Shown piece after piece: positions 1 through 64,000 of a DNA stretch of 64,000 bases. Numbering within the stretch: the stretch's first letter is position 1; the number at the start of each line of letters is the position of its first letter. Made by a program: the position numbers and the translations under genes. The stretch comes from an uncultured bacterium (lineage in GTDB: Bacteria; Patescibacteriota; Minisyncoccia; Phycocordibacterales; Phycocordibacteraceae): positions 361,363 to 425,362 of the forward strand of contig CAWKPH010000001.1 in assembly GCA_963851445.1 (NCBI GenBank). The letters are read 5' to 3'. The notes under the pieces are model-generated. The model was given only the letters and a program-made list of their open reading frames with translations, did not search any database and was not told where the DNA came from.

Positions 1-43
1 GATAGACACACGGGGTTTAGGAGAATCCTTTTCCATATTTTAC

Positions 44-577
44 CTAGTTTATAAAGACATCATGCGCGCGAGCATCTGTTTTGTGAAGAGTCGCCATAAT
101 GCCACTAGAATTTTTTTCAACCACACAAGTATAATCCACGGGTTGATCCCAAGGTTCTCGTACAAGTAGCGTTTTTACAAATTGATCAGCGAAACAAAAT
201 CCAATCCGTAGCCATGAGGCAGGAACATAGGAGAGAAACCGGTCATACCATCCGCCGCCTCTACCGTGTCGTGTGCCAAGAGTATCGAATTGTCGTCCGG
301 GGATGAGAATGAAACCTGAGCGCTCATTTGCAAGTCTGAGAGCGCTTGCTGCTTCTTCAGAGGGATCAAGCTCCGCGCGCGGAGCGATTGTATATAAATC
401 AACTTTCGGTCCAATGAAAATAAGCTCTTCAGGAGACACTTCTGCTTGCAATGCTGAATACGTTATACCGAAAGAGTAAGACTCTAAAAGCTTTGGAAGC
501 GCGGCATCTACTACCGATTTTGTATCTTTGGTTTCACCTTTTTCCTTTCTGCTGTCAATATCTCGACTTCTTTCCAT
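44..577 (-). CDS. 5-formyltetrahydrofolate cyclo-ligase (MTHFS/YgfA family)
   Basis: 177-aa ORF. The C-terminal GGGWYDR motif matches the family signature GxGYYDR. Length is typical for the family. The start abuts the divergent neighbouring gene with no intergenic spacer, so the start codon is uncertain. Confidence 0.7.
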   Translation of the reverse strand: MERSRDIDSRKEKGETKDTKSVVDAALPKLLESYSFGITYSALQAEVSPEELIFIGPKVDLYTIAPRAELDPSEEAASALRLANERSGFILIPGRQFDTLGTRHGRGGGWYDRFLSYVPASWLRIGFCFADQFVKTLLVREPWDQPVDYTCVVEKNSSGIMATLHKTDARAHDVFIN

Positions 578-1279
578 GTGCCGTATACTAGCACTATGAA
601 TTCAGAGAAATACGAAATAGAGATAAAAAGTCTCTTAGGAAACTCCTCAAATGCGGATAAACTCCGAGCCGACCTAAAAGCTATTGATGCCGATTCGTCC
701 TGTATATCAAGCTATACACAACTCAATCACTACTTTGAAGGTGGAGATTCTAGAATGCTTGCCAATAGGATAGGTACACATTTGGTCGGTGATGAGTATG
801 AGAGGATGGAACGCATTGTAAATAATGGCAAGAATATATCAGTACGAACACGTGAGATGAATGGAAAAGTGTATATTGTCATGAAGGCTTCAATTGGAGA
901 TGATTCAAGTTCGAATGGTGTTGCGCGTCTCGAGGTTGAAGCATTAATTCCCAATATGACGCTTGATCAACTTGATGCAGAAGTACTCGCTGCTGGCTAC
1001 AAGTACCAAGCAAAATGGTCACGTACGCGCGAAGAGTATAAGGTTAAAGACATCACCGTATGTCTTGATAAGAATGCGGGATATGGATACCTCGCGGAAT
1101 TCGAGAAAGTGGTTAATGATGCTAGTAAAGCGGAAGAAGCGAAGCGAGAAATTGGTCTATTCATGCAGCAGCTTGGAGTTGTGGAACTGGCGCAAGATCG
1201 ACTTGAGCGCATGTTTGCGTATTATAATGAGCACTGGCCAGAGTATTATGGCACCGAAAATATCTTTACGATCGAATAA
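578..1279 (+). CDS. CYTH-domain protein (triphosphate tunnel metalloenzyme / class IV adenylyl cyclase-like)
   Basis: 233 aa. The N-terminal YEIEIKSLL resembles the CYTH EIERKFL signature. Acidic motifs are spread through the protein. The true start may be the internal Met at about 596. Confidence 0.5.
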   Translation: MPYTSTMNSEKYEIEIKSLLGNSSNADKLRADLKAIDADSSCISSYTQLNHYFEGGDSRMLANRIGTHLVGDEYERMERIVNNGKNISVRTREMNGKVYIVMKASIGDDSSSNGVARLEVEALIPNMTLDQLDAEVLAAGYKYQAKWSRTREEYKVKDITVCLDKNAGYGYLAEFEKVVNDASKAEEAKREIGLFMQQLGVVELAQDRLERMFAYYNEHWPEYYGTENIFTIE

Positions 1280-1281
1280 AT

Positions 1282-1836
1282 ATGTATCTATCTGACTCTG
1301 ATATCGAGAAGGCCGTAAAGAAAGGGGATCTTACGCTTGAACCATTTGATAAAAAGCGTTTACAACCCGCAAGCTACGATATTCTTCTTGGGAATCGGTT
1401 TCTTATTTCCGAGGCTCATAAACATGGATATATTGATCCGGAAAAAAAGGTATTTCCTGAGATGCGCGAGATCATACTAAGCGATAAAGAGGAGTTCATT
1501 CTTCATCCAGGGATTGTGGTACTTGGTTTTTCTCACGATTTATTTGGTTCAAACAAATATCTTATTCATTTGAACGGTAAGAGTTCGCTCGCACGTATTG
1601 GACTTATCGTACACAATACCGCAGGACTCATTAATCCGGGACATTATCTACATGTCGTGTTCGAGCTCTATAATACCAATAGCATCCCAATCATTCTCCG
1701 GCCTAAAATGCCAATAGCGCAGCTCACGTTTTCTGAACTCTCGTCCCCTCCCAAAAAGAGCTACGAAAAGCTTGGGCGGTATGGGAAGGGAAAGGATAAT
1801 TGGAAAGGTGGAGCAGCGCCTCGGAAGCGCAAATAA
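1282..1836 (+). CDS. dcd: dCTP deaminase
   Basis: 184 aa. Carries the PASYDIL and GLINPG-type motifs of the dCTP deaminase/dUTPase fold. Lies immediately upstream of thyA. Confidence 0.8.
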   Translation: MYLSDSDIEKAVKKGDLTLEPFDKKRLQPASYDILLGNRFLISEAHKHGYIDPEKKVFPEMREIILSDKEEFILHPGIVVLGFSHDLFGSNKYLIHLNGKSSLARIGLIVHNTAGLINPGHYLHVVFELYNTNSIPIILRPKMPIAQLTFSELSSPPKKSYEKLGRYGKGKDNWKGGAAPRKRK

Positions 1837-1858
1837 GTTATAACTCAAGAATAATCCT

Positions 1859-2821
1859 ATGCCCCTAAAACACCCTGAATATCAGTACCTCGATTTACTA
1901 CAGGAAGTTCTTAATGATGGCGAGGAACAGGTCGATAGTGGTACTGGGGTAAAAACCTATAGTCTCTTTGGTCGTCAAATACGTTTTGATCTTTCTGAGG
2001 GTTTTCCACTTCTTACAACCAAGCGCGTGTATTGGACAGGCGTACTTCATGAATTGTATTGGTTCTTGTCCGGGCAGTCGAATATAAAATACCTTGTCGA
2101 TAACAACGTGCACATTTGGGACGATTACCCATTCAAGATATATTCAGAAAAAGTTGAAAAGGGTGAGGCACCAGTACTCACGAAGGATGAATTCATTGAA
2201 AAAATCGCAAAAGATGAAACATTTGCAAAAGAGAATGGGGAGTTACCCCATATTTATGGCGAACATTGGCGTCGCTGGGAAGCAACCGATGGACGGAAAA
2301 TAGACCAACTTTCCTGGGTAGTGGATGAATTACGCAAGGATCCCGATGCTCATAACACACTTGTTTCTTCATGGAATCCTGAATATATGTATGCAATGGC
2401 ACGTCCTGGAGAAGGGGCACGATTCCCAATCTGTCACAATCTCTACCAGCTCAATATAAAACACGGGAAAGTATGTCTGCAACTCTATCAGCGCTCAGCA
2501 GATATATTTCTCGGCGTCCCTTTTAATATTGGAAGCTACGCGCTTCTTACCTGCATTATCGCGAAGATTCTCGGCCGTGAGCCAGGGGAATTCGTACACA
2601 CATTTGGCGATGTCCATATATATGAAAATCATCGCGAACAAGCTAAAGAACAACTTTCTAGAAAGCCGAAAGACTTCCCAACTCTTTCATTCACTCAAAA
2701 CTTCGATTCACTCGATTCCTTCCGCCCTGAATTCGTGAAGCTCGAAAACTATACCCCAGAAGCAACCATCAAAGCCGAACTTACCGTATCTGGTGGCTAC
2801 AACAAGAAAATTCACGGATAA
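1859..2821 (+). CDS. thyA: thymidylate synthase
   Basis: 320 aa. Carries conserved ThyA motifs (GVPFNIGSYALLT, the catalytic Cys region PICHNLYQ, and DxHIYxNH). Confidence 0.9.
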   Translation: MPLKHPEYQYLDLLQEVLNDGEEQVDSGTGVKTYSLFGRQIRFDLSEGFPLLTTKRVYWTGVLHELYWFLSGQSNIKYLVDNNVHIWDDYPFKIYSEKVEKGEAPVLTKDEFIEKIAKDETFAKENGELPHIYGEHWRRWEATDGRKIDQLSWVVDELRKDPDAHNTLVSSWNPEYMYAMARPGEGARFPICHNLYQLNIKHGKVCLQLYQRSADIFLGVPFNIGSYALLTCIIAKILGREPGEFVHTFGDVHIYENHREQAKEQLSRKPKDFPTLSFTQNFDSLDSFRPEFVKLENYTPEATIKAELTVSGGYNKKIHG

Positions 2822-2824
2822 AAC

Positions 2825-4123
2825 ATGGAGTATCAGCACCTTAAAAAAGAAGATCCTGACGTCTTTACAACTGTCGAAGGCGAAGAGAAACGAGAAGCCG
2901 AAGGACTCGAGCTGATTCCTTCGGAGAATTATGTTTCGATCGCAGTGCGTGAAGCCATGGGTTCCGTCTTCACCAATAAATATTCTGAAGGCTATCCGGG
3001 CAAACGATACTACGGTGGACAGGAATACACCGATCAGGTTGAGTCGATCGCGATAGAGCGCGCAAGGAAACTCTTCAATTGTGATCATGCAAACGTGCAA
3101 CCACTCGGCGGTGCGGCTGCAAACATTGCTGCGTATTTCGCATGGCTTGAACCTGGCGATACGATTCTTGGCATGGACCTCTCTCACGGGGGGCACCTCA
3201 CCCATGGTTCTCCGGTCACGTATATGGCAAAGCTCTTCCGATTTGTTCGGTACGGAATGAAGAATATCGACACAGGGGAAATTGACTATGATGCACTACG
3301 TGAAAGTGCACTGAAGGAGAAGCCAAAAATAGTCCTTGCTGGATTCTCTGGATATCCACGCGAACTCGATTGGCAAAAGATATCTGATATTGCAAAAGAA
3401 GTCGGCGCCGTCGCAATGGCTGATGTTGCGCATATTGCAGGGCTCATCGCTGGTGGAGCTGCAAAAAACCCCTTCGACTATGGTTTTCAAATAGTAACGA
3501 CAACGACGCACAAAACTCTTCGCGGACCGCGCGGCGGCATGATTCTTTCGAAGGGAATTGTCTCAAGTCCTATAAAGGCTCCTGAAAAGACCATAGAGAA
3601 TCTACCAACATTAATCGATCGGAGCGTATTCCCGGGATTTCAGGGTGGTCCCCATATGCACCAAATAGCAGCCAAGGCAGTCTCGTTCCATGAAGCACTG
3701 CAGCCCGCATTCAAGAACTACGCTCAGCAGATCATTAAGAACGCGCAGGCAATGGCAGAAGTGCTCAAAGCCAATAATGTGCGTATGATCGCTGGAGGAA
3801 CTGACAACCATCTCATTCTCGCTGATGTGTTCGGTTCGCTCGGTATTTCTGGCGGAGAGGCAGAAAAACTTCTTGATGAGGCAGGTATCACACTCAACAA
3901 GAATTCAATTGCTGACGACACACGCAAACCATTTGATCCGTCGGGTATACGGTTTGGTACACCTGCAATGACAACCCGGGGCTTTATGGAACCCGAGTCC
4001 AAGCAGGTCGCAGAGATCATGGTTGAGGTACTCACGAAGCGCGATGCAGCAACTGTCTCCAAAGCACGCGAGCAAATTCGCACGCTTGCTATTTCTCATC
4101 CAGTTCCAGAGTCCTTTGTGTAA
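2825..4123 (+). CDS. glyA: serine hydroxymethyltransferase
   Basis: 432 aa. Carries the LIPSENYVS motif and the PLP-lysine motif TTTTHKTLRGPRGG. Confidence 0.95.
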   Translation: MEYQHLKKEDPDVFTTVEGEEKREAEGLELIPSENYVSIAVREAMGSVFTNKYSEGYPGKRYYGGQEYTDQVESIAIERARKLFNCDHANVQPLGGAAANIAAYFAWLEPGDTILGMDLSHGGHLTHGSPVTYMAKLFRFVRYGMKNIDTGEIDYDALRESALKEKPKIVLAGFSGYPRELDWQKISDIAKEVGAVAMADVAHIAGLIAGGAAKNPFDYGFQIVTTTTHKTLRGPRGGMILSKGIVSSPIKAPEKTIENLPTLIDRSVFPGFQGGPHMHQIAAKAVSFHEALQPAFKNYAQQIIKNAQAMAEVLKANNVRMIAGGTDNHLILADVFGSLGISGGEAEKLLDEAGITLNKNSIADDTRKPFDPSGIRFGTPAMTTRGFMEPESKQVAEIMVEVLTKRDAATVSKAREQIRTLAISHPVPESFV

Positions 4124-4160
4124 TGGTCGCTGCAATTTCTATCATGAATAAAAGCGCCGC

Positions 4161-4445
4161 ATGACTTCAGGCGATCAAAGTATAGTCTCAATGAAGGAGC
4201 GCGTACGTGATGCACTCATTGCTCTTGCTCAGTATCGAACGGATCACCCGGAAGACCCGAAGATGGAATCGATCATGACGCAGCTTGAATTTGTGCAAGA
4301 GGCGATCGAATCAGAGAAGTCACTTACCCACGCTCAGAAAAATGCGCTGGATTTCAATTTGGTGGAAGGTACGCCACTTGAGCATGACGAGGATCTTACG
4401 CGCGAACTCTATAGCATCCGCAACTACGCGATGAATTCGCTATAG
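4161..4445 (+). CDS. hypothetical small protein
   Basis: 94-aa ORF that fills the gap between glyA and argS on the same strand. No recognisable motif. Confidence 0.3.
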   Translation: MTSGDQSIVSMKERVRDALIALAQYRTDHPEDPKMESIMTQLEFVQEAIESEKSLTHAQKNALDFNLVEGTPLEHDEDLTRELYSIRNYAMNSL

Positions 4446-4476
4446 GTTTTGGTCGCTTTTTGATAGACTCCTGATA

Positions 4477-6192
4477 ATGGAAGAACAGATCAAAAATGCG
4501 GTACAGAAGGCGCTGTCCGAGCTTGGTGCGGGTGCTGTAAATTTTGTTGTTGAGTGGCCCACTGAAATGAGTTATGGAGACTACGCAACCAATGCTGCTC
4601 TTGCCGCAGCAAAACCGCTCCAGAAAAAACCACAGGAAGTAGCGGAACTCCTCCTACCAAAACTCAAGGAAATTTTAGGGAGTGCGCTTACTAGTATCGA
4701 GATTGCTGGCCCTGGTTTTATAAATTTTACGCTCTCACCTGAATCCGTAACTAAAGCGATGCTAGAGATTGAGGGGCAGGGGAATACGTGGGGTAACGGA
4801 AACGAAAACAATGGCAAATGCATAATGATCGAATATTCAAATCCAAATCCTTTCAAAGAACTACACATTGGTCATTTAATGAGCAATGTCGTAGGTGAAT
4901 CACTCTCACGTCTGCTTGAAGCATCGGGTGCAAGGGTGCTACGAGATACATTCGGCGGAGATGTTGGTCCGCATGTGGCAAAAGCACTGTGGAGTCTAGA
5001 ACGAGATAAAGTTACCGACATCGTCAGTGCAAAAGAGATCGGGAAAGCATATTCGCATGGAGCTATCGCATATGAAGAAAGTAAAGAGGCAGCAAAAGAG
5101 ATTGATGAGCTAAACACACGTATATACGAAGTTGTCGGAAAACAAAATGAACCTCAGACGCTTTCACCAGAAGATCGTGAACTTCTCGATTTATGGCGCA
5201 AAGGCCGCGAAATTTCTATGGAAGAATTCGAGCGGCTTTTCAAACTACTTGGAACGAAGTTCGATTATACGTTTTTCGATAGCGATACGGTTGAGGGAGG
5301 CATGCGTGTCGTTCGTGATGGTCTTGAGAAGGGGATTTTCGAAAGGAGCGATGGCGCAATCATATATGACGGCGACAAGCGAGCACAAACTAGCGAAAAT
5401 ACTATTCCAGAAAAGGGCCTTCATACACTTGTTTTCATCACAAGTCGTGGCACTCCGACGTATGAGACGAAAGACATCGGTCTGGCGTTCCTGAAAGAAG
5501 AACGTGCCGAAACCGACGAGGTTATTATTGTTACGGCAATTGAGCAAATCGGGCACTTCAGAGTATTCCTAGCGGCTCTCGCTGAGATTGCACCACTTCT
5601 TTCAAAAAAGACCAAACATGTTTCGCATGGACTCTTGCGTCTTCCAACTGGCAAAATGTCGTCACGCAAAGGGAACGTCATCACCGCAGTTGAGCTTCTC
5701 GAGGATATGGTAAAGCGTGCTAGTGAAAAGAATACGGATCCAATTGTCGCAGAGCAAGTAGCCATTGGCGCCGTAAAATACATGATTCTACGACAATCAC
5801 CTGGTTCAGATATCGTATTTGATCCAGAGAAATCACTTTCGCTTGAAGGTGACTCAGGACCATATCTGCAGTATGCGCTCGTGAGGGCAAAATCAGTTGT
5901 CACGCAATCAGCTTCTGGAGAAGGAACGGATGCCCCAGAAACACCTTATTTTCTCGAACGTCTATTGATTAGATTCCCTGAGGTCGTAAAGCGTAGTGAA
6001 CACGAGCTTGCGCCAAATTACCTCGCACATTATTTAACACAGCTCGCGAGTCAGTGGAATTCTTTTTATGCGCAAGAACGAATCATCGGGGGCGACTACG
6101 AAGCTTATAAACTTAAACTAGCCCGCGCTTTCATACTAACAATGCAAAATGGCCTACATCTGCTTGGCATACCAGCTCCCGAGCGCATGTAG
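4477..6192 (+). CDS. argS: arginine--tRNA ligase
   Basis: 571 aa. Class I HIGH motif (NPFKELHIGHLMSNVVGE). C-terminal MSSRKG and a DALR-type anticodon-binding region. Confidence 0.85.
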   Translation: MEEQIKNAVQKALSELGAGAVNFVVEWPTEMSYGDYATNAALAAAKPLQKKPQEVAELLLPKLKEILGSALTSIEIAGPGFINFTLSPESVTKAMLEIEGQGNTWGNGNENNGKCIMIEYSNPNPFKELHIGHLMSNVVGESLSRLLEASGARVLRDTFGGDVGPHVAKALWSLERDKVTDIVSAKEIGKAYSHGAIAYEESKEAAKEIDELNTRIYEVVGKQNEPQTLSPEDRELLDLWRKGREISMEEFERLFKLLGTKFDYTFFDSDTVEGGMRVVRDGLEKGIFERSDGAIIYDGDKRAQTSENTIPEKGLHTLVFITSRGTPTYETKDIGLAFLKEERAETDEVIIVTAIEQIGHFRVFLAALAEIAPLLSKKTKHVSHGLLRLPTGKMSSRKGNVITAVELLEDMVKRASEKNTDPIVAEQVAIGAVKYMILRQSPGSDIVFDPEKSLSLEGDSGPYLQYALVRAKSVVTQSASGEGTDAPETPYFLERLLIRFPEVVKRSEHELAPNYLAHYLTQLASQWNSFYAQERIIGGDYEAYKLKLARAFILTMQNGLHLLGIPAPERM

Positions 6193-6237
6193 CAGGTTGT
6201 TTTCTTTTTATCCTCTAAAGGATACGATTAGAAAATC

Positions 6238-9200
6238 ATGGCAGGTTCCAAGGAGCACTCTGAGACACCTAAATCAGACAGTACGAAATCCGATGCCGCA
6301 CAGCGCGAGGAACGTACACTGACTTTCTGGCGCGATAATGAGATATTCAAGAAATCGCTCGAAAAGCCAGCCCCTAAGGGAAATTTCATATTTTACGAAG
6401 GACCCCCAACCGCCAATGGCCAACCAGGTCTTCATCACCTGGAGTCGCGAGCATTCAAAGACGCGCTTCCACGCTATAAGACTATGCGCGGCTACCGTGT
6501 TCCGCGCCGCGCTGGCTGGGATACCCATGGGCTTCCGGTAGAACTTCAGATCGAGAAAGAGCTTGGGTTTACGGGGAAAAAAGATATTGAAGCCTACGGC
6601 ATTGCGGCATTCAATAAGAAGTGTCGTGAAAGCGTTTTCAAATATGTTGATGAATGGGAGAAGTTCTCAAACCGAGTAGGATACTGGGTCGATCAGAGTA
6701 AGGCATATTTCACCTTCGATGCGCCGTACATGGAGTCAGTCTGGAATATCCTCAAGCATGTCTCTGAAGAAGGTCGTCTCTATAAGGATTACAAAGTAGT
6801 GCCATGGTGTGTACGCTGCGGAACTGCGCTCTCATCGCACGAGCTCGCGCAGGGCTATGAGGACGTGAAGGATCTCTCAATAACTGCAAAGTTTGAGCTG
6901 GTGGATGAGCCAGGAACATATTTCCTTGCATGGACAACGACCCCGTGGACGCTTCCTGGGAATGTCGCTCTCGCGGTAGGTGAAACCATTACCTATGGTC
7001 GTTACACAAACGGTACCGAAAAAGTAATCTTGGCCACAGCGCGCGCAAAAGAAGTTCTGGACGAGTCATGGAAACCTGAAGAGGAGATGCCTGGGAGTGC
7101 ATTAGTAGGAAAAAAATATAAACCGTTGTATCCGTTTGCAGAGAAACTTGCGGCAGACGAGGAGAAAAAGAAATTCGAGAATGCGTTTACAGTATACGGA
7201 GCTGAGTTTGTGACGACTGAAGACGGTACAGGTATTGTGCATAGCGCAGTCATGTATGGCCAAGAAGATTTTGAATTAGGAACTAGAGTCGGATTACCAA
7301 AGGTGCATCTTGTAGCTCCTGATGGTCACTTTATCCAGAGCACTGAATTCCTAGAAGGAAGATTCGTGAAAGATGAGGAGTTAGCGGTTGATATTGTGAA
7401 AGATCTTGCAGCACGAACTCCGAATTCACTTCTCTTTGCGAAGGGAAAGCATGAGCACTCGTACCCGTTTTGTTGGCGATGCAAGACTCCTCTCATCTAC
7501 TATGCGCGCGACTCGTGGTACATCCGCATGCAGGACTTGCGCGATACCCTTGTTGCCGAGAATGAGAAGGTGCACTGGGAGCCTGAGCATACTCGTGATG
7601 GCCGCATGGGTGAGTGGCTTCGAGGCGCCAAGGATTGGGCGATCTCACGTGAGCGCTACTGGGGAACACCACTACCGGTTTGGCAGAGCGAGGACGCAAT
7701 CGAGCGCATTATGATCGGTTCCATTGAAGAGCTCAAGACTCGCACGAAGAAATCTGGAAATAAGTATTTTTTAATGCGGCACGGCGAAGGCGAACACAAT
7801 GTCAAAGGAATCTTAAGTTCAAACCTCGCTGATGATAAATATGGGCTTACTGCTACAGGGCGCGCACAGGTACAGGAACAAGCAGAAAAATTGAAGGGTA
7901 GCGGCATAACTCACATCTATGCATCCCCATTTCGTCGGACGCGCGAGAGTGCAGAGATCATGGCCGATGTTCTAGGAATTTCACATGACTCAATTGTGTA
8001 TGATGAGACGCTTCGTGAGATTGATTTCGGCGATCTTGATGGTAAACCATTTGGTGAATTTCTTGAGTATGAAGAAAAAAATATGCAAGCCTATAGCGAT
8101 TCGCTTCCAAATGGAGAAAGTTATCTCGATGCGAAACGCAGATTCGGCGGGTTCCTCTACAATCTCGAAAAAGTTCATGCAGACAGCATCATATTAATGA
8201 TTTCTCATGGCATGGCACTCGAGGCGCTCAAAGCGGTCGTTGAAGGCGCCGGCGACATCGAATCAAAACACATTACTGACACACTGGAACCGAAACCAGG
8301 GGAAATGATGGAACTCGATTTCGTACCGCTTCCACGTAACGAAAATTACGAGCTCGATCTTCACCGTCCGTACATTGATGAAATAACGCTAGTTAGCGAC
8401 TCAGGGAAAGAATTAGAGCGGGTGAAGGATGTCATCGATGTATGGTTTGATTCTGGCGCCATGCCGTTTGCTGAGGATCACTACCCATTCGAGAACAAAG
8501 AGTGGGTTGAGGGGCCAGGCTATCCCGCGGACTACATATCAGAGGCGATTGATCAGACACGTGGGTGGTTTTATACACTCCTCGCAGTTGGTGTACTCCA
8601 GGGGAGAGGGCATGCATACAAGAACGTAATTTGCTTAGGTCACCTGCTCGATGAAAAGGGACAAAAGATGAGTAAAAGCAAGGGAAATGTGATTGCTCCA
8701 CTTGAAGCTGTTGATCAGTGGGGAGCTGACGCGCTGCGTTTTTGGATGTATAGCGTAAACGCACCAGGCGATTCAAAGAATTTCGATGAAAAAACCGTTA
8801 AAGAGTCACTACGCACATTGTCGTGGCTAGAGAACAGCATGCGTTTCTACCAGCTTTTTGTCGATAATGATGGAGGACCAAAAGAAACTAATTCAGAGGA
8901 GCAAGTTATCGATTCGTGGATGCGCATTCGCAGCGCCGAAGTCGTGAATAGTACGACTTTTTACCTCGATAATTACAAACTGCTTGAAGCAACACGAACA
9001 ATAGCTTCGTTATTCGAAGACCTCTCACAATGGTATGTACGGCGTATTCGAGATCGCGCACGTGAAGGAGACGCGTCCGCGATTAGCACACTGCGTAACA
9101 CACTCAACATAAGTGCGCGTCTTCTCGCACCGTTCGCACCATTTCTTGCTGAGGAAGTATATCGTGCTGTTAAAAATGATATCGACCCTGAAAGCGTGCA

Positions 9201-9708
9201 CCTTACTGAATGGCCAGAGGAACCTATCTTATCAGAAGATGATAAGAAACTTCTCGAAGGGATGAGACAGGTACGCGCATTTGCATCAGAAGGACTTATG
9301 CTTCGTCAGAAGGCAGGCATTAAAGTGCGCCAGCCGCTCGCGAAGCTCTCGATTCCTGGAACTCTTTCCAAAGAACTCTGTGTGCTTCTTGCCGAGGAGG
9401 TAAACGTAAAAGTAATTGAGCAAGAGGCATCTGAAATGCAACTTGATATCGTGATTACAGATGAACTCATGGAAGCCGGAGACATACGTGAATTTATGCG
9501 CGCACTTGCTGATGCGCGTAAGGAACTCGGACTATCGCCTCGAGATCAAGTCACACTCACTATTAGTGAAAATGCGACCGGTACTCTTGAGGGAACAGTA
9601 TTTCCTGGTATAGCCAAACTCTCGTTTGGAGGAATTGTCGATCCCCCACACACTGCTGAACTTTCATTCGGAACAGTATCATTCCATATCTCACGCGATG
9701 CGACATAA
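6238..9708 (+). CDS. ileS: isoleucine--tRNA ligase with inserted histidine-phosphatase (PGAM-like) domain
   Basis: 1156 aa. HIGH-type motif PPTANGQPGLHH, KMSKSKGN, and the WCxRC zinc motifs of the editing/CP region. An inserted block at about nt 7762-8280 carries the hallmark histidine-phosphatase motifs: LMRHGEGEHN, SPFRRTRESA and ISHGMAL. Confidence 0.9.
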   Translation: MAGSKEHSETPKSDSTKSDAAQREERTLTFWRDNEIFKKSLEKPAPKGNFIFYEGPPTANGQPGLHHLESRAFKDALPRYKTMRGYRVPRRAGWDTHGLPVELQIEKELGFTGKKDIEAYGIAAFNKKCRESVFKYVDEWEKFSNRVGYWVDQSKAYFTFDAPYMESVWNILKHVSEEGRLYKDYKVVPWCVRCGTALSSHELAQGYEDVKDLSITAKFELVDEPGTYFLAWTTTPWTLPGNVALAVGETITYGRYTNGTEKVILATARAKEVLDESWKPEEEMPGSALVGKKYKPLYPFAEKLAADEEKKKFENAFTVYGAEFVTTEDGTGIVHSAVMYGQEDFELGTRVGLPKVHLVAPDGHFIQSTEFLEGRFVKDEELAVDIVKDLAARTPNSLLFAKGKHEHSYPFCWRCKTPLIYYARDSWYIRMQDLRDTLVAENEKVHWEPEHTRDGRMGEWLRGAKDWAISRERYWGTPLPVWQSEDAIERIMIGSIEELKTRTKKSGNKYFLMRHGEGEHNVKGILSSNLADDKYGLTATGRAQVQEQAEKLKGSGITHIYASPFRRTRESAEIMADVLGISHDSIVYDETLREIDFGDLDGKPFGEFLEYEEKNMQAYSDSLPNGESYLDAKRRFGGFLYNLEKVHADSIILMISHGMALEALKAVVEGAGDIESKHITDTLEPKPGEMMELDFVPLPRNENYELDLHRPYIDEITLVSDSGKELERVKDVIDVWFDSGAMPFAEDHYPFENKEWVEGPGYPADYISEAIDQTRGWFYTLLAVGVLQGRGHAYKNVICLGHLLDEKGQKMSKSKGNVIAPLEAVDQWGADALRFWMYSVNAPGDSKNFDEKTVKESLRTLSWLENSMRFYQLFVDNDGGPKETNSEEQVIDSWMRIRSAEVVNSTTFYLDNYKLLEATRTIASLFEDLSQWYVRRIRDRAREGDASAISTLRNTLNISARLLAPFAPFLAEEVYRAVKNDIDPESVHLTEWPEEPILSEDDKKLLEGMRQVRAFASEGLMLRQKAGIKVRQPLAKLSIPGTLSKELCVLLAEEVNVKVIEQEASEMQLDIVITDELMEAGDIREFMRALADARKELGLSPRDQVTLTISENATGTLEGTVFPGIAKLSFGGIVDPPHTAELSFGTVSFHISRDAT

Positions 9709-10273
9709 ATATGCAACAACAGGACTGGTGCTCTCACGCACTCCGCTTGGAGAGGCAAGTGCGTTCATAAGCCTTCTCACACCTGACCTAGGTCTTATAC
9801 ATGCGCGCGCTCAGAGTGTGCGTAAGCCGGGCGCGAAACTTGCTCCAGCACTCCAAACCTTTGCAGAGTCAGATGTTATTCTCGTTCGCGGCAAAGAGGG
9901 TTGGCGACTTTCAGGAGCGGTCCTCGCTACAGATTGGTTTGGAAAAATGGACGCCTCTGCGCGCACGCGTGCAGGCCGCATTACCGGCCTCCTTCAGCGT
10001 CTCGTTCATGGTGATACGAATGATGGACTTTTCTTTACTATCATCTCCGATTTTATTTCTGTACTCATCTCTAACAAGAAAGACGAATCGGAGGCTGATG
10101 CTGCAGAGATACTCGCCGCACTTCGCATACTACGAGCACTCGGTGTCGATGCTGGTGAACTTCCTGGTGGTCTTGAGGTTGGTTATGCTTCCGAAGTCCT
10201 CGCACCGATTATGGAAAAGCGGTCTGACTACATTGTTCGAATTAATCACGGCATCACGGCATCAGGGTTGTAG
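9698..10273 (+). CDS. recO: DNA repair protein RecO
   Basis: The N-terminal OB-fold pattern GLVLSRTPLGEASAFISLLTPDLGLIHARAQSVRK matches RecO. The start at 9698 overlaps the ileS stop by 11 nt. The ORF upstream of this Met is inside ileS. Confidence 0.7.
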   Translation: MRHKYATTGLVLSRTPLGEASAFISLLTPDLGLIHARAQSVRKPGAKLAPALQTFAESDVILVRGKEGWRLSGAVLATDWFGKMDASARTRAGRITGLLQRLVHGDTNDGLFFTIISDFISVLISNKKDESEADAAEILAALRILRALGVDAGELPGGLEVGYASEVLAPIMEKRSDYIVRINHGITASGL

Positions 10274-10314
10274 TTCGATCCTTAGTTCTACAGTAACTAA
10301 GCTACAATAATCAC

Positions 10315-10644
10315 ATGGAAAGAAAGGTGATAAAGTTCCGGGACTTTCTTGCCGATCTCGTACAAAAAGGAGAAAAGGATTCGACATGGAGACTCTTTGA
10401 TGATAAAGATCTCCAAAAAGGAGACCGGGTTGATTTGGTTAATTGGAATACAGGTGAGAAATTCGCTGAAGCTATTCTTACCGAAGTCCATGAAAGGTCT
10501 ATGGGAGATTTAAAGCCAATCGACTTTGAAGGGCACGAGAAATTTGAAAACGAGGAAGAAATGTACAAAGCATATCGAACCTATTACGGAGATATGGTTG
10601 GACCAGAGACTCTGGTCAAGATTATCCATTTTAGTCTGATCTGA
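10315..10644 (+). CDS. ASCH-domain protein (YqfB-like)
   Basis: 109 aa. The pattern of hydrophobic and Gly-Asp-Arg residues resembles the ASCH beta-barrel fold (GEKDSTWRLFDDKDLQKGDRVDL...). Family assignment is tentative. Confidence 0.45.
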   Translation: MERKVIKFRDFLADLVQKGEKDSTWRLFDDKDLQKGDRVDLVNWNTGEKFAEAILTEVHERSMGDLKPIDFEGHEKFENEEEMYKAYRTYYGDMVGPETLVKIIHFSLI

Positions 10645-10695
10645 TGTAGATTCCAGCATCGTCTTTACAGCCACAAATCACAAAGAATTGCTATA

Positions 10696-11094
10696 ATGCC
10701 AAGCATGAAAGAGTACGAAGATGCAATCAGGACCTACCTACAGGAGCGAAAGTGGGATGATCTTCGTCCGAGCGATCTTGCTAAGTCAGTAGCGATTGAG
10801 GCTGCAGAATTACTTGAGTTGTTTCAGTGGACAAATCAGACCCTTGTAGAAGTGAAGCAAGATCCTGAAAAATTAGAAGCGATCAAGAAAGAGCTGGCAG
10901 ACGTACTTATTTATTGCTTCGATATGAGTGTTCTTTTGGGTTTTGATACGGGAGATATTCTTCTCAAAAAACTTGAAAAAGCAAAGCAAAAATACCCCGC
11001 ACATTTATTTAAAGATCGTGACGAAAATCAAGACGCCGGTTCGGAGGATATTTATTGGAAAATAAAAAAGGATCATCGAATGAAAGGAGAATAG
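10696..11094 (+). CDS. MazG-like nucleotide pyrophosphohydrolase
   Basis: 132 aa. EAAELLE ... ELADVLIY helical pair characteristic of the MazG/dCTPase all-alpha NTP-PPase fold. Confidence 0.6.
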   Translation: MPSMKEYEDAIRTYLQERKWDDLRPSDLAKSVAIEAAELLELFQWTNQTLVEVKQDPEKLEAIKKELADVLIYCFDMSVLLGFDTGDILLKKLEKAKQKYPAHLFKDRDENQDAGSEDIYWKIKKDHRMKGE

Positions 11095-11108
11095 GCCTCT
11101 GAGAAAAT

Positions 11109-11525
11109 ATGCAAAGGGAAATAGATATTCACAAAACTGCAGGAATTCTAATTCAAGATCGAAAATTTCTCGTTACTAGACCGAAGGGTAAGAGCTATTT
11201 TATTTCTCCAGGAGGGAAAGTTGAACTGGGAGAAACTACGTACGAGGCTTTAAAAAGAGAGTTAAGGGAGGAAATTGAAATAGATATAGACACTTCTGAC
11301 TTGCAGGAGTTCGGTACATTTTACGCACCAGCCCAGGGACAAAAGAATAAGTATCTTCAGATGGATGTTTTTCTAGTTACAAAATGGAAAGGAGAAATAA
11401 AACCAGCGAATGAGATTGAAGAAACTATGTGGATCGATTCAAAATTACCCCCAGATATAGAGGTGGGGTCAATATTCCAACATGACGTATTACCCAGACT
11501 AAAAAGTCTTGACCTTATCGATTAA
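11109..11525 (+). CDS. Nudix hydrolase (MutT-like)
   Basis: Canonical Nudix box: GGKVELGETTYEALKRELREEIEI (Gx5Ex7REUxEExGU). Confidence 0.8.
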   Translation: MQREIDIHKTAGILIQDRKFLVTRPKGKSYFISPGGKVELGETTYEALKRELREEIEIDIDTSDLQEFGTFYAPAQGQKNKYLQMDVFLVTKWKGEIKPANEIEETMWIDSKLPPDIEVGSIFQHDVLPRLKSLDLID

Positions 11526-11575
11526 GATTCTTATACCGTCCCAAGAATCCCCAGCAACTCTTGTATACTTAGGGT

Positions 11576-11998
11576 ATGAATCTACAAGTTGGAGTCAAGG
11601 TACTTTTAAAAAACTCTGATGGCAAAATCCTTATTCTTAAACGCTCTGAAGAGAAATACGGTAAGACAAGCGGATCATGGGACATAGTAGGTGGAAGAAT
11701 CGATCCAGGAACATCTCTTCTTGAGAATTTAGAAAGAGAGGTATTAGAAGAAACCAAATTATCGTTCGTTTCAGAAGCAAAGCTCATAGCCGCACAGGAT
11801 ATTATTCCGAATCAGGAACGACACATTGTTCGGCTCACGTACGTAGCTCACACAAAAGGAAAGCCTGAATTAGATTTGATTGAACACAGCGAATATAAAT
11901 GGGTGACATTTCAGAATCTTATCAAAGAGACAGATTTGGATATCTACGTCGGAATGCTCCTCAAAAGAGGACTACTAAGAGAGGATTCTTGGGATTAA
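11576..11998 (+). CDS. Nudix hydrolase
   Basis: Nudix box: GGRIDPGTSLLENLEREVLEETKL. Confidence 0.8.
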   Translation: MNLQVGVKVLLKNSDGKILILKRSEEKYGKTSGSWDIVGGRIDPGTSLLENLEREVLEETKLSFVSEAKLIAAQDIIPNQERHIVRLTYVAHTKGKPELDLIEHSEYKWVTFQNLIKETDLDIYVGMLLKRGLLREDSWD

Positions 11999-12062
11999 AG
12001 CTCCTAATAGTCATGAGTTTGCAAACCAACCACCCAAAGCATATTCTCATCACAGGCGTACA

Positions 12063-12521
12063 ATGGAGAAAATGATGAGGAAAGGCGTAGACTACCCAGG
12101 CATCGCAATTGTCTTTGCGTGTCATGATGGCAATGGCAATTTCCTTCTTTCTAAAAGGAGCGTCGAGTCACGGGACGAAAAAGGCATGTGGGCACAAGGC
12201 GGTGGGGCCCTCGAACTTGGTGATACCGAAGAATATACCCTCAGAAAAGAGATCATGGAGGAATACTGCACTGAAGTAATTGAGATTGAATATCTAGGGC
12301 ATCGCGAGGTTCTTCGTGAACAAGAAGGGGTAAAAACTCACTGGATTGCTCACGACTTCAAAGTATTAATTGATCGGTCAATGGTTAAAAACGGTGAGCC
12401 CCATAAAGCAGACGAAATCGGATGGTTTTCGCTTGAGGAACTTCCGAGTCCAATGTATTCCCAGTGGTCAATCTTTTATGAGTTATACAAAGACAAGCTC
12501 AGCGCACCGTCTCTTCAATAG
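12063..12521 (+). CDS. Nudix hydrolase
   Basis: Nudix-box variant: GGGALELGDTEEYTLRKEIMEEY. This is the third tandem Nudix paralog. Confidence 0.7.
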   Translation: MEKMMRKGVDYPGIAIVFACHDGNGNFLLSKRSVESRDEKGMWAQGGGALELGDTEEYTLRKEIMEEYCTEVIEIEYLGHREVLREQEGVKTHWIAHDFKVLIDRSMVKNGEPHKADEIGWFSLEELPSPMYSQWSIFYELYKDKLSAPSLQ

Positions 12522-12603
12522 GGATGGTGTTTTTCATAAATAAGGTAACAACGTCACGACAAATGATCAGCAAACCACTAAAATGGTGCGATATACTTGA
12601 GTA

Positions 12604-14517
12604 ATGTCTCCTGAGGATTCTGCCGATGCTTTGGAAAAGATACGAGAGCGATTATATTCGCCAACAGCGAACACATCGTTTCATGAACCTTCTCTTTCGC
12701 CTCGGGTAGCACCTGACGAGAGCCAACACTGGCAACCCCCACCTCCCCAACCCCAACCGAAGTCGCATAAGAAGCGTCTTTCGTGGACAGTGTGGTTTCT
12801 CATTGGTGCCACATTGTTCTTTCTCATTGCTATCGGTCTCTCATCACTGTATCTACTACGTGGCACTAATACAGTCTCGAGCAATAACATCGATATTAGT
12901 GTTCAGGGACCTACCTCTATCGCAAGCGGCTCCACCGTTCCACTTGTTCTCAGTATCGTAAATCACAATTCCGCAGACATCATTAATGCGAACATAGAAA
13001 TGGATTTTCCTGATGGCACGCGCTCGTCAGACGATGTAACACAGCCTCTTGTTCGTTACACCTACGATCTTGGAACTCTGGTTGCAGGAGGAACCGCAAC
13101 CTCCACTACCCAAGCCGTACTATTTGGGAGCGTAAATCAATCTATTAGTATTCCAGTAACCCTCACATACCAAACACCTAATTCGAACGCTACATACACA
13201 AAGACTCAAAATTACAGCGTAACAATCACGAGCTCACCGATAACCATCACGGCGACCTCGGTATCAAGTGTCGCATCAGGACAGCCGTTCATGATTGCGG
13301 TTGCAGTGCGTTCGAATGCGACAACTCCGCTCACCAACGTCGCAGTCGCCGCCGTGTATCCAACATCAGGTTTCACCACAACGAATTCCGGAAATGCCAC
13401 TTCAACGCCGGGGCCGTTCTATGAGATCGGCACACTAGAGCCCGGTGAGGAAAAGGACTTTACGATCGGCGGCGTGCTTTCAGGTACTGATGCTAATCAA
13501 CAGAGCTTCCAATTCACGGTAGGTACTGCAAGTTCAGAGGGAACGACACAGATATCAGTTCCATATGCGAGTGCGACAACCAATGTCACAATAACCCAGC
13601 CATTTCTTGCGACGACACTGACCCTCAACAATGATGCCACTGATCAAACGATAGCTACTGCAGGACAGCCAGTCGCCGGTCTCGTGTCCTGGTCAAATAC
13701 ACTCTCGTCGCAAATACAAAGCGGGCAAGTGACGATTCAATTGAAGGGAGAGGCGCTTGATCCAAACAGTGTGCAGGTCACCAATGGTTATTTCGATTCG
13801 TCGAACGATACAATCATTTTCAACGGACAGAGTGATCCAAGCCTACAAACCCTTAATCCAGGTGATTCCGGCAGTGCCACCTTCTCATTTGCCTCGAAAA
13901 CTGGTGCTGCGCTTGCACAGATACAGAATCCAACCATACAGTTATCTGTTAGTGTTGCAGGAGAATCCGGCAGTAGCGGTTCCCAGAGTATTTCCGATAA
14001 CCTCACCCGTAACGTACTTGTTGCAACTGATCTTGGGTTGTCCTCAAGCATCGTCCATACGACGGGGCCATTCCCTAATTCAGGTCCATGGCCGCCGATT
14101 GCAAATCAAACAACAACTTATACCGTGGAGCTCTCGATTACGAATACTCTGAATGACGTCGCTGGCGGTGAAGTTACGACCATCCTACCCCAGTATGTGA
14201 ATTTCACCGGAAATATGACTCCTAACGATGGATCTCTTTCATACGATGCCGCCTCACGCACCGTCACCTGGAAAGTGGGTTCTATACCAGCAGGAACTGG
14301 CATCAGCGGCACTCCGCCGCTCACGGCAGCATTCCAGATTTCATTGACCCCAAGTCTCTCGCAAGTCGATTCAAGTCCTATTCTCGTAGGGAATCAGGAA
14401 CTTACAGGCCAAGATCGCTTCACTGGCGCACAGGTAGAGAGCACTGCCAACGCACTCACCACAGAGACCACGACCGACCCTGGGTATCAGCCCTCATTTG
14501 GCAAGGTTCGCAATTAA
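12604..14517 (+). CDS. membrane-anchored cell-surface protein with repeated beta-sandwich (CARDB/DUF11-like) domains
   Basis: 637 aa. Pro-rich cytoplasmic N-terminus, a single TM helix (WTVWFLIGATLFFLIAIGLSSLYLL), then Thr/Ser/Asn-rich repeats with a recurring G.TL.GE/VAGG pattern. Confidence 0.55.
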   Translation: MSPEDSADALEKIRERLYSPTANTSFHEPSLSPRVAPDESQHWQPPPPQPQPKSHKKRLSWTVWFLIGATLFFLIAIGLSSLYLLRGTNTVSSNNIDISVQGPTSIASGSTVPLVLSIVNHNSADIINANIEMDFPDGTRSSDDVTQPLVRYTYDLGTLVAGGTATSTTQAVLFGSVNQSISIPVTLTYQTPNSNATYTKTQNYSVTITSSPITITATSVSSVASGQPFMIAVAVRSNATTPLTNVAVAAVYPTSGFTTTNSGNATSTPGPFYEIGTLEPGEEKDFTIGGVLSGTDANQQSFQFTVGTASSEGTTQISVPYASATTNVTITQPFLATTLTLNNDATDQTIATAGQPVAGLVSWSNTLSSQIQSGQVTIQLKGEALDPNSVQVTNGYFDSSNDTIIFNGQSDPSLQTLNPGDSGSATFSFASKTGAALAQIQNPTIQLSVSVAGESGSSGSQSISDNLTRNVLVATDLGLSSSIVHTTGPFPNSGPWPPIANQTTTYTVELSITNTLNDVAGGEVTTILPQYVNFTGNMTPNDGSLSYDAASRTVTWKVGSIPAGTGISGTPPLTAAFQISLTPSLSQVDSSPILVGNQELTGQDRFTGAQVESTANALTTETTTDPGYQPSFGKVRN

Positions 14518-14538
14518 CGGTACAAAGAGAACAATACT

Positions 14539-15936
14539 ATGGAAAAAGAAAAGAACGCTCCTGTAAGTCTCGAAACAATTGTTGCTCTTTGTAAACGACG
14601 AGGTTTTGTATTTCAGGGATCGGAGATCTATGGCGGTCTTGCTGGTACCTTTGACTATGGTCCCTTGGGACTTGCACTCAAGAGGAATATCGAAGCACTC
14701 TGGTGGAAGCGCTTTGTCGACATGCGTGACGACATGTATGGCATCGACTCAGCCATCCTCATGAATCCGCGGGTATGGGAAGCGTCGGGGCATGCTGACA
14801 CGTTTAATGACCCACTCGTAACAGACAGCAAAACAGGTAAGCGCTATCGCCTCGATCATTTGCTCGAGGAAGCGGGGAGTGATCCTGCAGGTATGACCAT
14901 GGAAGAGATGGGAAGAGCACTCAAGGAAAAAGGGATCAAAAGTCCCGACGGGAATGAATTCAGTGATCCACGGCAATTCAATATGATGTTTAAGACATCG
15001 GCAGGTTCTGTTGAAAGCGGAGAATCAGATCTCTATTTGCGACCCGAGACCGCACAGGGTATGTTCGTGAATTTCAAGAATATTATTGATGCATACCATC
15101 CAAAGCTGCCATTTGGCATCGCGCAAATCGGGCACGCATTTCGCAACGAGATCGCACCACGAGAATTCCTTTTCCGTGTACGTGAGCTCGAGATCATGGA
15201 ATTTGAATACTTCCTGAACCCTTCAGAATGGGAGAAGTTGTTCGAAGACTGGCGCGTGGAAGCGCATGCATGGTTTAAATCGCTCGGTTTTGATGAGGGT
15301 GACATTAAGGAAGTCGAGGTTCCAGAGAGCGACCGCGCGCACTATTCAAAGCGCACCGTCGACTTCTATTTCAATTTTCCGAATGGTTTCAAAGAGATCG
15401 GTGGTATTGCGTACCGCACCGATTTCGACCTGGATAATCACATGAAGCGAAGCGGCGAAGATTTAAGTTATCTTGATCCAGAAACAAATGAACGATCGAC
15501 GCCACACGTGATAGAGCCTACCTTTGGCCTGGGGCGCCACGTACTTGCGGTGCTCACTAAATTCTATAGCGAAGACGAGCTCGGAGGAGAGAAACGTACC
15601 TTTTTGAAACTTCCGCCTAGTCTTGCACCTATCAAAGCGGCAGTATTTCCACTTCTTAAAAATAAACCAGAGCTCATCGCAAAAGCACAGGAGGTTAGAA
15701 ATGAACTTCGTAAGATACACCCCGCGATTGCGTGGGACGATAACGGCAATATCGGCAAGCGCTATCGGAGGCAAGATGAAATCGGTACACCTTGGTGCAT
15801 TACAATTGATTTCGACACGCTCGGCGAGACGCCGGAACTGAAGGATACGGTTACGCTACGAGATCGAGATACTGGTGCGCAAGAACGACTTACCGTGACC
15901 CAGATCGGTGAGTGGATGCGTAAAGCACTCACGTAA
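14539..15936 (+). CDS. glyQS: glycine--tRNA ligase (class II, dimeric type)
   Basis: 465 aa. FRNEIAPREFLFRVRELEIMEFEYF is class II motif 2 of the alpha2-type GlyRS. C-terminal anticodon-binding domain. Confidence 0.9.
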   Translation: MEKEKNAPVSLETIVALCKRRGFVFQGSEIYGGLAGTFDYGPLGLALKRNIEALWWKRFVDMRDDMYGIDSAILMNPRVWEASGHADTFNDPLVTDSKTGKRYRLDHLLEEAGSDPAGMTMEEMGRALKEKGIKSPDGNEFSDPRQFNMMFKTSAGSVESGESDLYLRPETAQGMFVNFKNIIDAYHPKLPFGIAQIGHAFRNEIAPREFLFRVRELEIMEFEYFLNPSEWEKLFEDWRVEAHAWFKSLGFDEGDIKEVEVPESDRAHYSKRTVDFYFNFPNGFKEIGGIAYRTDFDLDNHMKRSGEDLSYLDPETNERSTPHVIEPTFGLGRHVLAVLTKFYSEDELGGEKRTFLKLPPSLAPIKAAVFPLLKNKPELIAKAQEVRNELRKIHPAIAWDDNGNIGKRYRRQDEIGTPWCITIDFDTLGETPELKDTVTLRDRDTGAQERLTVTQIGEWMRKALT

Positions 15937-15977
15937 CAAAACTCCTTCATGATATGCAGATGTGCTAGCATACTCAT

Positions 15978-17075
15978 ATGAACCTTAATAAGCGAGTGCA
16001 TGTCTCCATAACACCAAGCACGGTCATAATCACCATTCTTATTGGTTTTGGCGCCTATCTGCTATGGCTTCTGCGTGGTCTTTCGCTCCTGGTCCTCACT
16101 GCAATTGTTATTGCTTCGGCTATCGAGCCGGGCGTCACGTTCTTCAAACGCTGGAAGCTACCGCGCGTAGTCGCCGTGTTCATCATGTATGTAATGGTGT
16201 TCGGATCATTTTTTGGCCTCATCTATTTCTTCTTACCACCAATTTTGAACGATACACAGAATTTTGTTTCATCTATTCCGCAGTATCTCAATACGCTCAA
16301 TCTCCCATTCTCATTTTCTGGCACCGCACTCGGAAGTTCCTCATCGGGTGCCTATCAGTCCCAGTCAGTATTTCAAACGCTTCTTGCATTCCGGTCAGCA
16401 TTCTCTTCTGATACATCTGAAGGTACATTCCAACTAGTCTCCTCGTTCTTCGGCGGCATACTATCCTTCATCATCGTTGTAGTTCTTTCGTTCTATTTTG
16501 CAGTTCAGGAGACTGGGGTAGAGGATTTTTTAAAGTTAGTGACGCCATCTGAGCATGAAGGATATGTTGTAGGCCTGTGGCAACGTGCGCGCACGAAGAT
16601 TGGCCAATGGATGCAAGGCCAGATCATCCTTTCAGTGCTCATGGCGGTGGTCATCTATCTCTGTTTGGTGATTCTTCAAGTTCCTGATGCCCTCCTCATC
16701 GCCGCGTTTACAGCCGTCGCTGAGGTTATTCCAATATTCGGCTCATTCATTGCGTGGTTTCCTGCGGTTATAATTGCCTATACGGCGGGGGCCGTGCCAA
16801 TGGCACTCTATGTAACAGGAGTCTTTGTCGTCGTGAATCAGCTAGAGGGTAATCTCATCCACCCGCTTGTGGTGAGGAAAGTAGTAGGGGTACCGCCACT
16901 CCTCGTGCTTCTGGCTATCGTTGCCGGCGGTACGCTTGCTGGTTTCCTTGGCGTCGTGCTCGCGGTGCCGCTGGCGGCCGTCATACGCGAAGCGCTCTCA
17001 GATTTCGCACGCCGCAAACAACGACTTTCAGAGACGAACAAACCTGAACCAAGATCCAAAGCCCTACACACATAA
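15978..17075 (+). CDS. AI-2E family transporter (PerM/UPF0118)
   Basis: 365 aa with multiple TM helices. The conserved C-terminal NQLEGNLIHPLVV...VPPLLVL segment is typical of the AI-2E family. Confidence 0.75.
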   Translation: MNLNKRVHVSITPSTVIITILIGFGAYLLWLLRGLSLLVLTAIVIASAIEPGVTFFKRWKLPRVVAVFIMYVMVFGSFFGLIYFFLPPILNDTQNFVSSIPQYLNTLNLPFSFSGTALGSSSSGAYQSQSVFQTLLAFRSAFSSDTSEGTFQLVSSFFGGILSFIIVVVLSFYFAVQETGVEDFLKLVTPSEHEGYVVGLWQRARTKIGQWMQGQIILSVLMAVVIYLCLVILQVPDALLIAAFTAVAEVIPIFGSFIAWFPAVIIAYTAGAVPMALYVTGVFVVVNQLEGNLIHPLVVRKVVGVPPLLVLLAIVAGGTLAGFLGVVLAVPLAAVIREALSDFARRKQRLSETNKPEPRSKALHT

Positions 17076-17106
17076 GGCTTTTAGGTAATTCTCTGGTATT
17101 GTTTCT

Positions 17107-18555
17107 TTGATGAATCGCTACATAACGACAACGTTGCCGTATGTGAACGGCGATCCGCATATTGGCTTTGCGCTTGAGATTGTTCAGGCGGATCTACTCG
17201 CGCGCCTCTGGAGGGCACAGGGCGATGATGTTTTCTTCTCAACAGGTACCGATGAATTCGGTCAGAAAATATTTGAGGCAGCAGGAAAAAACGGCGAGGC
17301 AGTCGAATCCTATGTTGATCGCTATGCAGCTGAATTTCAAAAATTGAAGGATGCGCTCATGCTTAGCAATAATCGCTTCATTCGTACCACCGACCCCAGG
17401 CATATCGAAGCGGCTCAGGAAATATGGAAACGTTGTCTAGCCGCAGGAGATATCTACGAAAAGACCTACACGGGAGTGTACTGCGTAGGATGTGAAGCAT
17501 TCAAGACCGAGCGTGAGCTCAGTGCTGATGGACATTGTGAGCTCCATCCCTCGCTTGAGCTGCAAGAACTTTCCGAGCGGAATTATTTTTTCAAGTTTTC
17601 AAATTACCAAGAAAGGTTACTCGAATACCTGAATCATCAGGACGTCATCGTTCCTGAGTGGCGCCGGCAGGAGGCGGAGAATTTTGTAAAAGAAGGTCTC
17701 GAGGACTTCAGCATTTCAAGAGAAAAGAATCGCTTACCATGGGGAGTTCCTGTTCCAGGTGATGATACGCAGGTCATGTACGTGTGGTTCGATGCCCTTA
17801 CCAGCTATATCTCGACACTCGGATGGCCGCTAGACAACGACGGAAATTTCGAAAAATTCTGGAATGACGCTTTGACCTATCAAGTTGCGGGGAAGGATCA
17901 GGTGCGATTCCAGTCGCTTATGTGGCAGGCAATGCTCATGTCTGCGAAGCTAAAAGGCACCGACCATATCTTCTATCATGGTTTCATTAATTCCGGTGGA
18001 AAGAAAATGAGCAAGAGTCTCGGAAATGTTATTAGTCCATACGATTTGATCAAGAAATACGGCACGGATGCGACGAGATATATACTGCTTCGACACATTC
18101 ATCCGGTCGACGATTCTGATGTAACGTGGGAACGACTCGACGAGTGGTACATGGCACACCTCGTCAATGGGCTTGGGAATCTCGTGGCACGTATTATGAA
18201 GCTTGCGCAGGACACACTCACCGAGTTTGTACCACTCAGTGGAGAAGGCACCGAATTAGAAACTGGTTTCACTGATAGAATCCAGCAATTCAATTTCAAT
18301 GAGGCAGTCGACTTCGTCTTCGAAATGATTCAGCAGTGCGATGCGGTAATGACTGAACGTGAACCCTTTAAGAAAGTGAAAAGCGATGCTGAGGATATTC
18401 GCGAAGAAGGGAAGGAGGATATACGACTACTCGTCAGACATCTTGGGAAAATTGCGAGTCACCTTACTCTTCTTATGCCACATACCTCCGAAGTGATATT
18501 TGCTGCAATACGCGAAAACACGAAGCCTGAGAATCTCTTTCCCCGTCTTGCGTAA
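17107..18555 (+). CDS. metG: methionine--tRNA ligase (short form)
   Basis: 482 aa. HIGH-type PYVNGDPHIGFALE, a zinc knuckle region, and KMSKSLGN. Confidence 0.9.
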   Translation: MMNRYITTTLPYVNGDPHIGFALEIVQADLLARLWRAQGDDVFFSTGTDEFGQKIFEAAGKNGEAVESYVDRYAAEFQKLKDALMLSNNRFIRTTDPRHIEAAQEIWKRCLAAGDIYEKTYTGVYCVGCEAFKTERELSADGHCELHPSLELQELSERNYFFKFSNYQERLLEYLNHQDVIVPEWRRQEAENFVKEGLEDFSISREKNRLPWGVPVPGDDTQVMYVWFDALTSYISTLGWPLDNDGNFEKFWNDALTYQVAGKDQVRFQSLMWQAMLMSAKLKGTDHIFYHGFINSGGKKMSKSLGNVISPYDLIKKYGTDATRYILLRHIHPVDDSDVTWERLDEWYMAHLVNGLGNLVARIMKLAQDTLTEFVPLSGEGTELETGFTDRIQQFNFNEAVDFVFEMIQQCDAVMTEREPFKKVKSDAEDIREEGKEDIRLLVRHLGKIASHLTLLMPHTSEVIFAAIRENTKPENLFPRLA

Positions 18556-18576
18556 CATGAGGTAATCTGTCATCGC

Positions 18577-19401
18577 ATGAAATATTTTGATGCGCATTGC
18601 CATATACAATTTCCCGAGTATGATGGGGACCGCATTGCCGTACTAGAGCGCATGAAGGATGCGCAGGTTGGTGGACTTGTTGTTGGAGTCGATGAAGAGT
18701 CTTCTCAGGCGGCGGTTACCCTGGTGGAATCACATAAAAATACTACGCCCATGAATCTTTTTGCTTCGGTCGGACTCCACCCAAACGATATAAGTCAGAG
18801 CAATTCACCCTTCGATGTTTCAGTATATGAAAAACTTGCTTCTCGTCCCGAGGTTCGTGCTATAGGTGAATGCGGTCTCGACTACTACCGTCCCGAGGAT
18901 CTTAGTGACGCTCTAAAGAAAAGGCAAAGAGATATTTTCGAACAACAAATCGAGCTTGCGGTAGGATGCGATAAGCCATTAATGATCCATTCGCGTCCCT
19001 CGAAAGGTTCCCAAGACGCATATCTTGATACGATCAATATAATTCGAGCGAAGAAACAAGAGTACGGCGAAAAACTCCGTGCAAATATGCATTTCTTCGT
19101 TGGGGGTATAGAGGAAGCACGCGCATTCGTTGAACTTGATTTCACTCTTTCCTATACCGCTGTGATCACTTTTGCAAACGAGTATGACCAAGTCATTCGC
19201 TATATACCGCTTAGCAATCTTCTTTCAGAAACCGATTCACCGTTCATCGCGCCCGCACAAAATCGTGGGAGGCGAAATGAGCCAGTTGCGGTGAAAGAGG
19301 TCATTAAAGCGATCGCTCGAATCAGAGGCGAAAACGAAGAAATGGTGCGAGAGGAAATCCTTCATAACGCTGCGCGAGTCTTCAATTTTTCTCTATTGTA
19401 G
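18577..19401 (+). CDS. tatD: TatD family metal-dependent hydrolase
   Basis: 274 aa. The N-terminal MKYFDAHCHIQF and GECGLDY motifs are typical of TatD DNases. Confidence 0.85.
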   Translation: MKYFDAHCHIQFPEYDGDRIAVLERMKDAQVGGLVVGVDEESSQAAVTLVESHKNTTPMNLFASVGLHPNDISQSNSPFDVSVYEKLASRPEVRAIGECGLDYYRPEDLSDALKKRQRDIFEQQIELAVGCDKPLMIHSRPSKGSQDAYLDTINIIRAKKQEYGEKLRANMHFFVGGIEEARAFVELDFTLSYTAVITFANEYDQVIRYIPLSNLLSETDSPFIAPAQNRGRRNEPVAVKEVIKAIARIRGENEEMVREEILHNAARVFNFSLL

Positions 19402-19453
19402 CCTCAAAGATTTTCTTGCAGCCCTCAAAATACCATGCTACTATGCGCCCATT

Positions 19454-19975
19454 ATGGCTCGCACAAAGAAAGAAATTGGAGAGGTAGAGGCTCAGGAAAC
19501 TGACGTAGAGAAGGAGGCGAATCACCCCGAACCGCGCGTATATGAGCTCGGCTTCCATCTCGACCCCGAGCTTCCTCAGGAAGAAGCGAAGAAAGCATAT
19601 CAGGCGCTAAAGGATCTCATCGCCTCAAATGGTACAGTTGTCGCAGAAGGTGAACCTGAGAAAATCCAACTCGCGTACACTGTCTCACGCATGGAAACCG
19701 GCGGCCGCCGAGATTTTAATTCTGCGTATTTTGCATGGATCGCCTACGAAGCAGCGGGTGAAGGTCATCAGGTAATTTCAAATGCTGCAAAATCAAATTC
19801 TCGCATCATTCGCTTCCTCGATGTGCGAACGACCAAGGACGGTGCAAGGCATTCAGCAGAAATGCAGGAATTTTATCGCCAAGCAGCTCAGGAGAACCAA
19901 GCAGCAGCTCTCGAGGAAGAAGCGATTGTTGATACCGAACTCGATACGGCTCTTCGCGAGGCAGGTGTCTCATAA
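19454..19975 (+). CDS. rpsF: 30S ribosomal protein S6 (with N- and C-terminal extensions)
   Basis: The core YELGFHLDPEL...IQLAYTV...RFLDVRT matches the S6 fold. It sits in the canonical rpsF-ssb-rpsR arrangement. Confidence 0.7.
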   Translation: MARTKKEIGEVEAQETDVEKEANHPEPRVYELGFHLDPELPQEEAKKAYQALKDLIASNGTVVAEGEPEKIQLAYTVSRMETGGRRDFNSAYFAWIAYEAAGEGHQVISNAAKSNSRIIRFLDVRTTKDGARHSAEMQEFYRQAAQENQAAALEEEAIVDTELDTALREAGVS

Positions 19976-19980
19976 CTACC

Positions 19981-20451
19981 ATGTATCTAAACAAAGCACT
20001 CCTATACGGAAATCTTACGCGCGATCCTGAAGTCAAGGCACTTCCGAGCGGTCAGCAGGTAGCAACCTTTGGCCTTGCTACTAATCGCTCCTACAAGGAT
20101 AAGAATGGTGTACAGCAGGAACAAACTGAATTTCATAACATCGTTGCCTTCGGCCGCACAGCAGAAGTAATGGGACAATACCTGAAAAAGGGTCGCCCCG
20201 TATACATCGAAGGACGTCTTCAAACTCGCACATGGGAAGCGGAGGGCCGTAAGAACTATCGCACGGAGATTGTTGTTGATAGCTTCCAATTCGGCGCGGA
20301 TGGCGGTAAGGGAGGTGGTACCGGCGCAACAGCTTCTGCCGGTGTAGCGCGCGCCACAGGCGGATCGGATTTTGAGCAGCCAGCTCCAACCCAGGGCGAG
20401 GAGATTCAGTATCCTGATGAGGAGATCAATCCGGACGATATTCCTTTTTAG
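19981..20451 (+). CDS. ssb: single-stranded DNA-binding protein
   Basis: 156 aa. OB-fold SSB pattern LTRDPEV...FHNIVAFGRTAEV..., a Gly-rich linker and the acidic C-terminal tip DIPF. Confidence 0.85.
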   Translation: MYLNKALLYGNLTRDPEVKALPSGQQVATFGLATNRSYKDKNGVQQEQTEFHNIVAFGRTAEVMGQYLKKGRPVYIEGRLQTRTWEAEGRKNYRTEIVVDSFQFGADGGKGGGTGATASAGVARATGGSDFEQPAPTQGEEIQYPDEEINPDDIPF

Positions 20452-20472
20452 CAAGAATAAAGACTATTCAAT

Positions 20473-20679
20473 ATGGCTCACCAAGCAGAACGAGAAGAAA
20501 TAGAGAACAAGAAATTTATTGACTACAAGGATATCGCGTACTTGAAGCAATTCACGAACCCTCACGCTAAGATCATTAGTCGCAAGCGCACAGGCATTCC
20601 TGCAGATAAGCAGCGCGAGATTTCACTTGCAATCAAGCGTGCGCGTTACATGGCACTTCTGCCGTATCTTTCAGCGTAG
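20473..20679 (+). CDS. rpsR: 30S ribosomal protein S18
   Basis: 68 aa. IDYKDIAYLKQFT...ISRKRTGI...RARYMALLPY is the S18 signature. Confidence 0.85.
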   Translation: MAHQAEREEIENKKFIDYKDIAYLKQFTNPHAKIISRKRTGIPADKQREISLAIKRARYMALLPYLSA

Positions 20680-20695
20680 CCCCCAAACACATAAT

Positions 20696-20730
20696 AAAAA
20701 GCAATCCGCCCAGAAGGCGGATTGCTTTTT
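20696..20730. terminator. bidirectional rho-independent terminator between rpsR (+) and efp (-)
   Basis: aaaaagcaatccgcc-caga-aggcggattgcttttt: a perfect 10-bp GC-rich stem flanked by A-run and T-run on opposite sides. Confidence 0.75.
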
Positions 20731-20733
20731 ATA

Positions 20734-21309
20734 TTAGGCTTTCTCGACGCGTTCTGTATATTCACCTGTATCAGTATTTATTCGCAAAATATCACCCTCG
20801 TTGATGAAGAGTGGGGTATTAATAACTGCACCTGACTCAAGCGTTACTTGTTTATTACCGCCGGTAGCAGTATCGCCCTTAACCGCTGGCGGTGCATCAG
20901 TGACCCTTAGATCTACCTTCACGGGAATAGTTAGCGTAACCGGTTTATCGTTGTAAACGAGGACTTCGACACTTGTGTTCTGTTTTAGCCACTGCACTTT
21001 CTCATGAACCGTCTCCTCGGGGAACGAAAAACGATTCTTCAGATTACCCACCTCACTGAACCACGATTCTCCACGGTTGGTGTACATGTAAAGAGCCTCC
21101 ATCGTCGAGATATCAGCTTCAGGGACACTTTCATTCTGATGGAACGAGATCTCAAGTACCTTACCCGATACAAGATGACGAAGCTTGGTTTGATTCACCG
21201 GCTTGCGCTGCTGCATGCGAAAAACATGAGAAGAGAGCACCTCGTAAGGTTCTTTGTTGTATTCGATCACTCGTTTCGGAACGATCTCATTATAGGAAAG
21301 GATTGCCAT
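20734..21309 (-). CDS. efp: elongation factor P
   Basis: 191 aa. KPGKG-region analogue and the three-domain EF-P pattern (VLEISFHQNESVP...GDTATGGNK). Confidence 0.85.
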   Translation of the reverse strand: MAILSYNEIVPKRVIEYNKEPYEVLSSHVFRMQQRKPVNQTKLRHLVSGKVLEISFHQNESVPEADISTMEALYMYTNRGESWFSEVGNLKNRFSFPEETVHEKVQWLKQNTSVEVLVYNDKPVTLTIPVKVDLRVTDAPPAVKGDTATGGNKQVTLESGAVINTPLFINEGDILRINTDTGEYTERVEKA

Positions 21310-21418
21310 GATTGATGACCGATTAGCAAGTAAGTAACTATCGCCCTGATGCAGCAGTTATAAAAAGTGACCCCCGGAAGCCAATATCGGCTGGGGGACA
21401 GCTGCCGCGGATAGGCGT

Positions 21419-22039
21419 ATGATACAGGACATAATGTCGGAGGTAAACAGTAAGACCATGGCCCACAAAAGTCTCTTGAATGCCTCGGATGAAGAGGTTC
21501 TTAAGGCTTCGCGTAGGGATCCGAGCCTATTCGTGATACTGGTTGGGCGCTATGAGCAGGCTTTTATGCGCAAGGCTCAAAGTATCCTGTGGACGCCCGA
21601 GGATGCCGAAGAAGTCGTACAGGATACTTTCACGCGAATCTATCTGTATGCCGATCGATACCAAGTCCAGGAAGGTGCACAATTCTCTTCATGGGCCTAT
21701 GCAATTCTCACACGTCTTGCGTTCACGAGGTATCAGAAACTCAAGAAATTACGAGCGCACAGTGTTGATCTCGACCCTGAGAATTATGAGCGTCTTCCAG
21801 ACAAAAGCGAATTTCTCCAGGATATTACGGCACGCGATGAAGTTCTAATGGCACTTGCGAAAATGCCTGAAGCAGCTGCACGAATATTACGTCTTCAATT
21901 TCTTGAAGGGAAGTCGCAGGAGGAAATTGCCCTCCTCGAAGGGTCGAGTGTAGCAGCGGTGAAAACGCGCGTGCACCGGGCAAAGAAGCAGTTCAAAGAA
22001 TCATTTTCACACAACCTTGCCTATGACGAATCAAAATAA
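21419..22039 (+). CDS. RNA polymerase sigma factor, ECF (sigma-70 family group 4)
   Basis: Sigma region 2 (VQDTFTRIYLYADRY) and the region 4 HTH (QEEIALLEGSSVAAVKTRVHRAKKQF). Confidence 0.8.
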   Translation: MIQDIMSEVNSKTMAHKSLLNASDEEVLKASRRDPSLFVILVGRYEQAFMRKAQSILWTPEDAEEVVQDTFTRIYLYADRYQVQEGAQFSSWAYAILTRLAFTRYQKLKKLRAHSVDLDPENYERLPDKSEFLQDITARDEVLMALAKMPEAAARILRLQFLEGKSQEEIALLEGSSVAAVKTRVHRAKKQFKESFSHNLAYDESK

Positions 22040-22391
22040 TCAAAAATTCAATACAGAAAGTGATGAGCAATTACAATCGTCACGTATTCAAGCAATGGTG
22101 ATGCGTCGGGTGCACATCATCTACGTACTGGAATTATTTTCAACAACCACGGTCCTATCGTTCTGCATACTACTTATGGCACTTTGGGGCATCGGCAGGG
22201 AAGTATGGGTCGCACGCGTTTTTCGTAACATGCCATCGATAACAAACGTAACTGCAGTTACTCATTTTTATCTTGCTGCCTTTCTCGACACGCGTTTTAT
22301 TGTCCAAGTACTTACTGTCGTTACCATTGGTGCATTTGTCTGGTTTGTCTACGATTTCTCGCGACAACTGCGTTTTGTACGATTCGCGTAA
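22017..22391 (+). CDS. putative anti-sigma factor / small membrane protein
   Basis: 124-aa ORF overlapping the sigma stop. Two predicted TM helices. The assignment rests on position alone. Confidence 0.35.
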   Translation: MPMTNQNNQKFNTESDEQLQSSRIQAMVMRRVHIIYVLELFSTTTVLSFCILLMALWGIGREVWVARVFRNMPSITNVTAVTHFYLAAFLDTRFIVQVLTVVTIGAFVWFVYDFSRQLRFVRFA

Positions 22392-22412
22392 GGTACTACC
22401 GATTAGGGAGCC

Positions 22413-23480
22413 CTACTCCGCAAGCTTTACGCGTACCTGTTTCAAAATGTCATTTGCAATTGTCTTATTCTCACGCAAAAATGTGCGTGTTGCATCATAC
22501 CCGCGACCAAGCTTCACGTCGCCCATGCTGTAGCTTGAACCAGATTTTTGGATAATGTCATATTTCTCGCCGAGCGCGATAAGCTCACCTTCGCGACTTA
22601 TGCCCTCGTTATACATAAGGTCAAATTCCGTGGTCTTAAATGGAGCAGCAACCTTATTCTTTACTACCTTAACCCGCACTCGACCCCCAACAACTTCCTC
22701 GCCTTTCTTGATTTGTGCGATGCGCCGGATATCAAGACGCACGGATGTATAGAACTTGAGAGCCTTACCGCCAGTCGTCGTCTCTGGATTGCCAAACATT
22801 ACTCCGATCTGCATGCGGATCTGGTTAATGAAAATGATGATCGTCTTTGACTTCGAAGTTATTGCAGTGAGCTTGCGAAGCGCCTGACTCATAAGCCGCG
22901 CCTGCTTTCCCATTTGGGGCGAGCCCATATCGCCCTCGATTTCGTCTTTTGGAGTTAGTGCGGCAACGGAGTCAACAACAACAACATCGACCGACCCTGC
23001 ACGTACGAGTGATTCAACAATCTCAAGCGCTTGTTCGCCGGTGTCGGGCTGAGAGATAAGAAGTTCATCGAGCTTCACACCAATCTTACGCGCGTATTCA
23101 GGATCCAGTGCATGTTCTGCATCAACAAAGGCGCATATACCCCCTTTCTTCTGTGCTTCAGCAATAGCGTGGAGTGCAAGTGTGGTCTTGCCGGAAGATT
23201 CAGGACCGAAGACTTCTATGATACGACCGCGGGGAAGACCTCCTACGCCGAGCGCAGCATCAAGACCGATTGAACCAGTTGAGATTGATTCGATTGCAGC
23301 GAGTTTTCCGGAGCCATATGTCATGATGGCTTCATCGCCGAATTTAGTCTTTATTTCCTTGATCGCGAGCTCAATAGCCTTACGCTTTGCATCAGGACCC
23401 TTTTCAACAGGTGCATCAATCTCAATATCCGGGGAAATAGTTTTCACAGCCTTTTTTGTAGTTTTTTTAGGTGCGGCCAT
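22413..23480 (-). CDS. recA: recombinase RecA
   Basis: 355 aa. Walker [15 protein letters not shown]1/L2 loops, and the highly conserved RecA core. Confidence 0.95.
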
Positions 23481-23527
23481 AACGGAATTACAAACGATTA
23501 ATTAGGTAAGCAAATACAGTAACAACT

Positions 23528-23920
23528 CTAAGGAACAAATACCGTACGTCGTTCGGCCACAGTTCTCCCGAAGCGGTCGGTAGCGGTTATCGTAATTATA
23601 CTGCCTCCTTTGGGAAGCGTAAGGGTAGTCGCAAAATCCCCTTTTTGATCGGTTAGAACAGTGTTTCCGTCCACCGTTACTTCTGTGGTATGCGTAGCGG
23701 TGCCCGATATCGAGATGAAACCGGTATCAATTTTCACTGTATTTCCGGTGCTCGCTAGGGAGGTCGACGAAGAAATCGTAGAGGTGACGCTTGAAAGAGA
23801 AGGGGTCGCTGGGACTATCGAGACCGAAAGCTGAGGTCCTGAAATGAGGGGCCACGCCTCTCTAACCCCGTACCCTACGAGAAGCACAAGGATGATGATG
23901 ATAAGGGCCCGTAGCACCAT
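23528..23920 (-). CDS. hypothetical membrane-anchored Thr/Ser-rich protein
   Basis: 130 aa. N-terminal TM helix. Lies between ftsK and recA on the same strand. Confidence 0.4.
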   Translation of the reverse strand: MVLRALIIIILVLLVGYGVREAWPLISGPQLSVSIVPATPSLSSVTSTISSSTSLASTGNTVKIDTGFISISGTATHTTEVTVDGNTVLTDQKGDFATTLTLPKGGSIITITATDRFGRTVAERRTVFVP

Positions 23921-23928
23921 ACGATACG

Positions 23929-26112
23929 CTACAAGAGATCAGTTGACACAGCGGTATCAGGAGAAGGAATAGTCCCCGTTCGAGCTCGAGAAAGGACATC
24001 GCGTGGACGGGAACCATCAGCTGCACCAATAACTCCTTTTTGTTCAAGGATGTCCATAAGCCTTGCTGCACGGGAATATCCAATGCGAAGTTTGCGCTGA
24101 AGGTAAGAGGTCGAGGCGCGACCAGCCTCTTCAACGGCTTCTTTTGCCTGTTCGTACAGATCGTCATCTACATCGTCATCTTCACCTGCCAGCATAATCG
24201 TCTCATTGGGTTCGTGAACTCCGGTACCATTTGTGCCTGTGCCAAGATCAAGTGAAGAGAGGGAGCCTGCATTGTGGTCCCGTATATAGGCTGCTACCTT
24301 CTTTACTTCGCCCTCAGAAATATAGGCGGTCTGTACGCGTACTGGCTTCTGCATATCTGATGAGAGATAGAGCATGTCTCCCGCGCCAAGCAAGCTCTCA
24401 GCACCATTTCCATCAAGAATGGTGCGTGAATCAATTTGAGAGGAAACTTGAAGCGCAAGTCGTGTTGGAACATTCGCTTTAATGAGACCCGTGATGACGT
24501 TTACCGATGGCCGCTGCGTCGAAAGGATAAGGTGAATGCCAACTGCACGCGACATCTGGGCTAGCCGAACGATGCCCGCTTCGAGCTCGCGTGGGTAGGT
24601 ATGCATAATATCGGCAAGTTCATCGATGACGATTACTATATAGGGCATTGCTTCAGGAAGGGGCAGCCGGCCCTTTTTCTTCGCTGGTTCGACGATCGTT
24701 CGATGATATGAATCGATATCACGCACTTGCTCTGACTCGAGTATGTTATAGCGACGTTCCATCTCTTTAGCAGCCCATTTGAGAGCCAAAATAGTTTTTT
24801 TAGGATCGGTAATGACTGGAGTCAGGAGGTGGGGAATACCGTTGTATAACGTAAGCTCAACACGCTTCGGATCGATCATAATAAATCGGAGCTGATTTGG
24901 TCCATTGCGATATAAAAGAGAAGTTATGAGCGCGTGGATCGCAACTGACTTTCCCGATCCCGTAGCACCTGCAACGAGTCCATGGGGCATTTTCGCAACA
25001 TTAACATAATGAGGAGTGCCTGCGATGTCTCGCCCAATTGCAGCTAGAAGTGGCTTATTGCTGGCATTCCATTCAGGTGCGGAAAGAACACCGCCCAGGC
25101 CAACCATCGCCTTGGATGCATTAGGAACTTCAATACCTACCAGCGACTTGCCTGGAATTGGTGCCTCTATACGTACGGGGTGAGCCGCAAGTGCTAATTC
25201 GAGGTTTTGCTGCAAGGCTGCTATCTTTTGCAGGCGCACTCCTTCAGCTGGTTTTATGGCATAACGCGTAACCGTGGGACCCACAGAAACCTCATCCATC
25301 TCGACAGAAATACCAAAATTTTGAAAAGTACGCTTGATTATATTCGCATTCGCCTTTATATCACCGACTCCTGGCTTACCCTTGTCTTCTCCAAGAATTG
25401 AGAGTGGTGGAGGATCGTATTCAGCATCAAAATTAGGTATCGCCGCTGCAACAATTGTTGATGAGGCAAGCGCCTGACCCTGGGGCTGATTAAAGACACT
25501 TATGGTTGGCTCGTGATCAATTTCGACATGGCCTGGCTCGGCTACTTCTGGGGCGGCGTCTTCGAAATCCTCCTCGGGACCTTCTCTCCTAGGTAGGGAA
25601 GGGAGACGAACTGCTGCCATCCTTTCTCCTGCACGTTTACTCAGCGCTGATGCAGATTTCATGAGTAAAACTATGTCGGTAGCAATTATGAGACCAATAA
25701 GCGCAAGCGCAATCAACAGAATAGATGCCCCCGCGATGCCGAACAAGCTCGTAGTCTCTTGACCTGCCCACGCACCAGCGACACCGCCAAGTGTTGAGGA
25801 TGCTATGCCAAGGGCAGTTAGTGCAGCGACCAATATAAAGGTGAGTCCAACGCTTGTAATTGGGGATACCAGTAAGCTTTCAATGGCGATCGCAATGCCG
25901 ATGGCTATCACAAGAATTGGAACGAGGTAAGCAGCAACCCCAACTTCCCTGAAGGTTGCTTCGAACGCAGTTTTACCGACGACTCCAGCAAACCCAAATG
26001 CTCCCAGAAGTAAAATGAGGCCAAGCGCTGTAAGCGCGATAACCAGTGTCCACTTGGCGACAATCTTATATGAAAATGAATTACGCGAACGGCGTTTTCG
26101 TCGGTTCATCAA
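23929..26112 (-). CDS. ftsK: DNA translocase FtsK/SpoIIIE
   Basis: 727 aa. N-terminal TM helices, Walker A GATGSGKSV, the FtsK motor domain, and the C-terminal gamma wHTH (SYLQRKLRIGYSRAARLMDILEQKGVIG). Confidence 0.9.
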   Translation of the reverse strand: MMNRRKRRSRNSFSYKIVAKWTLVIALTALGLILLLGAFGFAGVVGKTAFEATFREVGVAAYLVPILVIAIGIAIAIESLLVSPITSVGLTFILVAALTALGIASSTLGGVAGAWAGQETTSLFGIAGASILLIALALIGLIIATDIVLLMKSASALSKRAGERMAAVRLPSLPRREGPEEDFEDAAPEVAEPGHVEIDHEPTISVFNQPQGQALASSTIVAAAIPNFDAEYDPPPLSILGEDKGKPGVGDIKANANIIKRTFQNFGISVEMDEVSVGPTVTRYAIKPAEGVRLQKIAALQQNLELALAAHPVRIEAPIPGKSLVGIEVPNASKAMVGLGGVLSAPEWNASNKPLLAAIGRDIAGTPHYVNVAKMPHGLVAGATGSGKSVAIHALITSLLYRNGPNQLRFIMIDPKRVELTLYNGIPHLLTPVITDPKKTILALKWAAKEMERRYNILESEQVRDIDSYHRTIVEPAKKKGRLPLPEAMPYIVIVIDELADIMHTYPRELEAGIVRLAQMSRAVGIHLILSTQRPSVNVITGLIKANVPTRLALQVSSQIDSRTILDGNGAESLLGAGDMLYLSSDMQKPVRVQTAYISEGEVKKVAAYIRDHNAGSLSSLDLGTGTNGTGVHEPNETIMLAGEDDDVDDDLYEQAKEAVEEAGRASTSYLQRKLRIGYSRAARLMDILEQKGVIGAADGSRPRDVLSRARTGTIPSPDTAVSTDLL

Positions 26113-26278
26113 TCAATTTTAGCATTAAGTTTCAATGAGTACTCGAACATGTAAAAGCAGGATAACTACTACTGCCTCTACTGAATTAATAGGCCATTGA
26201 GGACAACAGAGGCTTCTCAAAAATTCTAAAGTGAGTATACTGTCCTTAATCACGCGGGTGTGATATATAGGACATACG

Positions 26279-27031
26279 ATGGATAATAAAGGACAAAATA
26301 AGGACACCAAGGATCGCCGAATCCAAGAGACAGGCGGTCCTAATTCAGATTTTGTCCTAGATAAAGTCATATTTTCAAATGTTTTTGATAAGGACATACG
26401 AAGAATATACATCTACCGTAAGGCCGAGCGACTCGCAAAAGCAATCCAGCTTATCACCCCAGCCTTTAGCACCGCGCCCTCTTTGCGTAACAGATTGGAT
26501 GGTATTGCGGTGGGTCTCATAGACGCTGCGATCCTTCCTCCTTTGTCAGCCCGTGATGCTCTTTCCCGCGAACTACTGGCGCTCTCAAGCCTCCTTTCAG
26601 TAGCACGTACTGGAGGCCTTTTATCCGATATGAATGCCGATCTTATTATTAGGGAAGCGCATATACTTCTTCAGGAAATCGCGAGCTATCAAGAACCGCG
26701 ATTGTTTCTTGAGGAAGCTCCCACGCTCGCCGAGCTCTCAAAGCGAGCTCCCGATCTGCATGAGCCAAGGGCACCCCAACCAAGACCCGAAAGGACAGAA
26801 AAACCGGTCGTTTATAAAGGACATCTATCGGACAACGACTCATTGACCAATCGGCAAGGCGCAATCCTAACCATCCTAAAAGCCAATGGGCCCTCGTATA
26901 TAAAGGATATTTCGACTATGATTCGCGATGTGAGCGAAAAAACTATACAAAGAGAGCTTCAATCCATGGTCGCCGCGGGCTCTATAGAACGATCGGGTGA
27001 ACGTCGTTGGACTCAATACCGGCTTCCGTAG
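26279..27031 (+). CDS. hypothetical protein with C-terminal winged-helix DNA-binding domain
   Basis: 250 aa. The C-terminus (NRQGAILTILKANGPSYIKDISTMIRDVSEKTIQRELQSMVAAGSIERSG) is wHTH-like. The N-terminus is helical. The start is uncertain. Confidence 0.4.
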   Translation: MDNKGQNKDTKDRRIQETGGPNSDFVLDKVIFSNVFDKDIRRIYIYRKAERLAKAIQLITPAFSTAPSLRNRLDGIAVGLIDAAILPPLSARDALSRELLALSSLLSVARTGGLLSDMNADLIIREAHILLQEIASYQEPRLFLEEAPTLAELSKRAPDLHEPRAPQPRPERTEKPVVYKGHLSDNDSLTNRQGAILTILKANGPSYIKDISTMIRDVSEKTIQRELQSMVAAGSIERSGERRWTQYRLP

Positions 27032-27067
27032 CGAGAATATCCCAAGCTCAAAGAACCAAGGCTTTTG

Positions 27068-27096
27068 TTGACTCTTCATGCTTTTAGAGATAGGAT
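27068..27096 (+). promoter_or_regulatory. candidate sigma70-type promoter (TTGACT-17-TAGGAT)
   Basis: -35 matches 5/6 and -10 matches 4/6 at correct spacing. It lies 500 nt upstream of the next gene. Confidence 0.25.
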
Positions 27097-27600
27097 GCAT
27101 GCGTGATACCAAAGAGGGACACGAAGGGTATCAGGCAGATTTAACCCATTATTTTCAAGGGTTATCCACATTCGATGTGCCGATGGTTATGAATCATTCG
27201 GTATACTTATGTGCATACCGTACTGGGGGCATTACTCGATGCGGTCGTTCGTTGAAAATTGAATAGAGCTTCATGAAGATATTGTTCGTAGTGGTGTAAG
27301 AAACCACTCGTTCAACCGTCCATTTACTATGTACGGGATGCAGCATGACAGAACAGCAGAGCACGACGGCATTTCAGAACACACCATTTTATTTTGCCAA
27401 CTAGCTGATGGGACGCGGGTCGATACTGTGCCCCGTCAGATAGTGTTAAAGTTTAGTTCCCTAAGAAAAGTTTCAGATCATTGCAGCTGCCAAAGCAGCT
27501 GCACATTACCAAAGAAGTAAAGCGGGGAGTGGATGATACAAATTATTAATCATATTGTCCGCTTTTCGCTACAAAAATTAATTAACAACGGATTACATAT

Positions 27601-29661
27601 ATGTCTACTACACAGACAATTGCTAAGTTCTCAGCAGTAGCAGCAGGTTTCGGCCTCGTTGCTTCTTCGTTCGTTATGGCTCTTCCTGCAGCAGCACAGA
27701 CCACAACAACGACGACTTCAACGACTTCAACGACCTTGACTGCAGCTCAGGTTGCGGCACTTCAGGCAGAAATTGCATCCCTTCAAGCTCAACTTGCAGG
27801 CACACAATCTTCTTCGATGGGCGGAGCAGCATTCACCATGGATATGACCATTGGTTCAACTGGCTCTCAAGTATCAGAACTTCAGAGCTGGCTTATCGCC
27901 AAGGGTTACTCGATCCCAGCAGGTGCAACCGGTTACTTCGGTACCGAAACTCAGGCAGCAGTAGCAGCCTTCCAGGCAGCTAACGGCATCACACCTGACG
28001 TCGGTTACTTCGGTCCGATCACCATGGCTAAGGTCAACTCAATGCTTAGCACAACCACCACGACCACTACTACAGTTACAGGTTGCGCACCAGGCGCATC
28101 GTTCAGCTCGACCACAGGTCAGGCTTGCACGACAACAACTGGTACCAGCACAACTGCACTTAGCGGCGGCGAAGGAAGCGTAAACAACTTCCAGACCATT
28201 GGTGCTAGCACCACGATTCTTGGACAGGGCGCAAATCAGAATGTCTACGGCTTCAGCTTCATGGCTGGAGGTTCAGATCTTCAGGTTGACCGCCTCGACT
28301 ACGAAGTGGTTCTCGGCGCGACTAACAGCGATGCTACTGCGAGCGTTCATCCTTGGAACGTTTTCCAGACCGCTACTCTCACGAATAGCTCTGGTCAGAC
28401 AATTGCAACGGTTGACGCAAGTAACCAGAACAACTGGAGCCAAGAAGGTACTGGTAACGGTACTTTCGGAGTAAGTGGTGATCAGGTCTACCAAATTGAG
28501 TTCACAGGCTTGAATCAAGTCGTCAAGGAAGGTACAACTCAGACCTATTACCTGATGCTCTCAACGGCACCAGTTATCAGCAGCGCGAATAACAATGCTA
28601 TCTATCAGGTAGAACTTGGATCACAAGGTCTTCGCGCTACGGATGCTCTTGGTCTCCAGGAGTACTCACCAAGTAGTGTGAACAGCAACAATGTTGAGGT
28701 TCAGGCAACTACGGCAGGTAACGCAGTTATCTCATCAGGTACAAATAACCCTACAGTCACTACACTCATGGGTGCTCTAACCACACCTACGAACAATGTA
28801 ACGTTGAATACGTTCACAGTTGAGGCCAATGGCGAGAACCTCGAGATGTACTCATTGCCTGTATCGGTTACAACGACTGGTACTAGCCCAAGCGATCTCG
28901 TTCAGTCTCTTAGTCTCATGGAAGGCTCAACAGTTCTTGACACAGTAAGTCCTGCAGGTACATCTACGCCTGGAACGGAAGCGGTTAACTTCAACAACGT
29001 TAACCTTCAGATTCCTGAAGGCACAACCGACAGCTTCAGTGTCGAGGCTAATATAAGCCCAATCGATGGGGTCATAGTTCCTAACGGATCAGCAGTTACG
29101 GTTAGCGTTCCTAATGGTCCAGTGGTTCTCTCCGGCGGTAGTACCTCTGAGGTACCAAACGTTGAGGACTCAAGCGGTAACAACGTTACGGTAACAGGCG
29201 CTTCTACTGGTAACGCGATCTCATTCGCATCTACTGGTCTTACCGTCGGTACCCCAGCAGTTGCTGCAACTGAAACGAGCAATGGAAATAACACGACTAC
29301 TCAGACTGGTACATTCACCTTCACATTTAATGTGACGGCCTTCGGTCAGGCGATCTACATTTCCTCGTCTTCAAACGGTTACAGCATGACGCTGCATGAC
29401 AGCACCACGACACAAGCTGCAACGGCTTCACTGATCACCTCCCAGGGAGCAACCAGGGATGCTGCTAACAACTTCGTTGTCAGCAACGGTCAGACCGAAA
29501 GCTTCACCGTCCAAGGTACCTTGGCTCACAATGGTGACAGCCAGTTCTGGTATGCAACGCTCAATAGCTTGAACTACGGAACTTCCGATAACACGGCAAT
29601 TTCGAGCTCAACGCCATTGCCAACCACCTTCACGACACCAGGAGTCGCTATCAACAGCTAA
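27601..29661 (+). CDS. secreted Thr/Ser/Asn-rich surface protein with peptidoglycan-binding domain
   Basis: 686 aa. Signal peptide plus a poly-Thr linker. PG_binding_1-like segment (SQVSELQSWLIAKGYSIPAGATGYFGTETQAAVAAFQAANGI). Long low-complexity beta-rich C-terminal region. Confidence 0.6.
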   Translation: MSTTQTIAKFSAVAAGFGLVASSFVMALPAAAQTTTTTTSTTSTTLTAAQVAALQAEIASLQAQLAGTQSSSMGGAAFTMDMTIGSTGSQVSELQSWLIAKGYSIPAGATGYFGTETQAAVAAFQAANGITPDVGYFGPITMAKVNSMLSTTTTTTTTVTGCAPGASFSSTTGQACTTTTGTSTTALSGGEGSVNNFQTIGASTTILGQGANQNVYGFSFMAGGSDLQVDRLDYEVVLGATNSDATASVHPWNVFQTATLTNSSGQTIATVDASNQNNWSQEGTGNGTFGVSGDQVYQIEFTGLNQVVKEGTTQTYYLMLSTAPVISSANNNAIYQVELGSQGLRATDALGLQEYSPSSVNSNNVEVQATTAGNAVISSGTNNPTVTTLMGALTTPTNNVTLNTFTVEANGENLEMYSLPVSVTTTGTSPSDLVQSLSLMEGSTVLDTVSPAGTSTPGTEAVNFNNVNLQIPEGTTDSFSVEANISPIDGVIVPNGSAVTVSVPNGPVVLSGGSTSEVPNVEDSSGNNVTVTGASTGNAISFASTGLTVGTPAVAATETSNGNNTTTQTGTFTFTFNVTAFGQAIYISSSSNGYSMTLHDSTTTQAATASLITSQGATRDAANNFVVSNGQTESFTVQGTLAHNGDSQFWYATLNSLNYGTSDNTAISSSTPLPTTFTTPGVAINS

Positions 29662-29713
29662 TAGCGCAAGCTATTACTGGATATAGTGAAAACTATGTTC
29701 TAAGGTGTGCGTA

Positions 29714-29752
29714 AAGCAAAAACCACCCCCTCGGGGGTGGTTTTTGCTTTAT
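29714..29752 (+). terminator. rho-independent terminator
   Basis: gcaaaaaccaccccc-tcg-ggggtggtttttgc followed by a T-run. Confidence 0.75.
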
Positions 29753-29899
29753 ATACTTCACTACAAAAACCAGGTAGCACAATATGCATGCTATCCTATC
29801 TGAAAGAGCATGAATTATTTTTTGGATTTTCTTAAATATGTTGCTGGATTTATTCTGATACTCGGTGTTGCGCTCTTCCTTCTTCACTACTTCACAACA

Positions 29900-30111
29900 A
29901 ACTCTTTGCTGTAGGCCTTGCTTTTAGGAGTTCCTCACGATACAGTGTCCCAGTACGGACCAAAGAAAGTAGGCAGTTCCTGAAAGGAACAGAAGACCTG
30001 CCGAGGGACGATCCTGAACTTAGCGCGTAAGCCAATTCAGGGTTCGAATGTCTCCATCGGTCCCGGCGCAAGTGGCTACGGGACTTTGTCCGTTTCGTAC
30101 AGAACAAAACT
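29900..30111 (+). promoter_or_regulatory. possible structured rplJ (L10) leader
   Basis: About 200-nt GC-rich hairpin-rich untranslated region directly upstream of rplJ. The assignment rests on position alone. Confidence 0.25.
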
Positions 30112-30603
30112 ATGGCAATCACTAAACAGAAAAAACAAGAGGTCGTAGCAAAAGTGAAAGATGCCGTGAAAGGAGCCTCGTCGATTGTATTCGTAAATTT
30201 CAAAGGACTCTCCGTTGAAAGCACGAGTGCGATGCGTCGCGATCTCAAGGAACAAGGTGTCGGCTACATGGTGGCGAAAAAAACACTTATTCAGCATGCG
30301 CTTTCAAATGAAAGCTACAAAGGTGAACTCCCGGAACTCCCGGGTGAAATAGCAGTTGCATGGAATACCGGTGATCCGACTACGGCAGCGCGTGCAGTCT
30401 ACACCAATGGCAAGAAATACCCCGACACTCTTTCGATTGTCGGAGGAGTCTTCGAAGGAGCCTATCAGGATGCCACCCACATGAACGTGATCGCAACCAT
30501 TCCGCCACTCCCTGTCCTTCGAGGCATGTTCGTCAATATCATCAATTCACCAATTCAAAGCTTTGTTATTGCGCTGAACCAGATCGCAGAAAAGAGTGCG
30601 TAA
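30112..30603 (+). CDS. rplJ: 50S ribosomal protein L10
   Basis: 163 aa. The N-terminal KQKKQEVVAKVKD...IVFVNFKGLSVE pattern is typical of L10. Confidence 0.9.
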   Translation: MAITKQKKQEVVAKVKDAVKGASSIVFVNFKGLSVESTSAMRRDLKEQGVGYMVAKKTLIQHALSNESYKGELPELPGEIAVAWNTGDPTTAARAVYTNGKKYPDTLSIVGGVFEGAYQDATHMNVIATIPPLPVLRGMFVNIINSPIQSFVIALNQIAEKSA

Positions 30604-30631
30604 TTATTTACAATATCTAAGAATATAGAGT

Positions 30632-31123
30632 ATGGCAGATGAAACAAGCGTAGAAGAAACCACAGCAGGGGCAGCTCCAGAAGAGACCAAAAAAGAAACA
30701 AACACTCCTGCAGCTGCTGTTCCTGAAAAATCAGAAGAAGCTGAAGTAGAAGTCCCAAAGAAATTTAAGCCGATGGTAGAGTTCATCGAGGAACTTTCTG
30801 TCGCCGAGCTTTTTGAGCTCGTAAAGATTTTTGAGAAGAAGTTCGGCGTTTCGGCAGCAGCGGTCTCAGCAGCAGCTCCTGGAGCCGCAGCTGGAGGTGC
30901 TGAGGAAGCAAAAACTTCATTTAATGTTGAGTTAAGCGATGTTGGAGCTAATAAGATCGCCGTTATCAAAGCTGTTAAAGAAGCTCTTGGACTCGGTCTT
31001 AAGGAAGCGAAAGATCTCGTCGATGGGGCGCCCTCAATGCTAAAGGAGAACGCAGGCAAGGAAGATGCGGATACTCTTAAGGCGAAAATCGAAGAGGCAG
31101 GCGGTAAGATCACTCTCAAATAA
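30632..31123 (+). CDS. rplL: 50S ribosomal protein L7/L12
   Basis: The C-terminal domain ([29 protein letters not shown]...GKITLK) and the hinge are canonical. The first 45 aa or so are an acidic low-complexity extension. An alternative start at the internal Met (about 30773, MVEFIEELS) is possible. Confidence 0.85.
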
Positions 31124-31147
31124 ATAATAGGGTCGGTTCAAACGGTC

Positions 31148-31185
31148 AAAGTCCTGCGTGTTTGCGCAGGACTTTTCCGTTTTTC
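31148..31185 (+). terminator. rho-independent terminator after rplL
   Basis: aaagtcctgcgtg-ttt-gcgcaggacttttccgttttt. Confidence 0.7.
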
Positions 31186-31234
31186 GTCAAGTCTTGCGGA
31201 TGTCATAGGAAGCTCGGTACAATGCCCACACATC

Positions 31235-31807
31235 ATGGAACCTCTTGCGCGGCTTTTCAATTCCCCGGCACGACTCAAACTCCTGCGCCTCTTCCTCTTT
31301 AATGATGACCTCTCATTTACTCTTCCCGAAGCGGCCTTTCGCATCAACATGCCTAAAGAAAGCGTGCGTAAGGAATTCAAGGTCCTGTTAGCAGCTGGAA
31401 TCATCCGTAAACGTGCAGGGAAGGGGATAGCTTCATATACCGCGAACCAACGCTTCCGTTACTACGAAGCGCTTCAGGAATTTGTACGAGCAACGACCAA
31501 TCTCACCGATGTCAGTATCTTGCGGCTCCTAAAGAAAGCAGGTAACCTTCGCCTCGTCGCTCTTTCGGGTCTATTCACGGGCGTGTTTGAAACGAAGATC
31601 GACCTGCTTATTGTTGGAGATCGTCTTGAAGACAAATATCTCAAAAAGGCTGTTCGCGAACTCGAAGCGGAACTCGGGCGTGAATTGCGCTATGCCATAT
31701 TCACGCTGGCTGATTTTCGCTATCGCGTGGGCGTTTATGACCGTCTTGTGCGCGATCTATTCGACTACCCACATCGCACCATTCTCGACAAGATCGGCGT
31801 CAAATAG
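31235..31807 (+). CDS. hypothetical wHTH plus minimal nucleotidyltransferase-like domain protein
   Basis: 190 aa. N-terminal wHTH-like segment. The central GLFTGVFETKIDLLIVGD resembles the GS...DhDhh motif of the minimal NTase fold. Confidence 0.4.
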   Translation: MEPLARLFNSPARLKLLRLFLFNDDLSFTLPEAAFRINMPKESVRKEFKVLLAAGIIRKRAGKGIASYTANQRFRYYEALQEFVRATTNLTDVSILRLLKKAGNLRLVALSGLFTGVFETKIDLLIVGDRLEDKYLKKAVRELEAELGRELRYAIFTLADFRYRVGVYDRLVRDLFDYPHRTILDKIGVK

Positions 31808-31970
31808 ACCCCCAATAAGATACTTACTTTTTGAGGAGTAGAGCTTTGACTTGTCCACATCCTCAACCCCGAACTATCCCCATCCTGCTACACTTTTGGT
31901 AGGCAGGACTGTTTACCTGCGAAGCCGATTACAAGCCAAATGTTAGCAATTTCCGTAATCTTCCATATCT

Positions 31971-32648
31971 ATGCTTCTTAACCAGTGGGCACTTGATCTC
32001 AATCAGGCATTCCTTAGCCTCGGCTACGGAGTCGTACAATTTATCCCGAATCTCGTCGTCGCCATCCTTATCTTCATCATCGGATGGATAATCGGGGCAG
32101 TGCTTGGACGAGTCGTTGCACAAATAATAAGCTCTCTTCGTGTGGACCAAGCCCTTCGTTCAGCTGGGGTCGAGCGTGTCATCCATCGTGCAGGATGGAA
32201 ACTCAATTCAGGTGCGTTCCTCGGCTTCCTGGTGAAATGGTTTTTTATCATCGTATTCCTTGTGGCTGCCCTCCAGGCACTCGGCCTCACGGAGGTAAGC
32301 GCGTTTCTTAGTACGGTGGTTCTCACCTATATCCCTCACGTCGTTGTGGCGGTGCTAATCCTGCTCGCTGCGGCAGTTATAGCTGATGCAGCTCAGCGTA
32401 TCGTTTCGGGTTCTGCAGCTGCGGCAAACATTCGATCCGCAAATCTTGTGGGTCAGATCGCACGCTGGGCGATCTGGATCTTTGCAATCCTTGCAGCACT
32501 CGATCAACTAGGGGTAACTCCATTCATTCAGACTCTCTTCACTGGTCTCATCGTCGCACTTGCGCTGGCATTCGGCCTCGCCTTTGGTCTTGGCGGTCAG
32601 CAAGCAGCCGCTGACTATATCCAGAATATGCGCGATCAGATCAAGTAG
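31971..32648 (+). CDS. membrane protein with duplicated conserved-TM-helix repeats (MscS-associated type)
   Basis: 225 aa. Four TM helices arranged as two similar halves. Confidence 0.5.
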   Translation: MLLNQWALDLNQAFLSLGYGVVQFIPNLVVAILIFIIGWIIGAVLGRVVAQIISSLRVDQALRSAGVERVIHRAGWKLNSGAFLGFLVKWFFIIVFLVAALQALGLTEVSAFLSTVVLTYIPHVVVAVLILLAAAVIADAAQRIVSGSAAAANIRSANLVGQIARWAIWIFAILAALDQLGVTPFIQTLFTGLIVALALAFGLAFGLGGQQAAADYIQNMRDQIK

Positions 32649-32682
32649 TTTCTTATACAGGCCTTTATATAGGTTCGTATAG

Positions 32683-32718
32683 AGAAAATCTCCCTCAAGT
32701 TTGAGGGAGATTTTCTAT
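32683..32718 (+). terminator. rho-independent terminator
   Basis: gaaaatctccctcaag-tt-tgagggagattttc plus a T-rich tail. Confidence 0.7.
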
Positions 32719-32746
32719 ACGCAGGTTCTCCTACAAGCACTTGATT

Positions 32747-32775
32747 TGACAGCGTAATCTCTAGCGTCTATACTT
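32747..32775 (+). promoter_or_regulatory. strong sigma70-type promoter upstream of 23S (TTGACA-17-TATACT)
   Basis: Perfect -35, a 17-nt spacer, and a 5/6 -10 match. Confidence 0.5.
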
Positions 32776-32850
32776 GCTTTTACGTGTCTACTACCACGAA
32801 ATTCTTCACCAAACGGAGCGGATAGGTCAGGCCGTAAGGCTTGATGCACC

Positions 32851-32875
32851 CGCCCCGCAAGGGGCTTTTTCTTTG
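32851..32875 (+). terminator. short GC hairpin plus T-run inside the 23S leader (attenuator or sRNA terminator candidate)
   Basis: gcccc-gcaa-ggggc-tttttcttt, about 75 nt downstream of the promoter. Confidence 0.35.
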
Positions 32876-33540
32876 GAGGAGTAGACACTGATCCTTGACA
32901 TCTGAATACGTAAATTAAAGGTATCAACGTCATGTTTCGAAAGAGACATGACAGTGAATTGCATTAGATCATAAAATTGTGGTGTTCAGGTTTCCGCACA
33001 GGAAACGTGAAGGGTGCACGGTGGATGCCTAGGCTTAGAAAGGCGATGAAGGACGTGACTAGTCTGCGAAATGCTCCGGGGAGGTGACTTGTAACCTTTG
33101 ATCCGGAGGTGTCCGAATGAGGAAACTCAATCCGAATGGATTACCTATCTCTATTGAAATAGGAGCAAACCCAGGGAAGTGAAACATCTCAGTACCTGGA
33201 GGAAAAGAAAACAACAGCGAGTTACTTTCCGTTCGCCCGATGCTTCGGGCGGATGGAAAGTAACTCTCGCGATTCCCTAAGTAGCGGCGAGCGAAACGGG
33301 AAATAGCCCAAACCAGATACTTCGGTATGTGGGGTTGTAGGGCAGAGGTTCCGTACTTGTATGGCAAGAGTTACAAAAGACTTATATAACGGAAACTGCT
33401 GGGAAGCAGTGCCCTAGAGGGTAATGGCCCCGTACGTGAAATATATGATCACTCTTGTGCTTCTATTCCTGAGTAGTTCGAGACACGAATAGCTCGGATG
33501 AATCTGCCGGAACTAACCGGTAAGGCTAAATACTTTCTAA

Positions 33541-33586
<46 letters not shown>

Positions 33587-34159
33587 GAAAGGGGAGTGAA
33601 ATAGAACTGAAACCGTGCACTTACAAAGGGTTATGGCGGGTGTTCGCATCCGTTATAGCGTGCCTATTGAAGAATGAGCCTGCGAGTGTATGTATGTTGC
33701 GTTGGCTAAATCCGTTATGGGATGGAGCCCTAGGGAAACCGAGTGTGAATAGCGCGTTTGTAGCATACATACGACCCGAAGCCAGGTGAGCTTGCCATGG
33801 GCAGGGTGAAGTTCAACGAAAGTTGGATGGAGGCCCGAACCCGTACGTCGTACAACGCGTTGGGATGACCTGTGGTAAGGAGTGAAAAGCTAATCGAACC
33901 TGGTAATAGCTGGTTCTCTCTGAAACATCTTTTGGGATGGCGTCGTGTGATCCTTCTGGGGGTAGAGCACTGGAAGGGATGAACAGGGAGAAATCTCGTC
34001 ATTCCTATCAACCTCCGAATACCAGAAATTAACAGCACGGCAGTTAGACCATGGGGGCGAAGCTCCATCGGTCAAAAGGGGAAGAGCCCGGATCGCCAGT
34101 TAAGGTCCCTAAATCGACACTGAGTACAACTTAAGGAAGTGAGAATCCTTCGACAATGA

Positions 34160-34191
<32 letters not shown>

Positions 34192-35065
34192 GATAGCGTA
34201 ACAGCTCACTCATCGAGGGTTCTTGCGCCGAAGATAATCGGGGTTAAGTGTCGTACCGAAGCTGCGGGTTTGTGCACTTCATAGAGAGTGTGTTTAAACA
34301 CGTCCTTTCTATGAAGTGCACAAGCGGTAAGAGAGCGTTCCGTTCTGCGATGAAGGATAAAGGGGTGACCCATTCTGGAGCGTACGGAAGTGAGAATGCA
34401 GGTACAAGTAACCACAATGCGGGTGAGAACCCCGCACGTCGAAAGATCAAGGTTTCCTCAGCTATGGTGATCAACTGAGGGTTAGTCGGGCCTAAGGGGA
34501 TGGCGAAAGCCGCACCCGATGGACACAGGGTTAATATTCCCTGACCGATTACACATGCGATGGAGTGACGGACGGCTGTACGTAGTGCCCATTATTGGAT
34601 TTGGGTCAGTGCCGTGAGGAGGTGTCCTAGGAAAATCCGGGATGCACATACTCCGAGCGGAAAGGCAATGCTCTTCTTCGGAGGGGCAGAGACTACGGAG
34701 CGCGGTTCCAAGAAAAACTTCTAAGCTTCAGTGTGTAACGACCGTACCGCAAACCGACACAGGTGATCAGCTCGAGTAGAGTAAGACGAACGAGTGAGAG
34801 GTCCTCAAGGAACTCGGCAAAAAAGCGGCCGTAAGTTAGCGATAAGGCCTGCCCCATATCAAGTTATAGGGCCGCAGCGAAAGATTTTCTGGCAACTGTT
34901 TACCAAAAACACAGCTCCCTGCGAACTCGTAAGAGGATGTATAGGGGGTGACGCCTGACCAATGCCGGAAGGTCAAGCAGGGACGGTAGTATAGATTTCG
35001 ATTTGTACGTGCTAGGCCCTATAAGCCCCGGTGAATGTCGGCGATAACTATAATCGTCCTAAGGT

Positions 35066-35258
35066 TCTGCATAGGATTCGTCCTATGCAGAACGGATTGG
35101 GACGATTATAGGAGACCGTAAACAGTTCTGAGAAGATTACGTCATTAAAAGCTACCTCTTTCTTTGGAAACGAAGATTGAATCCGCAACTCAAATGAGAG
35201 GCCATACGTTGCGCTCCCGAAAGGGATGAAGATATGGTCCTTCTTGAAGGAATAGAAG
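35066..35258 (+). other. intron-like / intervening sequence 1 in 23S (about 193 nt)
   Basis: It splits the universally conserved CCUAAGGU|AGCG(A)AAUUCCUUGUC sequence (E. coli about 1925-1931). It begins with a perfect hairpin, ctgcatagga-ttcg-tcctatgcag. It contains gggacgattatag, complementary to the upstream exon ctataatcgtcc. Confidence 0.5.
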
Positions 35259-35919
35259 AGCGTAATTCCTTGTCTGGTAAGTTCAGACGTGCACGAATGG
35301 CGTAATGACTGGAAAACTGTCTCGAGGACTCGCTCGGTGAAAATGCAATACCGGTGAAGATGCCGGTTACCTGTAGTTAGACGAAAAGACCCCAGGAGCT
35401 TTACTACAGCTTCATATTGAGGCTGCGTGGCTCATGCGTAGAATAGGTGGGAGGCTTTGAAGTGTCCTTTTCGGGGGACATGGAGCCGACAGTGAAATAC
35501 CACTCTTGAGTTGTGCAGTCTCTAACCTACATAAGAACTATGTGGGGACCGTGTGTGGCGGGTAGTTTTGGTGGGGCGCTATCCTCCTAAAAAGTAACGG
35601 AGGAGTCTATTAAGGTTGGCTAGGCGCGAATGGAAACCGTGCCGATAGTGTAAGGGCATAAGCCAGCTTAACTGCGAGACGTACATGTCAAGCAGATGCG
35701 AAAGCAGAGCCTAGTGAACCGATGGTTCGCCTTAGATGCGGCCAGAGATTAACGGATAAAAGTTACCCTGGGGATAACAGGCTAGTTCCGCCCAAGCGTC
35801 CATAGCGACGGCGGAGTTCGGCACCTCGATGTCGGCTCACCTTAGCGCGGGGCTGGAGAAGGTCCCAAGCGTTTGGCTGTTCGCCAATTAAAAAGGTACG
35901 CGAGCTGGGTTCAGACCGT

Positions 35920-36260
35920 GCAGAAATTAATTCTGGAATTTATTCTATGACTCGATTTCTGCACCGTCTGAATCCCTTTGAGATTTCTGTTATCAGAACT
36001 CGATAAAGTGCGAATGTGAATGTCTTTTCGTCGTACAAGACGAATAAGAACCAACCATGACACGGCGACGTGTGCAGGAATGTACAACGATCAATCAACT
36101 AATATCGGTAAAACCCGATCCGGAAACGGAGGACAATACCGAGGGAAATCGAAAGATTGACCCGTAGAGACTGAATGTTGATCACCTAGAACCGGTGAAG
36201 TTACAGTCCGATCCCTTCAGTAATGGAGGCGCATGCGTAAAGCAAGCATAAAACAAAATG
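35920..36260 (+). other. group I intron-like insertion 2 in 23S (about 341 nt)
   Basis: It splits GGGUUCAGACCGU|CGUGAGACAG, the equivalent of the E. coli 2593 site. The 5' exon ends in U and the insert ends in G. Internal accgtctgaa pairs 9/10 with the 5' exon end ttcagaccgt, which is IGS-like. No ORF lies inside. Confidence 0.55.
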
Positions 36261-36624
36261 CGTGAGACAGGTTGGTCTCCTATCTACTACAGGCGTTGAT
36301 TTTTGAGGAGAGTTGCCCCTAGTACGAGAGGACCGGGGTGAACTGACCTCTGGTCTACCAGCTGTCTGCCAAGGCACCGCTGGGTAGCTATGTCGGGATG
36401 GGATAACTGCTGAAAGCATATAAGCGGGAAGCCCACTCCAAGATTAGAAATCGTTATGAGACACCTAGAAGATTACTAGGTTGATAGGCTCTAGATGTAC
36501 GCACAGTAATGTGTTCAGTCGAGGAGTACTAATATGTCCAGTTTCTTGTGCGGAATTCTGTATGGCACAATTTGTTTGGTCGCATACATTATTTCATATA
36601 CTATTTACGTATTCTAGTACGAAC

Positions 36625-36752
36625 GTACCCAGAACGCTGGTGATTTGTCCGAAGGGCCACACCCGTTCTCATTCCGAACACGGCAGTTAAGCCTTCCTGA
36701 GCCGATGGTACTCGTAAGGGGAGAGTAGGTTGTCGCCAGCGTTCTGGGTACG
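36625..36752 (+). rRNA. rrf: 5S ribosomal RNA
   Basis: Helix I gtacccagaacgctgg ... ccagcgttctgggtac. Conserved loop ccgaacacggcagttaagcc and gccgatggtactcg. Confidence 0.8.
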
Positions 36753-36765
36753 TTTAAGTAAGGAA

Positions 36766-36804
36766 AAAGAACCTCCCACGCGAAAGTGCGGGAGGTTCTT
36801 TTTC
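36766..36804 (+). terminator. rho-independent terminator after 5S
   Basis: gaacctccc...gggaggttc hairpin flanked by A-run and T-run. Confidence 0.7.
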
Positions 36805-36820
36805 CTATATACTAGGAGAC

Positions 36821-37576
36821 ATGTCTTGGGCAGAGAACCGTAAACACGTGATCGAAGCTATACTTGTCGCTGTCGCTGTCGCATTTATCGCGATCGTTAC
36901 TATTGCAACTCTATACCGAACACCTTCATGTTTTGATCATAAGCAAGATCAAGGGGAGCAGGGAATTGATTGTGGTGGTCCATGTCCATATCTTTGCGCT
37001 GTAGACGAAATACCAGTGAGTGTTGGCTTTGTGCGCACGGTAAATCCAGAACCAGGACGCACCGACGTTATAGCGTATGTGAATAATTCAAATGCAAATG
37101 CAGGCGTGCAGGGCGCAGCGTATGAACTTGATCTCTACAGTGCTGAAAATAGGATCATCTCACATATAACGGGAACTATGAATCTTCCTCCATCGACGAT
37201 CTCACCGCTCTACATCCCAAATGCCTATGACGGTTCGCAACCCATCTCACAAGCTTTTCTCACGTTTGCAACTTCATCGATTAATTGGCTTCGTACATTC
37301 CAAAAACCGGTAGCGCCACTGCCAAGTAACATTGAGATAAAACAAGGAGAAACACCCAGCGTCACTGCAACAATAGAAAATTCCCTTGCGATACCGCTTT
37401 ATAATGTTGTCGAAGTGGCAACGGTATTTAATGCCGCGGGCAATGCGATTGCTGCTTCACAAACCGTTGTACCCGATCTTCCTGCGCAGGGCACGGCGCC
37501 CCTGACGTATACCTGGAACGAGCCATTCGCGCAACCACCGATACGAGTAGAGATTTTGCCCGCCTATGGCCCATGA
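36821..37576 (+). CDS. hypothetical membrane-anchored protein (Cys-rich N-proximal segment)
   Basis: 251 aa. Single N-terminal TM helix. Overlaps the ftsW start by 4 nt, which suggests an operon. Confidence 0.45.
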   Translation: MSWAENRKHVIEAILVAVAVAFIAIVTIATLYRTPSCFDHKQDQGEQGIDCGGPCPYLCAVDEIPVSVGFVRTVNPEPGRTDVIAYVNNSNANAGVQGAAYELDLYSAENRIISHITGTMNLPPSTISPLYIPNAYDGSQPISQAFLTFATSSINWLRTFQKPVAPLPSNIEIKQGETPSVTATIENSLAIPLYNVVEVATVFNAAGNAIAASQTVVPDLPAQGTAPLTYTWNEPFAQPPIRVEILPAYGP

Positions 37577-38709
37577 GCGAAGTTATTAAATGGCGTCCAT
37601 TTGCTGCATTCAAGATCGGATGGCCGCTCTATAGCATCGCACTTGCGCTGTCGTTCCTCGGTGTAATCACCATGAATACGTTTGGCGAGGGGGTATCCAT
37701 GGCGCCTCGCCAGCTCATCTGGATTACGCTAGCAACTCTCGTGTTCTTTGTATGCGCTATGAGCGATATGCGTTTCATTAGACGTGGGCAAATTATTTTT
37801 GCGAGCTACATCGTCGTCATTGTACTCCTTGCTGCACTCTTGGTAATAGGGCATGCGACGCTCGGTGCGAAGAGCTGGTTCAACTTTGGATTCTTCGCAT
37901 TTCAACCTGCGGATCCCGCCAAGCTCGTGCTAATTGCGCTCATGGCACGATACTTTTCGCGTCGACATGTGGAAATCGCGCATTTCCGTCATGTCATACT
38001 TTCGGGGGTCTACGCCGGCATACTCGTGTTACTCATTCTGCTTGAACCAGATCTTGGTATGTCCGTCATTTTTCTTTCTATATGGTTTGGCATGGTCCTT
38101 GTTTCGGGTATACCATGGAAACACCTCGCGATAGTACTCTTATTAGGACTAGTTGCCGCAACAGGACTTTGGTTTGGTGGTCTACATGCCTATCAGCGTG
38201 CACGCATAATGGCATTCGTAAATCCTGCAGCAGATATCCAAGGCACCGGATACAACGCATACCAGGCAGTAGTCGCTGCAGGCTCGGGTGAACTGTTTGG
38301 TAAGGGGATCGGATATGGCACCCAATCAAAACTTCGCTTCCTACCGGAATTCGAAACGGATTTCATCTTTGCTGCATTTGCCGAAGAGTGGGGTTTTATT
38401 GGCGTCATACTCGTACTAACCTTATACGGTTTGTTGTTGTTTCAAATGCTTGCACTCGCACGTAACATGTCGACTAATTTCGATGCGCTCTTTACCATCG
38501 GTGTTGCCGTACTTTTCCTTGCGCAGACTACTATACACGTCGGTATCAATCTAGGGCTCTTACCCGTTACAGGAACAACCATACCTTTTATGAGTTCAGG
38601 AGGCTCACACTTGGTTGTCGAGTACGCGGCACTTGGTACCATCGTCTCATTAGCACGCTTTGCGCGAAGCGTTCCGCGCGAGGCAGCGCTCGCGGAGTAT
38701 GAGGGCTAG
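37573..38709 (+). CDS. ftsW: SEDS-family peptidoglycan glycosyltransferase FtsW/RodA
   Basis: 378 aa with multiple TM helices. Carries the conserved SEDS segments (PADPAKL, RFLPEFETDFIFAAFAEEWGFIG, LPVTGTTIPFMSSGGS). Confidence 0.85.
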   Translation: MSEVIKWRPFAAFKIGWPLYSIALALSFLGVITMNTFGEGVSMAPRQLIWITLATLVFFVCAMSDMRFIRRGQIIFASYIVVIVLLAALLVIGHATLGAKSWFNFGFFAFQPADPAKLVLIALMARYFSRRHVEIAHFRHVILSGVYAGILVLLILLEPDLGMSVIFLSIWFGMVLVSGIPWKHLAIVLLLGLVAATGLWFGGLHAYQRARIMAFVNPAADIQGTGYNAYQAVVAAGSGELFGKGIGYGTQSKLRFLPEFETDFIFAAFAEEWGFIGVILVLTLYGLLLFQMLALARNMSTNFDALFTIGVAVLFLAQTTIHVGINLGLLPVTGTTIPFMSSGGSHLVVEYAALGTIVSLARFARSVPREAALAEYEG

Positions 38710-38712
38710 CAT

Positions 38713-39870
38713 TTAATTTAGATACACTGATTCTGTTCGGCTTATCATCCGGTCTTCTGAAAATTCTCTCTCGACGTGAGCCGCAATCTTTTCTCCGAGT
38801 GTCGTCCTTAATTCTGGACGCTCTATAAGGACTCGTAGTACAGATGCAAAAGCTTGAGGGTTGTCAGGTACTGCAAGTAGACCGGTCTCAGTATCCGTGA
38901 TCACTTCAGGAATGCCGCCAGTTTTGCTCGCGACGATTGCTAGCCCAGCCACCCCGGCTTCAAGGAGCGCCATTGGCATACCTTCTTTGCGAGAAGATAT
39001 GAGGAAAATATCAGCTGCACGGAGATAGACTCGGGACTCGGGGACAAAACCTAGGAGATAAACCCGATCAGTGAGCTTCAATTCCAGGACTTGCGCTTCC
39101 AGTGCGGTACGTTCTTCACCATCACCTAGCACGACAAGCATGACATCCGGATACTCCCTTGCAATAAGATTGAGAGCGGCAATTGCCGTACCGACCCCTT
39201 TATTGAGATGTAATTCAGATTGCATAAGTATCCAAAATCCGTTTTCGGGAAGTGTCGTGCCACTCACAAGTTTCTTGCGAGCATCAAATCGAGATAGGAG
39301 TGGGAAGGAAGCGACCCCATTATGCACTACAGTGAATTTTTGGCGGGAGAAAAGTACGGGTGCATCAAGGTAATCACGCCCTGAAACGACGATAACTCGA
39401 TGTGAGAAAAAGACAGTCGCCCAAGATCCCAGCCATATTAGTGTCCTTTTGACAGGTGAACGTGGTTCCCGATGGGCCCATCCGTGCGCTGTAAATATAA
39501 TTCTCTTGACGTGCTCCATACGACCCGCAAGTGCGCCAATGCCTCCAGCTTTTGAACTATTTAAATGCAGTATGTCGGGCCTCTCGTCTCGAATAATTCG
39601 ACGTAATTCCTTGTAGGCTTCGAACTCTCGTTTACTGGAAATGTCCCGCGCAAAGGAACGCACTACTATAGTTCGTACATCAGCATTCTCCAGACGTTCA
39701 GCGAGAAGACCTTTAGGAGCATCAGGAAGTCCAGTACCACCGAGTGCCACTATGACTCTGGCACCTTTCCTTGAAAAATGTGTAGCAAGGCAATAGACAT
39801 AGGCTTGGGCACCACCCCAGTTGGACTTTGTGATGACAAACAATATCTTCTTGCCCGCGATTGATTCCAT
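38713..39870 (-). CDS. glycosyltransferase family 4
   Basis: 385 aa. GT-B C-terminal EX7E-type motif (SRKEGMPMALLEAGVAGLAIVASKTGGIPEVI). Confidence 0.8.
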   Translation of the reverse strand: MESIAGKKILFVITKSNWGGAQAYVYCLATHFSRKGARVIVALGGTGLPDAPKGLLAERLENADVRTIVVRSFARDISSKREFEAYKELRRIIRDERPDILHLNSSKAGGIGALAGRMEHVKRIIFTAHGWAHREPRSPVKRTLIWLGSWATVFFSHRVIVVSGRDYLDAPVLFSRQKFTVVHNGVASFPLLSRFDARKKLVSGTTLPENGFWILMQSELHLNKGVGTAIAALNLIAREYPDVMLVVLGDGEERTALEAQVLELKLTDRVYLLGFVPESRVYLRAADIFLISSRKEGMPMALLEAGVAGLAIVASKTGGIPEVITDTETGLLAVPDNPQAFASVLRVLIERPELRTTLGEKIAAHVEREFSEDRMISRTESVYLN

Positions 39871-39918
39871 GTATCTACTATAACTTTACTTCGGCTGGAA
39901 GAGTTATACTATCAAAAT

Positions 39919-41253
39919 ATGCCATTTGTGCGCCGAGAAACGGCTTTCTTACTCACCGGGGACCTCGTGCTCCTGGTGCTTTCGTTATGGCTCGCTCTCA
40001 CTGTTCGGGTATTACGTCCCCCAACTATGATGTTCTTTCTCGAGCACGTTATTCCGTTTATACCCGTATTCGCGATTTCGATAATCGTTTTCTTTATCGC
40101 AGGTCTCTACGAGAAACAGACCCGTCTAGTCAGGCGCGTAATGAGCTCGCGTATTATCAGTGCACAGGTTGCCAATACCATCATCGCAGCAATTATCTTC
40201 TTTGTACTTCCGCTCACGATCGCTCCTAAAACAATCCTACTTCTATACCTTGTTATTTCCGTCTTGCTCATTCAGACATGGCGCTTCTATATTACGCCGC
40301 GTCTTTCTGTTACTGGTCGTCAACTTGCGGTACTTGTTGGCAAGGGTAAAGCACTCCAAGATTTGTTTGAGGAGATAAATGGTAATAACCGTTATCGGAT
40401 CCGTTTTATTGAGTTCATCGACACGGGCCTTACTATTCCAAGTTCAGTCTCGGATAAAATTCGTGCAGCAATTACCCAGGGCGCCCGTACCATCGTACTC
40501 GACACGCGTGACGCAGGAGTACATGGAGAACTTCCTGCGTTGTATGACGCAATGGTGGGAGGAGTAACCTTTGTCGACTTCGCTTCCTTCTACGAGGACC
40601 TTTTTGATCGTGTACCTCTTGATCATATTGATTACGTATGGCTTCTGAACTGTTTACCAAGAGAGCATCTTGCATATGATCTTGGTAAGCGCACATTCGA
40701 TGTCATTGGGGCATGCATGGGGCTTGTCATAGCAGTTTTCTTTGTACTACCTGCAGTCCTGATACTTACCCTGCAGGGAGGTACGCCATTCATTTTCAAT
40801 GATCGTATAGGGCGTGGAGGAAAAATCATCCGTATCGCAAAATTACGCACGATGCTTTTTAATGACAATGGTGATCCGACTCTCCATCAGAAAAACCGAG
40901 TAACCGGTTTTGGGAAGTTTTTGCGAAAAACGCGTATAGATGAATTGCCCCAGCTCTACAACGTGCTTCGTGGTGAACTCTCCTTCATAGGCCCACGCCC
41001 TGAGTTTCCTAAATTAGCTGAAATCTATGAACGAAAAATTCCTTACTATGAGATTCGTCACGTGATCACCCCCGGACTCTCCGGATGGGCCCAAATACGC
41101 GATTACGACGCGCCACGGCATTCAGCTGATGTTGAACGTACAACGAGCAAGCTTTCTCTCGATCTCTATTATCTCAAGCATCGTTCATTTGCACTTGATA
41201 TGGTGATCATGCTAAAGACACTGCGCGCACTCCTTGCTTTCTCAGGTGTGTAA
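39919..41253 (+). CDS. polyprenyl-phosphate sugar phosphotransferase (WbaP/CpsE-like bacterial sugar transferase)
   Basis: 444 aa. N-terminal TM helices. C-terminal catalytic domain with DELPQLYNVLRGELSFIGPRPE. Confidence 0.8.
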   Translation: MPFVRRETAFLLTGDLVLLVLSLWLALTVRVLRPPTMMFFLEHVIPFIPVFAISIIVFFIAGLYEKQTRLVRRVMSSRIISAQVANTIIAAIIFFVLPLTIAPKTILLLYLVISVLLIQTWRFYITPRLSVTGRQLAVLVGKGKALQDLFEEINGNNRYRIRFIEFIDTGLTIPSSVSDKIRAAITQGARTIVLDTRDAGVHGELPALYDAMVGGVTFVDFASFYEDLFDRVPLDHIDYVWLLNCLPREHLAYDLGKRTFDVIGACMGLVIAVFFVLPAVLILTLQGGTPFIFNDRIGRGGKIIRIAKLRTMLFNDNGDPTLHQKNRVTGFGKFLRKTRIDELPQLYNVLRGELSFIGPRPEFPKLAEIYERKIPYYEIRHVITPGLSGWAQIRDYDAPRHSADVERTTSKLSLDLYYLKHRSFALDMVIMLKTLRALLAFSGV

Positions 41254-41303
41254 TTTGCTCTTCCTATGAATATGAAAATGATTCGGGAAAAGATTGAATT
41301 ATC

Positions 41304-42116
41304 ATGATCATCGATGGCCGTGCAATTGCACAGGAGATAATAGAGAACGTGAAAAGGAAGGTTAGCGTATTTGATCGCGAGATTATCCTACGCGCAATTG
41401 TCATGCAACCAAACGCAGCAACTGAATCCTATCTGCGAGTTAAAGCAGCTCGGGCAAGCGATGCGGGAATTAAAATGGAGATTGTGCATATCCCTAATAA
41501 CGCCACGGATGGGGAAATACTAACCGCAGTAACCGCCTCAGGTGCCGACAGTGTAATCGTGCAGTTGCCACTTCCTGAGGAAATAAACTCGGCACGCATC
41601 TTAGATGGGATTCCCTTCGAGAAGGATCCTGATGTTCTCTCAAAAGTAGCATATGAACATTTCACACAGGGGAGATCTGATTCGCTCGTACCACCCGTTG
41701 TCGGCGCTATACAAGAAGTTTTTAAACGAGCGAATGTGGAAGTAGCCGGGAGAAACGCCGTAGTTATTGGAAAGGGAAGATTGGTCGGCCAGCCGGCGAT
41801 CGTATGGCTCGAAAGCCAGGGAGCACAAGTTGAAGTATTGACTCGCAAATCCACTGATTACTCACCACTGCTGTCTGCGGACATTATAATTTCTGGCGCG
41901 GGAAGTTCACATTTTATTACACCTTCCATGCTTAAGCACGGGGTGGTGCTCATCGACGCAGGTACCTCAGAGTCAAATGGTGCCATAGCAGGAGACGCCG
42001 ATCCCTCATGTGCCGAAGTTGCCTCGATATTCACACCAGTGCCTGGCGGCATGGGCCCAATAGCGGTCGCCTGTCTGTTTAAGAATACGGCTACACTTGC
42101 GCTGCGCGCTGAGTGA
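41304..42116 (+). CDS. folD: bifunctional methylene-THF dehydrogenase / methenyl-THF cyclohydrolase
   Basis: 270 aa. VQLPLP motif and the NAD(P) Rossmann GRNAVVIGKGRLVGQP. Confidence 0.9.
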   Translation: MIIDGRAIAQEIIENVKRKVSVFDREIILRAIVMQPNAATESYLRVKAARASDAGIKMEIVHIPNNATDGEILTAVTASGADSVIVQLPLPEEINSARILDGIPFEKDPDVLSKVAYEHFTQGRSDSLVPPVVGAIQEVFKRANVEVAGRNAVVIGKGRLVGQPAIVWLESQGAQVEVLTRKSTDYSPLLSADIIISGAGSSHFITPSMLKHGVVLIDAGTSESNGAIAGDADPSCAEVASIFTPVPGGMGPIAVACLFKNTATLALRAE

Positions 42117-42181
42117 GACATATGGAATATAGAAGACTATTTGCGAAAAATTGAAAAAACCGTACACTAGCTCGAAAGCCT

Positions 42182-43579
42182 ATGTCTCCCATTCGGTCTC
42201 GCCAAATACTCGCTGCTATCGTAGTTATTCTCGCAGCAGCTCTCCTAGCTTGGTTCGTCCTGTCAACCAATGGCCCCGAATCAACATTTCGCATTAAACT
42301 CGGGCTCGACCTTGCCGGTGGCACAGAACTCATCTACAAAGCGGATACGTCGAGTATCGTCGGTGATAAGACCGGTGCACTCAGTGCACTTCGCGATGTG
42401 ATTGAACGTCGTGTGAACTTATTTGGTGTCGCAGAGCCGCTCGTACAGCTCGAACCAGCTAGCGTTGTTAATGGTCAGAAAGAAGACCGTCTCATTGTTG
42501 ATCTCCCGGGCGTGACTAATGTGCAGGCAGCGGTCGCCTCAATCGGCCAAACACCAGTACTCGATTTCGATCTTGTTGCAACGAGCACCGCGCTCTCGCC
42601 TGCATTCGCAAGTAGCACTGCTAGCACTTCTGCCACAGCAACCCTCATTCCGACAGGTCTTTCGGGAACATTTCTCAAGAGCGCACAACTTCAGTTTGGA
42701 ACAGGAAGTGGCGCGGCAGTCTCTGGCTCTCCAATAATCGTTATAAATTTCAATGACGCCGGGGCAAAACTTTTCGACCAGATTACTACGAACAATGTGG
42801 GTAAACAACTCGCAATTGTGCTCGATGGCAGCGTGATCTCCTCGCCAGTCATTCAAGAAGCGATTCCAGGCGGTACGGCACAGATAACAGGAGATTTTAC
42901 GCCCGACCAGGCAAAGACGCTTGTAGAAAATCTAAACTTTGGTGCTCTCCCGGTGCCGATTATTCTTGAGTCCAGCAACACCGTTGGTCCGACACTCGGA
43001 AGCACAGCTTTTCACGCAGGTCTTACTGCTAGTGTCATTGGTTTCCTCCTCGTATCGCTTTTCATGATCCTCTGGTATCGCTTGCCAGGGTTCGTAGCAG
43101 TCGTCGCACTCTCCATCTACCTTCTTATCACCATAAGCATTATCAAGCTTGTACCTATCACTCTCACGGCATCCGGTATCGCTGGATTCATCCTTTCCAT
43201 TGGTATGGCTGTGGATGCTAACGTGCTCATCTTTGAGCGTTTCAAAGAAGAAATTCGCAGGGGCAGGGGCAGCCATGAAGCCATAAAGCTTGGGTTTGCT
43301 CGCGCATGGCCAGCTATCCGCGATGGACACCTAACGATGCTTATATCATCAGTGATACTATTCTGGCTGGGCACGTCCATTGTGCAAGGCTTCGCACTCG
43401 TGTTCGGATTCGGCGTTATAGCGTCGCTCATATCAGCTGTGTTCATATCACGAGTATTCCTTCTCGCTATCCTGCCAGAGGACGCCAGCGGCACATGGAA
43501 GTTTTTTGTAGGAAGCGGGATTTTTCCTACACGTAAGACTCCTGTTATACCGACTATCAGTAATGGGGAGACCCCATAA
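42182..43579 (+). CDS. secD: protein translocase subunit SecD
   Basis: 465 aa. LGLDLAGGTELIY periplasmic-domain motif and C-terminal 6-TM SSD-like region. Confidence 0.85.
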   Translation: MSPIRSRQILAAIVVILAAALLAWFVLSTNGPESTFRIKLGLDLAGGTELIYKADTSSIVGDKTGALSALRDVIERRVNLFGVAEPLVQLEPASVVNGQKEDRLIVDLPGVTNVQAAVASIGQTPVLDFDLVATSTALSPAFASSTASTSATATLIPTGLSGTFLKSAQLQFGTGSGAAVSGSPIIVINFNDAGAKLFDQITTNNVGKQLAIVLDGSVISSPVIQEAIPGGTAQITGDFTPDQAKTLVENLNFGALPVPIILESSNTVGPTLGSTAFHAGLTASVIGFLLVSLFMILWYRLPGFVAVVALSIYLLITISIIKLVPITLTASGIAGFILSIGMAVDANVLIFERFKEEIRRGRGSHEAIKLGFARAWPAIRDGHLTMLISSVILFWLGTSIVQGFALVFGFGVIASLISAVFISRVFLLAILPEDASGTWKFFVGSGIFPTRKTPVIPTISNGETP

Positions 43580-43583
43580 TCGT

Positions 43584-44570
43584 ATGTACGTCGTAAACCA
43601 TCGCCCCTTATTCTTTGCACTCACTGGCATACTCTTGGTTGTTGCCATTGGCTCTATAGGACTATTTGGATTGCCACTCTCTATTGATTTCACAGGAGGT
43701 TCACTCGAACAAGTTACCTACACGCACGCAGAGCCGAGCCTACCGACTCTCCAGAAATCACTTGCTCCACTCAATCTAGGTGAAGTGTCGCTTCTTCAAA
43801 GCGGCACAAATGGCGCGATACTTCGCAGCCGTACACTTACGCCTGCAGAGCATACGCAGGTCCTCTCTATTCTTTCAGAGAACGGCCAAGCTCCACTTAC
43901 GGAAGATCAGTTTAATTCGGTCGGACCTGCATTAGGTTCGGAACTCGGTACCAAATCATTGTGGGCTCTCCTTGCCGTTGTCGTTGCGATCGTACTCTAT
44001 ATAGCTTGGGCATTTCGCCAGGTCTCTCGACCTGTGCCAAGTTGGGGATATGGGCTCACTGTCGTAGCTATGTTGGCTATTGATATTATTGTGCCCACTG
44101 GCTTTTATGCGATATATTGCCGCATCACTGGTGCGCAGGTAGATTCGCTGTTTGTTGTCGCTCTTCTTGCGTTACTTGGATATTGCGTTAATGATGTCAT
44201 CATCGTCTTCGACCGCGTTCGAGAACATCTCCGATTGAATGAACATGCGCATATCCAAGAGCCATTTGAAGAAACAGTCGGCAAATCGATTACGGAAACA
44301 TTGGGACGCTCTATCAATACTTCTCTCACCGTAGCATTGGCACTTATTTCTTTGATCATTTTCGGAAGCGCATCGACGCGTGATTTCTCCCTCGTGCTTC
44401 TGGTTGGCGTTATTGCAGGGACATTCTCTTCTATATGCCGCTCGGCGCCACTCCTCATTCCGCTCGCCAAAATGTTCGCTAAAAATTCCTCACTTGCTCC
44501 AGTCACATCCGCAAGTAAGCCCTACATCCAGCAGCGAGCAACAACCTATAAGAATAAAAAAAGGCGCTAG
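43584..44570 (+). CDS. secF: protein translocase subunit SecF
   Basis: The start at 43584 lies just after the secD stop. SIDFTGG motif and 6 TM helices. Confidence 0.85.
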   Translation: MYVVNHRPLFFALTGILLVVAIGSIGLFGLPLSIDFTGGSLEQVTYTHAEPSLPTLQKSLAPLNLGEVSLLQSGTNGAILRSRTLTPAEHTQVLSILSENGQAPLTEDQFNSVGPALGSELGTKSLWALLAVVVAIVLYIAWAFRQVSRPVPSWGYGLTVVAMLAIDIIVPTGFYAIYCRITGAQVDSLFVVALLALLGYCVNDVIIVFDRVREHLRLNEHAHIQEPFEETVGKSITETLGRSINTSLTVALALISLIIFGSASTRDFSLVLLVGVIAGTFSSICRSAPLLIPLAKMFAKNSSLAPVTSASKPYIQQRATTYKNKKRR

Positions 44571-44579
44571 AATAGAAGC

Positions 44580-45134
44580 ATGATCATCGGCATTACTGGT
44601 ACTAATGGCGCAGGAAAGGGGACCGTCGTCGACTATCTGGTAGAGAAACATGCATTTACTCATTACTCCGCACGAGAGTTCATACTCGAAGAAATTCGCC
44701 GACGCGGCATGCCTGAAGACAGAAATTCTACACGCGAAGTAGCGAATGATTTACGAAAACAGCACGGTGCAGGGTATATAATTCAAACCCTTTATTTGAG
44801 AGCAAAGGAGTCAGGGAAAGATGCAGTAATCGAATCAGTTCGTACAGTCGGCGAAATAGAACCTCTCAAATCAGCTGGTGTAATATTTTTTGCCGTAGAC
44901 GCTGATAAACAAATTCGCTACGAACGAGCAGTTGCTCGCGGTTCGATGACCGATAAAGTTTCATTCGAGGAATTTTGTATGCAAGAGGACAGGGAGATGG
45001 CTTCAACCGAACCGTGGGACATGAATGTATTCGCGGTAATGAAAATGTGCGATTTTACTCTTACCAACAACGGTACACGCGAAGAGCTAGAGGCTCAGAT
45101 AGAAAACGTACTCATTCAAATACAGAAACGATAA
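44580..45134 (+). CDS. P-loop nucleoside/nucleotide kinase-like protein (dephospho-CoA kinase / AAA_18-like)
   Basis: 184 aa. Walker A MIIGITGTNGAGKGTV. Size and lid-like region are typical of small NMP-kinase-fold enzymes. The substrate is unknown. Confidence 0.5.
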   Translation: MIIGITGTNGAGKGTVVDYLVEKHAFTHYSAREFILEEIRRRGMPEDRNSTREVANDLRKQHGAGYIIQTLYLRAKESGKDAVIESVRTVGEIEPLKSAGVIFFAVDADKQIRYERAVARGSMTDKVSFEEFCMQEDREMASTEPWDMNVFAVMKMCDFTLTNNGTREELEAQIENVLIQIQKR

Positions 45135-45137
45135 TTT

Positions 45138-45671
45138 ATGGTAAATAAGTGGTACGTGATAACTGGGGGACCGTGCTCGGGGAAGACGACAGTAATCAAT
45201 GAGCTCGAAAAACTAGGTTATCGAATTGTTCGTGAATCCGCTCGGGAATATATAGACGGTGAAATCACCAAAGGAAGAACAATCACCGATATACGTGCTG
45301 ACCAAGAAGTTTTCCAGAGGGAAACGCTCCGCATGAAGGTCGAAAAAGAGAAAGCTCTTTCCAAAGATGAAATCATTTTCTTTGACCGAGGTATACCTGA
45401 TACCCGCGCCTACTATAAGATCCACAATATCGCGGAAGGTGATGAAGCACAAAAACATATTGAGAACTCATCATATAAACAGATCTTCTTTTTTGATACT
45501 CTCCCTATTCTGAATGATTACGGACGAACGGAAACTTCTGAAGAACAACAAGCTATTCACGCTGCTATTGAGAGGGCATACATGGATCTTGGTATGCCGC
45601 TCGTGCACGTACCAGTGTTGAGGATAGAAGAGCGTGTCGCATTTGTTGTCGCCCTAATGAACAACAACTGA
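45138..45671 (+). CDS. P-loop ATPase (AAA_28-like, NadR/nucleoside-kinase-like)
   Basis: 177 aa. Walker A YVITGGPCSGKTT. Sits in tandem with the preceding kinase-like gene. Confidence 0.5.
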   Translation: MVNKWYVITGGPCSGKTTVINELEKLGYRIVRESAREYIDGEITKGRTITDIRADQEVFQRETLRMKVEKEKALSKDEIIFFDRGIPDTRAYYKIHNIAEGDEAQKHIENSSYKQIFFFDTLPILNDYGRTETSEEQQAIHAAIERAYMDLGMPLVHVPVLRIEERVAFVVALMNNN

Positions 45672-45701
45672 TTTGATTACAGATAGCAGGATTATTGTTC
45701 C

Positions 45702-46388
45702 TTACGAAATGACGGTCCCTACAAATGGCTCGCCACTAAGATATTTCTCAAATTCATCAATTTTCTCGCCGTTCATAACGACAACCTCAAGCTTCATTTT
45801 CTCAGCTTCTTTCGCTGCTATAGGGTCAAATGGGGAAGAAAGTCCAGGATCCCATTCTGTAGGGATGAGTTTTCTAAACTCGGCCCACTCGATCTTCTCT
45901 AGTTTTTTCGCATCAGGATTGATGTGCGGATCCTTGTCATACACGCAATCGATATTCGACAGATTGACGAGCTTCTTAGCGCCCAGTTTCTTTGCCGCGA
46001 GGACTGCACAATAGTCTGTGGACCATCCCGGTTTCCACCCGGCACCAATTACTACTGGCGAATTAGAAGAAGATACCCTCCGCGTTGGATTCTTAACGAT
46101 ACGCGCTTGTGCCTGCTCTTTAAATAACGCTCGGAAAAGCTGGGCGTTGAGTCGCGTTGAATGAATGCCAAGCCAATCAAGATCCTCACGCGGCAAATCT
46201 CCACGCACTACTTCAGCAGCATCTTGATAACGACGTGCAGTCTTGCCACCGCCAGTAATAATATGAAAACGAAACCCTTGTTCGACCTTCCGAAGTATGA
46301 GATTGCGGAAATTGGTCAGAAATGTTGTATCGAGTTCATTGGGAACGATCAAGGACCCCCCAACGGATACAACTACATACTCACGCAT
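45702..46388 (-). CDS. pyrH: UMP kinase-like amino-acid-kinase family protein (archaeal-type PyrH-like)
   Basis: VVSVGGSLIVP N-terminus, TGGGKTARRY, and NLSNIDCVYDKDPHINPDAKKLEKIEW, which resembles the UMP kinase C-terminal region. The start is taken at the internal Met (MREYVVV). Confidence 0.55.
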   Translation of the reverse strand: MREYVVVSVGGSLIVPNELDTTFLTNFRNLILRKVEQGFRFHIITGGGKTARRYQDAAEVVRGDLPREDLDWLGIHSTRLNAQLFRALFKEQAQARIVKNPTRRVSSSNSPVVIGAGWKPGWSTDYCAVLAAKKLGAKKLVNLSNIDCVYDKDPHINPDAKKLEKIEWAEFRKLIPTEWDPGLSSPFDPIAAKEAEKMKLEVVVMNGEKIDEFEKYLSGEPFVGTVIS

Positions 46389-46520
46389 GGTGAACGGTGC
46401 GCATAGGCAAAGGTTTGACGGCTTCACCTACTATACCGCCCCGATCTGCTGGTCACAACTTGTGAAATATGAAAACTATTACGTACCGATCCGACCATTA
46501 TTTTCGGGCCTTACATATGC

Positions 46521-46549
46521 TTGACTCGTCCCTTCAGAAGGGCTAGTAT
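46521..46549 (+). promoter_or_regulatory. candidate promoter upstream of 16S (TTGACT-17-TAGTAT)
   Basis: -35 matches 5/6, spacer 17, -10 matches 4/6. Lies about 190 nt upstream of the 16S 5' end. Confidence 0.3.
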
Positions 46550-46736
46550 GGACTCATTGCCTCGTGGGGGCGTATTTTTTACTCTCCAGAGTAAGGCAGC
46601 GGCACCTTGAAAACAGAATACGTTAAACACAACTTGTGCATAGAAGTGCATTATATAGAGCTATACAAATCAGTGGAATATAAGTATGCAGGGAGAAATC
46701 CTTGCAAGTGAATTCTTTTGTTCCGCCTATTCTTAA

Positions 46737-48197
<1,461 letters not shown>

Positions 48198-48416
48198 CGG
48201 ACCGAGTTGATAGAGATATCACTCATTGTCGATCTGTTCGTATGCGGAGCGTTGAGAATTTTCTCAATTATTTTGCATGCGGCAGGGGAGATGACTGTTG
48301 TCCCAAAACACAGTACGGACGCCGGAAAAACGCACCGGCACGTGGGATCGCTCAATTGACGATCTCACACGGAATAGGCGGAACACAAGAGCGCACTTTC
48401 CACTGATTTAGATTCT

Positions 48417-48456
48417 AAAAACAAACAGCCTGAGTTACTCAGGCTGTTTGTTTTTA
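48417..48456 (+). terminator. rho-independent terminator downstream of 16S
   Basis: aaaaacaaacagcctgag-tta-ctcaggctgtttgttttt: a perfect 16-bp stem with flanking A-run and T-run. Confidence 0.7.
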
Positions 48457-48725
48457 GAACGTTGCGGTAGCGTTGTTCGGGGCATGCTCATTTTTCATGC
48501 GAGCGAGCTTGAGAACGCACCGACGCCAAATCCTATACTTATTCCTGTGTCGGCGAAGCTTATCTTCAAGCGTGGAGTAATGACGCCTATGTCGTGATTC
48601 GCGATTTGTGACGCGATGCTGCATCCTTAGGTTTGAGTATAACTCAAAATCTTCTATGCTGCTGGGGAAAAGGACAAAGTTGCCTAAGGGTTTAGATTTG
48701 ATACTATCCAGAGACCAGACAATAC

Positions 48726-48800
48726 GCAAGCGTAGCTCAGTTGGTAGAGCACCCGACTGATACTCGGGCGGTCGAAAGTTCGAATCTTTCCGCTTGCACC
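48726..48800 (+). tRNA. tRNA-Ile (anticodon GAT)
   Basis: Cloverleaf folded by hand. Acceptor gcaagcg/cgcttgc. D arm gctc-agttggta-gagc. Anticodon arm cccga-ctGATac-tcggg. 5-nt variable loop. T arm gaaag-ttcgaat-ctttc. Discriminator A. CCA is not fully encoded. Confidence 0.8.
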
Positions 48801-48872
48801 TATCCTTCCGTTTTTCAGAATCCACCACCGTCCAGTTCCTTGGTTGGTCATTTTCTGTATATACTTTATAAA

Positions 48873-49391
48873 ATGCGTGACTTTTATATAATCGCTGTAA
48901 TATGCGTCGTGGCGATAATAATCGGCACGGTCTTATTCTTTTTCGGTCCCGCATCGCTCCAAGCAGATGTCTCAAGTGCACTGCGTTCCGGGCCAAAGGT
49001 GGTGCCATTCACGGTACTTGCACAAGGCAACAGAGCACTTGCTGTTACAGACCCCACTAACTATAGGATCACGAGCACTGCTGAACTCGATGCTCTATGG
49101 CCACTCATATATGGGAGTGAAAGCGACTCAGCTATTCCAGATATCGATTTCACAAAATACGAGATACTTGCTGTTTTCGACGGTTCGCATCCTACTACTG
49201 GATATGGCGTAAGCGTACTCGAAGTGACCGAAGAGAATAATGTACGCACGGTAACTATTAATGATGCAGTTCCTAGCTCACACTGCTCATGGGCATATAC
49301 AAGTACGAGTCCATTTGAATTAATTCAAGTATCTGCAACGTCATTGAGTCTTACCCACATTGATCTGACAAGTACCACCAGCTGTCCGTAA
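48873..49391 (+). CDS. membrane-anchored PrcB_C-like domain protein
   Basis: 172 aa from the internal Met. The upstream part of the ORF overlaps the tRNA. N-terminal TM helix. C-terminal pattern (ELDALW...PDIDFTKYEILAVFDGSHPTTGYGVSV...) resembles the PrcB C-terminal domain. Confidence 0.4.
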   Translation: MRDFYIIAVICVVAIIIGTVLFFFGPASLQADVSSALRSGPKVVPFTVLAQGNRALAVTDPTNYRITSTAELDALWPLIYGSESDSAIPDIDFTKYEILAVFDGSHPTTGYGVSVLEVTEENNVRTVTINDAVPSSHCSWAYTSTSPFELIQVSATSLSLTHIDLTSTTSCP

Positions 49392-49451
49392 TTTCTAAAC
49401 CCGTTCGAAGCCTTTATTCCATCTTTACGTCGTTCGCGTTAGGATAGATTT

Positions 49452-50789
49452 ATGGACGCGAATAGGCATTTTAAGGCCAAAAAGATTACTGTTATGGGAC
49501 TTGGGCTTCTTGGTCGTGGTGTTGGTGACATAGCCTATCTTGCTTCATGCGGCGCAGAACTTATAGTAACTGACCTCAAATCATCCAAAGAGCTGGAAGC
49601 ATCGATTGAGCAGCTCAAAGAATTTCCCGATATACAGTTTGTGCTCGGCGAGCATCGACTTGAAGATTTTCGTGATCGCGATTTCATACTTAAAGCAGCT
49701 GGGGTACCAGCAGATTCGATATATATACAGGAAGCGCGCAGAGCAGAAATTCCTATTAAAATGAGCGCATCGCTTTTCGCGGAGATCGCTCATATACCTA
49801 TAATTGGGGTCACAGGAACGCGCGGTAAATCGACAACAACGCATATGCTGAATGCTATCCTTACGCGCGCCGGTAAAAAAGTACTTCTTGGCGGAAATGT
49901 CCGCGGAGTTTCCACGCTTGCACTCTTACGCGAAGTGACTCCGGAACATATTGGTCTTTTTGAACTTGATTCGTGGCAGATGCAAGGGTTCGGCGAGGAA
50001 AAATTCTCGCCACAGCTTGCGATCTTTACGACCTTTTATCCTGATCATCTTAATTATTATCACAACGACCTTGATGCATATTTGGCTGACAAGGCAAATA
50101 TTTTCTTATTTCAGAAACCAAAGGATACGCTTATTCTTGGGGCCCAGTGTGCAGAAATTGTACAAGAGAAATATCTTTCCCGGATGCACGGATGGGTCAC
50201 CATAACCGGCAGCGATGATTTGCCCAAAGAATGGAAATTGAATGTACCCGGTCACCATAATCGCTACGATGCGGCTCTTGCTCTTTCCGCTGCAAGGGCT
50301 TGGCAAATCCCGGACGAAGTGAGCAGAGAAGCCCTCGAAGCCTTTTCTGCGGTCGAAGGAAGACTTGAATTTGTGCGTATGCTCGATGAGGTCGCAATTT
50401 ATAACGACAATAATGCAACCACACCAGAGGCCACTCTCGCAGCGCTTCGTGCACTTGGAGAGGATTTGAAGGATGCTAATCCAAGTGGGCACATTCTGCT
50501 TATCATGGGTGGAGCAGATAAGGGTATTGATATGAAGGAGCTTCTTGAAGAGATCTCGGGGTGTGTGAAGCGCGTGGCGCTTCTTTCAGGCACCGGTACC
50601 GATCGTATCCATGAGTCGCTTCCAGATGCTCAAATCTATGACAACCTTGCAACTGCTCTAGGCGACGTTCGTATGCACGCACAGCCAGGCGATATAATCC
50701 TTTTCAGTCCGGCATTCGCGTCGTTCGGGATGTTCACCAATGAGTATGATCGCAATGATCAATTTGTTACTATGGTTCGGTCACTATGA
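49452..50789 (+). CDS. murD: UDP-N-acetylmuramoylalanine--D-glutamate ligase
   Basis: 445 aa. N-terminal Rossmann (ITVMGLGLLGRGVG) and Mur ligase P-loop (GVTGTRGKSTTTHML). Confidence 0.9.
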   Translation: MDANRHFKAKKITVMGLGLLGRGVGDIAYLASCGAELIVTDLKSSKELEASIEQLKEFPDIQFVLGEHRLEDFRDRDFILKAAGVPADSIYIQEARRAEIPIKMSASLFAEIAHIPIIGVTGTRGKSTTTHMLNAILTRAGKKVLLGGNVRGVSTLALLREVTPEHIGLFELDSWQMQGFGEEKFSPQLAIFTTFYPDHLNYYHNDLDAYLADKANIFLFQKPKDTLILGAQCAEIVQEKYLSRMHGWVTITGSDDLPKEWKLNVPGHHNRYDAALALSAARAWQIPDEVSREALEAFSAVEGRLEFVRMLDEVAIYNDNNATTPEATLAALRALGEDLKDANPSGHILLIMGGADKGIDMKELLEEISGCVKRVALLSGTGTDRIHESLPDAQIYDNLATALGDVRMHAQPGDIILFSPAFASFGMFTNEYDRNDQFVTMVRSL

Positions 50790-52060
50790 AAGCCCACTTT
50801 ATAGGTATCGGTGGCATCGGCGTCTCAGCGCTTGCGCAGCTCTATCATCATGACGGCTGGACGGTCATCGGCACGAACGAGGAACCAAGTCCTGCGACAC
50901 TCGATCGGATTCGTGCGCTCGGCGTGACGATTCACATCGGCGCTGATATCAAGAACATCGATCCTGATACGAATCTCATTATTTATAGTTCGGCGTGGGA
51001 TGTACGCGAACCTGAATTCATGGGAAAAGTTCGCGAGCTCGGAATCCCGGCGCAATCCTATTTTGAGGCGCTTGGAAAAGTGTCAGAAGGGAAGCGAACT
51101 ATTGCGGTGGCGGGCACGCACGGGAAGACGACGACTACCGGAATGCTTGCGGGCATTTTACGCGATGCTGGTGTCTCGCCAACCGCAGTAGTCGGTTCCA
51201 TCGTGAAAGATTTTGACTCGAACTATCTGGCCGGTGAGTCGGATCTGTTCGTCGTCGAAGCTTGCGAATATCAACGCCACTTCCTTGAACTTTCTCCAGA
51301 GATACTCGTGGTCACCAATCTCGAGTTCGATCACACCGACTATTATCATGATCTCGCCGATGTACAGGACGCCTTTCATACATTCATGAAAAAAGTTCCG
51401 GAATATGGTGCGATCGTAACGGATATAGAGCATCCAAATATCCAATCTCTTCTAGAAGGGATCGATGCAAATATTATAGATTACAGAACAGAACCGGCGT
51501 ATGATCTTAATTTGCCTGGCGAGTTCAACCAAATGAATGCTCGTGCTGCCTCCGCAACGGCACGATTCTTAGTTTCTGAGATATCTGATTCATCCCTTCG
51601 CAAGTCACTTTCGGGGTTTCATGGTACGTGGCGTCGATTTGAGTACAAGGGTAAGACGCAAAATGGTGCCGAGCTTTATGATGACTATGCGCACCACCCG
51701 ACGGCTATTCAGGAAACACTTCGCGCGCTACGCGCGCAGGTTTCGGGGCGTATTATTGTCGCGTTCCACCCCCATCTCTATAGTCGTACACGCGATCTAC
51801 TTGATGGCTTCGCTCGCTCGTTCAGCGATGCAAATGAGGTGATCATTGCTCCTATTTTCGCGGCTCGTGAAGCTGACGACGGATCAGTTTCAAGCGAATT
51901 GCTTGCCAAACGTATTATGGAAGAGGGCACGCCTGCACGCGCAGTCGATACGCTCTACGACGTACAAAAGATACTTGAGACATGTAAGGAAGGAGATACG
52001 ATTATGACGATGGGAGCAGGCGACATATATAAAATTGCTGATGTCCTCGTAAACAAATAG
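50786..52060 (+). CDS. murC: UDP-N-acetylmuramate--L-alanine ligase
   Basis: 424 aa. HFIGIGGIGVSALA N-terminus and P-loop AVAGTHGKTTTTGML. There is a 4-nt overlap with murD. Confidence 0.9.
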   Translation: MKAHFIGIGGIGVSALAQLYHHDGWTVIGTNEEPSPATLDRIRALGVTIHIGADIKNIDPDTNLIIYSSAWDVREPEFMGKVRELGIPAQSYFEALGKVSEGKRTIAVAGTHGKTTTTGMLAGILRDAGVSPTAVVGSIVKDFDSNYLAGESDLFVVEACEYQRHFLELSPEILVVTNLEFDHTDYYHDLADVQDAFHTFMKKVPEYGAIVTDIEHPNIQSLLEGIDANIIDYRTEPAYDLNLPGEFNQMNARAASATARFLVSEISDSSLRKSLSGFHGTWRRFEYKGKTQNGAELYDDYAHHPTAIQETLRALRAQVSGRIIVAFHPHLYSRTRDLLDGFARSFSDANEVIIAPIFAAREADDGSVSSELLAKRIMEEGTPARAVDTLYDVQKILETCKEGDTIMTMGAGDIYKIADVLVNK

Positions 52061-52110
52061 GAAAATAAAAAACCGAATCCCTGTAAAAGAGAATCGGTCT
52101 TGGATCGGTG

Positions 52111-52968
52111 TTAATGCCGACGACAGATCAGAGCTATATTTCGAGCATCACCCGCGAATTCAGGATGCAAGCTCCGGGTGGACGCGAATTGACTTGCCGC
52201 CGGCGGAGAGCACTTGCTCGTACAATGGGCCAGCCTAAGACTTAGAGCCTGCGCCCTTATGAGAGCCGGAATACTTAGTTTTCCGTCTCCCTCTGTCATG
52301 ATGCCCTCGCCCCATCGTGCCCGGATGTCCTCGAACATGAGCCGGTTTTGGTCGCCCCACTCGGGGTGGTCGAACGGATGAGTAAAGTCCGCGGCCCGTA
52401 TTGAGAACAGGGTGATGACTCTGAGATTGCCTGGACTTATCCCTAGTATTTCTGTGAATCTATAGGCAATCGCATGGAGCACACCTTCGAACTCCCGTGG
52501 GCTTTCACCACGTAAGCGTCCTCTGTCGATAAGCGAATCGCGGCCCGCATGAGCTACGATCGCACACCCTTGGGCCGTAACGGCGATTGCGGGACATCCA
52601 GCGTTGCTCATTACGAATGCGGCTCGTGGCGGCAACGATGTTCCGTCGGCAGGCAGTCCCTTATTTCGATACAGCACTACGCCCTTCGGAAGAGAGATTG
52701 CCGTCGTAAGATCAGTATACTTAACAATCCTAGCATTCATACTTGCGACGGAAGGCGCATAGAGTGTTCTGACATCGCACCGAAGTGCCATTTGCGAAAG
52801 TCGCTCGGCTAAGTCTGGGTGCTTAGTAACGTCCTCCTGACAATAGAGCTTTCGAAGCGATAAATCTTCGCCCCGCCTCGGAGGGAAATGATATCCCTCG
52901 TAGAGGACATCACCCTCCTCATGGTGTTTGTAGTAAAACGGCTCTGGACACCTAGCCCCCTCTGTCAC
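52111..52968 (-). CDS. hypothetical protein, possibly YfiH/PgeF (DUF152, Cu-oxidase_4) family
   Basis: 285 aa. The segment ADG..(11)..AFVMSNAGCPAIAVTAQGCAIVAHAGRDSL resembles the PgeF core ADa...lav.TADClPvl....vaavHAGWRGl. The flanking regions are divergent, so the call is tentative. Confidence 0.35.
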   Translation of the reverse strand: MTEGARCPEPFYYKHHEEGDVLYEGYHFPPRRGEDLSLRKLYCQEDVTKHPDLAERLSQMALRCDVRTLYAPSVASMNARIVKYTDLTTAISLPKGVVLYRNKGLPADGTSLPPRAAFVMSNAGCPAIAVTAQGCAIVAHAGRDSLIDRGRLRGESPREFEGVLHAIAYRFTEILGISPGNLRVITLFSIRAADFTHPFDHPEWGDQNRLMFEDIRARWGEGIMTEGDGKLSIPALIRAQALSLRLAHCTSKCSPPAASQFASTRSLHPEFAGDARNIALICRRH

Positions 52969-53096
52969 TGATATTTCCTCCCACTTGGAACTGATCCAAT
53001 AACGACTCTACGCCTATTTTCGATTTAGTCAATTGAGTCATGACAGCAAATCTCCTGAATCTCGCTTTTTCATACAAGAAACGATAGGGTTAGGAT

Positions 53097-53777
53097 ATGG
53101 GAACACTTTCCGTTGTAGGAACCCCAATAGGGAACCTTGGCGATATCACAATACGCGCTCTTCAAACCTTGAAGGATGCGGATGCAATCGCGTGCGAGGA
53201 TACGCGCGTATCTTCGAAACTGCTGGCGCGCTACGATATCAAGAAACCCCTTCTTATTTTTCATGCCCAAAGTGGCTCGCACGCAGCAGAGCGCATCTTA
53301 GGCCTTCTTGGAGAAGGGAAGCATGTAGCACTTATTACTGACGCTGGGACGCCGGGTATTTCGGATCCCGGAAGCGAGCTCGTGTCGATGGCGCGGGAAC
53401 GACTCGGCGGTGATGTACGTATCGAAACAATCCCTGGTCCCGCTGCACTTACTGCAGCTCTTTCGATCGCTGGAGTCTCAGGCAATGATTTTGTATTTCT
53501 CGGATTTTTACCGCATAAAAAAGGTCGTCAAACACTTTTTCGTGAGATCGCTGATATGACACGAACGGTAATATTTTATGAATCACCGCATCGCATTGAG
53601 AAAACACTGGCGTCGCTTGCGCAAACTCTCTTACCAGAACGCAAGGTTCTCGTGCTACGCGAACTCACTAAGATACACGAATCTTTTGTTGAAGGAACGC
53701 CAGAAGAGGTTGCAGAGTACTTTGCCAAACATAAGGCAGCCGTACGGGGCGAATTCGTTGTCATTATTACCCGATAA
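53097..53777 (+). CDS. rsmI: 16S rRNA (cytidine1402-2'-O)-methyltransferase
   Basis: 226 aa. Tetrapyrrole-methylase fold N-terminus GTLSVVGTPIGNLGDITIRALQTLKDADAIACEDTR. Confidence 0.85.
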   Translation: MGTLSVVGTPIGNLGDITIRALQTLKDADAIACEDTRVSSKLLARYDIKKPLLIFHAQSGSHAAERILGLLGEGKHVALITDAGTPGISDPGSELVSMARERLGGDVRIETIPGPAALTAALSIAGVSGNDFVFLGFLPHKKGRQTLFREIADMTRTVIFYESPHRIEKTLASLAQTLLPERKVLVLRELTKIHESFVEGTPEEVAEYFAKHKAAVRGEFVVIITR

Positions 53778-53801
53778 AACTCCTTGTGATACTATGCCCC
53801 T

Positions 53802-53990
53802 ATGACACGCGGAACCTCCTTAATCATACTCGCCTTATTGATTATAATTGCTCCTTTTTCAGGACTACCAAATTCTTGGCTTATGGTGATCCTTCCTGTT
53901 ATCGGCTTGATTGTGTTAATTATTGGTACCACTCTTCGTCATCATAATCCGCGTACTCGCAGTGCAAATTCTCACGGAGATGCCATATAA
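53802..53990 (+). CDS. hypothetical small two-TM membrane protein
   Basis: 62-aa ORF with two hydrophobic helices. It directly precedes the T4CP-like ATPase on the same strand. Confidence 0.3.
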   Translation: MTRGTSLIILALLIIIAPFSGLPNSWLMVILPVIGLIVLIIGTTLRHHNPRTRSANSHGDAI

Positions 53991-54074
53991 ATAGGCTTTC
54001 TTTCAATTTTCTCAGAAGACAGGAATTTTCTTATTCATACTGAAGATTCATGTCGCGTTGTATACTTATGCGGT

Positions 54075-55859
54075 ATGGAGAATCCTGAACGAGTAACCTA
54101 TTTTGCCGCCACCGATTCACGCGGTAAACGCATACCTTTTGGTATAAAGGAAAAGGATCGCTCAAAGCATATGTATGTGATTGGGAAGACGGGCATGGGC
54201 AAATCAACCATGCTCGAAAATATGGCCATCCAGGACATCCGGAATGGAGAGGGACTGGCATTTATCGACCCACACGGTGGTACGGCTGACAAACTCCTCG
54301 AGTTTGTGCCGAAGGAACGCATCAACGATGTGGTCTACTTTGCGCCATTTGATATGCAGCGCCCCATTGCCTTCAATGTTATGGAGGATGTCGGTTATGA
54401 CAAGCGTCACCTGGTTGTATCGGGTCTCATGGCGACGTTCAAAAAAATCTGGGTCGATGCCTGGAGCGCACGTATGGAATACATTCTTTCGAATACACTC
54501 CTTGCACTCCTTGAATATCCAGATGCGACACTCCTCAGTGTTAATCGTATGTACACGGATAAAGCTTTTAGGAAGAAAGTCGTTGACAATGTGAAGGACC
54601 CGGTCGTTAAGGATTTCTGGGTGAAGGAATTCGCGAATTATGGCGACCGATACACGCAGGAGGCGACACCGGCTATCCAAAATAAGATCGGCCAATTCAC
54701 AAGTAATCCACTTATTCGTAATATAATCGGTCAGCCTAAATCATCGTTCGATATCCGTGACCTCATGGATCGCAAAAAGATTCTTATCATCAATCTTTCG
54801 AAAGGGCAGGTGGGGGAGACGAACATGAGGCTCCTTGGGTCAATGATCACCACGCGTATATTCCTTGGCGCAATGAGCCGCGCAGATTTGCATCATACAG
54901 CAATTGATAAGCTTCCAAATTTTTATTTCTTCGTGGACGAGTTCCAGAATTTCGCGAATGATACGTTTTCAGAGATTCTTTCGGAATCTCGTAAATACAA
55001 ACTCAATCTTGTAATTGCCCATCAGTACATTGAGCAGATGGAAGAGCAAGTCCGGGCCGCAGTCTTTGGTAACGTCGGTACAACAGTGGCGTTTCGTGTC
55101 GGTCCATTCGATGCCGAGACACTCGAAGTTATATTTTCTCCAGAATTCATGAAGGAAGATTTAGTAAATCTATCATTTGCGCAGATTTATCTCACTCTCA
55201 TGATTGATGGAGTGGGATCAAGACCTTTCTCTGCAATAACTATTCCACCGATCGAACCCCCGCCGCATACCTATAAAGAGGAAGTTATCGAAGCATCCCG
55301 ACGACAATTCGGCGCACCTCGCGAACAAATCGAAGCTGCCCTTATGCATGAACTAGTCGACGCTGTTCAAACCGATCCAAATGAAATTGCTGAAAAACGT
55401 TCAGCACCAAAACGTTCGCCAGCACAAAGACTGTCTTCAGAGTCTGCCAGAAAGACAGAAACGCGTGAACCCTATAGAGGTAGGCAAACTGAAGGAGCAT
55501 CAAATGAATCACGTGGAGGAAATGATCGACAGAGCCGCTCATCACATGATAACCAAGAAGCGCGCTCGGAGCGGCCAAATCGATCAGAGCCGAAGGTGAA
55601 AACCGCAGATGACTTAAAGGCTATTTTACGGACAATGACTGCAGGGAATCATACAAGTTCCTCAGACAAGGTCGATTCGAAGTCAGCAGACTCACTTAAA
55701 AGTACGCTTGCTGGGATCATGCAACCACAATCACCAGCGAAGTCAACTACACAGGCACAGAAAACACGACCCGAGCCTGTACATACGGAGGTGTCTTCAA
55801 GCAGCGAACCCTTCGAAGTCCCAGAGGAGAAATTGAAAGCGATATTCCGTGAACAATGA
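54075..55859 (+). CDS. TraG/TraD/VirD4-family (type IV coupling protein-like) P-loop ATPase, soluble, with disordered C-terminal tail
   Basis: 594 aa. Walker A VIGKTGMGKST followed by IDPHGG. Walker B FYFFVDEFQNF. Conserved R...Q...Q segment ESRKYKLNLVIAHQYIEQM...TTVAFRVG, typical of T4CP/TrwB-like ATPases. No TM helices. The last 170 aa or so are Ser/Arg/Glu/Lys-rich low complexity. Confidence 0.55.
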   Translation: MENPERVTYFAATDSRGKRIPFGIKEKDRSKHMYVIGKTGMGKSTMLENMAIQDIRNGEGLAFIDPHGGTADKLLEFVPKERINDVVYFAPFDMQRPIAFNVMEDVGYDKRHLVVSGLMATFKKIWVDAWSARMEYILSNTLLALLEYPDATLLSVNRMYTDKAFRKKVVDNVKDPVVKDFWVKEFANYGDRYTQEATPAIQNKIGQFTSNPLIRNIIGQPKSSFDIRDLMDRKKILIINLSKGQVGETNMRLLGSMITTRIFLGAMSRADLHHTAIDKLPNFYFFVDEFQNFANDTFSEILSESRKYKLNLVIAHQYIEQMEEQVRAAVFGNVGTTVAFRVGPFDAETLEVIFSPEFMKEDLVNLSFAQIYLTLMIDGVGSRPFSAITIPPIEPPPHTYKEEVIEASRRQFGAPREQIEAALMHELVDAVQTDPNEIAEKRSAPKRSPAQRLSSESARKTETREPYRGRQTEGASNESRGGNDRQSRSSHDNQEARSERPNRSEPKVKTADDLKAILRTMTAGNHTSSSDKVDSKSADSLKSTLAGIMQPQSPAKSTTQAQKTRPEPVHTEVSSSSEPFEVPEEKLKAIFREQ

Positions 55860-55975
55860 TGTAACGTTCTCTCATCAACAGTAGTTCTACTAGTCGAACC
55901 GCGAATTTGAATTATAGGTCGCGCGATCAAGAGTAACTTCGAAAAAATATGCAAAGAATACAGAGGGCTCCGTAG

Positions 55976-56019
55976 CCCCAGACGATTCGGCAAAAGTCGG
56001 AACGTCTGGGGCGTTTTCG
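55976..56019 (+). terminator. rho-independent terminator after the ATPase gene
   Basis: ccccagacg ... cgtctgggg-cgttttcg. Confidence 0.5.
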
Positions 56020-56133
56020 TATTGGCTATGCTTAATCTCTCATTGCTTTCCAGCATACTTTATCGTTATTGAAATCAATCTGTCGCATTCTTTTCAGATT
56101 TTCGCTTCTTGTGATACAACGGTACAATCAGAT

Positions 56134-57018
56134 ATGACCAAAGACAGCCCCAGGGTGATTCTTGTGACGGGTGGTGCAGGTTTTGTTGGTTCGCACCTCT
56201 GCGAACGGCTTGTGCATGATGGCTATAGGGTTATTTCTCTCGACAATTATTTTACAGGCCTACGTGAGAATCATGTAGAAGGAGTTGACTATCGTGAAGG
56301 GCATACAAAAGATATCGAGAAACTTGTTCCCGAAACACCCGATATTATCTATCATCTTGGCGAGTACGGGCGAGTTGCGAAGAGCCTTGAAGAGCCTGAG
56401 AAAGTTTGGGATTTAAATATTGCAGGCACTCTTGGCGTAGTTGAGTTTTGGCGTAAGCGGGGCAGCAAACTCATATATGCAGGATCTTCGACTAAATTCA
56501 ACGGTCCACGCGCTGATGGTGTTACAGGACGTGACCTGTCTCCGTATACATGGGCAAAAGCAGTAAACACTGAACTTGTCGTGAATTACGGTCGATGGTA
56601 CGACCTGTCATACGCAATTGTCTATTTTTACAATGTATACGGTCCTCGTGAACGTGCAGGTGTTGATAATTACGGCACCGTTGTTGGGACATTTAGACAA
56701 CAATTCCTTGCACGCACCCCCTTTACAGTTCGCGAACCTGGTACTCAAACACGGGCTTTCACGCATGTAGTGGACACTGTTGAAGGCATCGTCCTTGCAG
56801 GAGAAAAGGGAGAAGGGGACGAATATGGCATATGCGCGGACGACACCTACTCATTACTCGATGTCGCGCATATGTTTGGTGATGAAATTTCGATGCTTCC
56901 ACAAACGGCCACAACCCGTTCGGGAGATTCAGTGAATTCAACTAAAATAAAAGCACTTGGTTGGAAGCAAGAGCATACTCTCAAAAACTACATAGAGTCG
57001 ATAAAGAAAGGCACATGA
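56134..57018 (+). CDS. NAD-dependent epimerase/dehydratase (short-chain, UDP-sugar epimerase-like)
   Basis: 294 aa. N-terminal TGGAGFVGSHL Rossmann and YxxxK-type catalytic region. Confidence 0.8.
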   Translation: MTKDSPRVILVTGGAGFVGSHLCERLVHDGYRVISLDNYFTGLRENHVEGVDYREGHTKDIEKLVPETPDIIYHLGEYGRVAKSLEEPEKVWDLNIAGTLGVVEFWRKRGSKLIYAGSSTKFNGPRADGVTGRDLSPYTWAKAVNTELVVNYGRWYDLSYAIVYFYNVYGPRERAGVDNYGTVVGTFRQQFLARTPFTVREPGTQTRAFTHVVDTVEGIVLAGEKGEGDEYGICADDTYSLLDVAHMFGDEISMLPQTATTRSGDSVNSTKIKALGWKQEHTLKNYIESIKKGT

Positions 57019-58187
57019 AAAAGGTACTCATCTTTTCTTTGGCATATTATCCAAGTTTCGTCTCGGGGGCGGAAGCTGCGATAAAAGAAATTACTGATCG
57101 CATCGAACCGAGTGATATCGAGTTTCATATGATTACACTCCTCTTTAACCCTTCTGCGCCGCGCGAAGAAATCATCGGTCATGTTCATGTACATCGTGTA
57201 GGATTTGGGGGAGCCTATCTTTCAAAGGTTCTATATATTCCGCTTGCGGCACTCAAAGCACGGGTACTTAATAGAGAGCTACATTTCGATGCGCTCTGGT
57301 CGATGATGACCTATATGCTTTTTCCGGTCGTATTACTGCGTCTTTTTAATATTCGTATACCGCACATTCTCACGCTTCAGGATGGCGATCCTTATGAGAA
57401 AGTATTTGAGCGAGGTTTCATCCGTCCCCTTACACCACTACTTGATTATGGTTTTAGGACGACTGCACTTGTACAAGTTATTTCAAACTATCTCGCAAGT
57501 TGGCCACCACGACGGGGATACAGGGGGGTAATTGAGATCATCCATAATGGCGCAAATCCGAAAGATTTGCATGAGGCAGTATCTCTAAAAGAAATAGAAG
57601 CTCTGAAGCAAAAACTCGGGAAGAAAGACGACGATGTGTGGCTTGTAAATACGGCACGCCTTGTGCATCAAAAGGGGACTGATGAGACTATTCGCGCATT
57701 ATCGTCACTTCCGGCGAATGTGAAGTTTCTGATTGTTGGCAGCGGTCCCGATGAGGAGATGCTCAAGAAGCTTGTTAAGGAGCTTAATCTTGAGGATCGG
57801 GTTATATTTGTCGGTCCTGTGGATCGCTCTGAAGTTACGAAATACCGCAGGGCTTCCGATATCTTTGTCGCACCATCGCGCTCTGAGGGACTAGGAAATG
57901 CGTTTTTATCGGCAATGGCGTCACGTCTACCGGTAGTAACAACGCAGGAGGGAGGGTTAGCAGAATTTGTCTTTGATAAGAAACATAATCCTGAAAAGTC
58001 TGCGACAGCTTGGGTCGTCGATAAAAACAATCCGCAGCAGATAGCGGAAGCGGTAACAGATATTTTAAAGCATCCTGAAAAAGCAAGAGAAGTTACTGAA
58101 CACGCGCATGCAATGGTCCTCGATAAATATGATTGGGATATCGTCTCAAAACAGATGTGCAAACGTGTGTTTGATAAGGTATTTTAA
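57015..58187 (+). CDS. glycosyltransferase family 4
   Basis: The start is taken at MKKVLIF, which overlaps the epimerase stop (ATGA). C-terminal SRSEGLGNAFLSAMASRLPVVTTQEGGLAEFV. Confidence 0.8.
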   Translation: MKKVLIFSLAYYPSFVSGAEAAIKEITDRIEPSDIEFHMITLLFNPSAPREEIIGHVHVHRVGFGGAYLSKVLYIPLAALKARVLNRELHFDALWSMMTYMLFPVVLLRLFNIRIPHILTLQDGDPYEKVFERGFIRPLTPLLDYGFRTTALVQVISNYLASWPPRRGYRGVIEIIHNGANPKDLHEAVSLKEIEALKQKLGKKDDDVWLVNTARLVHQKGTDETIRALSSLPANVKFLIVGSGPDEEMLKKLVKELNLEDRVIFVGPVDRSEVTKYRRASDIFVAPSRSEGLGNAFLSAMASRLPVVTTQEGGLAEFVFDKKHNPEKSATAWVVDKNNPQQIAEAVTDILKHPEKAREVTEHAHAMVLDKYDWDIVSKQMCKRVFDKVF

Positions 58188-58198
58188 AAGACAGTCTC

Positions 58199-59302
58199 TT
58201 AGTGTAGACCTTGCTGGCGCTGCTTCTCATCACTGCTTCGAAGTAGATCGCGCGCGCGCTGATAATCCTCGATCTCCTTTTGATCTATGGATTTGTCAAT
58301 CAGCACGGCTTCAAGCACCTTTGACCAAAAAGCGACGCGGTTGGTGTTAAGCTCGAGGAGGTTTCCCGAACTCTTATCAAGCGTACTCGTGTAATACCAA
58401 ATTATCTCGCCAAGGCGATAAACACGCATGAGCTTGAGAGAAAGAACTTCTTCGGGTGTCCGGTTGTCGTGTACATAGCGTGTAAGTGCTTCTTCAAGAG
58501 GTCGATTATAGAGCGTCATGAAATTCAAGAAGCGTGCCCACCCTTCATATTTGTTGCCAAAACGAAGTGAAGAATAATCAAGGAGATAGATATCACTTTC
58601 AACAACTCGAAAATTGTGCGGAACGAAATCGGTATGCGTGAGGAAATTGCCGTACTGATCGATGGTCTCTTGATTAATTTCAAGGAATTTTTGTGCACGA
58701 TCAAGTAGGGAAGTGAGTTCCAGATCGTCCGCTAAGCGCCGCTTAATTTTCTGTATAAATCCGGCAAACGCGTAACCGTAGGCTCTCGCATTCATGCTGC
58801 CGAATGTTTTTTTAATAAGACGTACATGTTCATAAGTCGTAGCATGTGCACTCTCTTGGGCTTTGAAAGATTTAAGTGCGAGCGAAAACTGCTCCTCGAG
58901 TGGCCGTTCGAGAAAAGCGCTCTTCTGCTCTATAAACGCCTGAATTGATATCACATGTCGACCTTTCTTTACGAACAATATCTCTTCTGGAGAAAGAAAT
59001 ATCTGATAGGCAAATTTGATTTCTTGTAACACTCGACGACAGTTCCGTTCATGTTCGAGCTCTCGAATACCAGCAGGATCGCTCGTTGTTTTGATAACAA
59101 CGCGCTTGTGGTCGCTCTTTCTACTGCCGAGCAAAATCAGTTTCTTTCCGCTTGTTGTCGTGACTGCCTGCATGAGATATCGTTCGCCCCAAATGTGAGG
59201 CTGCAGGGAATCGAGGACGTATCCAAGACTATCTAAAAGGGGTACAACAATTTCCAATTCGTTTTTGCAATAATCCTCCCAGATTTGTTTTGCATCAGAC
59301 AT
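58199..59302 (-). CDS. phosphotransferase-family kinase (APH / choline-kinase-like fold)
   Basis: The Brenner-type catalytic motif HTDFVPHNFRV (HxDxxxxN), followed by LDYSSLRFGNKYEGWARFL (a DFG/IDWE-like metal-binding region). The start is chosen at the internal Met (MSDAKQ), which gives an 8-nt overlap with the upstream gene. Confidence 0.55.
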   Translation of the reverse strand: MSDAKQIWEDYCKNELEIVVPLLDSLGYVLDSLQPHIWGERYLMQAVTTTSGKKLILLGSRKSDHKRVVIKTTSDPAGIRELEHERNCRRVLQEIKFAYQIFLSPEEILFVKKGRHVISIQAFIEQKSAFLERPLEEQFSLALKSFKAQESAHATTYEHVRLIKKTFGSMNARAYGYAFAGFIQKIKRRLADDLELTSLLDRAQKFLEINQETIDQYGNFLTHTDFVPHNFRVVESDIYLLDYSSLRFGNKYEGWARFLNFMTLYNRPLEEALTRYVHDNRTPEEVLSLKLMRVYRLGEIIWYYTSTLDKSSGNLLELNTNRVAFWSKVLEAVLIDKSIDQKEIEDYQRARDLLRSSDEKQRQQGLH

Positions 59303-59870
59303 GGGCAAAGGTATCTTTAAGCGTCCGGATATGCGTATCCCAAGATGCTTCATATGCCTCTAGCTCATGGGGCGGAGTTGTTTTGAACGGAAGAACCTCA
59401 GGTTTTGTAAGAGGCATATCGGTAATGATTGTGTGTGCTCGTGAGGTTGCTAAGTGTTCTATAGCCCTGTAAAAAGTGCTTTGACGCGCATGCTCATGTG
59501 CTCTTTGGTCACTCATATGAACAACCAATGGCTCCATCGTAAGATACGACGCGATCACCGTAGGCAATTCTACCGATGCACCATTTTGCATATAGATTAC
59601 GTCGGCCTCCCGTACTGCTTTCAAAAGTGTGAAAGTGTACATAAGAAGTCGTACGAGAAGTGGCTGGTTTTTATTTACAGTGATAATATCCACGCCGTCT
59701 ATTTTTTCCGGTAGAGAGCCGTACGTTACTATCACAAGCTTGGTCTGGGATTGACCCCCCGTTTTTGAGGATTCTGGCTCCTTACTCAAACGTCTTGCGA
59801 GCTCCTTTACGTAGGGCGCTGGTTCGGCAATATCGGGTGGATATAGCGGTGTCGCCACAACAACTTTCAT
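59295..59870 (-). CDS. truncated glycosyltransferase (GT4 N-terminal domain only), a paralog of the adjacent divergent GT
   Basis: 191 aa. The N-terminal MKVVVATPLYPPD... region parallels MKLVLATPLYPPD... of the gene at 59934 through the first 150 aa or so. It lacks the catalytic C-terminal domain. Confidence 0.45.
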   Translation of the reverse strand: MKVVVATPLYPPDIAEPAPYVKELARRLSKEPESSKTGGQSQTKLVIVTYGSLPEKIDGVDIITVNKNQPLLVRLLMYTFTLLKAVREADVIYMQNGASVELPTVIASYLTMEPLVVHMSDQRAHEHARQSTFYRAIEHLATSRAHTIITDMPLTKPEVLPFKTTPPHELEAYEASWDTHIRTLKDTFAHV

Positions 59871-59933
59871 GTAGCAAATGTAGCATAACCAAGCGTAGTT
59901 GGAGCTCCTCCAGACAACCGCTAGAATGGGCGT

Positions 59934-61022
59934 ATGAAGCTCGTGTTAGCTACCCCTCTCTACCCGCCCGACACTGGTGGTCCAGCGACAGATGCCGCCT
60001 TACTTTATAGAGAACTACCAACGCATGATATCGCTGTAACAGTGTGCTCATTTGGGACAGTGCGGCGTTTACCACGCGGTATTCGTCATTTCTGGTATGC
60101 ATGCAAACTTCTCAAATGTGTAAAGGATGCAGACGGCATTGTTGCGTTCGATACTTTTTCAGTCTGCCTACCTGCCGCCCTTGTTTGTCGATTGGTCGGT
60201 AAGCCACTCATCGTACGTGTACCGGGTGATTTTGTATGGGAGCAGGCAACACAGCGTTTTGAGGTACGTGACTCTATCGAAGAGTTTCAGAAGAAGCGTT
60301 ATGGATTTAAGGTAGAGGCGTTGCGAATGCTGCAGAAATTCGCAACCCAAAGCGCTACACTGTTGGTCGTGCCTAGTGATTTTCTTCGGGGTATCGTGGA
60401 AGAATGGGGAATAGCATCCAGTCGTCTCGTACGCATTTATCTTGGCATTGATCTTAACGAGGAGCCTATCATGCCTGTCAAAGTACCTGAAGGAAAAATT
60501 CTTTTCTCTGTGGGGCGATTTGTCCCTTGGAAAGGTTTCTCTATGCTTATTGAGCTCTTACCACAATTGCCGGCCCAGTGGCATCTGGTTATTGCTGGCG
60601 ATGGCCCACTACGGGCAGGGCTCGGTAGGGAGGCCAGCCGGCTTGGTATGGAGAGTCGCATAACATTTACTGACCAACTGCCGCACGCCGAAGTACTCGG
60701 CTGGTACCGTCAGGCAGATGCGTTTGTACTGAATACTGCATTCGAAAGTTTCTCTTTTCAAATAGTGGAAGCAATGGCAAGCGGCACGCCAGTTATAACA
60801 ACGAGTATCGGCAATATTCCTGAACTTATAACGAACGATGTCGAGGGAACATTATGTGTGCCAGGCGATAGTGAAGCTTTTAAGAAAGCGATTCTAAGTG
60901 TAGAAAACGAACCGCAGGTATGGAAAAGCCGAACCGATGCCGCCAAGCGAAAAGCTCAAGAATTTAGCGTAACGGAATCGGTAAAAGCATTTGCAGACGT
61001 AGTTAAAAAAATATGCGATTGA
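59934..61022 (+). CDS. glycosyltransferase family 4
   Basis: 362 aa. C-terminal TAFESFSFQIVEAMASGTPVITTSIGNIPELI. Confidence 0.75.
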   Translation: MKLVLATPLYPPDTGGPATDAALLYRELPTHDIAVTVCSFGTVRRLPRGIRHFWYACKLLKCVKDADGIVAFDTFSVCLPAALVCRLVGKPLIVRVPGDFVWEQATQRFEVRDSIEEFQKKRYGFKVEALRMLQKFATQSATLLVVPSDFLRGIVEEWGIASSRLVRIYLGIDLNEEPIMPVKVPEGKILFSVGRFVPWKGFSMLIELLPQLPAQWHLVIAGDGPLRAGLGREASRLGMESRITFTDQLPHAEVLGWYRQADAFVLNTAFESFSFQIVEAMASGTPVITTSIGNIPELITNDVEGTLCVPGDSEAFKKAILSVENEPQVWKSRTDAAKRKAQEFSVTESVKAFADVVKKICD

Positions 61023-62062
61023 TGCTTATTGGAACCGATCGGGCGATTTTTAATCCGGGAAGCGTTGTGCGCCGCCGCATCACACAGCTAGGTAGTCTGT
61101 ATACAGAAGCACTCGACTCGATCGTGCTTTCAGCGCGCCACCATGGCGTTACGAAGATGCAAGAGCTTGCGCCGAATGTGCATGCGTATCCGACTAATTC
61201 ATGGTCTCGTCTTTTATATGGATGGGATGCACTTCGTATTGCTCGATATATTCGACGTCCTGATGTCGTCTCTGCCCAGGACCCCTTTGAAACAGGTCTC
61301 GTTGCACTCTTCATAAGTAGGAGATATCGCGTACCACTAGCCGTCGAGATACACACCGATTTTCTTGCACCTGCTTTTGCGCGGCATTCATTACTCAATT
61401 GGTTACGGGTGCGTATAGCGGGATATGTATTACGACACGCCTCTGGAGGCTACGCTGTCTCGAGCAAAATAAAGGATGCCGTACTCGCGCGGTATAGGGT
61501 GTCCCTTGAAGTTCTGCCCATATATACCGACACAACTCGTTTTGCTTCACTTACGCACGATTCGCACCCGCGCTTCCAAACAGCACTTTTGTGGGTGGGC
61601 CGTATGGAGAGGGAGAAAAACCCTGAATTAGCATTCGATGCATTTGTTGCTATGCGCCGAGCGGGCTTCAACGTCGGACTCACATTTGTTGGTGACGGTT
61701 GCTTGAGAGAAAAACTCGAGGCAAAAGCTCGTGAGGAAAATGTAGCAGAGTGGGTTGAATTTACAGGAACGGTTTCTGATCCACTGCCGTACTATGCGAA
61801 TGCTGATCTTTTGCTCGTAACATCGCGATATGAAGGCTTTGGCCTCGTGATTCTCGAAGCTCTTGCCGCTCGTGTGCCGGTGCTTTCCACTGACGTGGGT
61901 ATCGCTCGAGAAGCCGGAGCACAGATCGCTGAGGGCGATTTTACGACAGCACTCAGGGATCGGCTTGGCAGTGGGAGAACGCCTGGCACCTTACGAATGC
62001 AGACTTATGCGAATGAAGAGGAGTATCTTTCCAAGGTCGCTATGTGTTATAGATCCTTATGA
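61013..62062 (+). CDS. glycosyltransferase family 4
   Basis: 349 aa. SRYEGFGLVILEALAARVPVLSTDVGIAREAG. Confidence 0.75.
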   Translation: MRLMLIGTDRAIFNPGSVVRRRITQLGSLYTEALDSIVLSARHHGVTKMQELAPNVHAYPTNSWSRLLYGWDALRIARYIRRPDVVSAQDPFETGLVALFISRRYRVPLAVEIHTDFLAPAFARHSLLNWLRVRIAGYVLRHASGGYAVSSKIKDAVLARYRVSLEVLPIYTDTTRFASLTHDSHPRFQTALLWVGRMEREKNPELAFDAFVAMRRAGFNVGLTFVGDGCLREKLEAKAREENVAEWVEFTGTVSDPLPYYANADLLLVTSRYEGFGLVILEALAARVPVLSTDVGIAREAGAQIAEGDFTTALRDRLGSGRTPGTLRMQTYANEEEYLSKVAMCYRSL

Positions 62063-63066
62063 AGCTTCTTATTCTTGCTCAGGCAGTCGATCTTGAGGAC
62101 AATGCGTTCTCATTTTTTCATAGATGGATCGAGGAGCTAGCGCCACATTTCGAACAGATAACAGTCATATGCCTTAAGGAGGGGAAACATGCAATGCCAC
62201 CAAATGTGCATGTGTGTTCACTTGGGAAAGAAACGGGCCGCTCGCGCCTGAAATACACTATGCGTTTCTACCGCTATATATGGTCATTGCGGCATGACTA
62301 TGACGCAGTATTTGTGCATATGAATGAGGAATACGGAATCCTTGGGGGATGGCTTTGGCGGCTTATGGGTAAACACGTCACCATGTGGCGTAATTATCAC
62401 AAAGGTACGTGGCGAACTGATATTGCCGCTTTTTTCTGTAATAAGATCTTCTGTACATCGGTATACTCATATACCGCAAAATATAAAAAAACAGTACTCA
62501 TGCCAGTTGGCGTCGATGTAAAACGATTCTTTCCGAATGAGCACATACAACGCGTACCAAAATCAATTCTATTTTTTTCAGGCATGTGGCCCTCAAAGCG
62601 ACCGGAAATGCTTATCGATGCCTTAACTATTTTGCACGAAAGAGGCATCGGATTTATCGCCAGTTTTTATGGATCGCCACTGCCAGAGGGCGCGGAGTAT
62701 TATCAAAGTCTTAAACAACGAGTCATAGATGCTAGTCTCTCGAATTGTGTCACCTTTCATCCAGGTGTACCGAATGCCATGGCACCAGACATCTTTCGTG
62801 CACATGACATATTTGTAAATTGTTCGCCGTCTGGAATGTTTGACAAGATGCTATTTGAAGCGGCAGCCTGCGGCTGCCGAGTTCTCGCTGTAAGCGATGA
62901 TTTCGCGAAGCTTGCAGGAAGCGCTGCGCATTTTGACTCAGCACAAACCCTTGCAGATCGACTGTCAGAAACCCTTGCTCGTGCCCCTCAGGGCACTGTT
63001 CCTGCATACGTAGGGGCGAATAGCCTTACTACGCTCGCCCTGCGGCTTGCGGACGCTATATACTGA
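62059..63066 (+). CDS. glycosyltransferase (GT-B, GT4-like)
   Basis: 335 aa. C-terminal CSPSGMFDKMLFEAAACGCRVLAVSDDFAKLAG. There is a 4-nt overlap with the previous gene. Confidence 0.65.
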   Translation: MKLLILAQAVDLEDNAFSFFHRWIEELAPHFEQITVICLKEGKHAMPPNVHVCSLGKETGRSRLKYTMRFYRYIWSLRHDYDAVFVHMNEEYGILGGWLWRLMGKHVTMWRNYHKGTWRTDIAAFFCNKIFCTSVYSYTAKYKKTVLMPVGVDVKRFFPNEHIQRVPKSILFFSGMWPSKRPEMLIDALTILHERGIGFIASFYGSPLPEGAEYYQSLKQRVIDASLSNCVTFHPGVPNAMAPDIFRAHDIFVNCSPSGMFDKMLFEAAACGCRVLAVSDDFAKLAGSAAHFDSAQTLADRLSETLARAPQGTVPAYVGANSLTTLALRLADAIY

Positions 63067-63070
63067 GTCT

Positions 63071-64000
63071 ATGCTTGGCGCTTCTTTACCGATACAACCA
63101 CGAACGGCGAAGATCCTCATCATTATCATCGCCTGCGCGCTCGTCATTCATATTTTTTCAGCTGTCGCGGTTTACGCGTTCCGTCCTGAGAGCATCTCGA
63201 CAACCCCCGATCCCTTAGACTATCGCCTCGCGGCGCTCAATATGATTGAGTACCATATCTTCTCGCTTGCCCCAGCCGGCTTTGATGCGCCGCAACTCTT
63301 GCGCACACCTGTGTACCCAACGCTCCTTGCAGGAACATATCTTCTTGATGGCGAAACTGGATTTGTGATGATCCTCCTTCAGTCTGTCCTGCTTATTACG
63401 ATGGGCTGGCTACTTTTTAAGTTGCTTATCAGGTTTCGTGTTCCGGAGAATGCTGCACTTATTCTTACCACTTTCTATCTTTTTGAGCCGCTGCAATGGC
63501 TCTACACCTTACAAACGATGACGGAGACTGTGGCGTCATTTCTTGTGATACTGCTTCTTGCAGGCGCACTTCTTGGAAAGGGCATAAATACCATCCCCCG
63601 AGCTGCGCTGTTCGGCTTCGGGCTCGGCCTTCTCATGTTTGAAAAGCCTTCAGCAGAAATGTGGATACCATTCCTGCTCCTTCTCGTCTTTGTAGCAACT
63701 GGTTCAGTTCGTGTGCGATTTCTGCGGGCAGCGGTTGCGATTTTTTTTCTTCTCCTCACGCTCACCCCATGGCTCGTTCGTAATTACAATCTGACAGGGC
63801 ATGTCGTTCTTAGTTCAAGCGGCCCTTATAATTTCATCTATTATGTTGGCACCCCCGCGACGGTGCCGGAGGCATACTATGAACCCGTTACAATAAATAC
63901 GTATAACGGCAATCATACTAACGAAACCTGGTATGCCTATACGACGCAAGCATATCCCATGCTTCTTTCGACCGAGCACGCTCTCTTAGCGCATGCAAAT
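63071..64000 (+). CDS. integral-membrane GT-C glycosyltransferase (PMT_2 / ArnT-like), 5' partial; runs off the window
   Basis: Open frame from the ATG at 63071 to the end of the window. Multiple TM helices. The pattern is typical of family 39/83 polyprenyl-phosphate-sugar dependent transferases. Confidence 0.45.
   Translation, partial: MLGASLPIQPRTAKILIIIIACALVIHIFSAVAVYAFRPESISTTPDPLDYRLAALNMIEYHIFSLAPAGFDAPQLLRTPVYPTLLAGTYLLDGETGFVMILLQSVLLITMGWLLFKLLIRFRVPENAALILTTFYLFEPLQWLYTLQTMTETVASFLVILLLAGALLGKGINTIPRAALFGFGLGLLMFEKPSAEMWIPFLLLLVFVATGSVRVRFLRAAVAIFFLLLTLTPWLVRNYNLTGHVVLSSSGPYNFIYYVGTPATVPEAYYEPVTINTYNGNHTNETWYAYTTQAYPMLLSTEHALLAHAN

Follow-up and report, generated by a model that had tools for sequence, protein, structure and literature searches.

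We analyzed a 64,000-nt stretch of DNA from an uncultured member of the Patescibacteria (CPR), referred to below as the window, which holds a single ileS according to a six-frame scan and the annotation of the window. The gene lies between argS and a recO-like gene (Table 1). Its frame is unbroken in the ORF list and encodes 1156 amino acids, the length given in the first-pass annotation. The peptides quoted there are also all located where they had been placed: PLPVWQSEDAIERIMIGSIEELK at aa 478-500, LMRHGEGEHN with R514-H515-G516 at nt 7777-7785, SPFRRTRESA with R567 at nt 7936-7938, ISHGMAL with H657 at nt 8206-8208, LDLHRPYIDEI from aa 706, and WFDSGAMPF from aa 736.

Table 1. Features of the ileS locus, in nucleotide positions of the window.
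Feature	Position (nt)	Strand	Basis or remark
argS	4477..6192	+	Arg_tRNA_synt_N, tRNA-synt_1d, DALR_1; 45-nt gap upstream of ileS
ileS	6238..9708	+	1156-aa type-2 IleRS with nested phosphatase domain; stop codon included
Class I signature, non-canonical G64-L65-H66-H67 (G/AXHH for HXGH)	6427..6438	+	Alignment to 8c8w
CP1 editing-domain hallmarks TTTPWT (aa 233-238), GTGIVH (aa 330-335), D344	6934..7269	+	Alignment
CP3 hairpin, first half, PLPVWQSEDAIERIMIGSIEELKT	7669..7740	+	Alignment to 8c8w; reference zinc-ligand Cys replaced by Ser/Ala
Inserted segment, aa 502-704 relative to insert-free IleRS2; phosphatase proper about aa 505-696	7741..8349	+	Alignment gap against 8c8w; collinearity; pLDDT
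Pfam His_Phos_1 PF00300 match, aa 511-670	7768..8247	+	E = 2.6e-30, 106 bits, whole protein
RHG motif: R514, H515 (predicted phospho-accepting nucleophile), G516	7777..7785	+	Conservation
R567, second phosphate-binding arginine	7936..7938	+	120/120 homologs; 156/156 cluster representatives
E594, predicted proton donor	8017..8019	+	115 Glu and 4 Asp among 120 homologs
H657-G658, second catalytic histidine	8206..8211	+	H657 in 120/120 homologs; 145/146 cluster representatives
C-terminal IleRS part: CP3 second half ELDLHRPYID, WFDSG, KMSKS, anticodon-binding domain, type-2 C-terminal domain	8350..9705	+	Pfam Anticodon_1 and DUF5915; aligns to 8c8w residues 485-924
Surface loop "site 2", aa 746-763	8473..8526	+	Empty in the window IleRS; in relatives occupied by a GNAT domain, another His_Phos copy or the ValRS insert
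recO-like gene	9698..10273	+	RecO_N; 11-nt overlap with the stop-codon end of ileS

Judged by model scores, motifs, the editing domain and the fold, the synthetase is a chromosomal housekeeping type-2 isoleucine-tRNA ligase with predicted charging activity. It scored 819.6 bits with the equivalog model TIGR00392 (cutoff 621.4), in two stretches that flank the insert described below. The closest structure in a Foldseek search was P. megaterium IleRS2 (8c8w, TM 0.80), which ranked above IleRS1 structures and was the best match by sequence as well, and an AF2 model of the full protein had a mean pLDDT of 87 and a pTM of 0.79. GxHH is present in 115 of the 120 best IleRS homologs and KMSKS (aa 810-814, nt 8665-8679 in the window protein) in 119. 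The G/AXHH motif is known and functional in IleRS2, where it raises the Ki of mupirocin by as much as 1000-fold (PMC10485003). The three hallmarks of the CP1 editing domain are unchanged over 62 aligned homologs, and aa 206-410 match isolated IleRS editing-domain structures (1wk8, E = 1.2e-25). DUF5915 at aa 1045-1113 marks a type-2 C-terminal organization without the IleRS1 zinc-binding domain. The core, the GLHH signature and the C-terminal domain are thus like those of other IleRS2 with G/AXHH (Deinococcus radiodurans, Streptomyces griseus and the engineered P. megaterium 8c8w), but these enzymes are about 1030 aa long and have no nested domain. Identification as MupA or MupB, which confer acquired mupirocin resistance, was rejected, with 690.7 bits for NF000257 and 679.2 bits for NF000258 against a cutoff of 1900 in both cases.

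The additional length is located in CP3, a peripheral and structurally variable subdomain (PMC7191050). Residues 501 and 705 of the window protein pair with chain residues 476 and 485 of 8c8w, and about 200 residues (nt 7741-8349) stand in place of an 8-residue loop of the reference. The first-pass annotation had described a true in-frame insertion, placed after the CP/zinc region and ahead of the LDLHRPY...WFDSG segment, with KMSKS about 200 residues further from HIGH than usual. Both points hold: the alignment places the insertion exactly, and the HIGH-to-KMSKS distance is about 746 aa compared with about 537 in 8c8w. The proposed span (nt 7750-8290, aa 505-685) is slightly too short, since the last beta-strand, GEMMELDF, extends to aa 695 (nt 8322). 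The junctions read ...KKSGNKYF and ...PLPRNENYE, with a family consensus of PLPHN followed by E/D. In 8c8w the counterpart of the first half of the hairpin reads vweCegCqhq, and zinc-ligand cysteines at these columns occur in none of the listed, commonest patterns of the insert-bearing IleRS family. A CxxC...CxxC zinc knuckle is present in CP3 of the P. megaterium and T. thermophilus IleRS, whereas the family of the window protein has lost it. At the tip of this peripheral hairpin, which in other IleRS2 bears the zinc knuckle, sits the nested phosphatase. Further along, aa 749-752 within the site 2 loop form the sole internal stretch of the AF2 model with a pLDDT below 50.

The first-pass annotation had called the insert a histidine phosphatase, and the strong His_Phos_1 match to the whole protein bears this out. 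With the block excised, PF00300 gave E = 6.6e-32 and 111.2 bits, where the gathering score is 21.7; this is far above chance. R514 and H515 are found in all 120 best homologs, and in 150/150 and 149/150 representatives of 50%-identity clusters, respectively. Over 158 domains the catalytic residues are kept in at least 97%. Average identity across homologs is 46% for the insert and 70% for the IleRS core. Because the catalytic set is strictly conserved even though the nested domain changes faster than the synthetase, these data point to a catalysis-competent phosphatase rather than filler. The domain forms a separately folded unit in the full-length prediction (pLDDT 90-97), in line with the independent fold that had been suspected, and when modeled alone (pLDDT 90, pTM 0.88) it shows the branch-1 histidine-phosphatase alpha/beta fold. 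A fold search returned small-metabolite phosphatases of the PhoE/PspA/CobC type as closest. Unlike the nested unit, free-standing PspA (4ij5), PhoE (1h2e), glucosyl-3-phosphoglycerate phosphatase (6s2q), the riboflavin-pathway HFP (9mmh) and CobC (6e4b) are separate proteins, and they are 20-27% identical to it. Scores with the equivalog models of named phosphatases were all below cutoff (CobC TIGR03162 71.2 vs 162.9, PspA 59 vs 350, GpmB 75.7 vs 261, SixA 33.4 vs 74.5), so none of their substrates can be transferred to the nested domain. Together, the residues and models indicate that the nested unit is apparently a complete branch-1 histidine phosphatase, predicted to be active. Of the candidate roles proposed in the first-pass annotation (Ap4A, ppGpp, tRNA 3' ends, regulation), Ap4A and ppGpp are not phosphomonoesters and would be chemically poor substrates for the histidine-phosphatase mechanism.

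PF00300 lies inside IleRS in all 120 best homologs. The insert occurs in about 90 IleS cluster representatives, which are 35-66% identical over the N-terminal part of IleS, and in 36-37 species-representative genomes of Patescibacteria. Simple end-to-end fusions were absent among the 150 best representatives. The nested architecture is common to a large clade of Patescibacteria, with strict conservation of the catalytic set R-H...R...E...H. The survey of related IleS suggested in the first-pass annotation therefore returned the same insertion with conserved catalytic residues. The view that the architecture is non-standard is correct for bacteria generally but in this lineage it is the norm. 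The insert is thus a lineage-typical expansion, as that annotation had allowed, but one that retains the catalytic His and Arg residues. A literature search on IleRS-phosphatase fusions and IleRS evolution, with most subscription journals outside its coverage, found no published description of this architecture. An IleRS with a nested, active-looking phosphatase seems to be undescribed, although synthetases with a nested accessory domain are already known as a type.

The gene neighborhood gives an indication of where the domain came from. Among 36 fusion loci, 29 have the recO-like gene 3' of ileS, as does an insert-free relative (L041). Free-standing relatives of the phosphatase are 185-215 aa long, 31-36% identical to the insert and collinear with it from end to end. 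Among the 8 informative contexts that make up this small sample, 2 of which are unlinked, argS precedes the free-standing phosphatase gene in 6 and ileS lies within two genes in 4. Insert-free relatives have the phosphatase gene between argS and ileS. Loci with the order argS-ileS::HisPhos-recO never have a second phosphatase copy in between. A neighbor-joining tree of inserted and free-standing domains was noisy, with contig-edge fragments and clades that did not resolve, and a nearest-neighbor summary was used. The slot that is occupied in relatives is empty here and the domain is inside ileS, which argues for capture of a neighboring gene. We infer, with good support, that the nested phosphatase derives from the adjacent gene in an ancestral order argS-phosphatase-ileS.

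IleRS is not the only host in this lineage. Related His_Phos domains entered ValRS repeatedly, at two loops and with a patchy distribution. Extra copies are present in 35 of 112 ValRS, with at least 20 state changes and with presence differing between cores that are 93.5% identical. The catalytic residues are lost in 7 of 14 site-1 ValRS copies. Other, unrelated domains are also found in IleRS loops, namely GNAT and Y1 transposase-like domains, and one IleRS (P0188) carries the His_Phos insert together with GNAT in the site 2 loop. TsaC fused to His_Phos is limited to 4 clusters, whereas the partners of TsaC in this lineage also include Ogt-like, TruB, 2H phosphoesterase, MPG, GNAT and NUDIX domains. 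Full catalytic sets are kept in arrays of 2-4 phosphatase copies. This, the absence of end-to-end fusions among the best representatives, the long-kept argS-phosphatase-ileS neighborhood and the nesting in IleRS and ValRS at three loops are observations that suggest more than a neutral passenger.

The reading that we favor, and consider somewhat probable as a whole from the sequences and models, is that one polypeptide combines two separate catalytic units, a housekeeping type-2 IleRS and a PhoE/PspA/CobC-like histidine phosphatase captured from the neighboring gene. The phosphatase would hydrolyze a phosphomonoester in a reaction that passes through phospho-His515 and in which E594 donates the proton. 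Its substrate would be a small phosphorylated metabolite that diffuses in, rather than an intermediate of the IleRS reaction. IleRS itself would contribute a permissive loop and the constitutive, stoichiometric expression of the old argS-phosphatase-ileS operon. A carrier role rather than obligatory coupling is suggested by the patchy and decayed ValRS copies, the unrelated domains in the same loops, the TsaC fusions and the peripheral position of CP3. Selection may nevertheless favor some physical coupling of the domain to class Ia synthetases.

The alternative that survives best is that the nested phosphatase serves aminoacylation, either by stripping a blocking 3'(2')-phosphate or pyrophosphate, for instance one added by a toxin, from the CCA end of tRNA ahead of charging, as a built-in repair or detoxification step, or by hydrolyzing PPi, AMP or NDP released by adenylate-forming enzymes. 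Selection would then act on proximity to IleRS or ValRS. We regard this alternative as rather unlikely. The claim that functional coupling to class Ia synthetases, through tRNA acceptor-end repair or hydrolysis of adenylation products, drove the phosphatase repeatedly into loops of IleRS and ValRS appears rather improbable. Gain, loss and catalytic decay of the ValRS copies would be unlikely if the synthetase required them, and every one of the 20 synthetases, not IleRS alone, would have use for an activity on tRNA ends or PPi. With a median pI of 5.25 and a net charge of -9 the domain is acidic, although the tRNA-binding core is acidic too; its nearest folds are small-metabolite phosphatases, and no tRNA contact of CP3 was found in the literature searched. 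Guilt by association through TsaC is weakened by the rarity of the TsaC-His_Phos fusion and by the many unrelated partners of TsaC.

The remaining alternatives are much weaker. It is very unlikely that the domain is a protein phosphatase or regulator, comparable to SixA, PGAM5 or Sts, that acts on phospho-His/Ser/Thr/Tyr of IleRS or another protein and, for example, reverses an inactivating phosphorylation. We give even less credence to the idea that, carried on IleRS, it supplies the phosphoglycerate mutase "missing" from some Parcubacteria, for which Jaffe et al. can be cited and for which the top NCBIfam match on the phosphatase side, an archaeal dPGM model, would speak. That match scored 88 against a cutoff of 225, and the other mutase models were also below cutoff (TIGR01258 22.3 vs 81.7, PRK14115 19.6 vs 305, PRK14120 22.1 vs 366). 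dPGMs carry ERHYG after the proton donor and HGNS at the second histidine, where the nested domain has REIDFG and SHGMA. The domain is also only about 190 aa long, ends about 38 residues after H657 without the dPGM insertion or C-terminal tail, and has phosphatases as its nearest folds. On the curated model scores and motifs we rejected a phosphoglycerate mutase identity; the label "PGAM-like" used in the first-pass annotation is appropriate at the level of the superfamily, but the domain fails every curated phosphoglycerate-mutase model.

It is equally hard to see the domain as structural filler or a pseudoenzyme that merely stabilizes CP3 in lieu of the lost zinc knuckle. The zinc-ligand cysteines are indeed gone from the insert-bearing family, and some site-1 ValRS copies persist without catalytic residues. 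However, the four core residues are invariant in all 120 IleRS while the rest of the domain has diverged, to 46% identity on average. Moreover, one IleRS (L040) lost the cysteines without gaining an insert, and some ValRS inserts at site 1 (P0395, P0437) coexist with intact zinc-ligand cysteines.

An artefact, whether a chimeric assembly, a mis-joined ORF or a spliced-out intein-like element, can be dismissed: two assemblies made independently, one with an NCBI contig of 687,765 bp and one with a Logan contig of 49,987 bp, encode the identical protein, JGI, ENA, NCBI and Logan together supply hundreds of homologs, and the frame is continuous, which also settles the misassembly concern raised in the first-pass annotation. 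GC content is 0.452 in the insert and 0.485 in the rest of ileS, with no break, and the search for DNA-level insertion scars in nt 7500-8600 returned just short imperfect direct or inverted repeats (10-19 nt, 74-92%), of a kind that often arises by chance, and none of them convincing at the boundaries. An intein was rejected, with no Hint/intein Pfam match and with a residue other than Cys/Ser/Thr past the C-terminal junction.

As a comparison, the cyanobacterial CAAD synthetases contain a domain from the free-standing Curt1 family, which was nested repeatedly and independently in class I synthetases, in the GluRS case through fusion with a neighboring gene (PMC4893482). The phosphatase resembles CAAD in ValRS, IleRS, LeuRS, GluRS, ArgRS, MetRS and CysRS in being a recruited family with alternative insertion points, clade-wise spread and monomeric class I hosts. 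By contrast with CAAD, the nested unit in the window is an enzyme with a predicted intact active site, and it lies in CP3 within the Rossmann-fold insertion region of a patescibacterial synthetase. The NCBIfam family NF040702 (ileS_w_GNAT), with an N-acetyltransferase domain, likewise joins IleRS to a small enzyme domain; the window IleRS lacks a GNAT domain and scored 290.9 with this model, whose cutoff is 1999. Fusions of His_Phos with nucleic-acid enzymes, such as mycobacterial MutT1 with its Nudix domain (3fjy, 9cxx) and PRK07238, an RNase H/acid phosphatase, are tandem and end-to-end rather than nested, and the window protein scored below the PRK07238 cutoff of 326.

Few enzymes are as highly conserved as the aminoacyl-tRNA synthetases, and the gain of new catalytic domains is rare in bacterial ones. 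Throughout a major lineage of Patescibacteria, the housekeeping IleRS contains a second, apparently active enzyme in CP3, and the evolutionary route from neighboring gene to nested domain seems to be traceable. The ValRS copies, which were gained, lost and inactivated, provide a natural comparison set. From its GxHH signature, this IleRS family is predicted to be intrinsically resistant to high levels of mupirocin. When CPR metabolism is reconstructed by counting best matches gene by gene, a phosphatase hidden in "ileS" will be overlooked. Should the phosphatase prove to be coupled to charging, it would be a new accessory translation activity for organisms with minimal genomes, and no earlier aminoacyl-tRNA synthetase would have had a phosphatase of its own that serves charging. 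If it is a passenger, it would be a clean case of streamlined genomes storing complete genes in loops of essential proteins that tolerate them.

The 1156-aa product of the window ileS scores 819.6 bits with TIGR00392, the NCBI curated model of isoleucine-tRNA ligase (cutoff 621.4), and the match is split into two stretches on either side of a foreign block. The excised block alone scored 111 bits with PF00300 (gathering score 21.7). In an alignment with 8c8w, the structure of P. megaterium type-2 IleRS (IleRS2), query residues 501 and 705 pair with chain residues 476 and 485, and an insert of approximately 200 residues (nt 7741–8349) stands in place of an 8-residue loop. The first-pass annotation had proposed an in-frame domain insertion rather than an annotation artefact; the peptides that it quoted were all found in the window ORF where it had placed them, and the PF00300 match and the 8c8w alignment bear the proposal out.

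The insertion recurs in relatives. PF00300 is present in all 120 best homologs of the window IleRS (60–69% identical, 1093–1199 aa, labelled Parcubacteria, Paceibacteria, Kaiserbacteria or Patescibacteria), and when one genome was scanned for each GTDB species, 36 Patescibacteria genomes showed this arrangement, with a TsaC fusion (L035) in addition. An exhaustive search of representatives found IleRS cores bearing the domain down to ~35–45% identity. The nested architecture is established as fixed across a large Patescibacteria clade. Misassembly is an unlikely explanation given these homologs and genomes, and given that two independently assembled contigs, one of 687,765 bp (NCBI) and one of 49,987 bp (Logan), bear the identical protein. 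The insert has a GC content of 0.452, the remainder of ileS 0.485. No convincing boundary repeats were found around the insert, and the window IleRS has no intein features.

Only 45 nt separate the end of argS from the start of ileS, and the last 11 nt of ileS, stop codon included (9698–9708), overlap the start of a recO-like gene; the three genes are probably co-transcribed. Upstream of argS lies a compact thymidylate/folate-cycle cluster with a DHFR gene just outside the window start, and directly past recO is a run of small 'house-cleaning' genes (10315–12521). The order of the rRNA genes, which are unlinked, is unusual: 23S-5S comes first, and 16S-tRNA-Ile follows ~10 kb downstream on the same strand. 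The 23S gene holds ~630 nt of extra sequence, in which we found no ORF of at least 120 aa and no intron family match.

Features of the window, of its IleRS and of related proteins and loci
Feature	Position	Remarks
5-formyl-THF cyclo-ligase, CYTH-domain protein, dCTP deaminase, thymidylate synthase, SHMT	44–4123	
ileS, 1156 aa	6238–9708 (+)	ORF call on window
IleRS tRNA-synt_1	aa 28–508	Pfam
IleRS His_Phos_1 (PF00300)	aa 511–670	Pfam, E = 2.6e-30
IleRS remaining synthetase part, then Anticodon_1 and DUF5915	C-terminal to His_Phos_1	Pfam
ASCH	10315–10644	
MazG-like	~10705–11094	
Three consecutive NUDIX hydrolases	~11109–11525, 11576–11998, 12072–12521	
637-aa protein	~12604–14517	no Pfam match
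Two further aaRS genes	~14539–15936, 17110–18555	
23S rRNA	32996–36553	3558 nt against a 2925-position model
5S rRNA	36636–36741	
16S rRNA	46732–48197	
tRNA-Ile GAU	48726–48800	
P0188 IS200-like Y1 transposase domain	aa 340–461, in CP1	flanked by duplicated IleRS stretch
P0188 His_Phos domain	site 1 (CP3 insertion point)	
P0188 GNAT acetyltransferase domain	site 2 (loop aa 746–763 of window IleRS)	
P0221 phosphatase	L041	argS, phosphatase, ileS, 100-aa ORF, recO
P0199 phosphatase	L045	argS, phosphatase, ileS convergent
P0176 phosphatase	L040	argS, phosphatase, ileS convergent
P0270 phosphatase	L050	argS, 51-aa ORF, phosphatase, 23S_rRNA_IVP, ileS (999 aa)
P0191 phosphatase	L047	argS, phosphatase, contig end
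P0249 phosphatase	L053	argS, 51-aa ORF, phosphatase, 60-aa truncated non-ileS ORF, contig end
P0174 phosphatase	L046	unlinked to argS/ileS
P0261 phosphatase	L051	unlinked to argS/ileS; outer-membrane-protein neighbour

The insertion point falls between the two halves of the CxxC...CxxC zinc knuckle of P. megaterium IleRS2, which is the CP3 subdomain. CP3 bridges CP2 and the latter half of the Rossmann fold, and its topology varies between IleRSs; its zinc motif is present in T. thermophilus and absent in S. aureus and Candida (PMC7191050). In the insert-bearing family the four cysteine positions are occupied by Ser, Ala or Gly. An AlphaFold model of the whole protein was confident (mean pLDDT 87, pTM 0.79), with the inserted domain at pLDDT 90–97. 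Because both the domain and the two junctions (above 90) are well predicted, the model suggests that the phosphatase is compact and held in a defined place, not flexibly tethered.

The host enzyme is a type-2 IleRS, with IleRS2 structures as its top matches in both sequence and fold. From its sequence this part looks fully functional: KMSKS is present in 119 of 120 family members and the hallmark residues of the editing domain are invariant. The class I signature is non-canonical, GLHH (aa 64–67, window 6427–6438), with GxHH in 115 of 120. IleRS2 enzymes with G/AXHH retain normal activity and have a mupirocin Ki up to 1000-fold higher (Brkic et al., PMC10485003). Because GxHH runs through the family, intrinsic mupirocin resistance is predicted for the lineage as a whole.

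The phosphatase part has diverged further, with a mean identity to the query of 46% against 70% for the synthetase core across the 120 homologs. Even so, R514, H515, R567 and H657 are present in every homolog, N521 in 113, and position 594 is Glu in 115 and Asp in 4; among 158 domains representing 50%-identity clusters, catalytic residues are retained in at least 97%. Sequence and model together make the phosphatase look active, and a purely structural role is unlikely. The nearest folds to a domain-only model (pLDDT 90) were small-molecule phosphomonoesterases: PspA phosphoserine phosphatase (4ij5, score 22.6), glucosyl-3-phosphoglycerate phosphatase (6s2q, 22.0), PhoE (1h2e, 21.4), a riboflavin-pathway histidine phosphatase (9mmh, 21.1) and CobC (6e4b, 20.7). 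Several structures of the protein phosphatases SixA, PGAM5 and Sts-2 scored 14–16, and action on proteins is unlikely. The domain passed none of the curated equivalog models (mutases, CobC, PspA, GpmB, SixA), so it can be assigned to the superfamily only and to no substrate. Cofactor-dependent mutases have ERHYG and HGNS where the insert has REIDFG and SHGMA. With the mutase models also failed, the 'PGAM-like' label of the first-pass annotation holds for the superfamily and fails for the mutase, and a phosphoglycerate mutase role is unlikely. Taken together, sequence and models establish what would be one bifunctional polypeptide, an IleRS2 hosting an intact PhoE/PspA/CobC-like phosphatase in CP3.

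The best 150 representatives included 43 genuine free-standing phosphatases (159–251 aa, most 185–215 aa). The 21 that were aligned are 30–36% identical to the insert and share with it the start N-x-Y-[FY]-x-[LM]-RHG and the end strand GE..E[LI]; the insert is therefore collinear with a whole phosphatase gene. Genomic context was read for 11 of them, three of which (P0160, P0242, P0250) lie on contigs too short to tell. The outer-membrane-protein gene adjoining P0261 suggests that this one comes from a non-CPR organism. The L041 ileS (984 aa, insert-free) starts 1 nt past the phosphatase stop. All 36 fusion loci and the window itself share the order argS-ileS::His_Phos-recO, and the argS–ileS gap never contains another phosphatase copy. 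Most simply, the nested form would have arisen from an ancestral argS-phosphatase-ileS cluster by capture of the neighbouring gene. The nested phosphatase sits 1.5 kb inside ileS, whereas the ancestral gene would have lain directly upstream, and none of the representatives showed an end-to-end fusion that could be an intermediate. The insert-free IleRSs of L041 and L050 are of the same kind (G[VL]HH), with their CP3 cysteines retained. The L040 IleRS2 (minus strand, 1404–3866), beside its phosphatase gene, has lost all four yet carries no insert, which makes knuckle loss and insert gain separable events. On two unrelated metagenomic contigs (L050 1737–1892, L053 2818–2973), argS and the phosphatase are separated by a conserved 51-aa ORF (MxSRLPKKYRxKY...) whose C-terminal half is hydrophobic.

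Some IleRS homologs carry two His_Phos copies, in tandem at site 1 (P0166, P0196) or with the second in the loop equivalent to aa 746–763 (P0163) or near aa 880 (P0133, P0213); all complete copies keep the catalytic set. The metagenomic homolog P0188 (1066 aa) has three in-frame foreign domains, and a GNAT-containing IleRS family is already curated at NCBI. His_Phos inserts also occur in valine-tRNA ligases of Magasanikbacteria and Moranbacteria (P0390–P0508). They are found in 35 of 112 full-length ValRSs; the insert follows DTWFSS (site 2) in 21 of these and lies inside the CP3 knuckle (site 1) in 14, some of which have their knuckle cysteines intact; a ValRS fragment, P0125, has four copies. 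Their distribution is highly patchy, with at least 20 state changes on the core tree and differences in presence between cores 93.5% identical. Insert divergence follows core divergence weakly, and catalytic residues are missing from 7 of the 14 copies at site 1. Judged by these comparisons, the ValRS inserts form a natural series in which copies are gained, decay and are lost. Two ValRSs (P0405, P0479) have an unrelated ~100-aa insertion at the CP3 site. TsaC of Paceibacteria/Minisyncoccia (P0274–P0387) is mostly fused to another small enzyme, most commonly Ogt-like PF01035; fusions to TruB, 2H cyclic phosphodiesterase, methylpurine glycosylase, GNAT or NUDIX also occur, and those to His_Phos are rare.

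The nearest comparable case is CAAD, recruited repeatedly from free-standing Curt1 genes into alternative sites of cyanobacterial class I synthetases and, in GluRS, by fusion of neighbouring genes (PMC4893482). CAAD is a non-catalytic membrane anchor, whereas the unit nested in IleRS is an intact phosphatase domain. Our literature search on the fusion found no account of a histidine phosphatase within an aminoacyl-tRNA synthetase, and neither of two works on how IleRS evolved, a 2023 paper and a 2026 preprint, mentions one. Domain composition is on public record, including a JGI entry titled 'valyl-tRNA synthetase/broad specificity phosphatase PhoE'. The sequences are therefore public, but the IleRS::His_Phos architecture, its origin and its distribution appear to be undescribed.

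The main alternative for the function is that the phosphatase is coupled to the charging cycle, dephosphorylating tRNA ends or removing nucleotide or PPi products. The conserved aaRS gene neighbourhood, the repeated nesting in two paralogous class Ia enzymes and the multi-copy arrays with intact catalytic sets speak for this. The inserted domain is acidic, which is only weak evidence against RNA docking. We regard such coupling as the less likely reading. We lean, with moderate confidence, towards an autonomous small-molecule phosphomonoesterase. This is favoured because the domain folds like metabolite phosphatases, the supernumerary copies in ValRS come and go and become inactive, unrelated domains occupy the same synthetase loops, and gene fusion is abundant in these genomes. 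Conservation of the IleRS copy fits as well, since a copy that appears to be a relocated neighbouring gene would be expected to be under strong purifying selection wherever it resides. As such a carrier, IleRS would provide the phosphatase with a permissive CP3 loop and constitutive co-expression.

Follow-up and report, generated by a model that had tools for sequence, protein, structure and literature searches.

The 193-nt insertion interrupting the 23S rRNA gene in the 64,000-nt stretch of DNA analysed here (the window) is quite probably a miniaturised group I intron, located at site L1931 and belonging to a lineage termed class A below, in which the P4-P6 domain is replaced by 7 nt. Judging from sequence comparison, the class A mini-introns clearly seem to descend from group I introns, and under the structural model presented here group I-type splicing is the most likely mode of their removal. 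A natural group I intron without P4-P6 would constitute a previously unclassified family, widespread in the ultra-small CPR bacteria, that fails two of the features by which group I introns are defined, namely P4-P6 and the wobble pair at the 5' splice site; no description of such an intron was found in the literature, our search of which was incomplete in coverage.

Location of the insertion within the gene for 23S rRNA

The window contains a bacterial 23S rRNA gene (32996-36553) followed by the 5S rRNA gene, with the 16S rRNA gene located 10 kb downstream. The 23S rRNA gene is 3558 nt long, compared with 2925 for the LSU model, and is interrupted by exactly 193 nt at 35066-35258, in the context ...aactataatcgtcctaaggt / tctgcatagg...gaatagaag / agcgtaattccttgtc. 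With cmscan and the Rfam bacterial LSU model, model positions 1953 and 1955 were separated by a 195-nt insertion, both flanks being aligned with high posterior probability (conserved sequences ...CUAUAAUCGUCCUA and AGCGUAAUUCCUUGUC), and in a MAFFT alignment the 193 nt follow position 1933 of a 2906-nt copy of the E. coli 23S rRNA, which, counting from Psi1911/1915/1917 and m5U1939, we take to correspond to the standard U1931/A1932. These two independent alignments bear out an initial sequence-only reading, which had described an insert of about 193 nt in the H69-H71 region of the 23S rRNA, and they dispel its concern that the flanking motifs might have been misaligned and the extra sequence might belong to a variable helix. 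The same reading had called the site a known intron hotspot, and rightly so, as L1931 is a group I intron site, including in CPR bacteria (Tsurumaki et al. 2024, PMC11270868).

The insertion itself contains no open reading frame of significance, the sole one being an antisense ORF of 46 aa, and an Rfam scan of it at E<=10 matched no family beyond chance level (matches to the Flavivirus DB element and to snoRNAs, with E-values of 0.4-7, were set aside as chance). The group I model RF00028, whose gathering score is 50 bits, likewise gave no match at E<=10. Group II introns are composed of six domains, measure at least ~400 nt and carry a domain V consensus; the insertion, at 193 nt, had no Rfam group II match at E<=10. 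An intron of the archaeal type, in which both splice sites lie in 3-nt bulges flanking a 4-bp helix, was also considered and rejected: the bulge-helix-bulge motif is absent from the folds of the insertion, in which the 5' splice site is found within or at the base of a continuous helix and the 3' site follows a 3-4 bp P9.0 stem. Both the small size of the insertion and the failure of the Rfam model are accounted for by the clean absence of the P4-P6 domain.

As regards the rRNA genes as a whole, they are unlinked and arranged in an unusual order, 23S-5S (32996-36741) being followed by ~10 kb of protein-coding ORFs and then by 16S and tRNA (46732-48798). The 16S rRNA gene has no large insertion. 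Relative to E. coli, the 23S rRNA gene has small insertions at 33216-33267 (52 nt), 33332-33385 (54 nt) and 34268-34294 (27 nt), near E. coli 226, 289 and 1163, and these three look like expansion or IVS-type sites. A second large insertion, of 341 nt (35920-36260), is located at the equivalent of E. coli 2593; it is preceded by U, ends in G and has no ORF. In its sub-threshold match to the Rfam group I model (23.9 bits, E = 3.9e-4) P4-P6 is aligned, and the insertion probably represents a group I intron of the ordinary kind, though a divergent one.

Related insertions at L1931 and the P4-P6 domain

One genome per species was scanned for any insertion after CCUAAGGU, which returned at least 120 loci; among the matches listed, ~75 loci have an insertion exactly at L1931, and two classes can be told apart. 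One of them, class B, comprises ordinary group I introns, present in many phyla, whose guide CGCUAGCCUUAG lies a few bases inside the 5' end. The other, class A, shares the architecture of the insertion in the window and, among the matches listed, is nearly confined to Patescibacteria/CPR (Paceibacterota, Nomurabacteria, Yonathbacteria, Kaiserbacteria and others). Once metagenomes had also been scanned, with the 5' signature of class A as the query, at least 105 distinct class A introns were obtained in all, spanning 178-1105 nt, of which the forms without P4-P6 (short forms) span 178-240 nt.

The comparison with 23S rRNA genes of related genomes, which the sequence-only reading had proposed as a check, revealed that this site is occupied by insertions of like architecture elsewhere: the 23S rRNA gene of the window is 87-88% identical to that of two metagenome contigs (L167 and L154) and 84.5% identical to that of a Ca. 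Paceibacterota MAG (L078), and the same mini-intron is present in all three. The intron core is 85% identical to that of L167, compared with 88% for the 23S rRNA itself, which suggests that the core is under constraint similar to that on the rRNA. The covariance-model scans proposed in the same reading, unproductive with Rfam, succeeded with a model (R1) built from 31 short forms, which gives a single match in the window (209 bits, E = 1e-55). Among the matches listed, R1 aligns 48 distinct short forms at 167-236 bits, and it scores the P4-P6-bearing relatives at 87-148 bits and canonical L1931 introns at 50-60 bits. A core-only model (R2) was used to look for cores without P4-P6 at other rRNA sites; every match above 45 bits was an L1931 class A intron, a null result which is weak, R2 having also missed the L2593 intron of the window itself. 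Weaker R2 matches at other sites were rejected as ordinary cores with P6' ahead (...CCCGUAGAGACUACACG...).

Canonical group I introns at L1931 were also observed outside the CPR, in MAGs from many other phyla and in a single archaeon of the Woesearchaeota (e.g., loci L018, L022, L036, L059, L064 and L076). Many of them are 620-790 nt long, and those of this length probably carry endonuclease genes. Occupation of the site seems to be much more widespread than would be expected from the few classical cases in bacteria.

What separates the short forms from their longer relatives is the distance between P3 and AGAG-P7, which is 7 nt in the window (UCAAAUG) and 4-7 nt in all short forms (the window and 49 others listed), as opposed to ~66-74 nt in the relatives L050, L070 and L113, where it accommodates a P4-P5-P6 of ~70 nt. 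The elements P3, AGAG-P7, P3', P8, J8/7 and P7' are shared by the short forms and P4-P6-bearing class A. In the ORF-less class A introns of 243-323 nt, UAUAUGCUGGGAAG...AUCAGCAGGGAAG...CCCUC lies between P3 and AGAG-P7, and their layout, P3 - UAUAUGCUGGGAAG (P4) - P5 - AUCAGCAGGGAAG (P4', P6) - CCCUC - AGAG-RCCA (P7) - P3' - P8 - GAAGAUAUGGUCC (J8/7, P7'), is, as read from sequence, that of an ordinary core of the group I type. L050, which is one of these introns, gives a full-model match to Rfam RF00028 (27.7 bits, E = 2.3e-5) with P3-P8 aligned and has AGAGGCCAUACG and GGAUGAAGAUAUGGUCC in common with the window; relatives reach 24-28 bits on the Rfam group I model, against its gathering score of 50. 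In the window intron J3/4, J4/5 and J6/7 are gone along with P4-P6, only the 7-nt linker being present, and a search of the 64-kb window for a stand-alone P4-P6 found none, the loose matches (8 observed, 5.9 expected) being at chance level. To our knowledge, P4-P6 is among the best-studied of RNA domains and is regarded as universal in group I ribozymes; its absence may leave a group I ribozyme inactive or very slow.

Structural model of the insertion

The full model comprises 69 pairs in 11 helices, pseudoknots included, and is based on the alignment of 48 distinct short forms; its elements are listed in Table 1.

Table 1. Elements of the structural model of the L1931 insertion, in window coordinates
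Element	Position	Strand	Basis
5' exon segment bound by the intron	35048..35060	+	H69 3' strand and loop, CUAUAAUCGUCCU; 13 pairs, 96% of cells paired in 48 sequences
P1 5' strand AGGU, last four exon nt	35062..35065	+	pairs with ACCU in 99.5% of cells
5' splice site	after U35065 (E. coli U1931)	+	insertion site by cmscan and MAFFT
5' hairpin, 11 bp, UUCG loop, in the P1 loop	35066..35091	+	12/12 pairs compensatory; 96.5% paired
Helix X 5' strand GGAUU	35094..35098	+	pairs with 35180-35184; 98% paired
Exon-binding segment GGGACGAUUAUAG	35099..35111	+	complement of H69 3' strand and loop; RNAfold, alignment
Variable A-rich linker	35112..35150	+	conserved GUAAACAG... AUUACR motif (alignment A1)
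Internal guide sequence GCUACCU	35151..35157	+	GCU with 3' exon AGC, P10; ACCU with 5' exon AGGU, P1
P2 hairpin, 6 bp, GAAA loop	35161..35176	+	6/6 pairs compensatory; 97.6% paired
Helix X 3' strand AAUCC	35180..35184	+	covariation with GGAUU
P3 5' strand GCAAC	35185..35189	+	pairs with 35208-35212; 6/6 family pairs compensatory; 97.5% paired
Linker UCAAAUG, 7 nt	35190..35196	+	replaces P4-P5-P6 (alignment of short and long forms)
AGAG and P7 5' strand	35197..35206	+	invariant motif; fits Rfam group I consensus near P7
P3 3' strand GUUGC	35208..35212	+	pseudoknot with P7
P8 hairpin, GAAA loop	35214..35228	+	4/5 pairs compensatory
J8/7 and P7 3' strand AAGAUAUGGUCC	35229..35240	+	nearly invariant; compare RF00028 consensus gaUgAAGAUAUAGUC
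P9.0 (UUC/GAA) and loop	35241..35257	+	3/4 pairs compensatory
P9.0 loop AAGGAAU	35247-35253	+	pairs with 3' exon
Terminal G (omegaG), 3' splice site after it	35258	+	G in 47/48 and 49/50 short forms
3' exon targets	35259..35271	+	AGC (P10); AUUCCUU 35265-35271 bound by P9.0 loop

In this alignment 94.4% of the cells are paired, compared with 34-41% when partners are slid by 1-3 columns, and the covariation score is 0.484, compared with ~0.065 for slid partners and equalled by 0/500 shuffles, although these shuffle-based measures are inflated by the relatedness of the sequences and by the fitting of the alignment (A3) to the nested helices. In an unfitted MAFFT alignment 91.9% of cells are paired, with a score of 0.449, and RNAalifold predicted six of the helices of the model unaided. 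For P1 and P10 no covariation is possible, the exon bases being invariant.

The two features on which the sequence-only reading had dwelt are both real: the hairpin ctgcatagga-ttcg-tcctatgcag extends to 11 bp when the pair U1-A26 is counted, and the exon complement, described as 12 nt long and read here as gggacgattatag (35099-35111) against exon ctataatcgtcc(t) at 35048-35060, covaries with the exon. Three pairs between the H69 strand of the exon and intron GGGACNNUUAUAG have changed on both sides; pair 11/86 is CG in 32 sequences, UA in 12 and UG in 4, and pair 12/85 is GU in 21, CG in 14, GC in 6 and UA in 3. RNAfold pairs the complement with the exon over 15 bp, and the intron with its flanks has z = -5.3. 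The pairing is considered to exceed chance because the intron segment changes together with the exon across relatives.

Similar evidence is available for the other helices. Helix X, which is GGAUU/AAUCC in the window and GGACU/AGUCC in most short forms, has CG 41 / UA 7 at one pair and GC 45 / UA 2 at another, and P9.0 has UA 25 / AU 22 and AU 23 / UA 23. The pairs between the P9.0 loop and the 3' exon (AU 41 / UA 6 and UA 41 / CG 3) track changes in the exon, the variants observed being AUUCCU/AGGAAU, AUACCU/AGGUAU and GUACCU/AGGUAC; with AAAUACC or AAGUACC in the 3' exon, the sequence of the intron loop is AGGUAU or AGGUAC. These two exon sequences are found in the CPR 23S rRNA genes at L005, L028, L098, L147, L159, L177 and L180 instead of the near-universal AAAUUCC, which is E. 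coli 1936-1942 and includes the m5U1939 position.

The P7 region is the least variable. AGAG, the P7 pairs G-C and C-G and the next C are invariant in 31/31 sequences, the two P7 pairs also in 48/48; beyond AGAG, the C-C-A that follows one variable base and GUCC are invariant, and in the P7 strands G-A-G-R-C / G-U-C-C the pairs G-C, R-U and C-G are conserved. From the sequence we read G35198-C35240 as paired, A35199 as bulged and G35200-C35239 as the guanosine-binding pair, an arrangement presumably equivalent to the Tetrahymena guanosine site (C262-G312 / A263 / G264-C311). J8/7 AAGAUAU fits the RF00028 consensus. The ends of the insertion were examined as for a group I intron: U35065 precedes it and G35258 ends it, and in the short forms these are U in 48/48 and G in 47/48. 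P10 (GCU/AGC, 3 bp) is possible in 46/48, with GUU in 5 of those and an invariant exon, and G[CU]UACCU is present in 45/48. Its counterparts are GCUGCCU in the P4-P6-bearing relatives and CGCUAGCCUUAG in canonical L1931 introns.

Two other assignments of P1 were rejected. If the 5' hairpin were P1, as in the Rfam alignment of L050, exon positions -2 and -3 could not pair 3' of the hairpin, and this assignment is also disfavoured by the downstream GCU(A/G)CCU, which is the counterpart of the canonical guide and gives U.G in P4-P6-bearing forms. Extending the exon/GGGAC... helix up to the splice site as P1 leads to two mismatches, and GGAUU covaries with AAUCC instead. In the assignment adopted here P1 and helix X cross in secondary structure; on an argument from geometry, the 5 bp of helix X could coexist side by side with P1 (4 bp plus one base), the two spanning the same pair of junctions. 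The GUAAACAG ... AUUACR motif of the linker at 35112-35150 was also observed in some P4-P6-bearing forms, and in the window the linker may form a small helix, GAC(C)GU/ACGUC.

A P1 of 4 bp (AGGU/ACCU) is possible in the window, where A35154 of the guide stands opposite the splice-site U, so that the splice-site pair is U-A and not a U.G wobble. Among the matches listed, all 50 short forms place A opposite U1931 and none places G there, whereas of the 17 P4-P6-bearing class A introns listed 1 has A and 16 have G; Fisher's exact test of P4-P6 absence against A opposite U1931 gives 1.5e-14 when phylogeny is ignored, and a regular-expression count over the at least 105 class A introns yields 46 and 44, most of the 7 exceptions being explained. 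The U.G wobble is normally essential for recognition of the 5' splice site, and in known group I ribozymes it is read by J4/5 of P4-P6; the joint loss of both makes mechanistic sense and supports the assignment of the guide sequence. In a neighbour-joining tree, which rests on differences of 1-3% over 179 columns and has no bootstrap, and in nearest-neighbour identities, short and long forms are interleaved (e.g., L102 with L137, whose 5' hairpins and P8 are nearly identical). This hints, at the level of sequence, that P4-P6 may have been lost more than once; we do not claim multiple losses because the resolution of the tree is too low. The terminal G is found in 49/50 short forms, compared with 7/17 P4-P6-bearing class A introns. 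The 10/17 not ending in G (L070, L095, L113, L136, L137, L144, L169, L197, L209 and L223, e.g. ...GGAAGCGAAA/AGCG) may have a non-canonical terminal nucleotide or misassigned 3' splice sites.

Proposed splicing, competing explanations and known counterparts

Group I-type splicing is considered likely because the P7 site, J8/7, P9.0, the terminal G and the covarying pairing with the 3' exon are conserved, and none of these would be of consequence except for transesterification and exon ligation. In CPR genomes the 23S rRNA gene is usually single (PMC11270868), and the intron must consequently be removed or else tolerated at the subunit interface.

In the mechanism that we envisage, the core that is kept would consist of the P3/P7 pseudoknot, a guanosine pocket made of a bulged A and a G-C pair, P8, J8/7, P9.0 and the terminal G. 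The guide sequence would pair with the last four bases of the 5' exon (P1) and the first three bases of the 3' exon (P10), and to these would be added a 13-bp helix between the intron and the H69 strand, the 5-bp helix X, tying the P1 loop to the strand entering P3, and a helix of 7 bp joining the P9.0 loop to the 3' exon. Watson-Crick pairing of ~27 nt (13 + 4 on the 5' side, 3 + 7 on the 3' side) would thus anchor both exons to the P3-P7-P8 core, and we infer that this tethering would stand in for the tertiary docking of P1 against P4-P6. A guanosine bound in P7 would attack after U35065, the terminal G would then take its place and the 5' exon would attack after G35258; exon ligation would restore CCUAAGGU-AGCG, with the junction ...AUCGUCCUAAGGU/AGCGUAAUUCCUUG, and let H69-H71 form. 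Comparison with the P4-P6-bearing class A introns, in which the exon tethers are already present, suggests that these tethers may have made the loss of P4-P6 tolerable.

A bolder version of this proposal, which we put forward tentatively, is that the 178-240-nt elements are autonomous, self-splicing and the smallest natural group I-type introns, working with the P3-P7-P8 half-core only, without P4-P6 or the wobble, ~27 nt of exon pairing and helix X having replaced docking, and P4-P6 perhaps having been lost repeatedly with the same G-to-A change.

The absence of both P4-P6 and the G.U wobble would also be compatible with a catalytically dead relic, which has a group I-like fold but is no ribozyme and is excised by proteins, for which the long exon-intron helices could be recognition sites. 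A precedent is provided by the group I introns in the nuclear rDNA of lichen fungi, likewise shortened within rRNA genes (by ~100 nt) and deprived of supposedly needed catalytic sequences, which are removed in vivo and absent from mature rRNA but do not self-splice in vitro (PMC8527467); they differ from the window intron in being eukaryotic and nuclear, in having lost other parts, with no clean loss of the whole P4-P6 reported, and in having been shown not to self-splice. A dead relic nevertheless appears unlikely here. Across divergent lineages there is little or no variation in AGAG and the P7 G-C, in J8/7 AAGAUA or in the terminal G, residues whose only importance would be for the chemistry of a ribozyme; in the short forms the terminal G is conserved better than in the P4-P6-bearing ones, and no candidate protein is encoded inside the intron. 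The H69/H71 region forms part of the subunit interface of the ribosome, and it is very improbable that the insertion is retained at such a site, as an expansion segment of the mature 23S rRNA lying between H69 and H71; the 13-bp pairing of the intron to the H69 3' strand would preclude H69, and a retained segment would have no use for P9.0, for the terminal G or for a 3' exon pairing that covaries, even though an unspliced 23S group I intron has been described in a chlamydia-like bacterium (Everett et al. 1999, as cited in PMC11270868).

The sequence-only reading had offered three alternatives, namely a degenerate or minimal group I intron, a different self-splicing element and an intervening sequence processed by RNase III. 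The first is the one favoured by the evidence, with a group I core kept while P4-P6 is absent, and the hairpin and exon complement are conserved elements of the intron. The second is contradicted by the 3' half of the insertion, which fits the group I core consensus, and by longer homologues that are recognisable group I introns. As to the third, under which the insertion would be excised without ligation and the 23S rRNA fragmented at 1931, such sequences have been suggested to occur among the short ORF-less insertions of CPR 23S rRNA (PMC11270868), and the exon/intron duplex together with the 5' hairpin makes a near-continuous helix of ~28 bp; this duplex, however, contains exon bases, so that cleavage would destroy H69, and the two ends of the insertion are not complementary and remain unpaired with each other in MFE and centroid structures, leaving no terminal stem. 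The site, moreover, is the H69/H71 junction, a group I site and not a hairpin loop known for intervening sequences (e.g., helix 25 or 45). With homology to group I introns and with a terminal G, P9.0 and exon-tracking pairings that would serve ligation rather than simple excision, we give this alternative hardly any credence. It is just as hard to believe that P4-P6 is supplied in trans, for instance by the L2593 intron (35920-36260) or by a separate small RNA. The second intron of the same 23S rRNA gene does have an aligned P4-P6, and Doudna and Cech in 1995 reportedly added P4-P6 in trans to a Tetrahymena ribozyme lacking it, but the window has no stand-alone P4-P6-like sequence, and the joining strands by which P4-P6 docks, J3/4 and J6/7, are gone as well.

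As a miniaturised group I intron, the insertion can be compared with several known systems. Published L1931 introns include those of Thermotoga, Simkania and organelles and those of CPR bacteria with LAGLIDADG endonucleases, e.g. I-ShaI (PMC11270868). Canonical class B introns share with the window intron the site after U1931, the terminal G, the P3/P7 pseudoknot, P8 and the J8/7 consensus, and their guide CGCU-A-GCCUUAG corresponds to GCU-A-CCU; unlike it, they have P4-P5-P6, P9 and a 7-bp P1 with the U.G wobble near the 5' end, and they are without three elements of the window intron, namely the helix with H69, helix X and the pairing of a loop with the 3' exon. The P4-P6-bearing, ORF-less class A introns (L050, L137 and L136; 243-323 nt) contain all its core and peripheral elements, that is, the 5' hairpin, the GGACUGGGAC... 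exon-binding segment, helix X, P2, P3, P7, P8 and the P9.0 loop, and differ in the ~70 nt of P4-P6, a G opposite U1931, a weak Rfam match and, in many, an ending without G.

An engineered P4-P6 deletion described by Ikawa in 2000 was reportedly active; as would be the case in the window intron, the P3-P7 domain alone carries the catalytic centre, but the construct is laboratory-made and needs helper conditions, whereas the window intron is natural, conserved, widespread and equipped with exon-binding helices of its own. Of similar size range, and also with a core of the P3/P7 pseudoknot type, are the Azoarcus tRNA-Ile intron (~205 nt) and the GIR1 lariat-capping ribozyme (~180-190 nt), both of which keep P4-P6, and GIR1 catalyses branching, not splicing. 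In group I ribozymes P3-P7 is the catalytic centre and P4-P6 a scaffold (PMC6257700), and GIR1 has been the subject of modelling (PMC2219692).

Of the insertions in CPR 23S rRNA, 45% match the Rfam group I model (Tsurumaki et al., PMC11270868), and the remainder are mostly short, ORF-less and 'uncharacterized', with an RNase III-type origin suggested (PMC11270868). Mini-introns would explain part of this remainder as having been missed by Rfam-based screens, and a covariance model and a site-specific signature are now available for finding them; the insertion also marks sequence to be stripped before rRNA-based phylogeny. If the reading proposed here is true, it would provide a ready-made minimal ribozyme system of ~180-190 nt in which the contribution of P4-P6 can be tested. 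The same introns could be used to test the coupling of the G.U wobble with its receptor, as the two vanish together here, and whether exon tethering by secondary structure replaces tertiary docking, and compact self-splicing cores of this kind would be of interest for RNA circularisation and trans-splicing tools.

Follow-up and report, generated by a model that had tools for sequence, protein, structure and literature searches.

An ORF-less group I intron at L2593 of a Kaiserbacteria-like 23S rRNA gene, with a conserved strand complementary to its 5' exon

The 23S rRNA gene at this locus is interrupted by a block of sequence that does not align to bacterial 23S rRNA, and the question it raises is what this block is and how, if it is an intron, it would be removed. 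Rfam searches of the window (the whole stretch of DNA that was analysed, 64 kb) identified three rRNA genes, all on the plus strand: 23S at 32996-36553, 5S at 36636-36741 and 16S at 46732-48197. Only one 23S gene was present in the window. Its match was 3558 nt long, compared to the 2925 positions of the Rfam LSU_rRNA_bacteria model, and a local search with that model left approximately 347 bases unaligned between GGGUUCAGACCGU and ACAGGUUGGUC. A MAFFT alignment to the E. coli 23S (L001) showed a single 341-nt insertion, at 35920-36260, after position 2594 of L001. We take the numbering of L001 to run one ahead of standard E. coli numbering, an offset judged from the known A2602 in GAGACAG, and the insertion site is therefore standard U2593. 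The original prediction of a 341-nt insert at these coordinates was borne out by both the Rfam and the MAFFT alignments, and the latter placed it exactly after U2593, within the 2593 region that had been named. All features given by coordinates below lie on the plus strand.

The exon sequences flanking the insert are GGGUUCAGACCGU and then CGUGAGACAGG. The end of the 5' exon, 23S G2582-U2593 (GGGUUCAGACCGU), occupies 35907-35919, and the first four nucleotides of the 3' exon, CGUG, occupy 36261-36264. At the junctions the exon reads ...CCGT, the insert G...AATG and the 3' exon CGTG, an arrangement in which the boundaries cannot slide. Both the U at the end of the exon and the G at the end of the insert (G36260, the terminal guanosine or omega-G), which had been pointed out beforehand, were seen at these junctions. 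The insert was also found to be free of an ORF or homing endonuclease gene, as claimed: its longest ORFs are two minus-strand frames of 58 and 52 aa and a plus-strand frame of 46 aa, and the 58-aa and 46-aa ORFs had no Pfam match. The insert region folds far better than shuffled sequences (z = -5.9).

To find relatives of the insert, one genome per GTDB species was scanned with the pattern GCTGGGTTYAGAMCGTD, which requires a base other than C after U2593, and at least 120 loci were obtained. Approximately 80 of these at least 120 listed loci had an insert of 200-1400 nt ending just before CGTGAGACAG, nearly all with a final G. The inserts were of two classes. Those of the first, which we refer to as class A, were found in Saccharibacteria, Acidimicrobiia and others; they follow the exon AGAACGU, start with AAAUUACAUUGCGUUCUAC and have their guide, GCGUUCU, approximately 11 nt into the intron. 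Class B inserts were found in Parcubacteria-type Patescibacteria, follow the exon AGACCGU and are nhmmer homologues of the window insert. There were at least 55 class B introns, of 213-795 nt, among the at least 120 loci listed, and the last intron base is G in 53 of the 55 class B members listed. The window intron carries all the class B motifs, that is, the AGACCGU exon, a CACGGCGR guide, UAUCGGURAA in P4, UCUGAAYC in the P1 loop and GUAGAGAC across J6/7 and P7. An nhmmer search from the window insert gave E = 1e-35 to locus L024 and values below 1e-9 for more than 20 further members. That the same type of insert, with the same features and at the same site, occurs in at least 55 other genomes indicated that it is not there by chance.

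The closest host among the matches listed was that of L024, the Ca. Kaiserbacteria MAG JARIGM010000009 (Patescibacteria group / Parcubacteria group), which agrees with the CPR-type host that had been expected. The introns of the window and L024 are 74.7% identical, compared to 95.6% identity for the flanking 3' exon. Compensatory changes between the two have preserved a hairpin at the 5' end of the intron, as well as P2, P8 and P9, and the retention of these helices despite the divergence of the sequence argues that the RNA structure is still under selection.

At the Rfam gathering threshold for Intron_gpI (RF00028, 50 bits) no intron match was found in the window. A permissive local search of 601 nt with the same model gave 23.9 bits (E = 6e-4) over 36022-36230, and two class B homologues with inserts at the same site, L057 (56.3 bits) and L121 (54.6 bits), were above the cut-off. 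The Rfam check that had been proposed for the group I assignment was therefore divided, failing for the window copy itself and succeeding for its homologues. When 35800-36400 was searched against Rfam with E values of up to 10 allowed, no group II family was found.

The assignment of the core helices P2-P9 started from the sub-threshold Rfam alignment and the family alignment, and the permissive search gave the same P3-P9 assignment. Covariation was assessed in a MAFFT alignment of 37 class B sequences (A1), with P3 written as a pseudoknot. In this alignment 93.4% of the cells were paired, compared to 31-40% when the 3' partners were slid by 1-3 columns; A1 was not fitted to the structure, and as the structure was partly derived from the same sequences, the slid control somewhat favors it. 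Changes on both sides were observed in 28 of the 40 core pairs, and none of 500 shuffles reached the observed pairing values. With P3 and P7 mis-nested, in one bracket type, only 15-17% pairing was obtained for these two helices, a negative control showing that the covariation signal is specific to the P3/P7 pseudoknot.

The individual helices were supported as follows. P2 (36069-36089) is a hairpin with a GGAA loop of the GNRA type, whose inner five pairs all had compensatory changes (5/5; 86% paired). The 5' strand of P3, AUCAAC (36094-36099), pairs with GUUGAU at 36177-36182, which closes the P3/P7 pseudoknot (6/6 pairs compensatory, 94% paired). For the P4-P6 domain (36105-36163) the covariation and the Rfam alignment gave the same assignment: P4 at 36105-36109/36138-36142 (97% paired), P5 at 36114-36115/36131-36132 (89%) and P6 at 36143-36145/36161-36163 (100%). 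Two further elements capped by GAAA, P5a (36120-36122/36127-36129) and P6a (36148-36150/36155-36157), were assigned from the sequence only. The 5' strand of P7, G[A]GACUG (36167-36173), has a bulged A36168 and pairs with CAGUCC at 36204-36209 to form the presumed guanosine-binding helix. P7 was 100% paired in the alignment, its terminal pair switches between G-C and A-U in 12 of the 37 sequences, another pair is double-changed in one sequence, and the bulged A is invariant in all 37. The 3' strand of P7 is preceded by J8/7 (AAGUUA, 36198-36203), conserved as GAAGNUA in the 37-member alignment. The P8 hairpin (36183-36197) is formed by CACC and GGUG (4/4 pairs compensatory, 92% paired), and the P9 hairpin (36214-36229) by CCUUCA and UGGAGG around a GUAA loop (5/6 compensatory, 99% paired). 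An extra 3' hairpin, similar to P9.1, at 36231-36247 is specific to the window copy and absent from L024 and most other members. Only 3 nt (AAU, 36174-36176) lie between P7 and the 3' strand of P3, which in turn is 1 nt from P8; the window intron thus lacks a P7.1/P7.2 extension.

Several of the relatives are not ORF-less. The long class B members L055, L102 and L028 have LAGLIDADG_1 ORFs of 147-158 aa, whose products match I-CreI, I-MsoI and I-CvuI over the full length (E = 1e-19 to 1e-32), and the extra sequence in the long copies was placed by nhmmer at the P6 loop. Chlamydomonas Cr.LSU is an organellar L2593 intron with I-CreI, and we take I-CreI and I-MsoI to be the endonucleases of organellar L2593 introns. 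Together with the core covariation and the homologues that pass the Rfam cut-off, these genes upheld the earlier proposal that a group I intron occupies the L2593 site, of I-CreI type. The window copy showed no remnant of an ORF, and its intron would either have lost, or never have had, the LAGLIDADG gene carried in P6 by some of its relatives.

If the insert is a group I intron, it should have a guide that pairs with both exons. The candidate we identified is CACG|GCGA (CACGGCGA) at 36061-36068. Its first half, CACG (36061-36064), pairs with CGUG of the 3' exon to form P10. Its second half forms P1 with the last three nucleotides of the 5' exon, through a G36065·U35919 wobble and the pairs C36066-G35918 and G36067-C35917. 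To our knowledge, nearly all group I introns have a G·U wobble where cleavage occurs. The class B guide, (C)ACGGCGG, is located directly before P2, and in the window and L024 its final G is replaced by A, which leaves a P1 of 3 bp; in 51 of 53 class B relatives listed P1 is 4-6 bp, with GCGG(UC). ACGGCG is invariant in the 37-member alignment, and the guide is conserved in all 55 class B members listed, with U2593 always in a G·U pair. P10 tracks the variants of the 3' exon: CGUG is matched by CACG in 42 genomes, CGUA by UACG in 4/4 and CGCA by UGCG in 2/2. The guide is approximately 40 nt upstream of P4, the same distance as in the simpler class A introns. As P1 and P10 together have the canonical group I arrangement, 36061-36068 was taken as the guide.

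This assignment differs from the original prediction, in which accgtctgaa (35963-35972), an internal segment complementary to the end of the 5' exon, was proposed as the P1/IGS element. The complementarity is real and longer than claimed: 35907-35927 and 35955-35975 form an inverted repeat with arms of 21 nt, comprising 13 exon and 8 intron bases, that are 90% complementary. Within it, the anti-exon strand ACCGUCUGAAUCC (35963-35975) pairs with the exon at 35907-35919, and the 8 intron bases continue the helix into a hairpin beginning right at the splice site (35920-35962, with 35920-35927 paired to 35955-35962). This hairpin is present in most class B members and is kept by compensatory change in L024 (GUAGAGAU/AUCUCUAC). 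The role that had been proposed for accgtctgaa did not hold, as the splice-site U faces A35963 rather than G and nothing upstream of the segment pairs with the 3' exon; the predicted catalytic guide, 36061-36068, is approximately 100 nt further in.

We nevertheless weighed the idea that the helix spanning the junction (35907-35919/35963-35975) is the catalytic P1, with cleavage at a U-A pair and CACGGCGA conserved for some other reason. The helix does have the topology of a P1, in that the exon strand, the splice site, the 5' bases of the intron, a loop and the complement follow one another, and it is found in 53 of the 55 members listed, with the pairs at -1 and -2 kept in about 49 of the 53. 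In eight members a G faces the splice-site U. However, U2593 faces A in 41 of the 53 and C in 4 of the 53, and the bases 5' of the anti-exon cannot pair with the 3' exon, so that this helix would have no P10. The segment at 36061-36068 offers a G·U pair in every member, a P10 that follows three exon variants, and a position next to P2 at the class A distance from P4. In addition, locus L031, which has the same exon, has its guide 9 nt from the 5' end and no anti-exon. Based on these observations we consider a catalytic role for the junction helix unlikely and retain 36061-36068 as the putative guide.

The absence of an anti-exon from L031 also makes the element look like an insertion into the P1 loop. 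In the window intron, the loop between the splice site and the guide is expanded to approximately 140 nt. Besides the 5' hairpin and the anti-exon strand, this region contains two peripheral hairpins, at 35976-36008 and 36023-36049, which were obtained from the MFE fold and are partly conserved with L024. A second complementarity, between 35955-35964 and 36072-36081, is not kept in L024 and was dropped as chance.

The reader of the sequence had found a separate conserved exon-binding element in accgtctgaa. The anti-exon motif UCUGAAYC(C) is located upstream of the guide in 53 of the 55 class B introns listed, and on average 8.9 of its distal nine positions are paired to G2582-C2590. Where the exon has UUUAGA instead of UUCAGA, the anti-exon has UCUAAA instead of UCUGAA (4/4 genomes), so that C:G at the sixth base of the exon stretch is swapped for U:A in all four variant exons. 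The pairing is regularly weakened near the splice site: 52 of the 53 anti-exons leave one or more of the last four exon bases mismatched, usually C2591, and in the window the mismatch is C-C, at 35917/35965. This weak point may permit the last exon bases to move into P1, and as the anti-exon and P1 pairings partly overlap, the element may also act as a switch. A scan for anti-exons over all insertion sites in the listed loci was too noisy to be used generically, given a background of 8-9 bp with G·U allowed; only L1931, L2593 and possibly L2256 stood out.

A helix of 21 bp across a junction brings to mind another explanation, namely that the insert represents either an expansion segment or an intervening sequence of the RNase III type, which is either excised without ligation to leave a fragmented 23S rRNA or kept as a helix. 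RNase III might in principle cleave such a helix, and short inserts of the intervening sequence kind also occur in CPR 23S genes (PMC11270868). The known sites of these sequences correspond to two CPR hot spots toward the 5' end of the gene, 23IS2 and 23IS4, with group I introns at 23IS6-14, position 2593 among them (PMC11270868). The window insert is in helix 93 of domain V, outside 23IS2 and 23IS4, and cleavage of the junction helix would break the peptidyl-transferase loop. The full, co-varying group I core with its P3/P7 pseudoknot, the homologues that pass the Rfam threshold and the I-CreI-type genes of the relatives also speak against such an origin, which we regard as highly improbable.

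Together, the boundaries, the homology, the co-varying core, the covariation of the guide and P10, and the conservation and covariation of the anti-exon lead us to the explanation we think very probably correct, namely a group I intron that interrupts the 23S rRNA gene of a Kaiserbacteria-like member of the Patescibacteria at L2593, in helix 93 by the peptidyl-transferase centre, and that would splice, with the anti-exon as a possible clamp on the 5' exon. Splicing would most likely follow the standard two-step, guanosine-initiated route. The guide at 36061-36068 would pair with the last three exon bases, with G·U at U2593, as P1, and with CGUG at the start of the 3' exon as P10; the P3-P9 and P4-P6 domains would form the active site, and G36260 would serve as the terminal guanosine. 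In the mature ribosome, the 5' exon segment forms the domain V central loop and the beginning of helix 93. We infer that the distal 9 bp of the anti-exon would hold this segment on the intron, both against competing rRNA folding and between the splicing steps, with the conserved mismatch at C2591 freeing the last exon bases for P1. Two observations count against this explanation: the window copy scores below the Rfam gathering threshold, and its P1 is of only 3 bp, with the far more stable anti-exon helix in competition for the same exon bases.

The short P1 is relevant to a further alternative, in which the insert is the product of decay, a group I intron that has lost the ability to splice and is either kept in the mature 23S rRNA, as is reported for an L1931 intron of Simkania according to the title of reference 28 in PMC11270868, or inactivates the rRNA gene. 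The G-to-A change in the guide that reduces P1 to 3 bp, a change common to the window and L024, is what such decay might look like, as are the low Rfam score of the window copy and its lack of an endonuclease gene. However, all the core helices are intact, omega-G and the P7 bulge are retained, and compensatory changes have maintained P2, P8, P9 and the 5' hairpin since the window and L024 introns parted, while sequence identity has fallen to 75%. The gene is also the sole 23S in the window, and a 341-nt insert that splits helix 93 by the peptidyl-transferase centre is unlikely to be tolerated. We therefore judge decay to be quite unlikely, a shade below a catalytic junction helix, and favor an intron that would still be capable of splicing.

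We tentatively suggest, at somewhat less than an even chance, that the anti-exon strand is an undescribed peripheral element with a function in the group I introns of CPR rRNA genes, forming a clamp of 9-13 bp beside a very short P1. If it does work as an exon clamp or switch, the exon could be held through both splicing steps, the element could be an on/off switch tying splicing to the folding of the peptidyl-transferase region, and the free intron could use it as a longer guide when splicing in reverse into 23S rRNA. We found no description of such an element, and nothing relevant on natural extended exon pairing, in the literature searched, whose coverage is incomplete, so that absence from it is no proof of novelty.

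Inserts of this general kind have been surveyed by Tsurumaki et al. 2024 (PMC11270868), who reported inserts in 82% of CPR 23S genes, recurrent LAGLIDADG_1 sites at 1917, 1931, 1952, 2593, 2604 and 2657, and 222 ORF-less group I introns in 23S genes identified by the Rfam model; inserts unmatched by Rfam, mostly <200 bp, were left uncharacterised. The CPR 2593 introns of that survey share the host group and site of the window intron, and, as among its relatives, some copies carry LAGLIDADG_1 genes and others are ORF-less. As they are already catalogued (PMC11270868), the window insert is a known kind of element rather than a new class, that is, one more ORF-less member of the CPR 2593 group I introns and ordinary for CPR bacteria. 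The survey sorted inserts by the Rfam model and ORF content, and the window copy, at 23.9 bits, would be under that criterion. No description of the guide, the expanded P1 loop or the anti-exon strand was found in PMC11270868. In practical terms, rRNA genes of this type are longer than expected and the single group I model of Rfam misses many such introns.

Group I introns with LAGLIDADG genes have also been described at L2593 in the cyanobacteria Synechococcus/Thermosynechococcus (Haugen et al. 2007, PMC1995217). These and the organellar L2593 introns share with the window intron the site after U2593, and their single-motif LAGLIDADG endonucleases are related to those of its ORF-bearing relatives. 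The cyanobacterial introns carry a P7.1/P7.2 extension of approximately 65 nt (PMC1995217), whereas the class B introns are without it and the window intron is also without an ORF. A P7.1/P7.2 extension between P7 and P3 is expected of L2593 introns of the subgroup IA type (cyanobacterial/organellar). An expanded P1 loop with an anti-exon strand is unreported for either the cyanobacterial or the organellar L2593 introns.

Another point of comparison is subgroup IC3, the compact bacterial group I introns typified by that of Azoarcus tRNA-Ile. Like these, the window intron has a small core, a short P5, no P7.1/P7.2 and the same order of P3-P9 in the Rfam model, and both have GNRA loops at P2 and P9, for which P8 and P5 are possible docking sites. 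The Azoarcus-type introns differ in their host, a tRNA gene, whereas the window intron is in an rRNA gene and has 140 nt from the splice site to the guide. For the anti-exon itself, two comparisons appear useful. In Tetrahymena pre-rRNA, Woodson and Cech reportedly described a P(-1) helix, an alternative pairing of the 5' exon that competes with P1. As in that case, the exon bases of P1 are found in a competing helix and splicing would need a conformational exchange, but P(-1) is a hairpin of exon with exon, whereas the anti-exon is an intron sequence that co-varies with its exon partner. Trans-splicing group I ribozymes have been engineered with extended guide sequences (PMC3895272, PMC6155759), and extra antisense beside their short P1 tightens the hold on the substrate, as the anti-exon would on the 5' exon. 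These ribozymes are artificial, act in trans and pair on the other side of the splice site; the anti-exon is natural, acts in cis and is in the P1 loop.

The same 23S gene contains a second insert, of 193 nt, located after U1931 at 35066-35258 in the MAFFT alignment to E. coli, with the flanking exon sequences UCCUAAGGU and then AGCGUAAUUCC. No match to Intron_gpI was found for this insert, even at E <= 10. Homologues were found in 12 GTDB loci and many more by a pattern scan of metagenome contigs, yielding 40 non-redundant CPR-type copies. In an alignment of this family (A2) 84.4% of the cells were paired, compared to 33-50% in the slid controls, and 28 of 48 pairs, including 4/4 in P3, had compensatory changes. 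The helices of the L1931 insert comprise a 5' hairpin at the splice site, P2, P3, P7, P8 and P9, and it ends with a terminal G; its guide is GCU|ACCU. A 5-bp helix (35094-35098 with 35180-35184) is followed by a 13-nt anti-exon (35099-35111), which pairs with the loop and 3' strand of H69 and co-varies with exon variants.

The family alignment placed the 5' strand of P7 at 35198-35204, which leaves 8 nt between the P3 and P7 5' strands in the window L1931 copy. Another candidate for P7, GGAGACCG at 35111-35118, is in a stretch that is not conserved in this alignment and was rejected. Among 34 short L1931 copies (178-262 nt) the guide motif was found in 26, in all of which the distance from guide to P7 is 48-59 nt, and this uniformly short distance indicated that P4-P6 is absent from those copies too. 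Five longer relatives have a P4-P5-P6 of approximately 70 nt at exactly that place, and one of these, L096, scored 50.7 bits, at the Rfam threshold, with a P4-P5-P6 parse. Based on these alignments, the L1931 insert is predicted to be a derivative of a group I intron without the P4-P6 domain. The anti-exon design recurs here at an unrelated site of the gene, and its presence together with the loss of P4-P6 hints that a stack of exon and anti-exon may replace part of the scaffold role. Nothing relevant on natural introns without P4-P6 was found in the literature searched, the coverage of which is incomplete. For RNA biologists, a natural, co-varying exon clamp beside a P1 of 3-6 bp and a widespread derivative without P4-P6 would be two structural leads, and both are testable cases of the remodelling of a group I scaffold in vivo. 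The two forms of the L1931 element also differed at the cleavage site, a pattern that we give without claiming a correlation, given the few evolutionary events involved: the splice-site U faces A in every short copy in which the guide motif was found, and is in a G·U pair in four of the five long copies.

A second insert interrupts the window 23S rRNA gene at 35066-35258, where 193 nt follow U1931 (E. coli numbering) and end in G. There was no Rfam group I match to this L1931 insert; it is a member of a CPR-wide family in which P2, P3, P7, P8 and P9 co-vary. The insert carries a 13-nt anti-exon strand, complementary to the 5' exon (exon partner 35048-35065), and its guide, the internal guide sequence, places an A opposite the splice-site U. 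The P4-P6 domain is absent from the window insert, as P3 and P7 are separated by a gap of only 8 nt.

Longer relatives at the L1931 site retain P4-P6 at the same spot, between P3 and P7, and one of these P4-P6-bearing introns reached the Rfam Intron_gpI cut-off of 50 bits. We compared the CPR-type L1931 introns with P4-P6 (loci L007, L096, L153, L156 and L179) with 34 short copies (loci L025-L236). In all the short, P4-P6-less copies where the guide motif was found, the guide read G[CU]UAC(C/U)(U/C), with A facing the splice-site U, and all but one of these copies had G as the last base. Of the five P4-P6-bearing copies, four had the guide GCUGCCU, which forms a G·U wobble, and ended in A instead of G. 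This difference in guide and end base between the two sets may be due to a lost J4/5 wobble receptor or simply to common ancestry.

Introns near another 23S site, E. coli position 2256-2264, were observed in two Patescibacteria (loci L058 and L007). In both, a stretch approximately 27 nt inside the intron is complementary to the 5' exon over 11-12 bp, in a noisy scan whose background was 8-9 bp, and the layout of this stretch is that of the anti-exon strands of the L2593 and L1931 introns.

A further group I intron, at a different 23S site, was identified by Rfam in a relative (locus L088, 3621-3900, minus strand; 70.5 bits). The L2593 intron of the same genome was missed by Rfam, which shows that coverage of CPR introns by Rfam's one model is uneven. 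Among the relatives of the L2593 intron, the last 15 bases of the L015 and L019 copies (AUGCGUGAGAACAUG) resemble the 3' exon that follows (CGUGAGACAG), and thus an imperfect direct repeat spans the 3' splice site in some L2593 relatives. A repeat of this type is absent from the window copy.

Relative to the E. coli 23S, the window gene also has extra segments of 52 nt (33216-33267, after position ~228), 54 nt (33332-33385, after ~291) and 27 nt (34268-34294, after ~1163), and deletions of 11-23 nt at ~163-173, 1739-1761 and 2793-2808. These short differences are probably lineage-specific changes in helix length or short intervening sequences.

The window 16S match spans 1466 nt, shorter than the 1533-position model, and therefore there is no large insert in the 16S. 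In the window the rRNA genes are not linked and their order is unusual: the 23S-5S (32996-36741) and the 16S-tRNA-Ile region (46732-48800) share a strand, the former 10 kb upstream of the latter. The interval contains nine ORFs, eight with a Pfam match: FtsW/RodA, glycosyltransferases, FolD, SecD, SecF and AAA-domain proteins.

Follow-up and report, generated by a model that had tools for sequence, protein, structure and literature searches.

The locus lies in a window of 64,000 nucleotides, by which we mean the whole stretch of DNA analysed, and consists of two genes on the + strand, the strand of all parts of the locus given below. The first gene (53802..53990) encodes a 62-aa membrane protein with two transmembrane (TM) segments, recognised from the ORF list, hydropathy and a family HMM. 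The second (54075..55859) encodes a soluble P-loop ATPase of 594 aa that, by Pfam and fold matches, is like the type IV coupling proteins (T4CPs) of the VirD4/TrwB type. A sequence-only reading of this DNA had called both ORFs, the Walker A and Walker B motifs and an R/Q segment, ESRKYKLNLVIAHQ, and we find all of them. The pair ends at a terminator-like hairpin of its own, CCCCAGACGaUUCGGCaaaaGUCGGAaCGUCUGGGG (55976-56011) followed by CGUUUUCG, which ends at 56019, 117 nt past the ATPase stop codon. The stem of 10 bp plus 6 bp with bulges appears in the MFE and centroid folds alike, and the region has a z-score of -2.6. This hairpin, also part of the earlier reading, was found by direct folding; a consensus terminator scan missed it at 55976-56019. 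Upstream, an RsmI-like methyltransferase gene (TP_methylase, Pfam 119.7 bits; 53097..53777) ends 24 nt before the small ORF and is possibly co-transcribed with it, but it is context and not a functional part of the pair. A Pfam scan of the ~46 ORFs of the 64-kb window found no T4SS, relaxase, pilin or competence gene, in line with the earlier remark that conjugation and T4SS genes are missing nearby.

Walker A, GKTGMGKST (aa 37-45; 54183..54209), is invariant among 55 homologues. Walker B, FYFFVDEF (aa 283-290), and ESRKYKLNLVIAHQ (aa 304-317), which together span 54921..55025, are invariant or nearly so in the same alignment, and R306 and H316-Q317, all within ESRKYKLNLVIAHQ, are invariant. 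By analogy with FtsK/HerA-superfamily ATPases, R306 and Q317 are candidates for the arginine finger and sensor. Between Walker A and Walker B, at the position of the T4CP all-alpha domain, AlphaFold places an all-alpha insertion (aa ~108-232; 54396..54770) with helices at 108-125, 132-147, 155-161, 163-172, 176-188, 191-209, 212-218 and 227-232 and pLDDT mostly 76-97. The segment at aa 344-387 (55104..55235) is modelled with pLDDT <50 despite near-invariant columns in the 55 homologues. It contains the most hydrophobic stretch of the protein (aa 363-381) and may serve as an interface for oligomerisation, for a partner or near the membrane. The ATPase shows no TM segment: its 19-aa Kyte-Doolittle hydropathy peaks at only 1.32 (at aa 363), and the modelled fold begins at about residue 5-7. 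The absence of an N-terminal TM anchor, read earlier from the sequence, is thereby upheld.

Using the Pfam gathering cut-offs as thresholds for family calls, we found that three T4CP models match the ATPase: TrwB_AAD_bind (42.8 bits against a cut-off of 20.5, over aa 26-343), T4SS-DNA_transf (31.9 against 20.1) and TraG-D_C (30.1 against 22). A Foldseek search of the PDB with the predicted structure gave DotL (E 1.6e-11), Cagbeta (2.3e-9) and TrwB (3.8e-9) as the best matches, with TM-scores of only 0.4-0.5. No different family came out best, and TrwB is the only PDB sequence reached by the family profile. By HMM and predicted fold, the ATPase is thus a member of the T4CP family, as had been proposed. 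It shares with T4CPs an FtsK/HerA-superfamily P-loop NBD whose two Walker motifs are separated by the all-alpha insertion. Both also extend at the C-terminus, where partners could be recruited; the tail of TraD, for example, binds TraM. However, the window ATPase differs from T4CPs in having no N-terminal TMD in cis, in being unlinked to VirB genes or a relaxase within the 64-kb window, and in being encoded by a chromosomal, vertically inherited gene whose conservation is far above that of flanking housekeeping genes. Its similarity to the models is also weak: the Pfam scores are 30-43 bits, and matches to the NCBIfam equivalog/subfamily models fall far short of their cut-offs (SXT_TraD 47 bits against 366, conju_CD1115 47 against 250, TraD_Ftype 15.5 against 521). 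Scores also stayed below the cut-off for FtsK_SpoIIIE in Pfam (14 bits against 24) and, among VirB4-type models, for P-loop_TraG (14.6 against 25.8), with no match to AAA_10.

HerA belongs to the same ATPase superfamily, and several results could be taken to place the protein outside the coupling proteins, among HerA-like or defence-type NTPases (a MADS mad8-like protein, for instance, or a component of a HerA-effector system). Pfam DUF87/HerA passes at the borderline (24.0 against 23.2 bits), HerA structures are interspersed among the top T4CP fold matches, some with comparable E-values, and PADLOC gives mad8 at E 4.9e-14 plus weaker HerA models. We nevertheless consider this reading highly improbable. 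The T4CP Pfam models outscore DUF87, the ATPase has no HAS-barrel N-terminal domain, its fold starting at residue 7, and no nuclease, Sir2 or NurA gene adjoins it. In addition, its housekeeping synteny and ~81% identity across species are unlike the usual patchy distribution of defence genes. We judge the mad8 match to reflect superfamily-level similarity only, and the stand-alone defence function that the sequence-only reading had entertained is disfavoured by the missing effector partner, the synteny and the higher T4CP scores.

The ATPase ends in a disordered tail (aa 431-594; 55365..55856) that is rich in Ser, Arg, Glu and Lys (Ser 15%, Glu 10%, Arg 10%) and has a net charge of +4. Its pLDDT is <50 apart from three short helices, and its length and sequence differ between the 55 homologues. 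The modelled helices lie in the same places as three conserved motifs and are amphipathic, with hydrophobic moments of 0.3-0.5. Motif 1, KVKTADDLKAILRTMT (aa 508-523; 55596..55643), has invariant L514 and L518, D513 and I517 conserved in ≥90% of the 55 homologues, and a helix at 511-523 with a hydrophobic moment of 0.44-0.48. Motif 2, SADSLKSTLAGIM (aa 537-549; 55683..55721), has L541 and L545 conserved in ≥90% and a short helix at 540-548. Motif 3, FEVPEEKLKAIFREQ (aa 580-594; 55812..55856), is the extreme C-terminal peptide, with L587 invariant, E581, P583 and E584 conserved in ≥90% and a modelled helix at 584-591. An 'EVPEDxLKxIL' C-terminus is kept even in relatives at only 60-65% identity (e.g. 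P0159, P0170). The earlier description of a low-complexity tail therefore stands as to composition and disorder, but the tail is not featureless: it is a linker with conserved short motifs. In some relatives, the tail holds a treble-clef zinc finger or an S1 domain.

The search for ATPase relatives scored at least 8000 candidates, every one at E ≤ 0.001, and relatives occur in >584 Patescibacteria species. We compared the loci of the best 80 relatives (L001-L080), which come from 80 species. Their ATPase cores are 79-87% identical (median 81%) to that of the window, while the RsmI, MurC-like, MurD-like and epimerase neighbours in the same genomes are 58-66% identical and synteny is kept. Conservation of the ATPase core thus exceeds that of its housekeeping neighbours. 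A family HMM of the small protein finds exactly one upstream same-strand match in 73 of the 80 loci, where the small gene adjoins the ATPase gene in 46 and is separated from it by inserted genes in 27. An RsmI homologue occurs in 74 of the 80, and both genes are also present in L086, whose ATPase is only 56% identical. With at least 8000 matches to the ATPase and 73 of 80 loci matched by the small-ORF HMM, both ORFs are far beyond chance, and the two-gene unit is real and very highly conserved in CPR/Patescibacteria; the small upstream ORF is indeed kept in orthologous neighbourhoods. The best explanation is a chromosomal, vertically inherited, Patescibacteria-wide gene family. A mobile-element remnant can be ruled out, since the housekeeping synteny is kept, identity across species is ~81% and GC does not deviate. 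IMG/VR viral contigs hold no close relatives of the ATPase, and GenBank phage records give only 11 matches, all distant. A replacement for FtsK is likewise ruled out, as the window contains a canonical FtsK at 23929-26112.

The small protein has hydrophobic stretches at aa 5-21 (TM1, 53814-53864) and aa 25-44 (TM2, 53874-53933), which agrees with its earlier description as a two-TM protein. The loop PFSGLPNSW joins the two segments and the C-tail is basic, from which we predict an N-in/C-in hairpin with the loop external and the C-tail cytoplasmic. A database search gave 28 homologues, all of 58-110 aa, with no Pfam family. We propose, by analogy, that this protein acts in trans as the membrane tether of the ATPase. 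The idea, already raised in the sequence-only reading, gains support from the predicted cytoplasmic C-tail, from the lack of the small gene in the few TM-anchored DUF8128 loci examined (see below), and from published precedent in the TraI/TraJ pair of pIP501 (PMC7434980, PMC13037476). T4CPs that have no TMD and rely on small membrane proteins are recognised as a subfamily (PMC7434980, PMC13037476). The gene layout is alike in pIP501 and in the window, with a soluble VirD4-like ATPase and, immediately upstream, the gene of a small membrane protein proposed as anchor; unlike TraI/TraJ, the window pair lies outside any tra operon, and we know of nothing in TraJ that corresponds to the long disordered tail and its conserved motifs. 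pIP501 is a conjugative plasmid of monoderm (Gram-positive) hosts, and the T4SS of Patescibacteria goes back to the conjugation class MPF-FATA, likewise of monoderms (PMC7434980, PMC13037476, PMC12102498).

The small ORF could instead be a mere syntenic neighbour, for instance a membrane peptide of the rsmI operon, leaving the ATPase truly soluble or bound to the membrane through its amphipathic tail helices. Consistent with this, the 84-nt gap between the two genes in the window shows no sign of translational coupling, other genes intervene in the 27 loci mentioned, rsmI is equally syntenic, and none of the 28 database homologues is a (Rosetta-stone) fusion of the small protein with an ATPase. 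We judge this quite improbable, however, because the small gene is kept upstream and on the same strand despite the insertions and even at 56% ATPase identity, it is missing from the DUF8128-type loci examined, and small anchors of TMD-less T4CPs have been published (PMC7434980, PMC13037476).

Relatives of the ATPase in other Patescibacteria classes are fused to, or encoded directly after, a TM-anchored DUF8128 domain (PF26449). DUF8128-fused representatives are 45-55% identical to the window ATPase, and where TM+DUF8128 is a stand-alone gene, the ATPase gene (53-56% identical) starts 4 nt downstream. Over aa 3-423, core identity is 53% to L081 and 56% to L084, and the window core appears from sequence to be orthologous to these DUF8128-associated ATPases. 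The family therefore comes in three forms: TM-DUF8128-ATPase fused, the same split, and small-TM plus ATPase. The few DUF8128-type loci examined have no small-ORF homologue, and DUF8128 has no match in any frame of the window or L001-L080. The small ORF as a degenerate DUF8128 TM hairpin is unsupported, with no homology detectable by hhalign (probability 0.3%). In the fold search with the DUF8128 model, the top 13 PDB matches are all TrwK/VirB4, so that the predicted fold probably resembles the VirB4 N-terminal domain, a structural likeness only, with no link at the sequence level. In the VirB3-VirB4 pair, a small two-TM protein docks the N-terminal domain of the T4SS ATPase, and the two are sometimes fused. 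The sister lineages, with a TM hairpin and a TrwK/VirB4-like predicted fold joined to the ATPase, recall this arrangement, as does the two-TM gene directly upstream of the ATPase gene in the window. Yet the window protein has no DUF8128/VirB4-N-like domain, and its ATPase domain is closer to VirD4, with VirB4 lower in the fold search.

A phage-encoded relative combines the same modules. Bacillus phage G gp156 consists of a DUF8128-like N-domain plus ATPase, with no N-terminal TM helix seen, and its gene adjoins that of a VirB4-type ATPase. The likeness to gp156/phrog_5156 lies in the ATPase core (phrog_5156, E 9e-57; BFVD top match, E 6.6e-22) at only 23-28% identity. The neighbours of the phage relatives (VirB4-type, ParM-like, ParA-like) differ from those of the window.

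Patescibacteria account for much of bacterial diversity. They live as epibionts on other cells and are unable to synthesise nucleotides, and a central question about them is how macromolecules cross their envelope. To our knowledge, their T4SS gene cluster has no recognised coupling protein, and the T4SS is essential in the one tractable species. Thousands of T4CP homologues far from virB4 are already known, having been noticed in bulk by Quinonero-Coronel et al. 2025 (PMC12102498), who found VirD4-type matches away from virB4 in ~96% of Patescibacteria genomes. Only 148 of 5,713 T4CP homologues lie near virB4; VirB4 itself is present in 2,417 of 3,035 genomes (~80%), and the number of genomes with T4CP homologues exceeds the number with VirB4 by at least 501 (PMC12102498). 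The authors proposed exaptation of these homologues (PMC12102498). The window ATPase very probably belongs to the same gene population, so the label 'orphan' given to it earlier fits locally but not for the family, which is Patescibacteria-wide and found in genomes of which ~80% have a VirB4 system elsewhere (PMC12102498). In our limited literature search, we found in that paper no description of the two-TM partner, of the DUF8128 forms (fused and split), of the tail motifs or of how strongly the family is conserved. The locus is a clean example of the phylum's near-universal T4CP-like ATPase and offers handles on its role: the trans-encoded two-TM partner, the VirB4-N-like DUF8128 that replaces it in sister classes, the docking peptides on the disordered tail, and a core conserved above the flanking housekeeping genes.

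On our best reading, the ATPase would act as a translocase or receptor of the T4CP type, and the mini-protein would tether it in trans, by analogy with TraI/TraJ of pIP501. We hold with moderate confidence that the locus is a T4CP-like ATPase held in trans by a small two-TM protein, with T4SS coupling as the leading option. The soluble ATPase would most likely be docked at the cytoplasmic membrane by the 62-aa protein, much as TraI holds the TMD-less coupling protein TraJ, and would presumably oligomerise there, as a hexamer by analogy. Its macromolecular substrate, which it would receive or translocate by hydrolysing NTPs, would probably be a nucleic acid or nucleoprotein. The ~165-aa disordered tail could serve as a flexible tether, and its three conserved amphipathic helices, including the C-terminal docking peptide, may bring in a partner or substrate. 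Foremost among the options, though unproven, is that the ATPase serves a Patescibacteria T4SS encoded elsewhere in the genome; the VirB4-N-like fold of DUF8128 and the VirB4-type pairing in phage G both point to T4SS-like machinery. If the ATPase is simply a remote coupling protein of this kind, the result is a tidy, modest extension of known biology. Against our reading stand the lack of T4SS, relaxase and pilin genes in the 64-kb window, the small number of T4CP homologues near virB4, the low NCBIfam scores and the HerA structures among the fold matches. For the small protein, the missing ATPase fusion and the missing homology to the DUF8128 TM hairpin also count against it.

Alternatively, the ATPase may have been exapted as a membrane-docked motor for another nucleic-acid transaction, independent of any T4SS. 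Examples would be a segregation/partition-type role, or the pulling in of DNA or RNA at a step after type IV pili and ComEC. We regard this as possible though doubtful. The gene is essentially never virB4-linked and more genomes have T4CP homologues than have VirB4 (PMC12102498), relaxases are rare, and the core is conserved above its housekeeping neighbours. Furthermore, the S1 and treble-clef zinc finger domains in relatives' tails are nucleic-acid-type modules, phage relatives adjoin ParM/StbA-like and ParA-like genes, and one relative directly follows two pilin-like N_methyl genes. This pilin adjacency is a single case, however, and in neither the window nor the 80 loci is the gene consistently linked to comEC or to genes for pili or partition. 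The canonical FtsK in the window also speaks against such a motor, as do the likeness of DUF8128 to the VirB4 N-domain and the position of the phage G module beside a VirB4-type ATPase. A wider form of the same idea, which we think unlikely, takes the three-form family as a distinct ancient lineage that joined a VirB4-like N-module to a VirD4-like motor and works as a T4SS-independent, membrane-docked nucleic-acid motor. Such a motor might be, for example, the missing cytoplasmic engine of DNA/RNA import in nucleotide-auxotrophic epibionts, with the tail and C-terminal peptide recruiting a channel or substrate. If true, a T4SS-independent nucleic-acid motor would bear directly on how Patescibacteria feed and exchange genes.

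A further observation in favour of a T4SS-independent motor, and against the T4SS-coupled reading, comes from Southlakia. SEML1_0293 is the probable counterpart of the window ATPase in this organism, sharing a common PGAP name, Pfam pattern and sigma-factor synteny with the DUF8128-fused form. In Tn-seq, SEML1_0293 is non-essential, like comEC, whereas the T4SS cluster is essential (PMC10633639 supplement).

The two ORFs lie where the sequence-only reading had placed them, with 62 aa encoded at 53802-53990 (+) and a 594-aa ATPase at 54075-55859 (+). The hairpin proposed to terminate the pair is strong and bulged (55976-56011), and CGUUUUCG comes directly after it, up to 56019; a simple consensus terminator scan did not detect it. 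All the quoted ATPase motifs are present and show little or no variation across 55 aligned homologues: the Walker A motif GKTGMGKST at aa 37-45, FYFFVDEF as Walker B at aa 283-290, and ESRKYKLNLVIAHQ at aa 304-317. The ATPase had been described as lacking an N-terminal transmembrane (TM) anchor, and we found no segment of TM-grade hydrophobicity: the 19-aa hydropathy peak is 1.32 and the modelled fold runs from residue 7 on. The small protein does have the two strongly hydrophobic helices ascribed to it (aa 5-21 and 25-44), together with the short PFSGLPNSW loop and a positively charged C-tail, which by the positive-inside rule fits an N-in/C-in hairpin.

The assignment of the ATPase to the type IV coupling proteins (T4CPs; VirD4/TrwB/TraG/TraD) was borne out by both HMM and structure comparisons. 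It scores above the Pfam gathering cut-offs of TrwB_AAD_bind (42.8 bits vs 20.5), T4SS-DNA_transf (31.9 vs 20.1) and TraG-D_C (30.1 vs 22), barely passes that of DUF87/HerA (24.0 vs 23.2 bits), and falls below the Pfam thresholds of FtsK_SpoIIIE and P-loop_TraG. Its scores are far under the cut-offs of the NCBIfam equivalog and subfamily models of conjugative TraD and VirD4, so it is a remote member of the family rather than a typical conjugative T4CP. The AlphaFold model made from 55 sequences (mean pLDDT 71.6), with confident regions at aa 50-330 and 390-430, has a helical insertion between Walker A and Walker B (aa ~108-232). A Foldseek search of the PDB was topped by DotL (1.6e-11), Cagbeta and TrwB, with HerA entries interleaved with the top matches and DndH-C and VirB4 lower in the list; when the family profile was run against all PDB sequences, TrwB was the sole one reached (E 0.0024). 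We conclude that the protein is a T4CP-like ATPase. A HerA or defence reading, as given by a PADLOC match to mad8 (E 5e-14), was rejected as superfamily similarity, and we consider such a role very improbable.

Conservation of the small ORF in orthologous neighbourhoods was also observed. An HMM built from 15 copies and run on the 80 related loci with the best ATPase matches found it in 73 (E 1e-10 to 1e-26), exactly once per matching locus and always upstream on the ATPase strand; three of the seven loci without a match have <250 nt of upstream sequence. The small gene adjoins the ATPase gene in 46 loci, and in 27 of the 73 (L004, L007, L012, L014, L017 and 22 others) the two are split by 1.1-2.8 kb of inserted genes. 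Where examined, the inserts encode a 340-490-aa single-TM protein, which matches DUF4015 (a putative glycoside hydrolase domain; Pfam) in L014 and L017 and has no Pfam match in L004. The RsmI-small ORF-ATPase triad recurs at locus L086, where the ATPase (P0179) is only 56% identical and the small ORF, of 88 aa, matches the HMM with E 2.6e-5. A database search with the small protein returned only 28 homologues, all of 58-110 aa, all from Patescibacteria and none fused to an ATPase. The small ORF is a real gene linked to that of the ATPase, and we regard it as unlikely that the two are merely syntenic. At the locus of P0170 (60% identical), the ATPase gene lies directly 3′ of two type IV pilin-like (N_methyl) genes (L087:665-1893), which stand in place of rsmI and the small ORF in the 2 kb of upstream sequence covered.

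Sister lineages pair the ATPase with a different partner. Many representatives 45-55% identical to it have an N-terminal extension of 300-460 aa, made up of a hydrophobic N-terminus and then a conserved domain labelled PF26449 (DUF8128); named fusions come from Saccharimonadia, Microgenomates and Berkelbacteria. The same module is also found in stand-alone TM+DUF8128 proteins of 413-471 aa, whose genes (L081:6001-7416; L084:4780-6021) lie 4 nt upstream of those for 574-606-aa ATPases in the order SecD-SecF-sigma-like protein-DUF8128-ATPase-MnmA. The ATPases of these split loci are 53% and 56% identical to that of the window over aa 3-423. DUF8128 is encoded neither in the window nor in the 80 loci, and the small ORF is absent from the small sample of DUF8128-type loci. 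This complementary distribution, from a small sample, fits a model with the small protein taking over membrane anchoring. Descent of the small protein from a DUF8128 hairpin, as a remnant, is not supported (profile-profile probability 0.3%).

A confident model of DUF8128 (from the homologue P0339; pLDDT 85, pTM 0.80) has TrwK/VirB4 of R388 as all of its top 13 PDB matches (E down to 5.8e-6, TM-scores ~0.39). VirB4 structures with the C-terminal ATPase domain alone are absent from its PDB matches, so DUF8128, judging from the model, probably resembles the VirB4 N-terminal domain, through which VirB4 contacts VirB3, a two-TM protein. Sequence profiles gave no DUF8128-VirB4 link. In the jumbo Bacillus phage G (L088, JN638751.1 89194-93336), gp156, annotated 'MsbA-like', is a DUF8128 + ATPase fusion (E 3e-33), and gp155 immediately before it is a VirB4-type ATPase (P-loop_TraG 57 bits, AAA_10 36 bits). 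A homologue near ParM/StbA-like or ParA-like genes is also encoded by Bacillus phages of the SPO1-like type and by a phage of Microcystis, and no close relatives were found on IMG/VR contigs.

The C-terminal tail of the ATPase varies in length and sequence, yet the alignment of 55 homologues has three conserved motifs in it: K[TS]AEDLKAILRxMT (aa ~508-523), LKxALxxVL (aa ~537-549) and the C-terminal PFEVPEExLRAIFKE (aa 580-594). The sole helices modelled in the tail (511-523, 540-548 and 584-591) are amphipathic and coincide with these motifs. A C-terminal 'EVPEDxLKxIL' peptide is kept in 60-65% identical relatives, whose tails reach 470 aa, and in more distant members a different conserved peptide, 'KPGExVxF', forms the C-terminus. 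A CxxC...CxxC element is present in at least 11 of 150 representatives and scores above cut-off as a zf_Tbcl_2 treble-clef zinc finger in 8 of 10 tested; one representative, P0256, has an S1 RNA-binding domain (representatives with extra tail modules are P0178, P0188, P0194, P0196, P0201, P0203, P0205, P0206, P0217, P0229, P0242 and P0256). The tail is thus built like a flexible tether with docking peptides and occasional nucleic-acid-type modules.

The family is large. A word-index search with the ATPase yielded 8000 or more candidates that were scored, every one at E ≤ 0.001. Leaving aside P0001, which is identical, the top 120 share 63-72% identity with it over the full length. An exhaustive search reached 21,478 representative clusters with E ≤ 1e-3, of which 5,651 have E ≤ 1e-30. 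By annotation, the homologues belong to Kaiserbacteria, Paceibacterota, Parcubacteria or Minisyncoccia, all Patescibacteria/CPR. At least 584 GTDB species representatives encode a relative, the best 80 with 78-87% identity over aa 1-430. Across the same 80 genomes the ATPase core has a median identity of 81%, compared with 66% for RsmI, 58-61% for the MurC-like and MurD-like ligases, 61% for the epimerase and 47% for the GT4 glycosyltransferase, a comparison that slightly favours the ATPase since the loci were picked as its best matches. The order MurD-MurC-...-RsmI-small ORF-ATPase-epimerase-GT4 is widely retained in the 80 loci. The locus is vertically inherited under strong constraint, and a mobile-element remnant was rejected on this synteny and on the core identity across species.

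The ATPase had been called an orphan, and a Pfam scan of the ~46 ORFs in the 64-kb window indeed found no VirB4, relaxase, pilin or competence gene. Only housekeeping genes were observed, including those for aminoacyl-tRNA synthetases, RecA, SSB, EF-P, ribosomal proteins, FtsW, SecDF, MurC/MurD-like ligases, thymidylate synthase, NUDIX proteins, glycosyltransferases and a canonical FtsK (23929-26112; alpha, motor and gamma domains), alongside rRNA genes. Quinonero-Coronel et al. 2025 counted, across 3,035 Patescibacteria genomes, 5,713 VirD4-type homologues, which are spread over 2,918 genomes and in just 148 cases lie close to virB4; VirB4 was in 2,417 genomes and relaxases in only 103. They relate the Patescibacteria T4SS to the monoderm MPF-FATA class and keep T4CP exaptation as a possibility (PMC12102498). 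In Southlakia epibionticum ML1, the T4SS cluster is essential and has no recognisable coupling protein (Wang et al. 2023, PMC10633639). SEML1_0293 of this organism shares its PGAP name with the window ATPase family, has PF10412, PF12696 and PF01935 starting at aa ~402, adjoins a sigma-factor gene and is scored NE/NE/NE by Tn-seq, and a second T4CP-like gene, SEML1_0142, is scored ES/ES/ES (PMC10633639 supplement). From layout and synteny alone, we infer that SEML1_0293 belongs to the window ATPase family. Since SEML1_0142 is essential and SEML1_0293 is not, Patescibacteria appear to carry two distinct T4CP-like ATPases differing in essentiality. A small essential gene, SEML1_0141, precedes SEML1_0142 (SEML1_0140-0142 region).

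We lean towards a T4CP-type machine in which the two-TM mini-protein would tether the ATPase in trans, the ATPase would act as an NTP-driven receptor or translocase, and its tail would recruit a partner or substrate. Reviews recognise a 'T4CP lacking TMD' subfamily with small membrane proteins as anchors, exemplified by TraJ/TraI of pIP501 (PMC7434980, PMC13037476). That the ATPase serves a T4SS encoded elsewhere in the genome is our leading, though unproven, reading. The main rival, exaptation of the same machine to a T4SS-independent nucleic-acid transaction, is possible but less likely; lack of virB4 linkage, a distribution of T4CP homologues wider than that of VirB4, scarce relaxases and the non-essential SEML1_0293 speak for it, whereas the VirB4-like partner domain and the pairing with a VirB4-type ATPase in phage G speak against it. 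The gene family and its location remote from virB4 are already known from the literature and database annotation. The literature searched gave us no account of a conserved two-TM partner encoded in trans, of the way this partner seems to alternate with a VirB4-N-like DUF8128 module (fused or split), of conserved peptides in the tail, or of how exceptionally the ATPase core is conserved.

Several other features of the window were observed. The rRNA genes do not form a linked cluster and their order is unusual, with 23S-5S first and 16S-tRNA-Ile ~10 kb further on (32996-36741, 46732-48798), and the 23S match of 3,558 nt to a 2,925-position model implies an insertion of ~630 nt. A 637-aa ORF (12604-14517, +) has a single TM helix at its N-terminus and an extended Thr/Ser-rich region. 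It has no Pfam family and only a sub-threshold DotU match, and could encode an adhesin or other surface protein. The flanking ORFs at 52111-52968 (-; 285 aa) and 58199-59353 (-; 384 aa) have no Pfam family, and each is kept in just 16-19 of the 80 loci. A low-GC patch (40%; ~10300-12520, +) holds several small ORFs, among them a NUDIX protein by Pfam (12063-12521) and two with NUDIX-box-like sequences recognised by eye only (11109-11525, 11576-11998). Finally, the 1156-aa isoleucyl-tRNA synthetase (6238-9708, +) has a histidine-phosphatase domain (His_Phos_1) inserted at aa 511-670, an unusual architecture, and the same one adjoins the ATPase in a distant relative's genome (L086:7828-11328).
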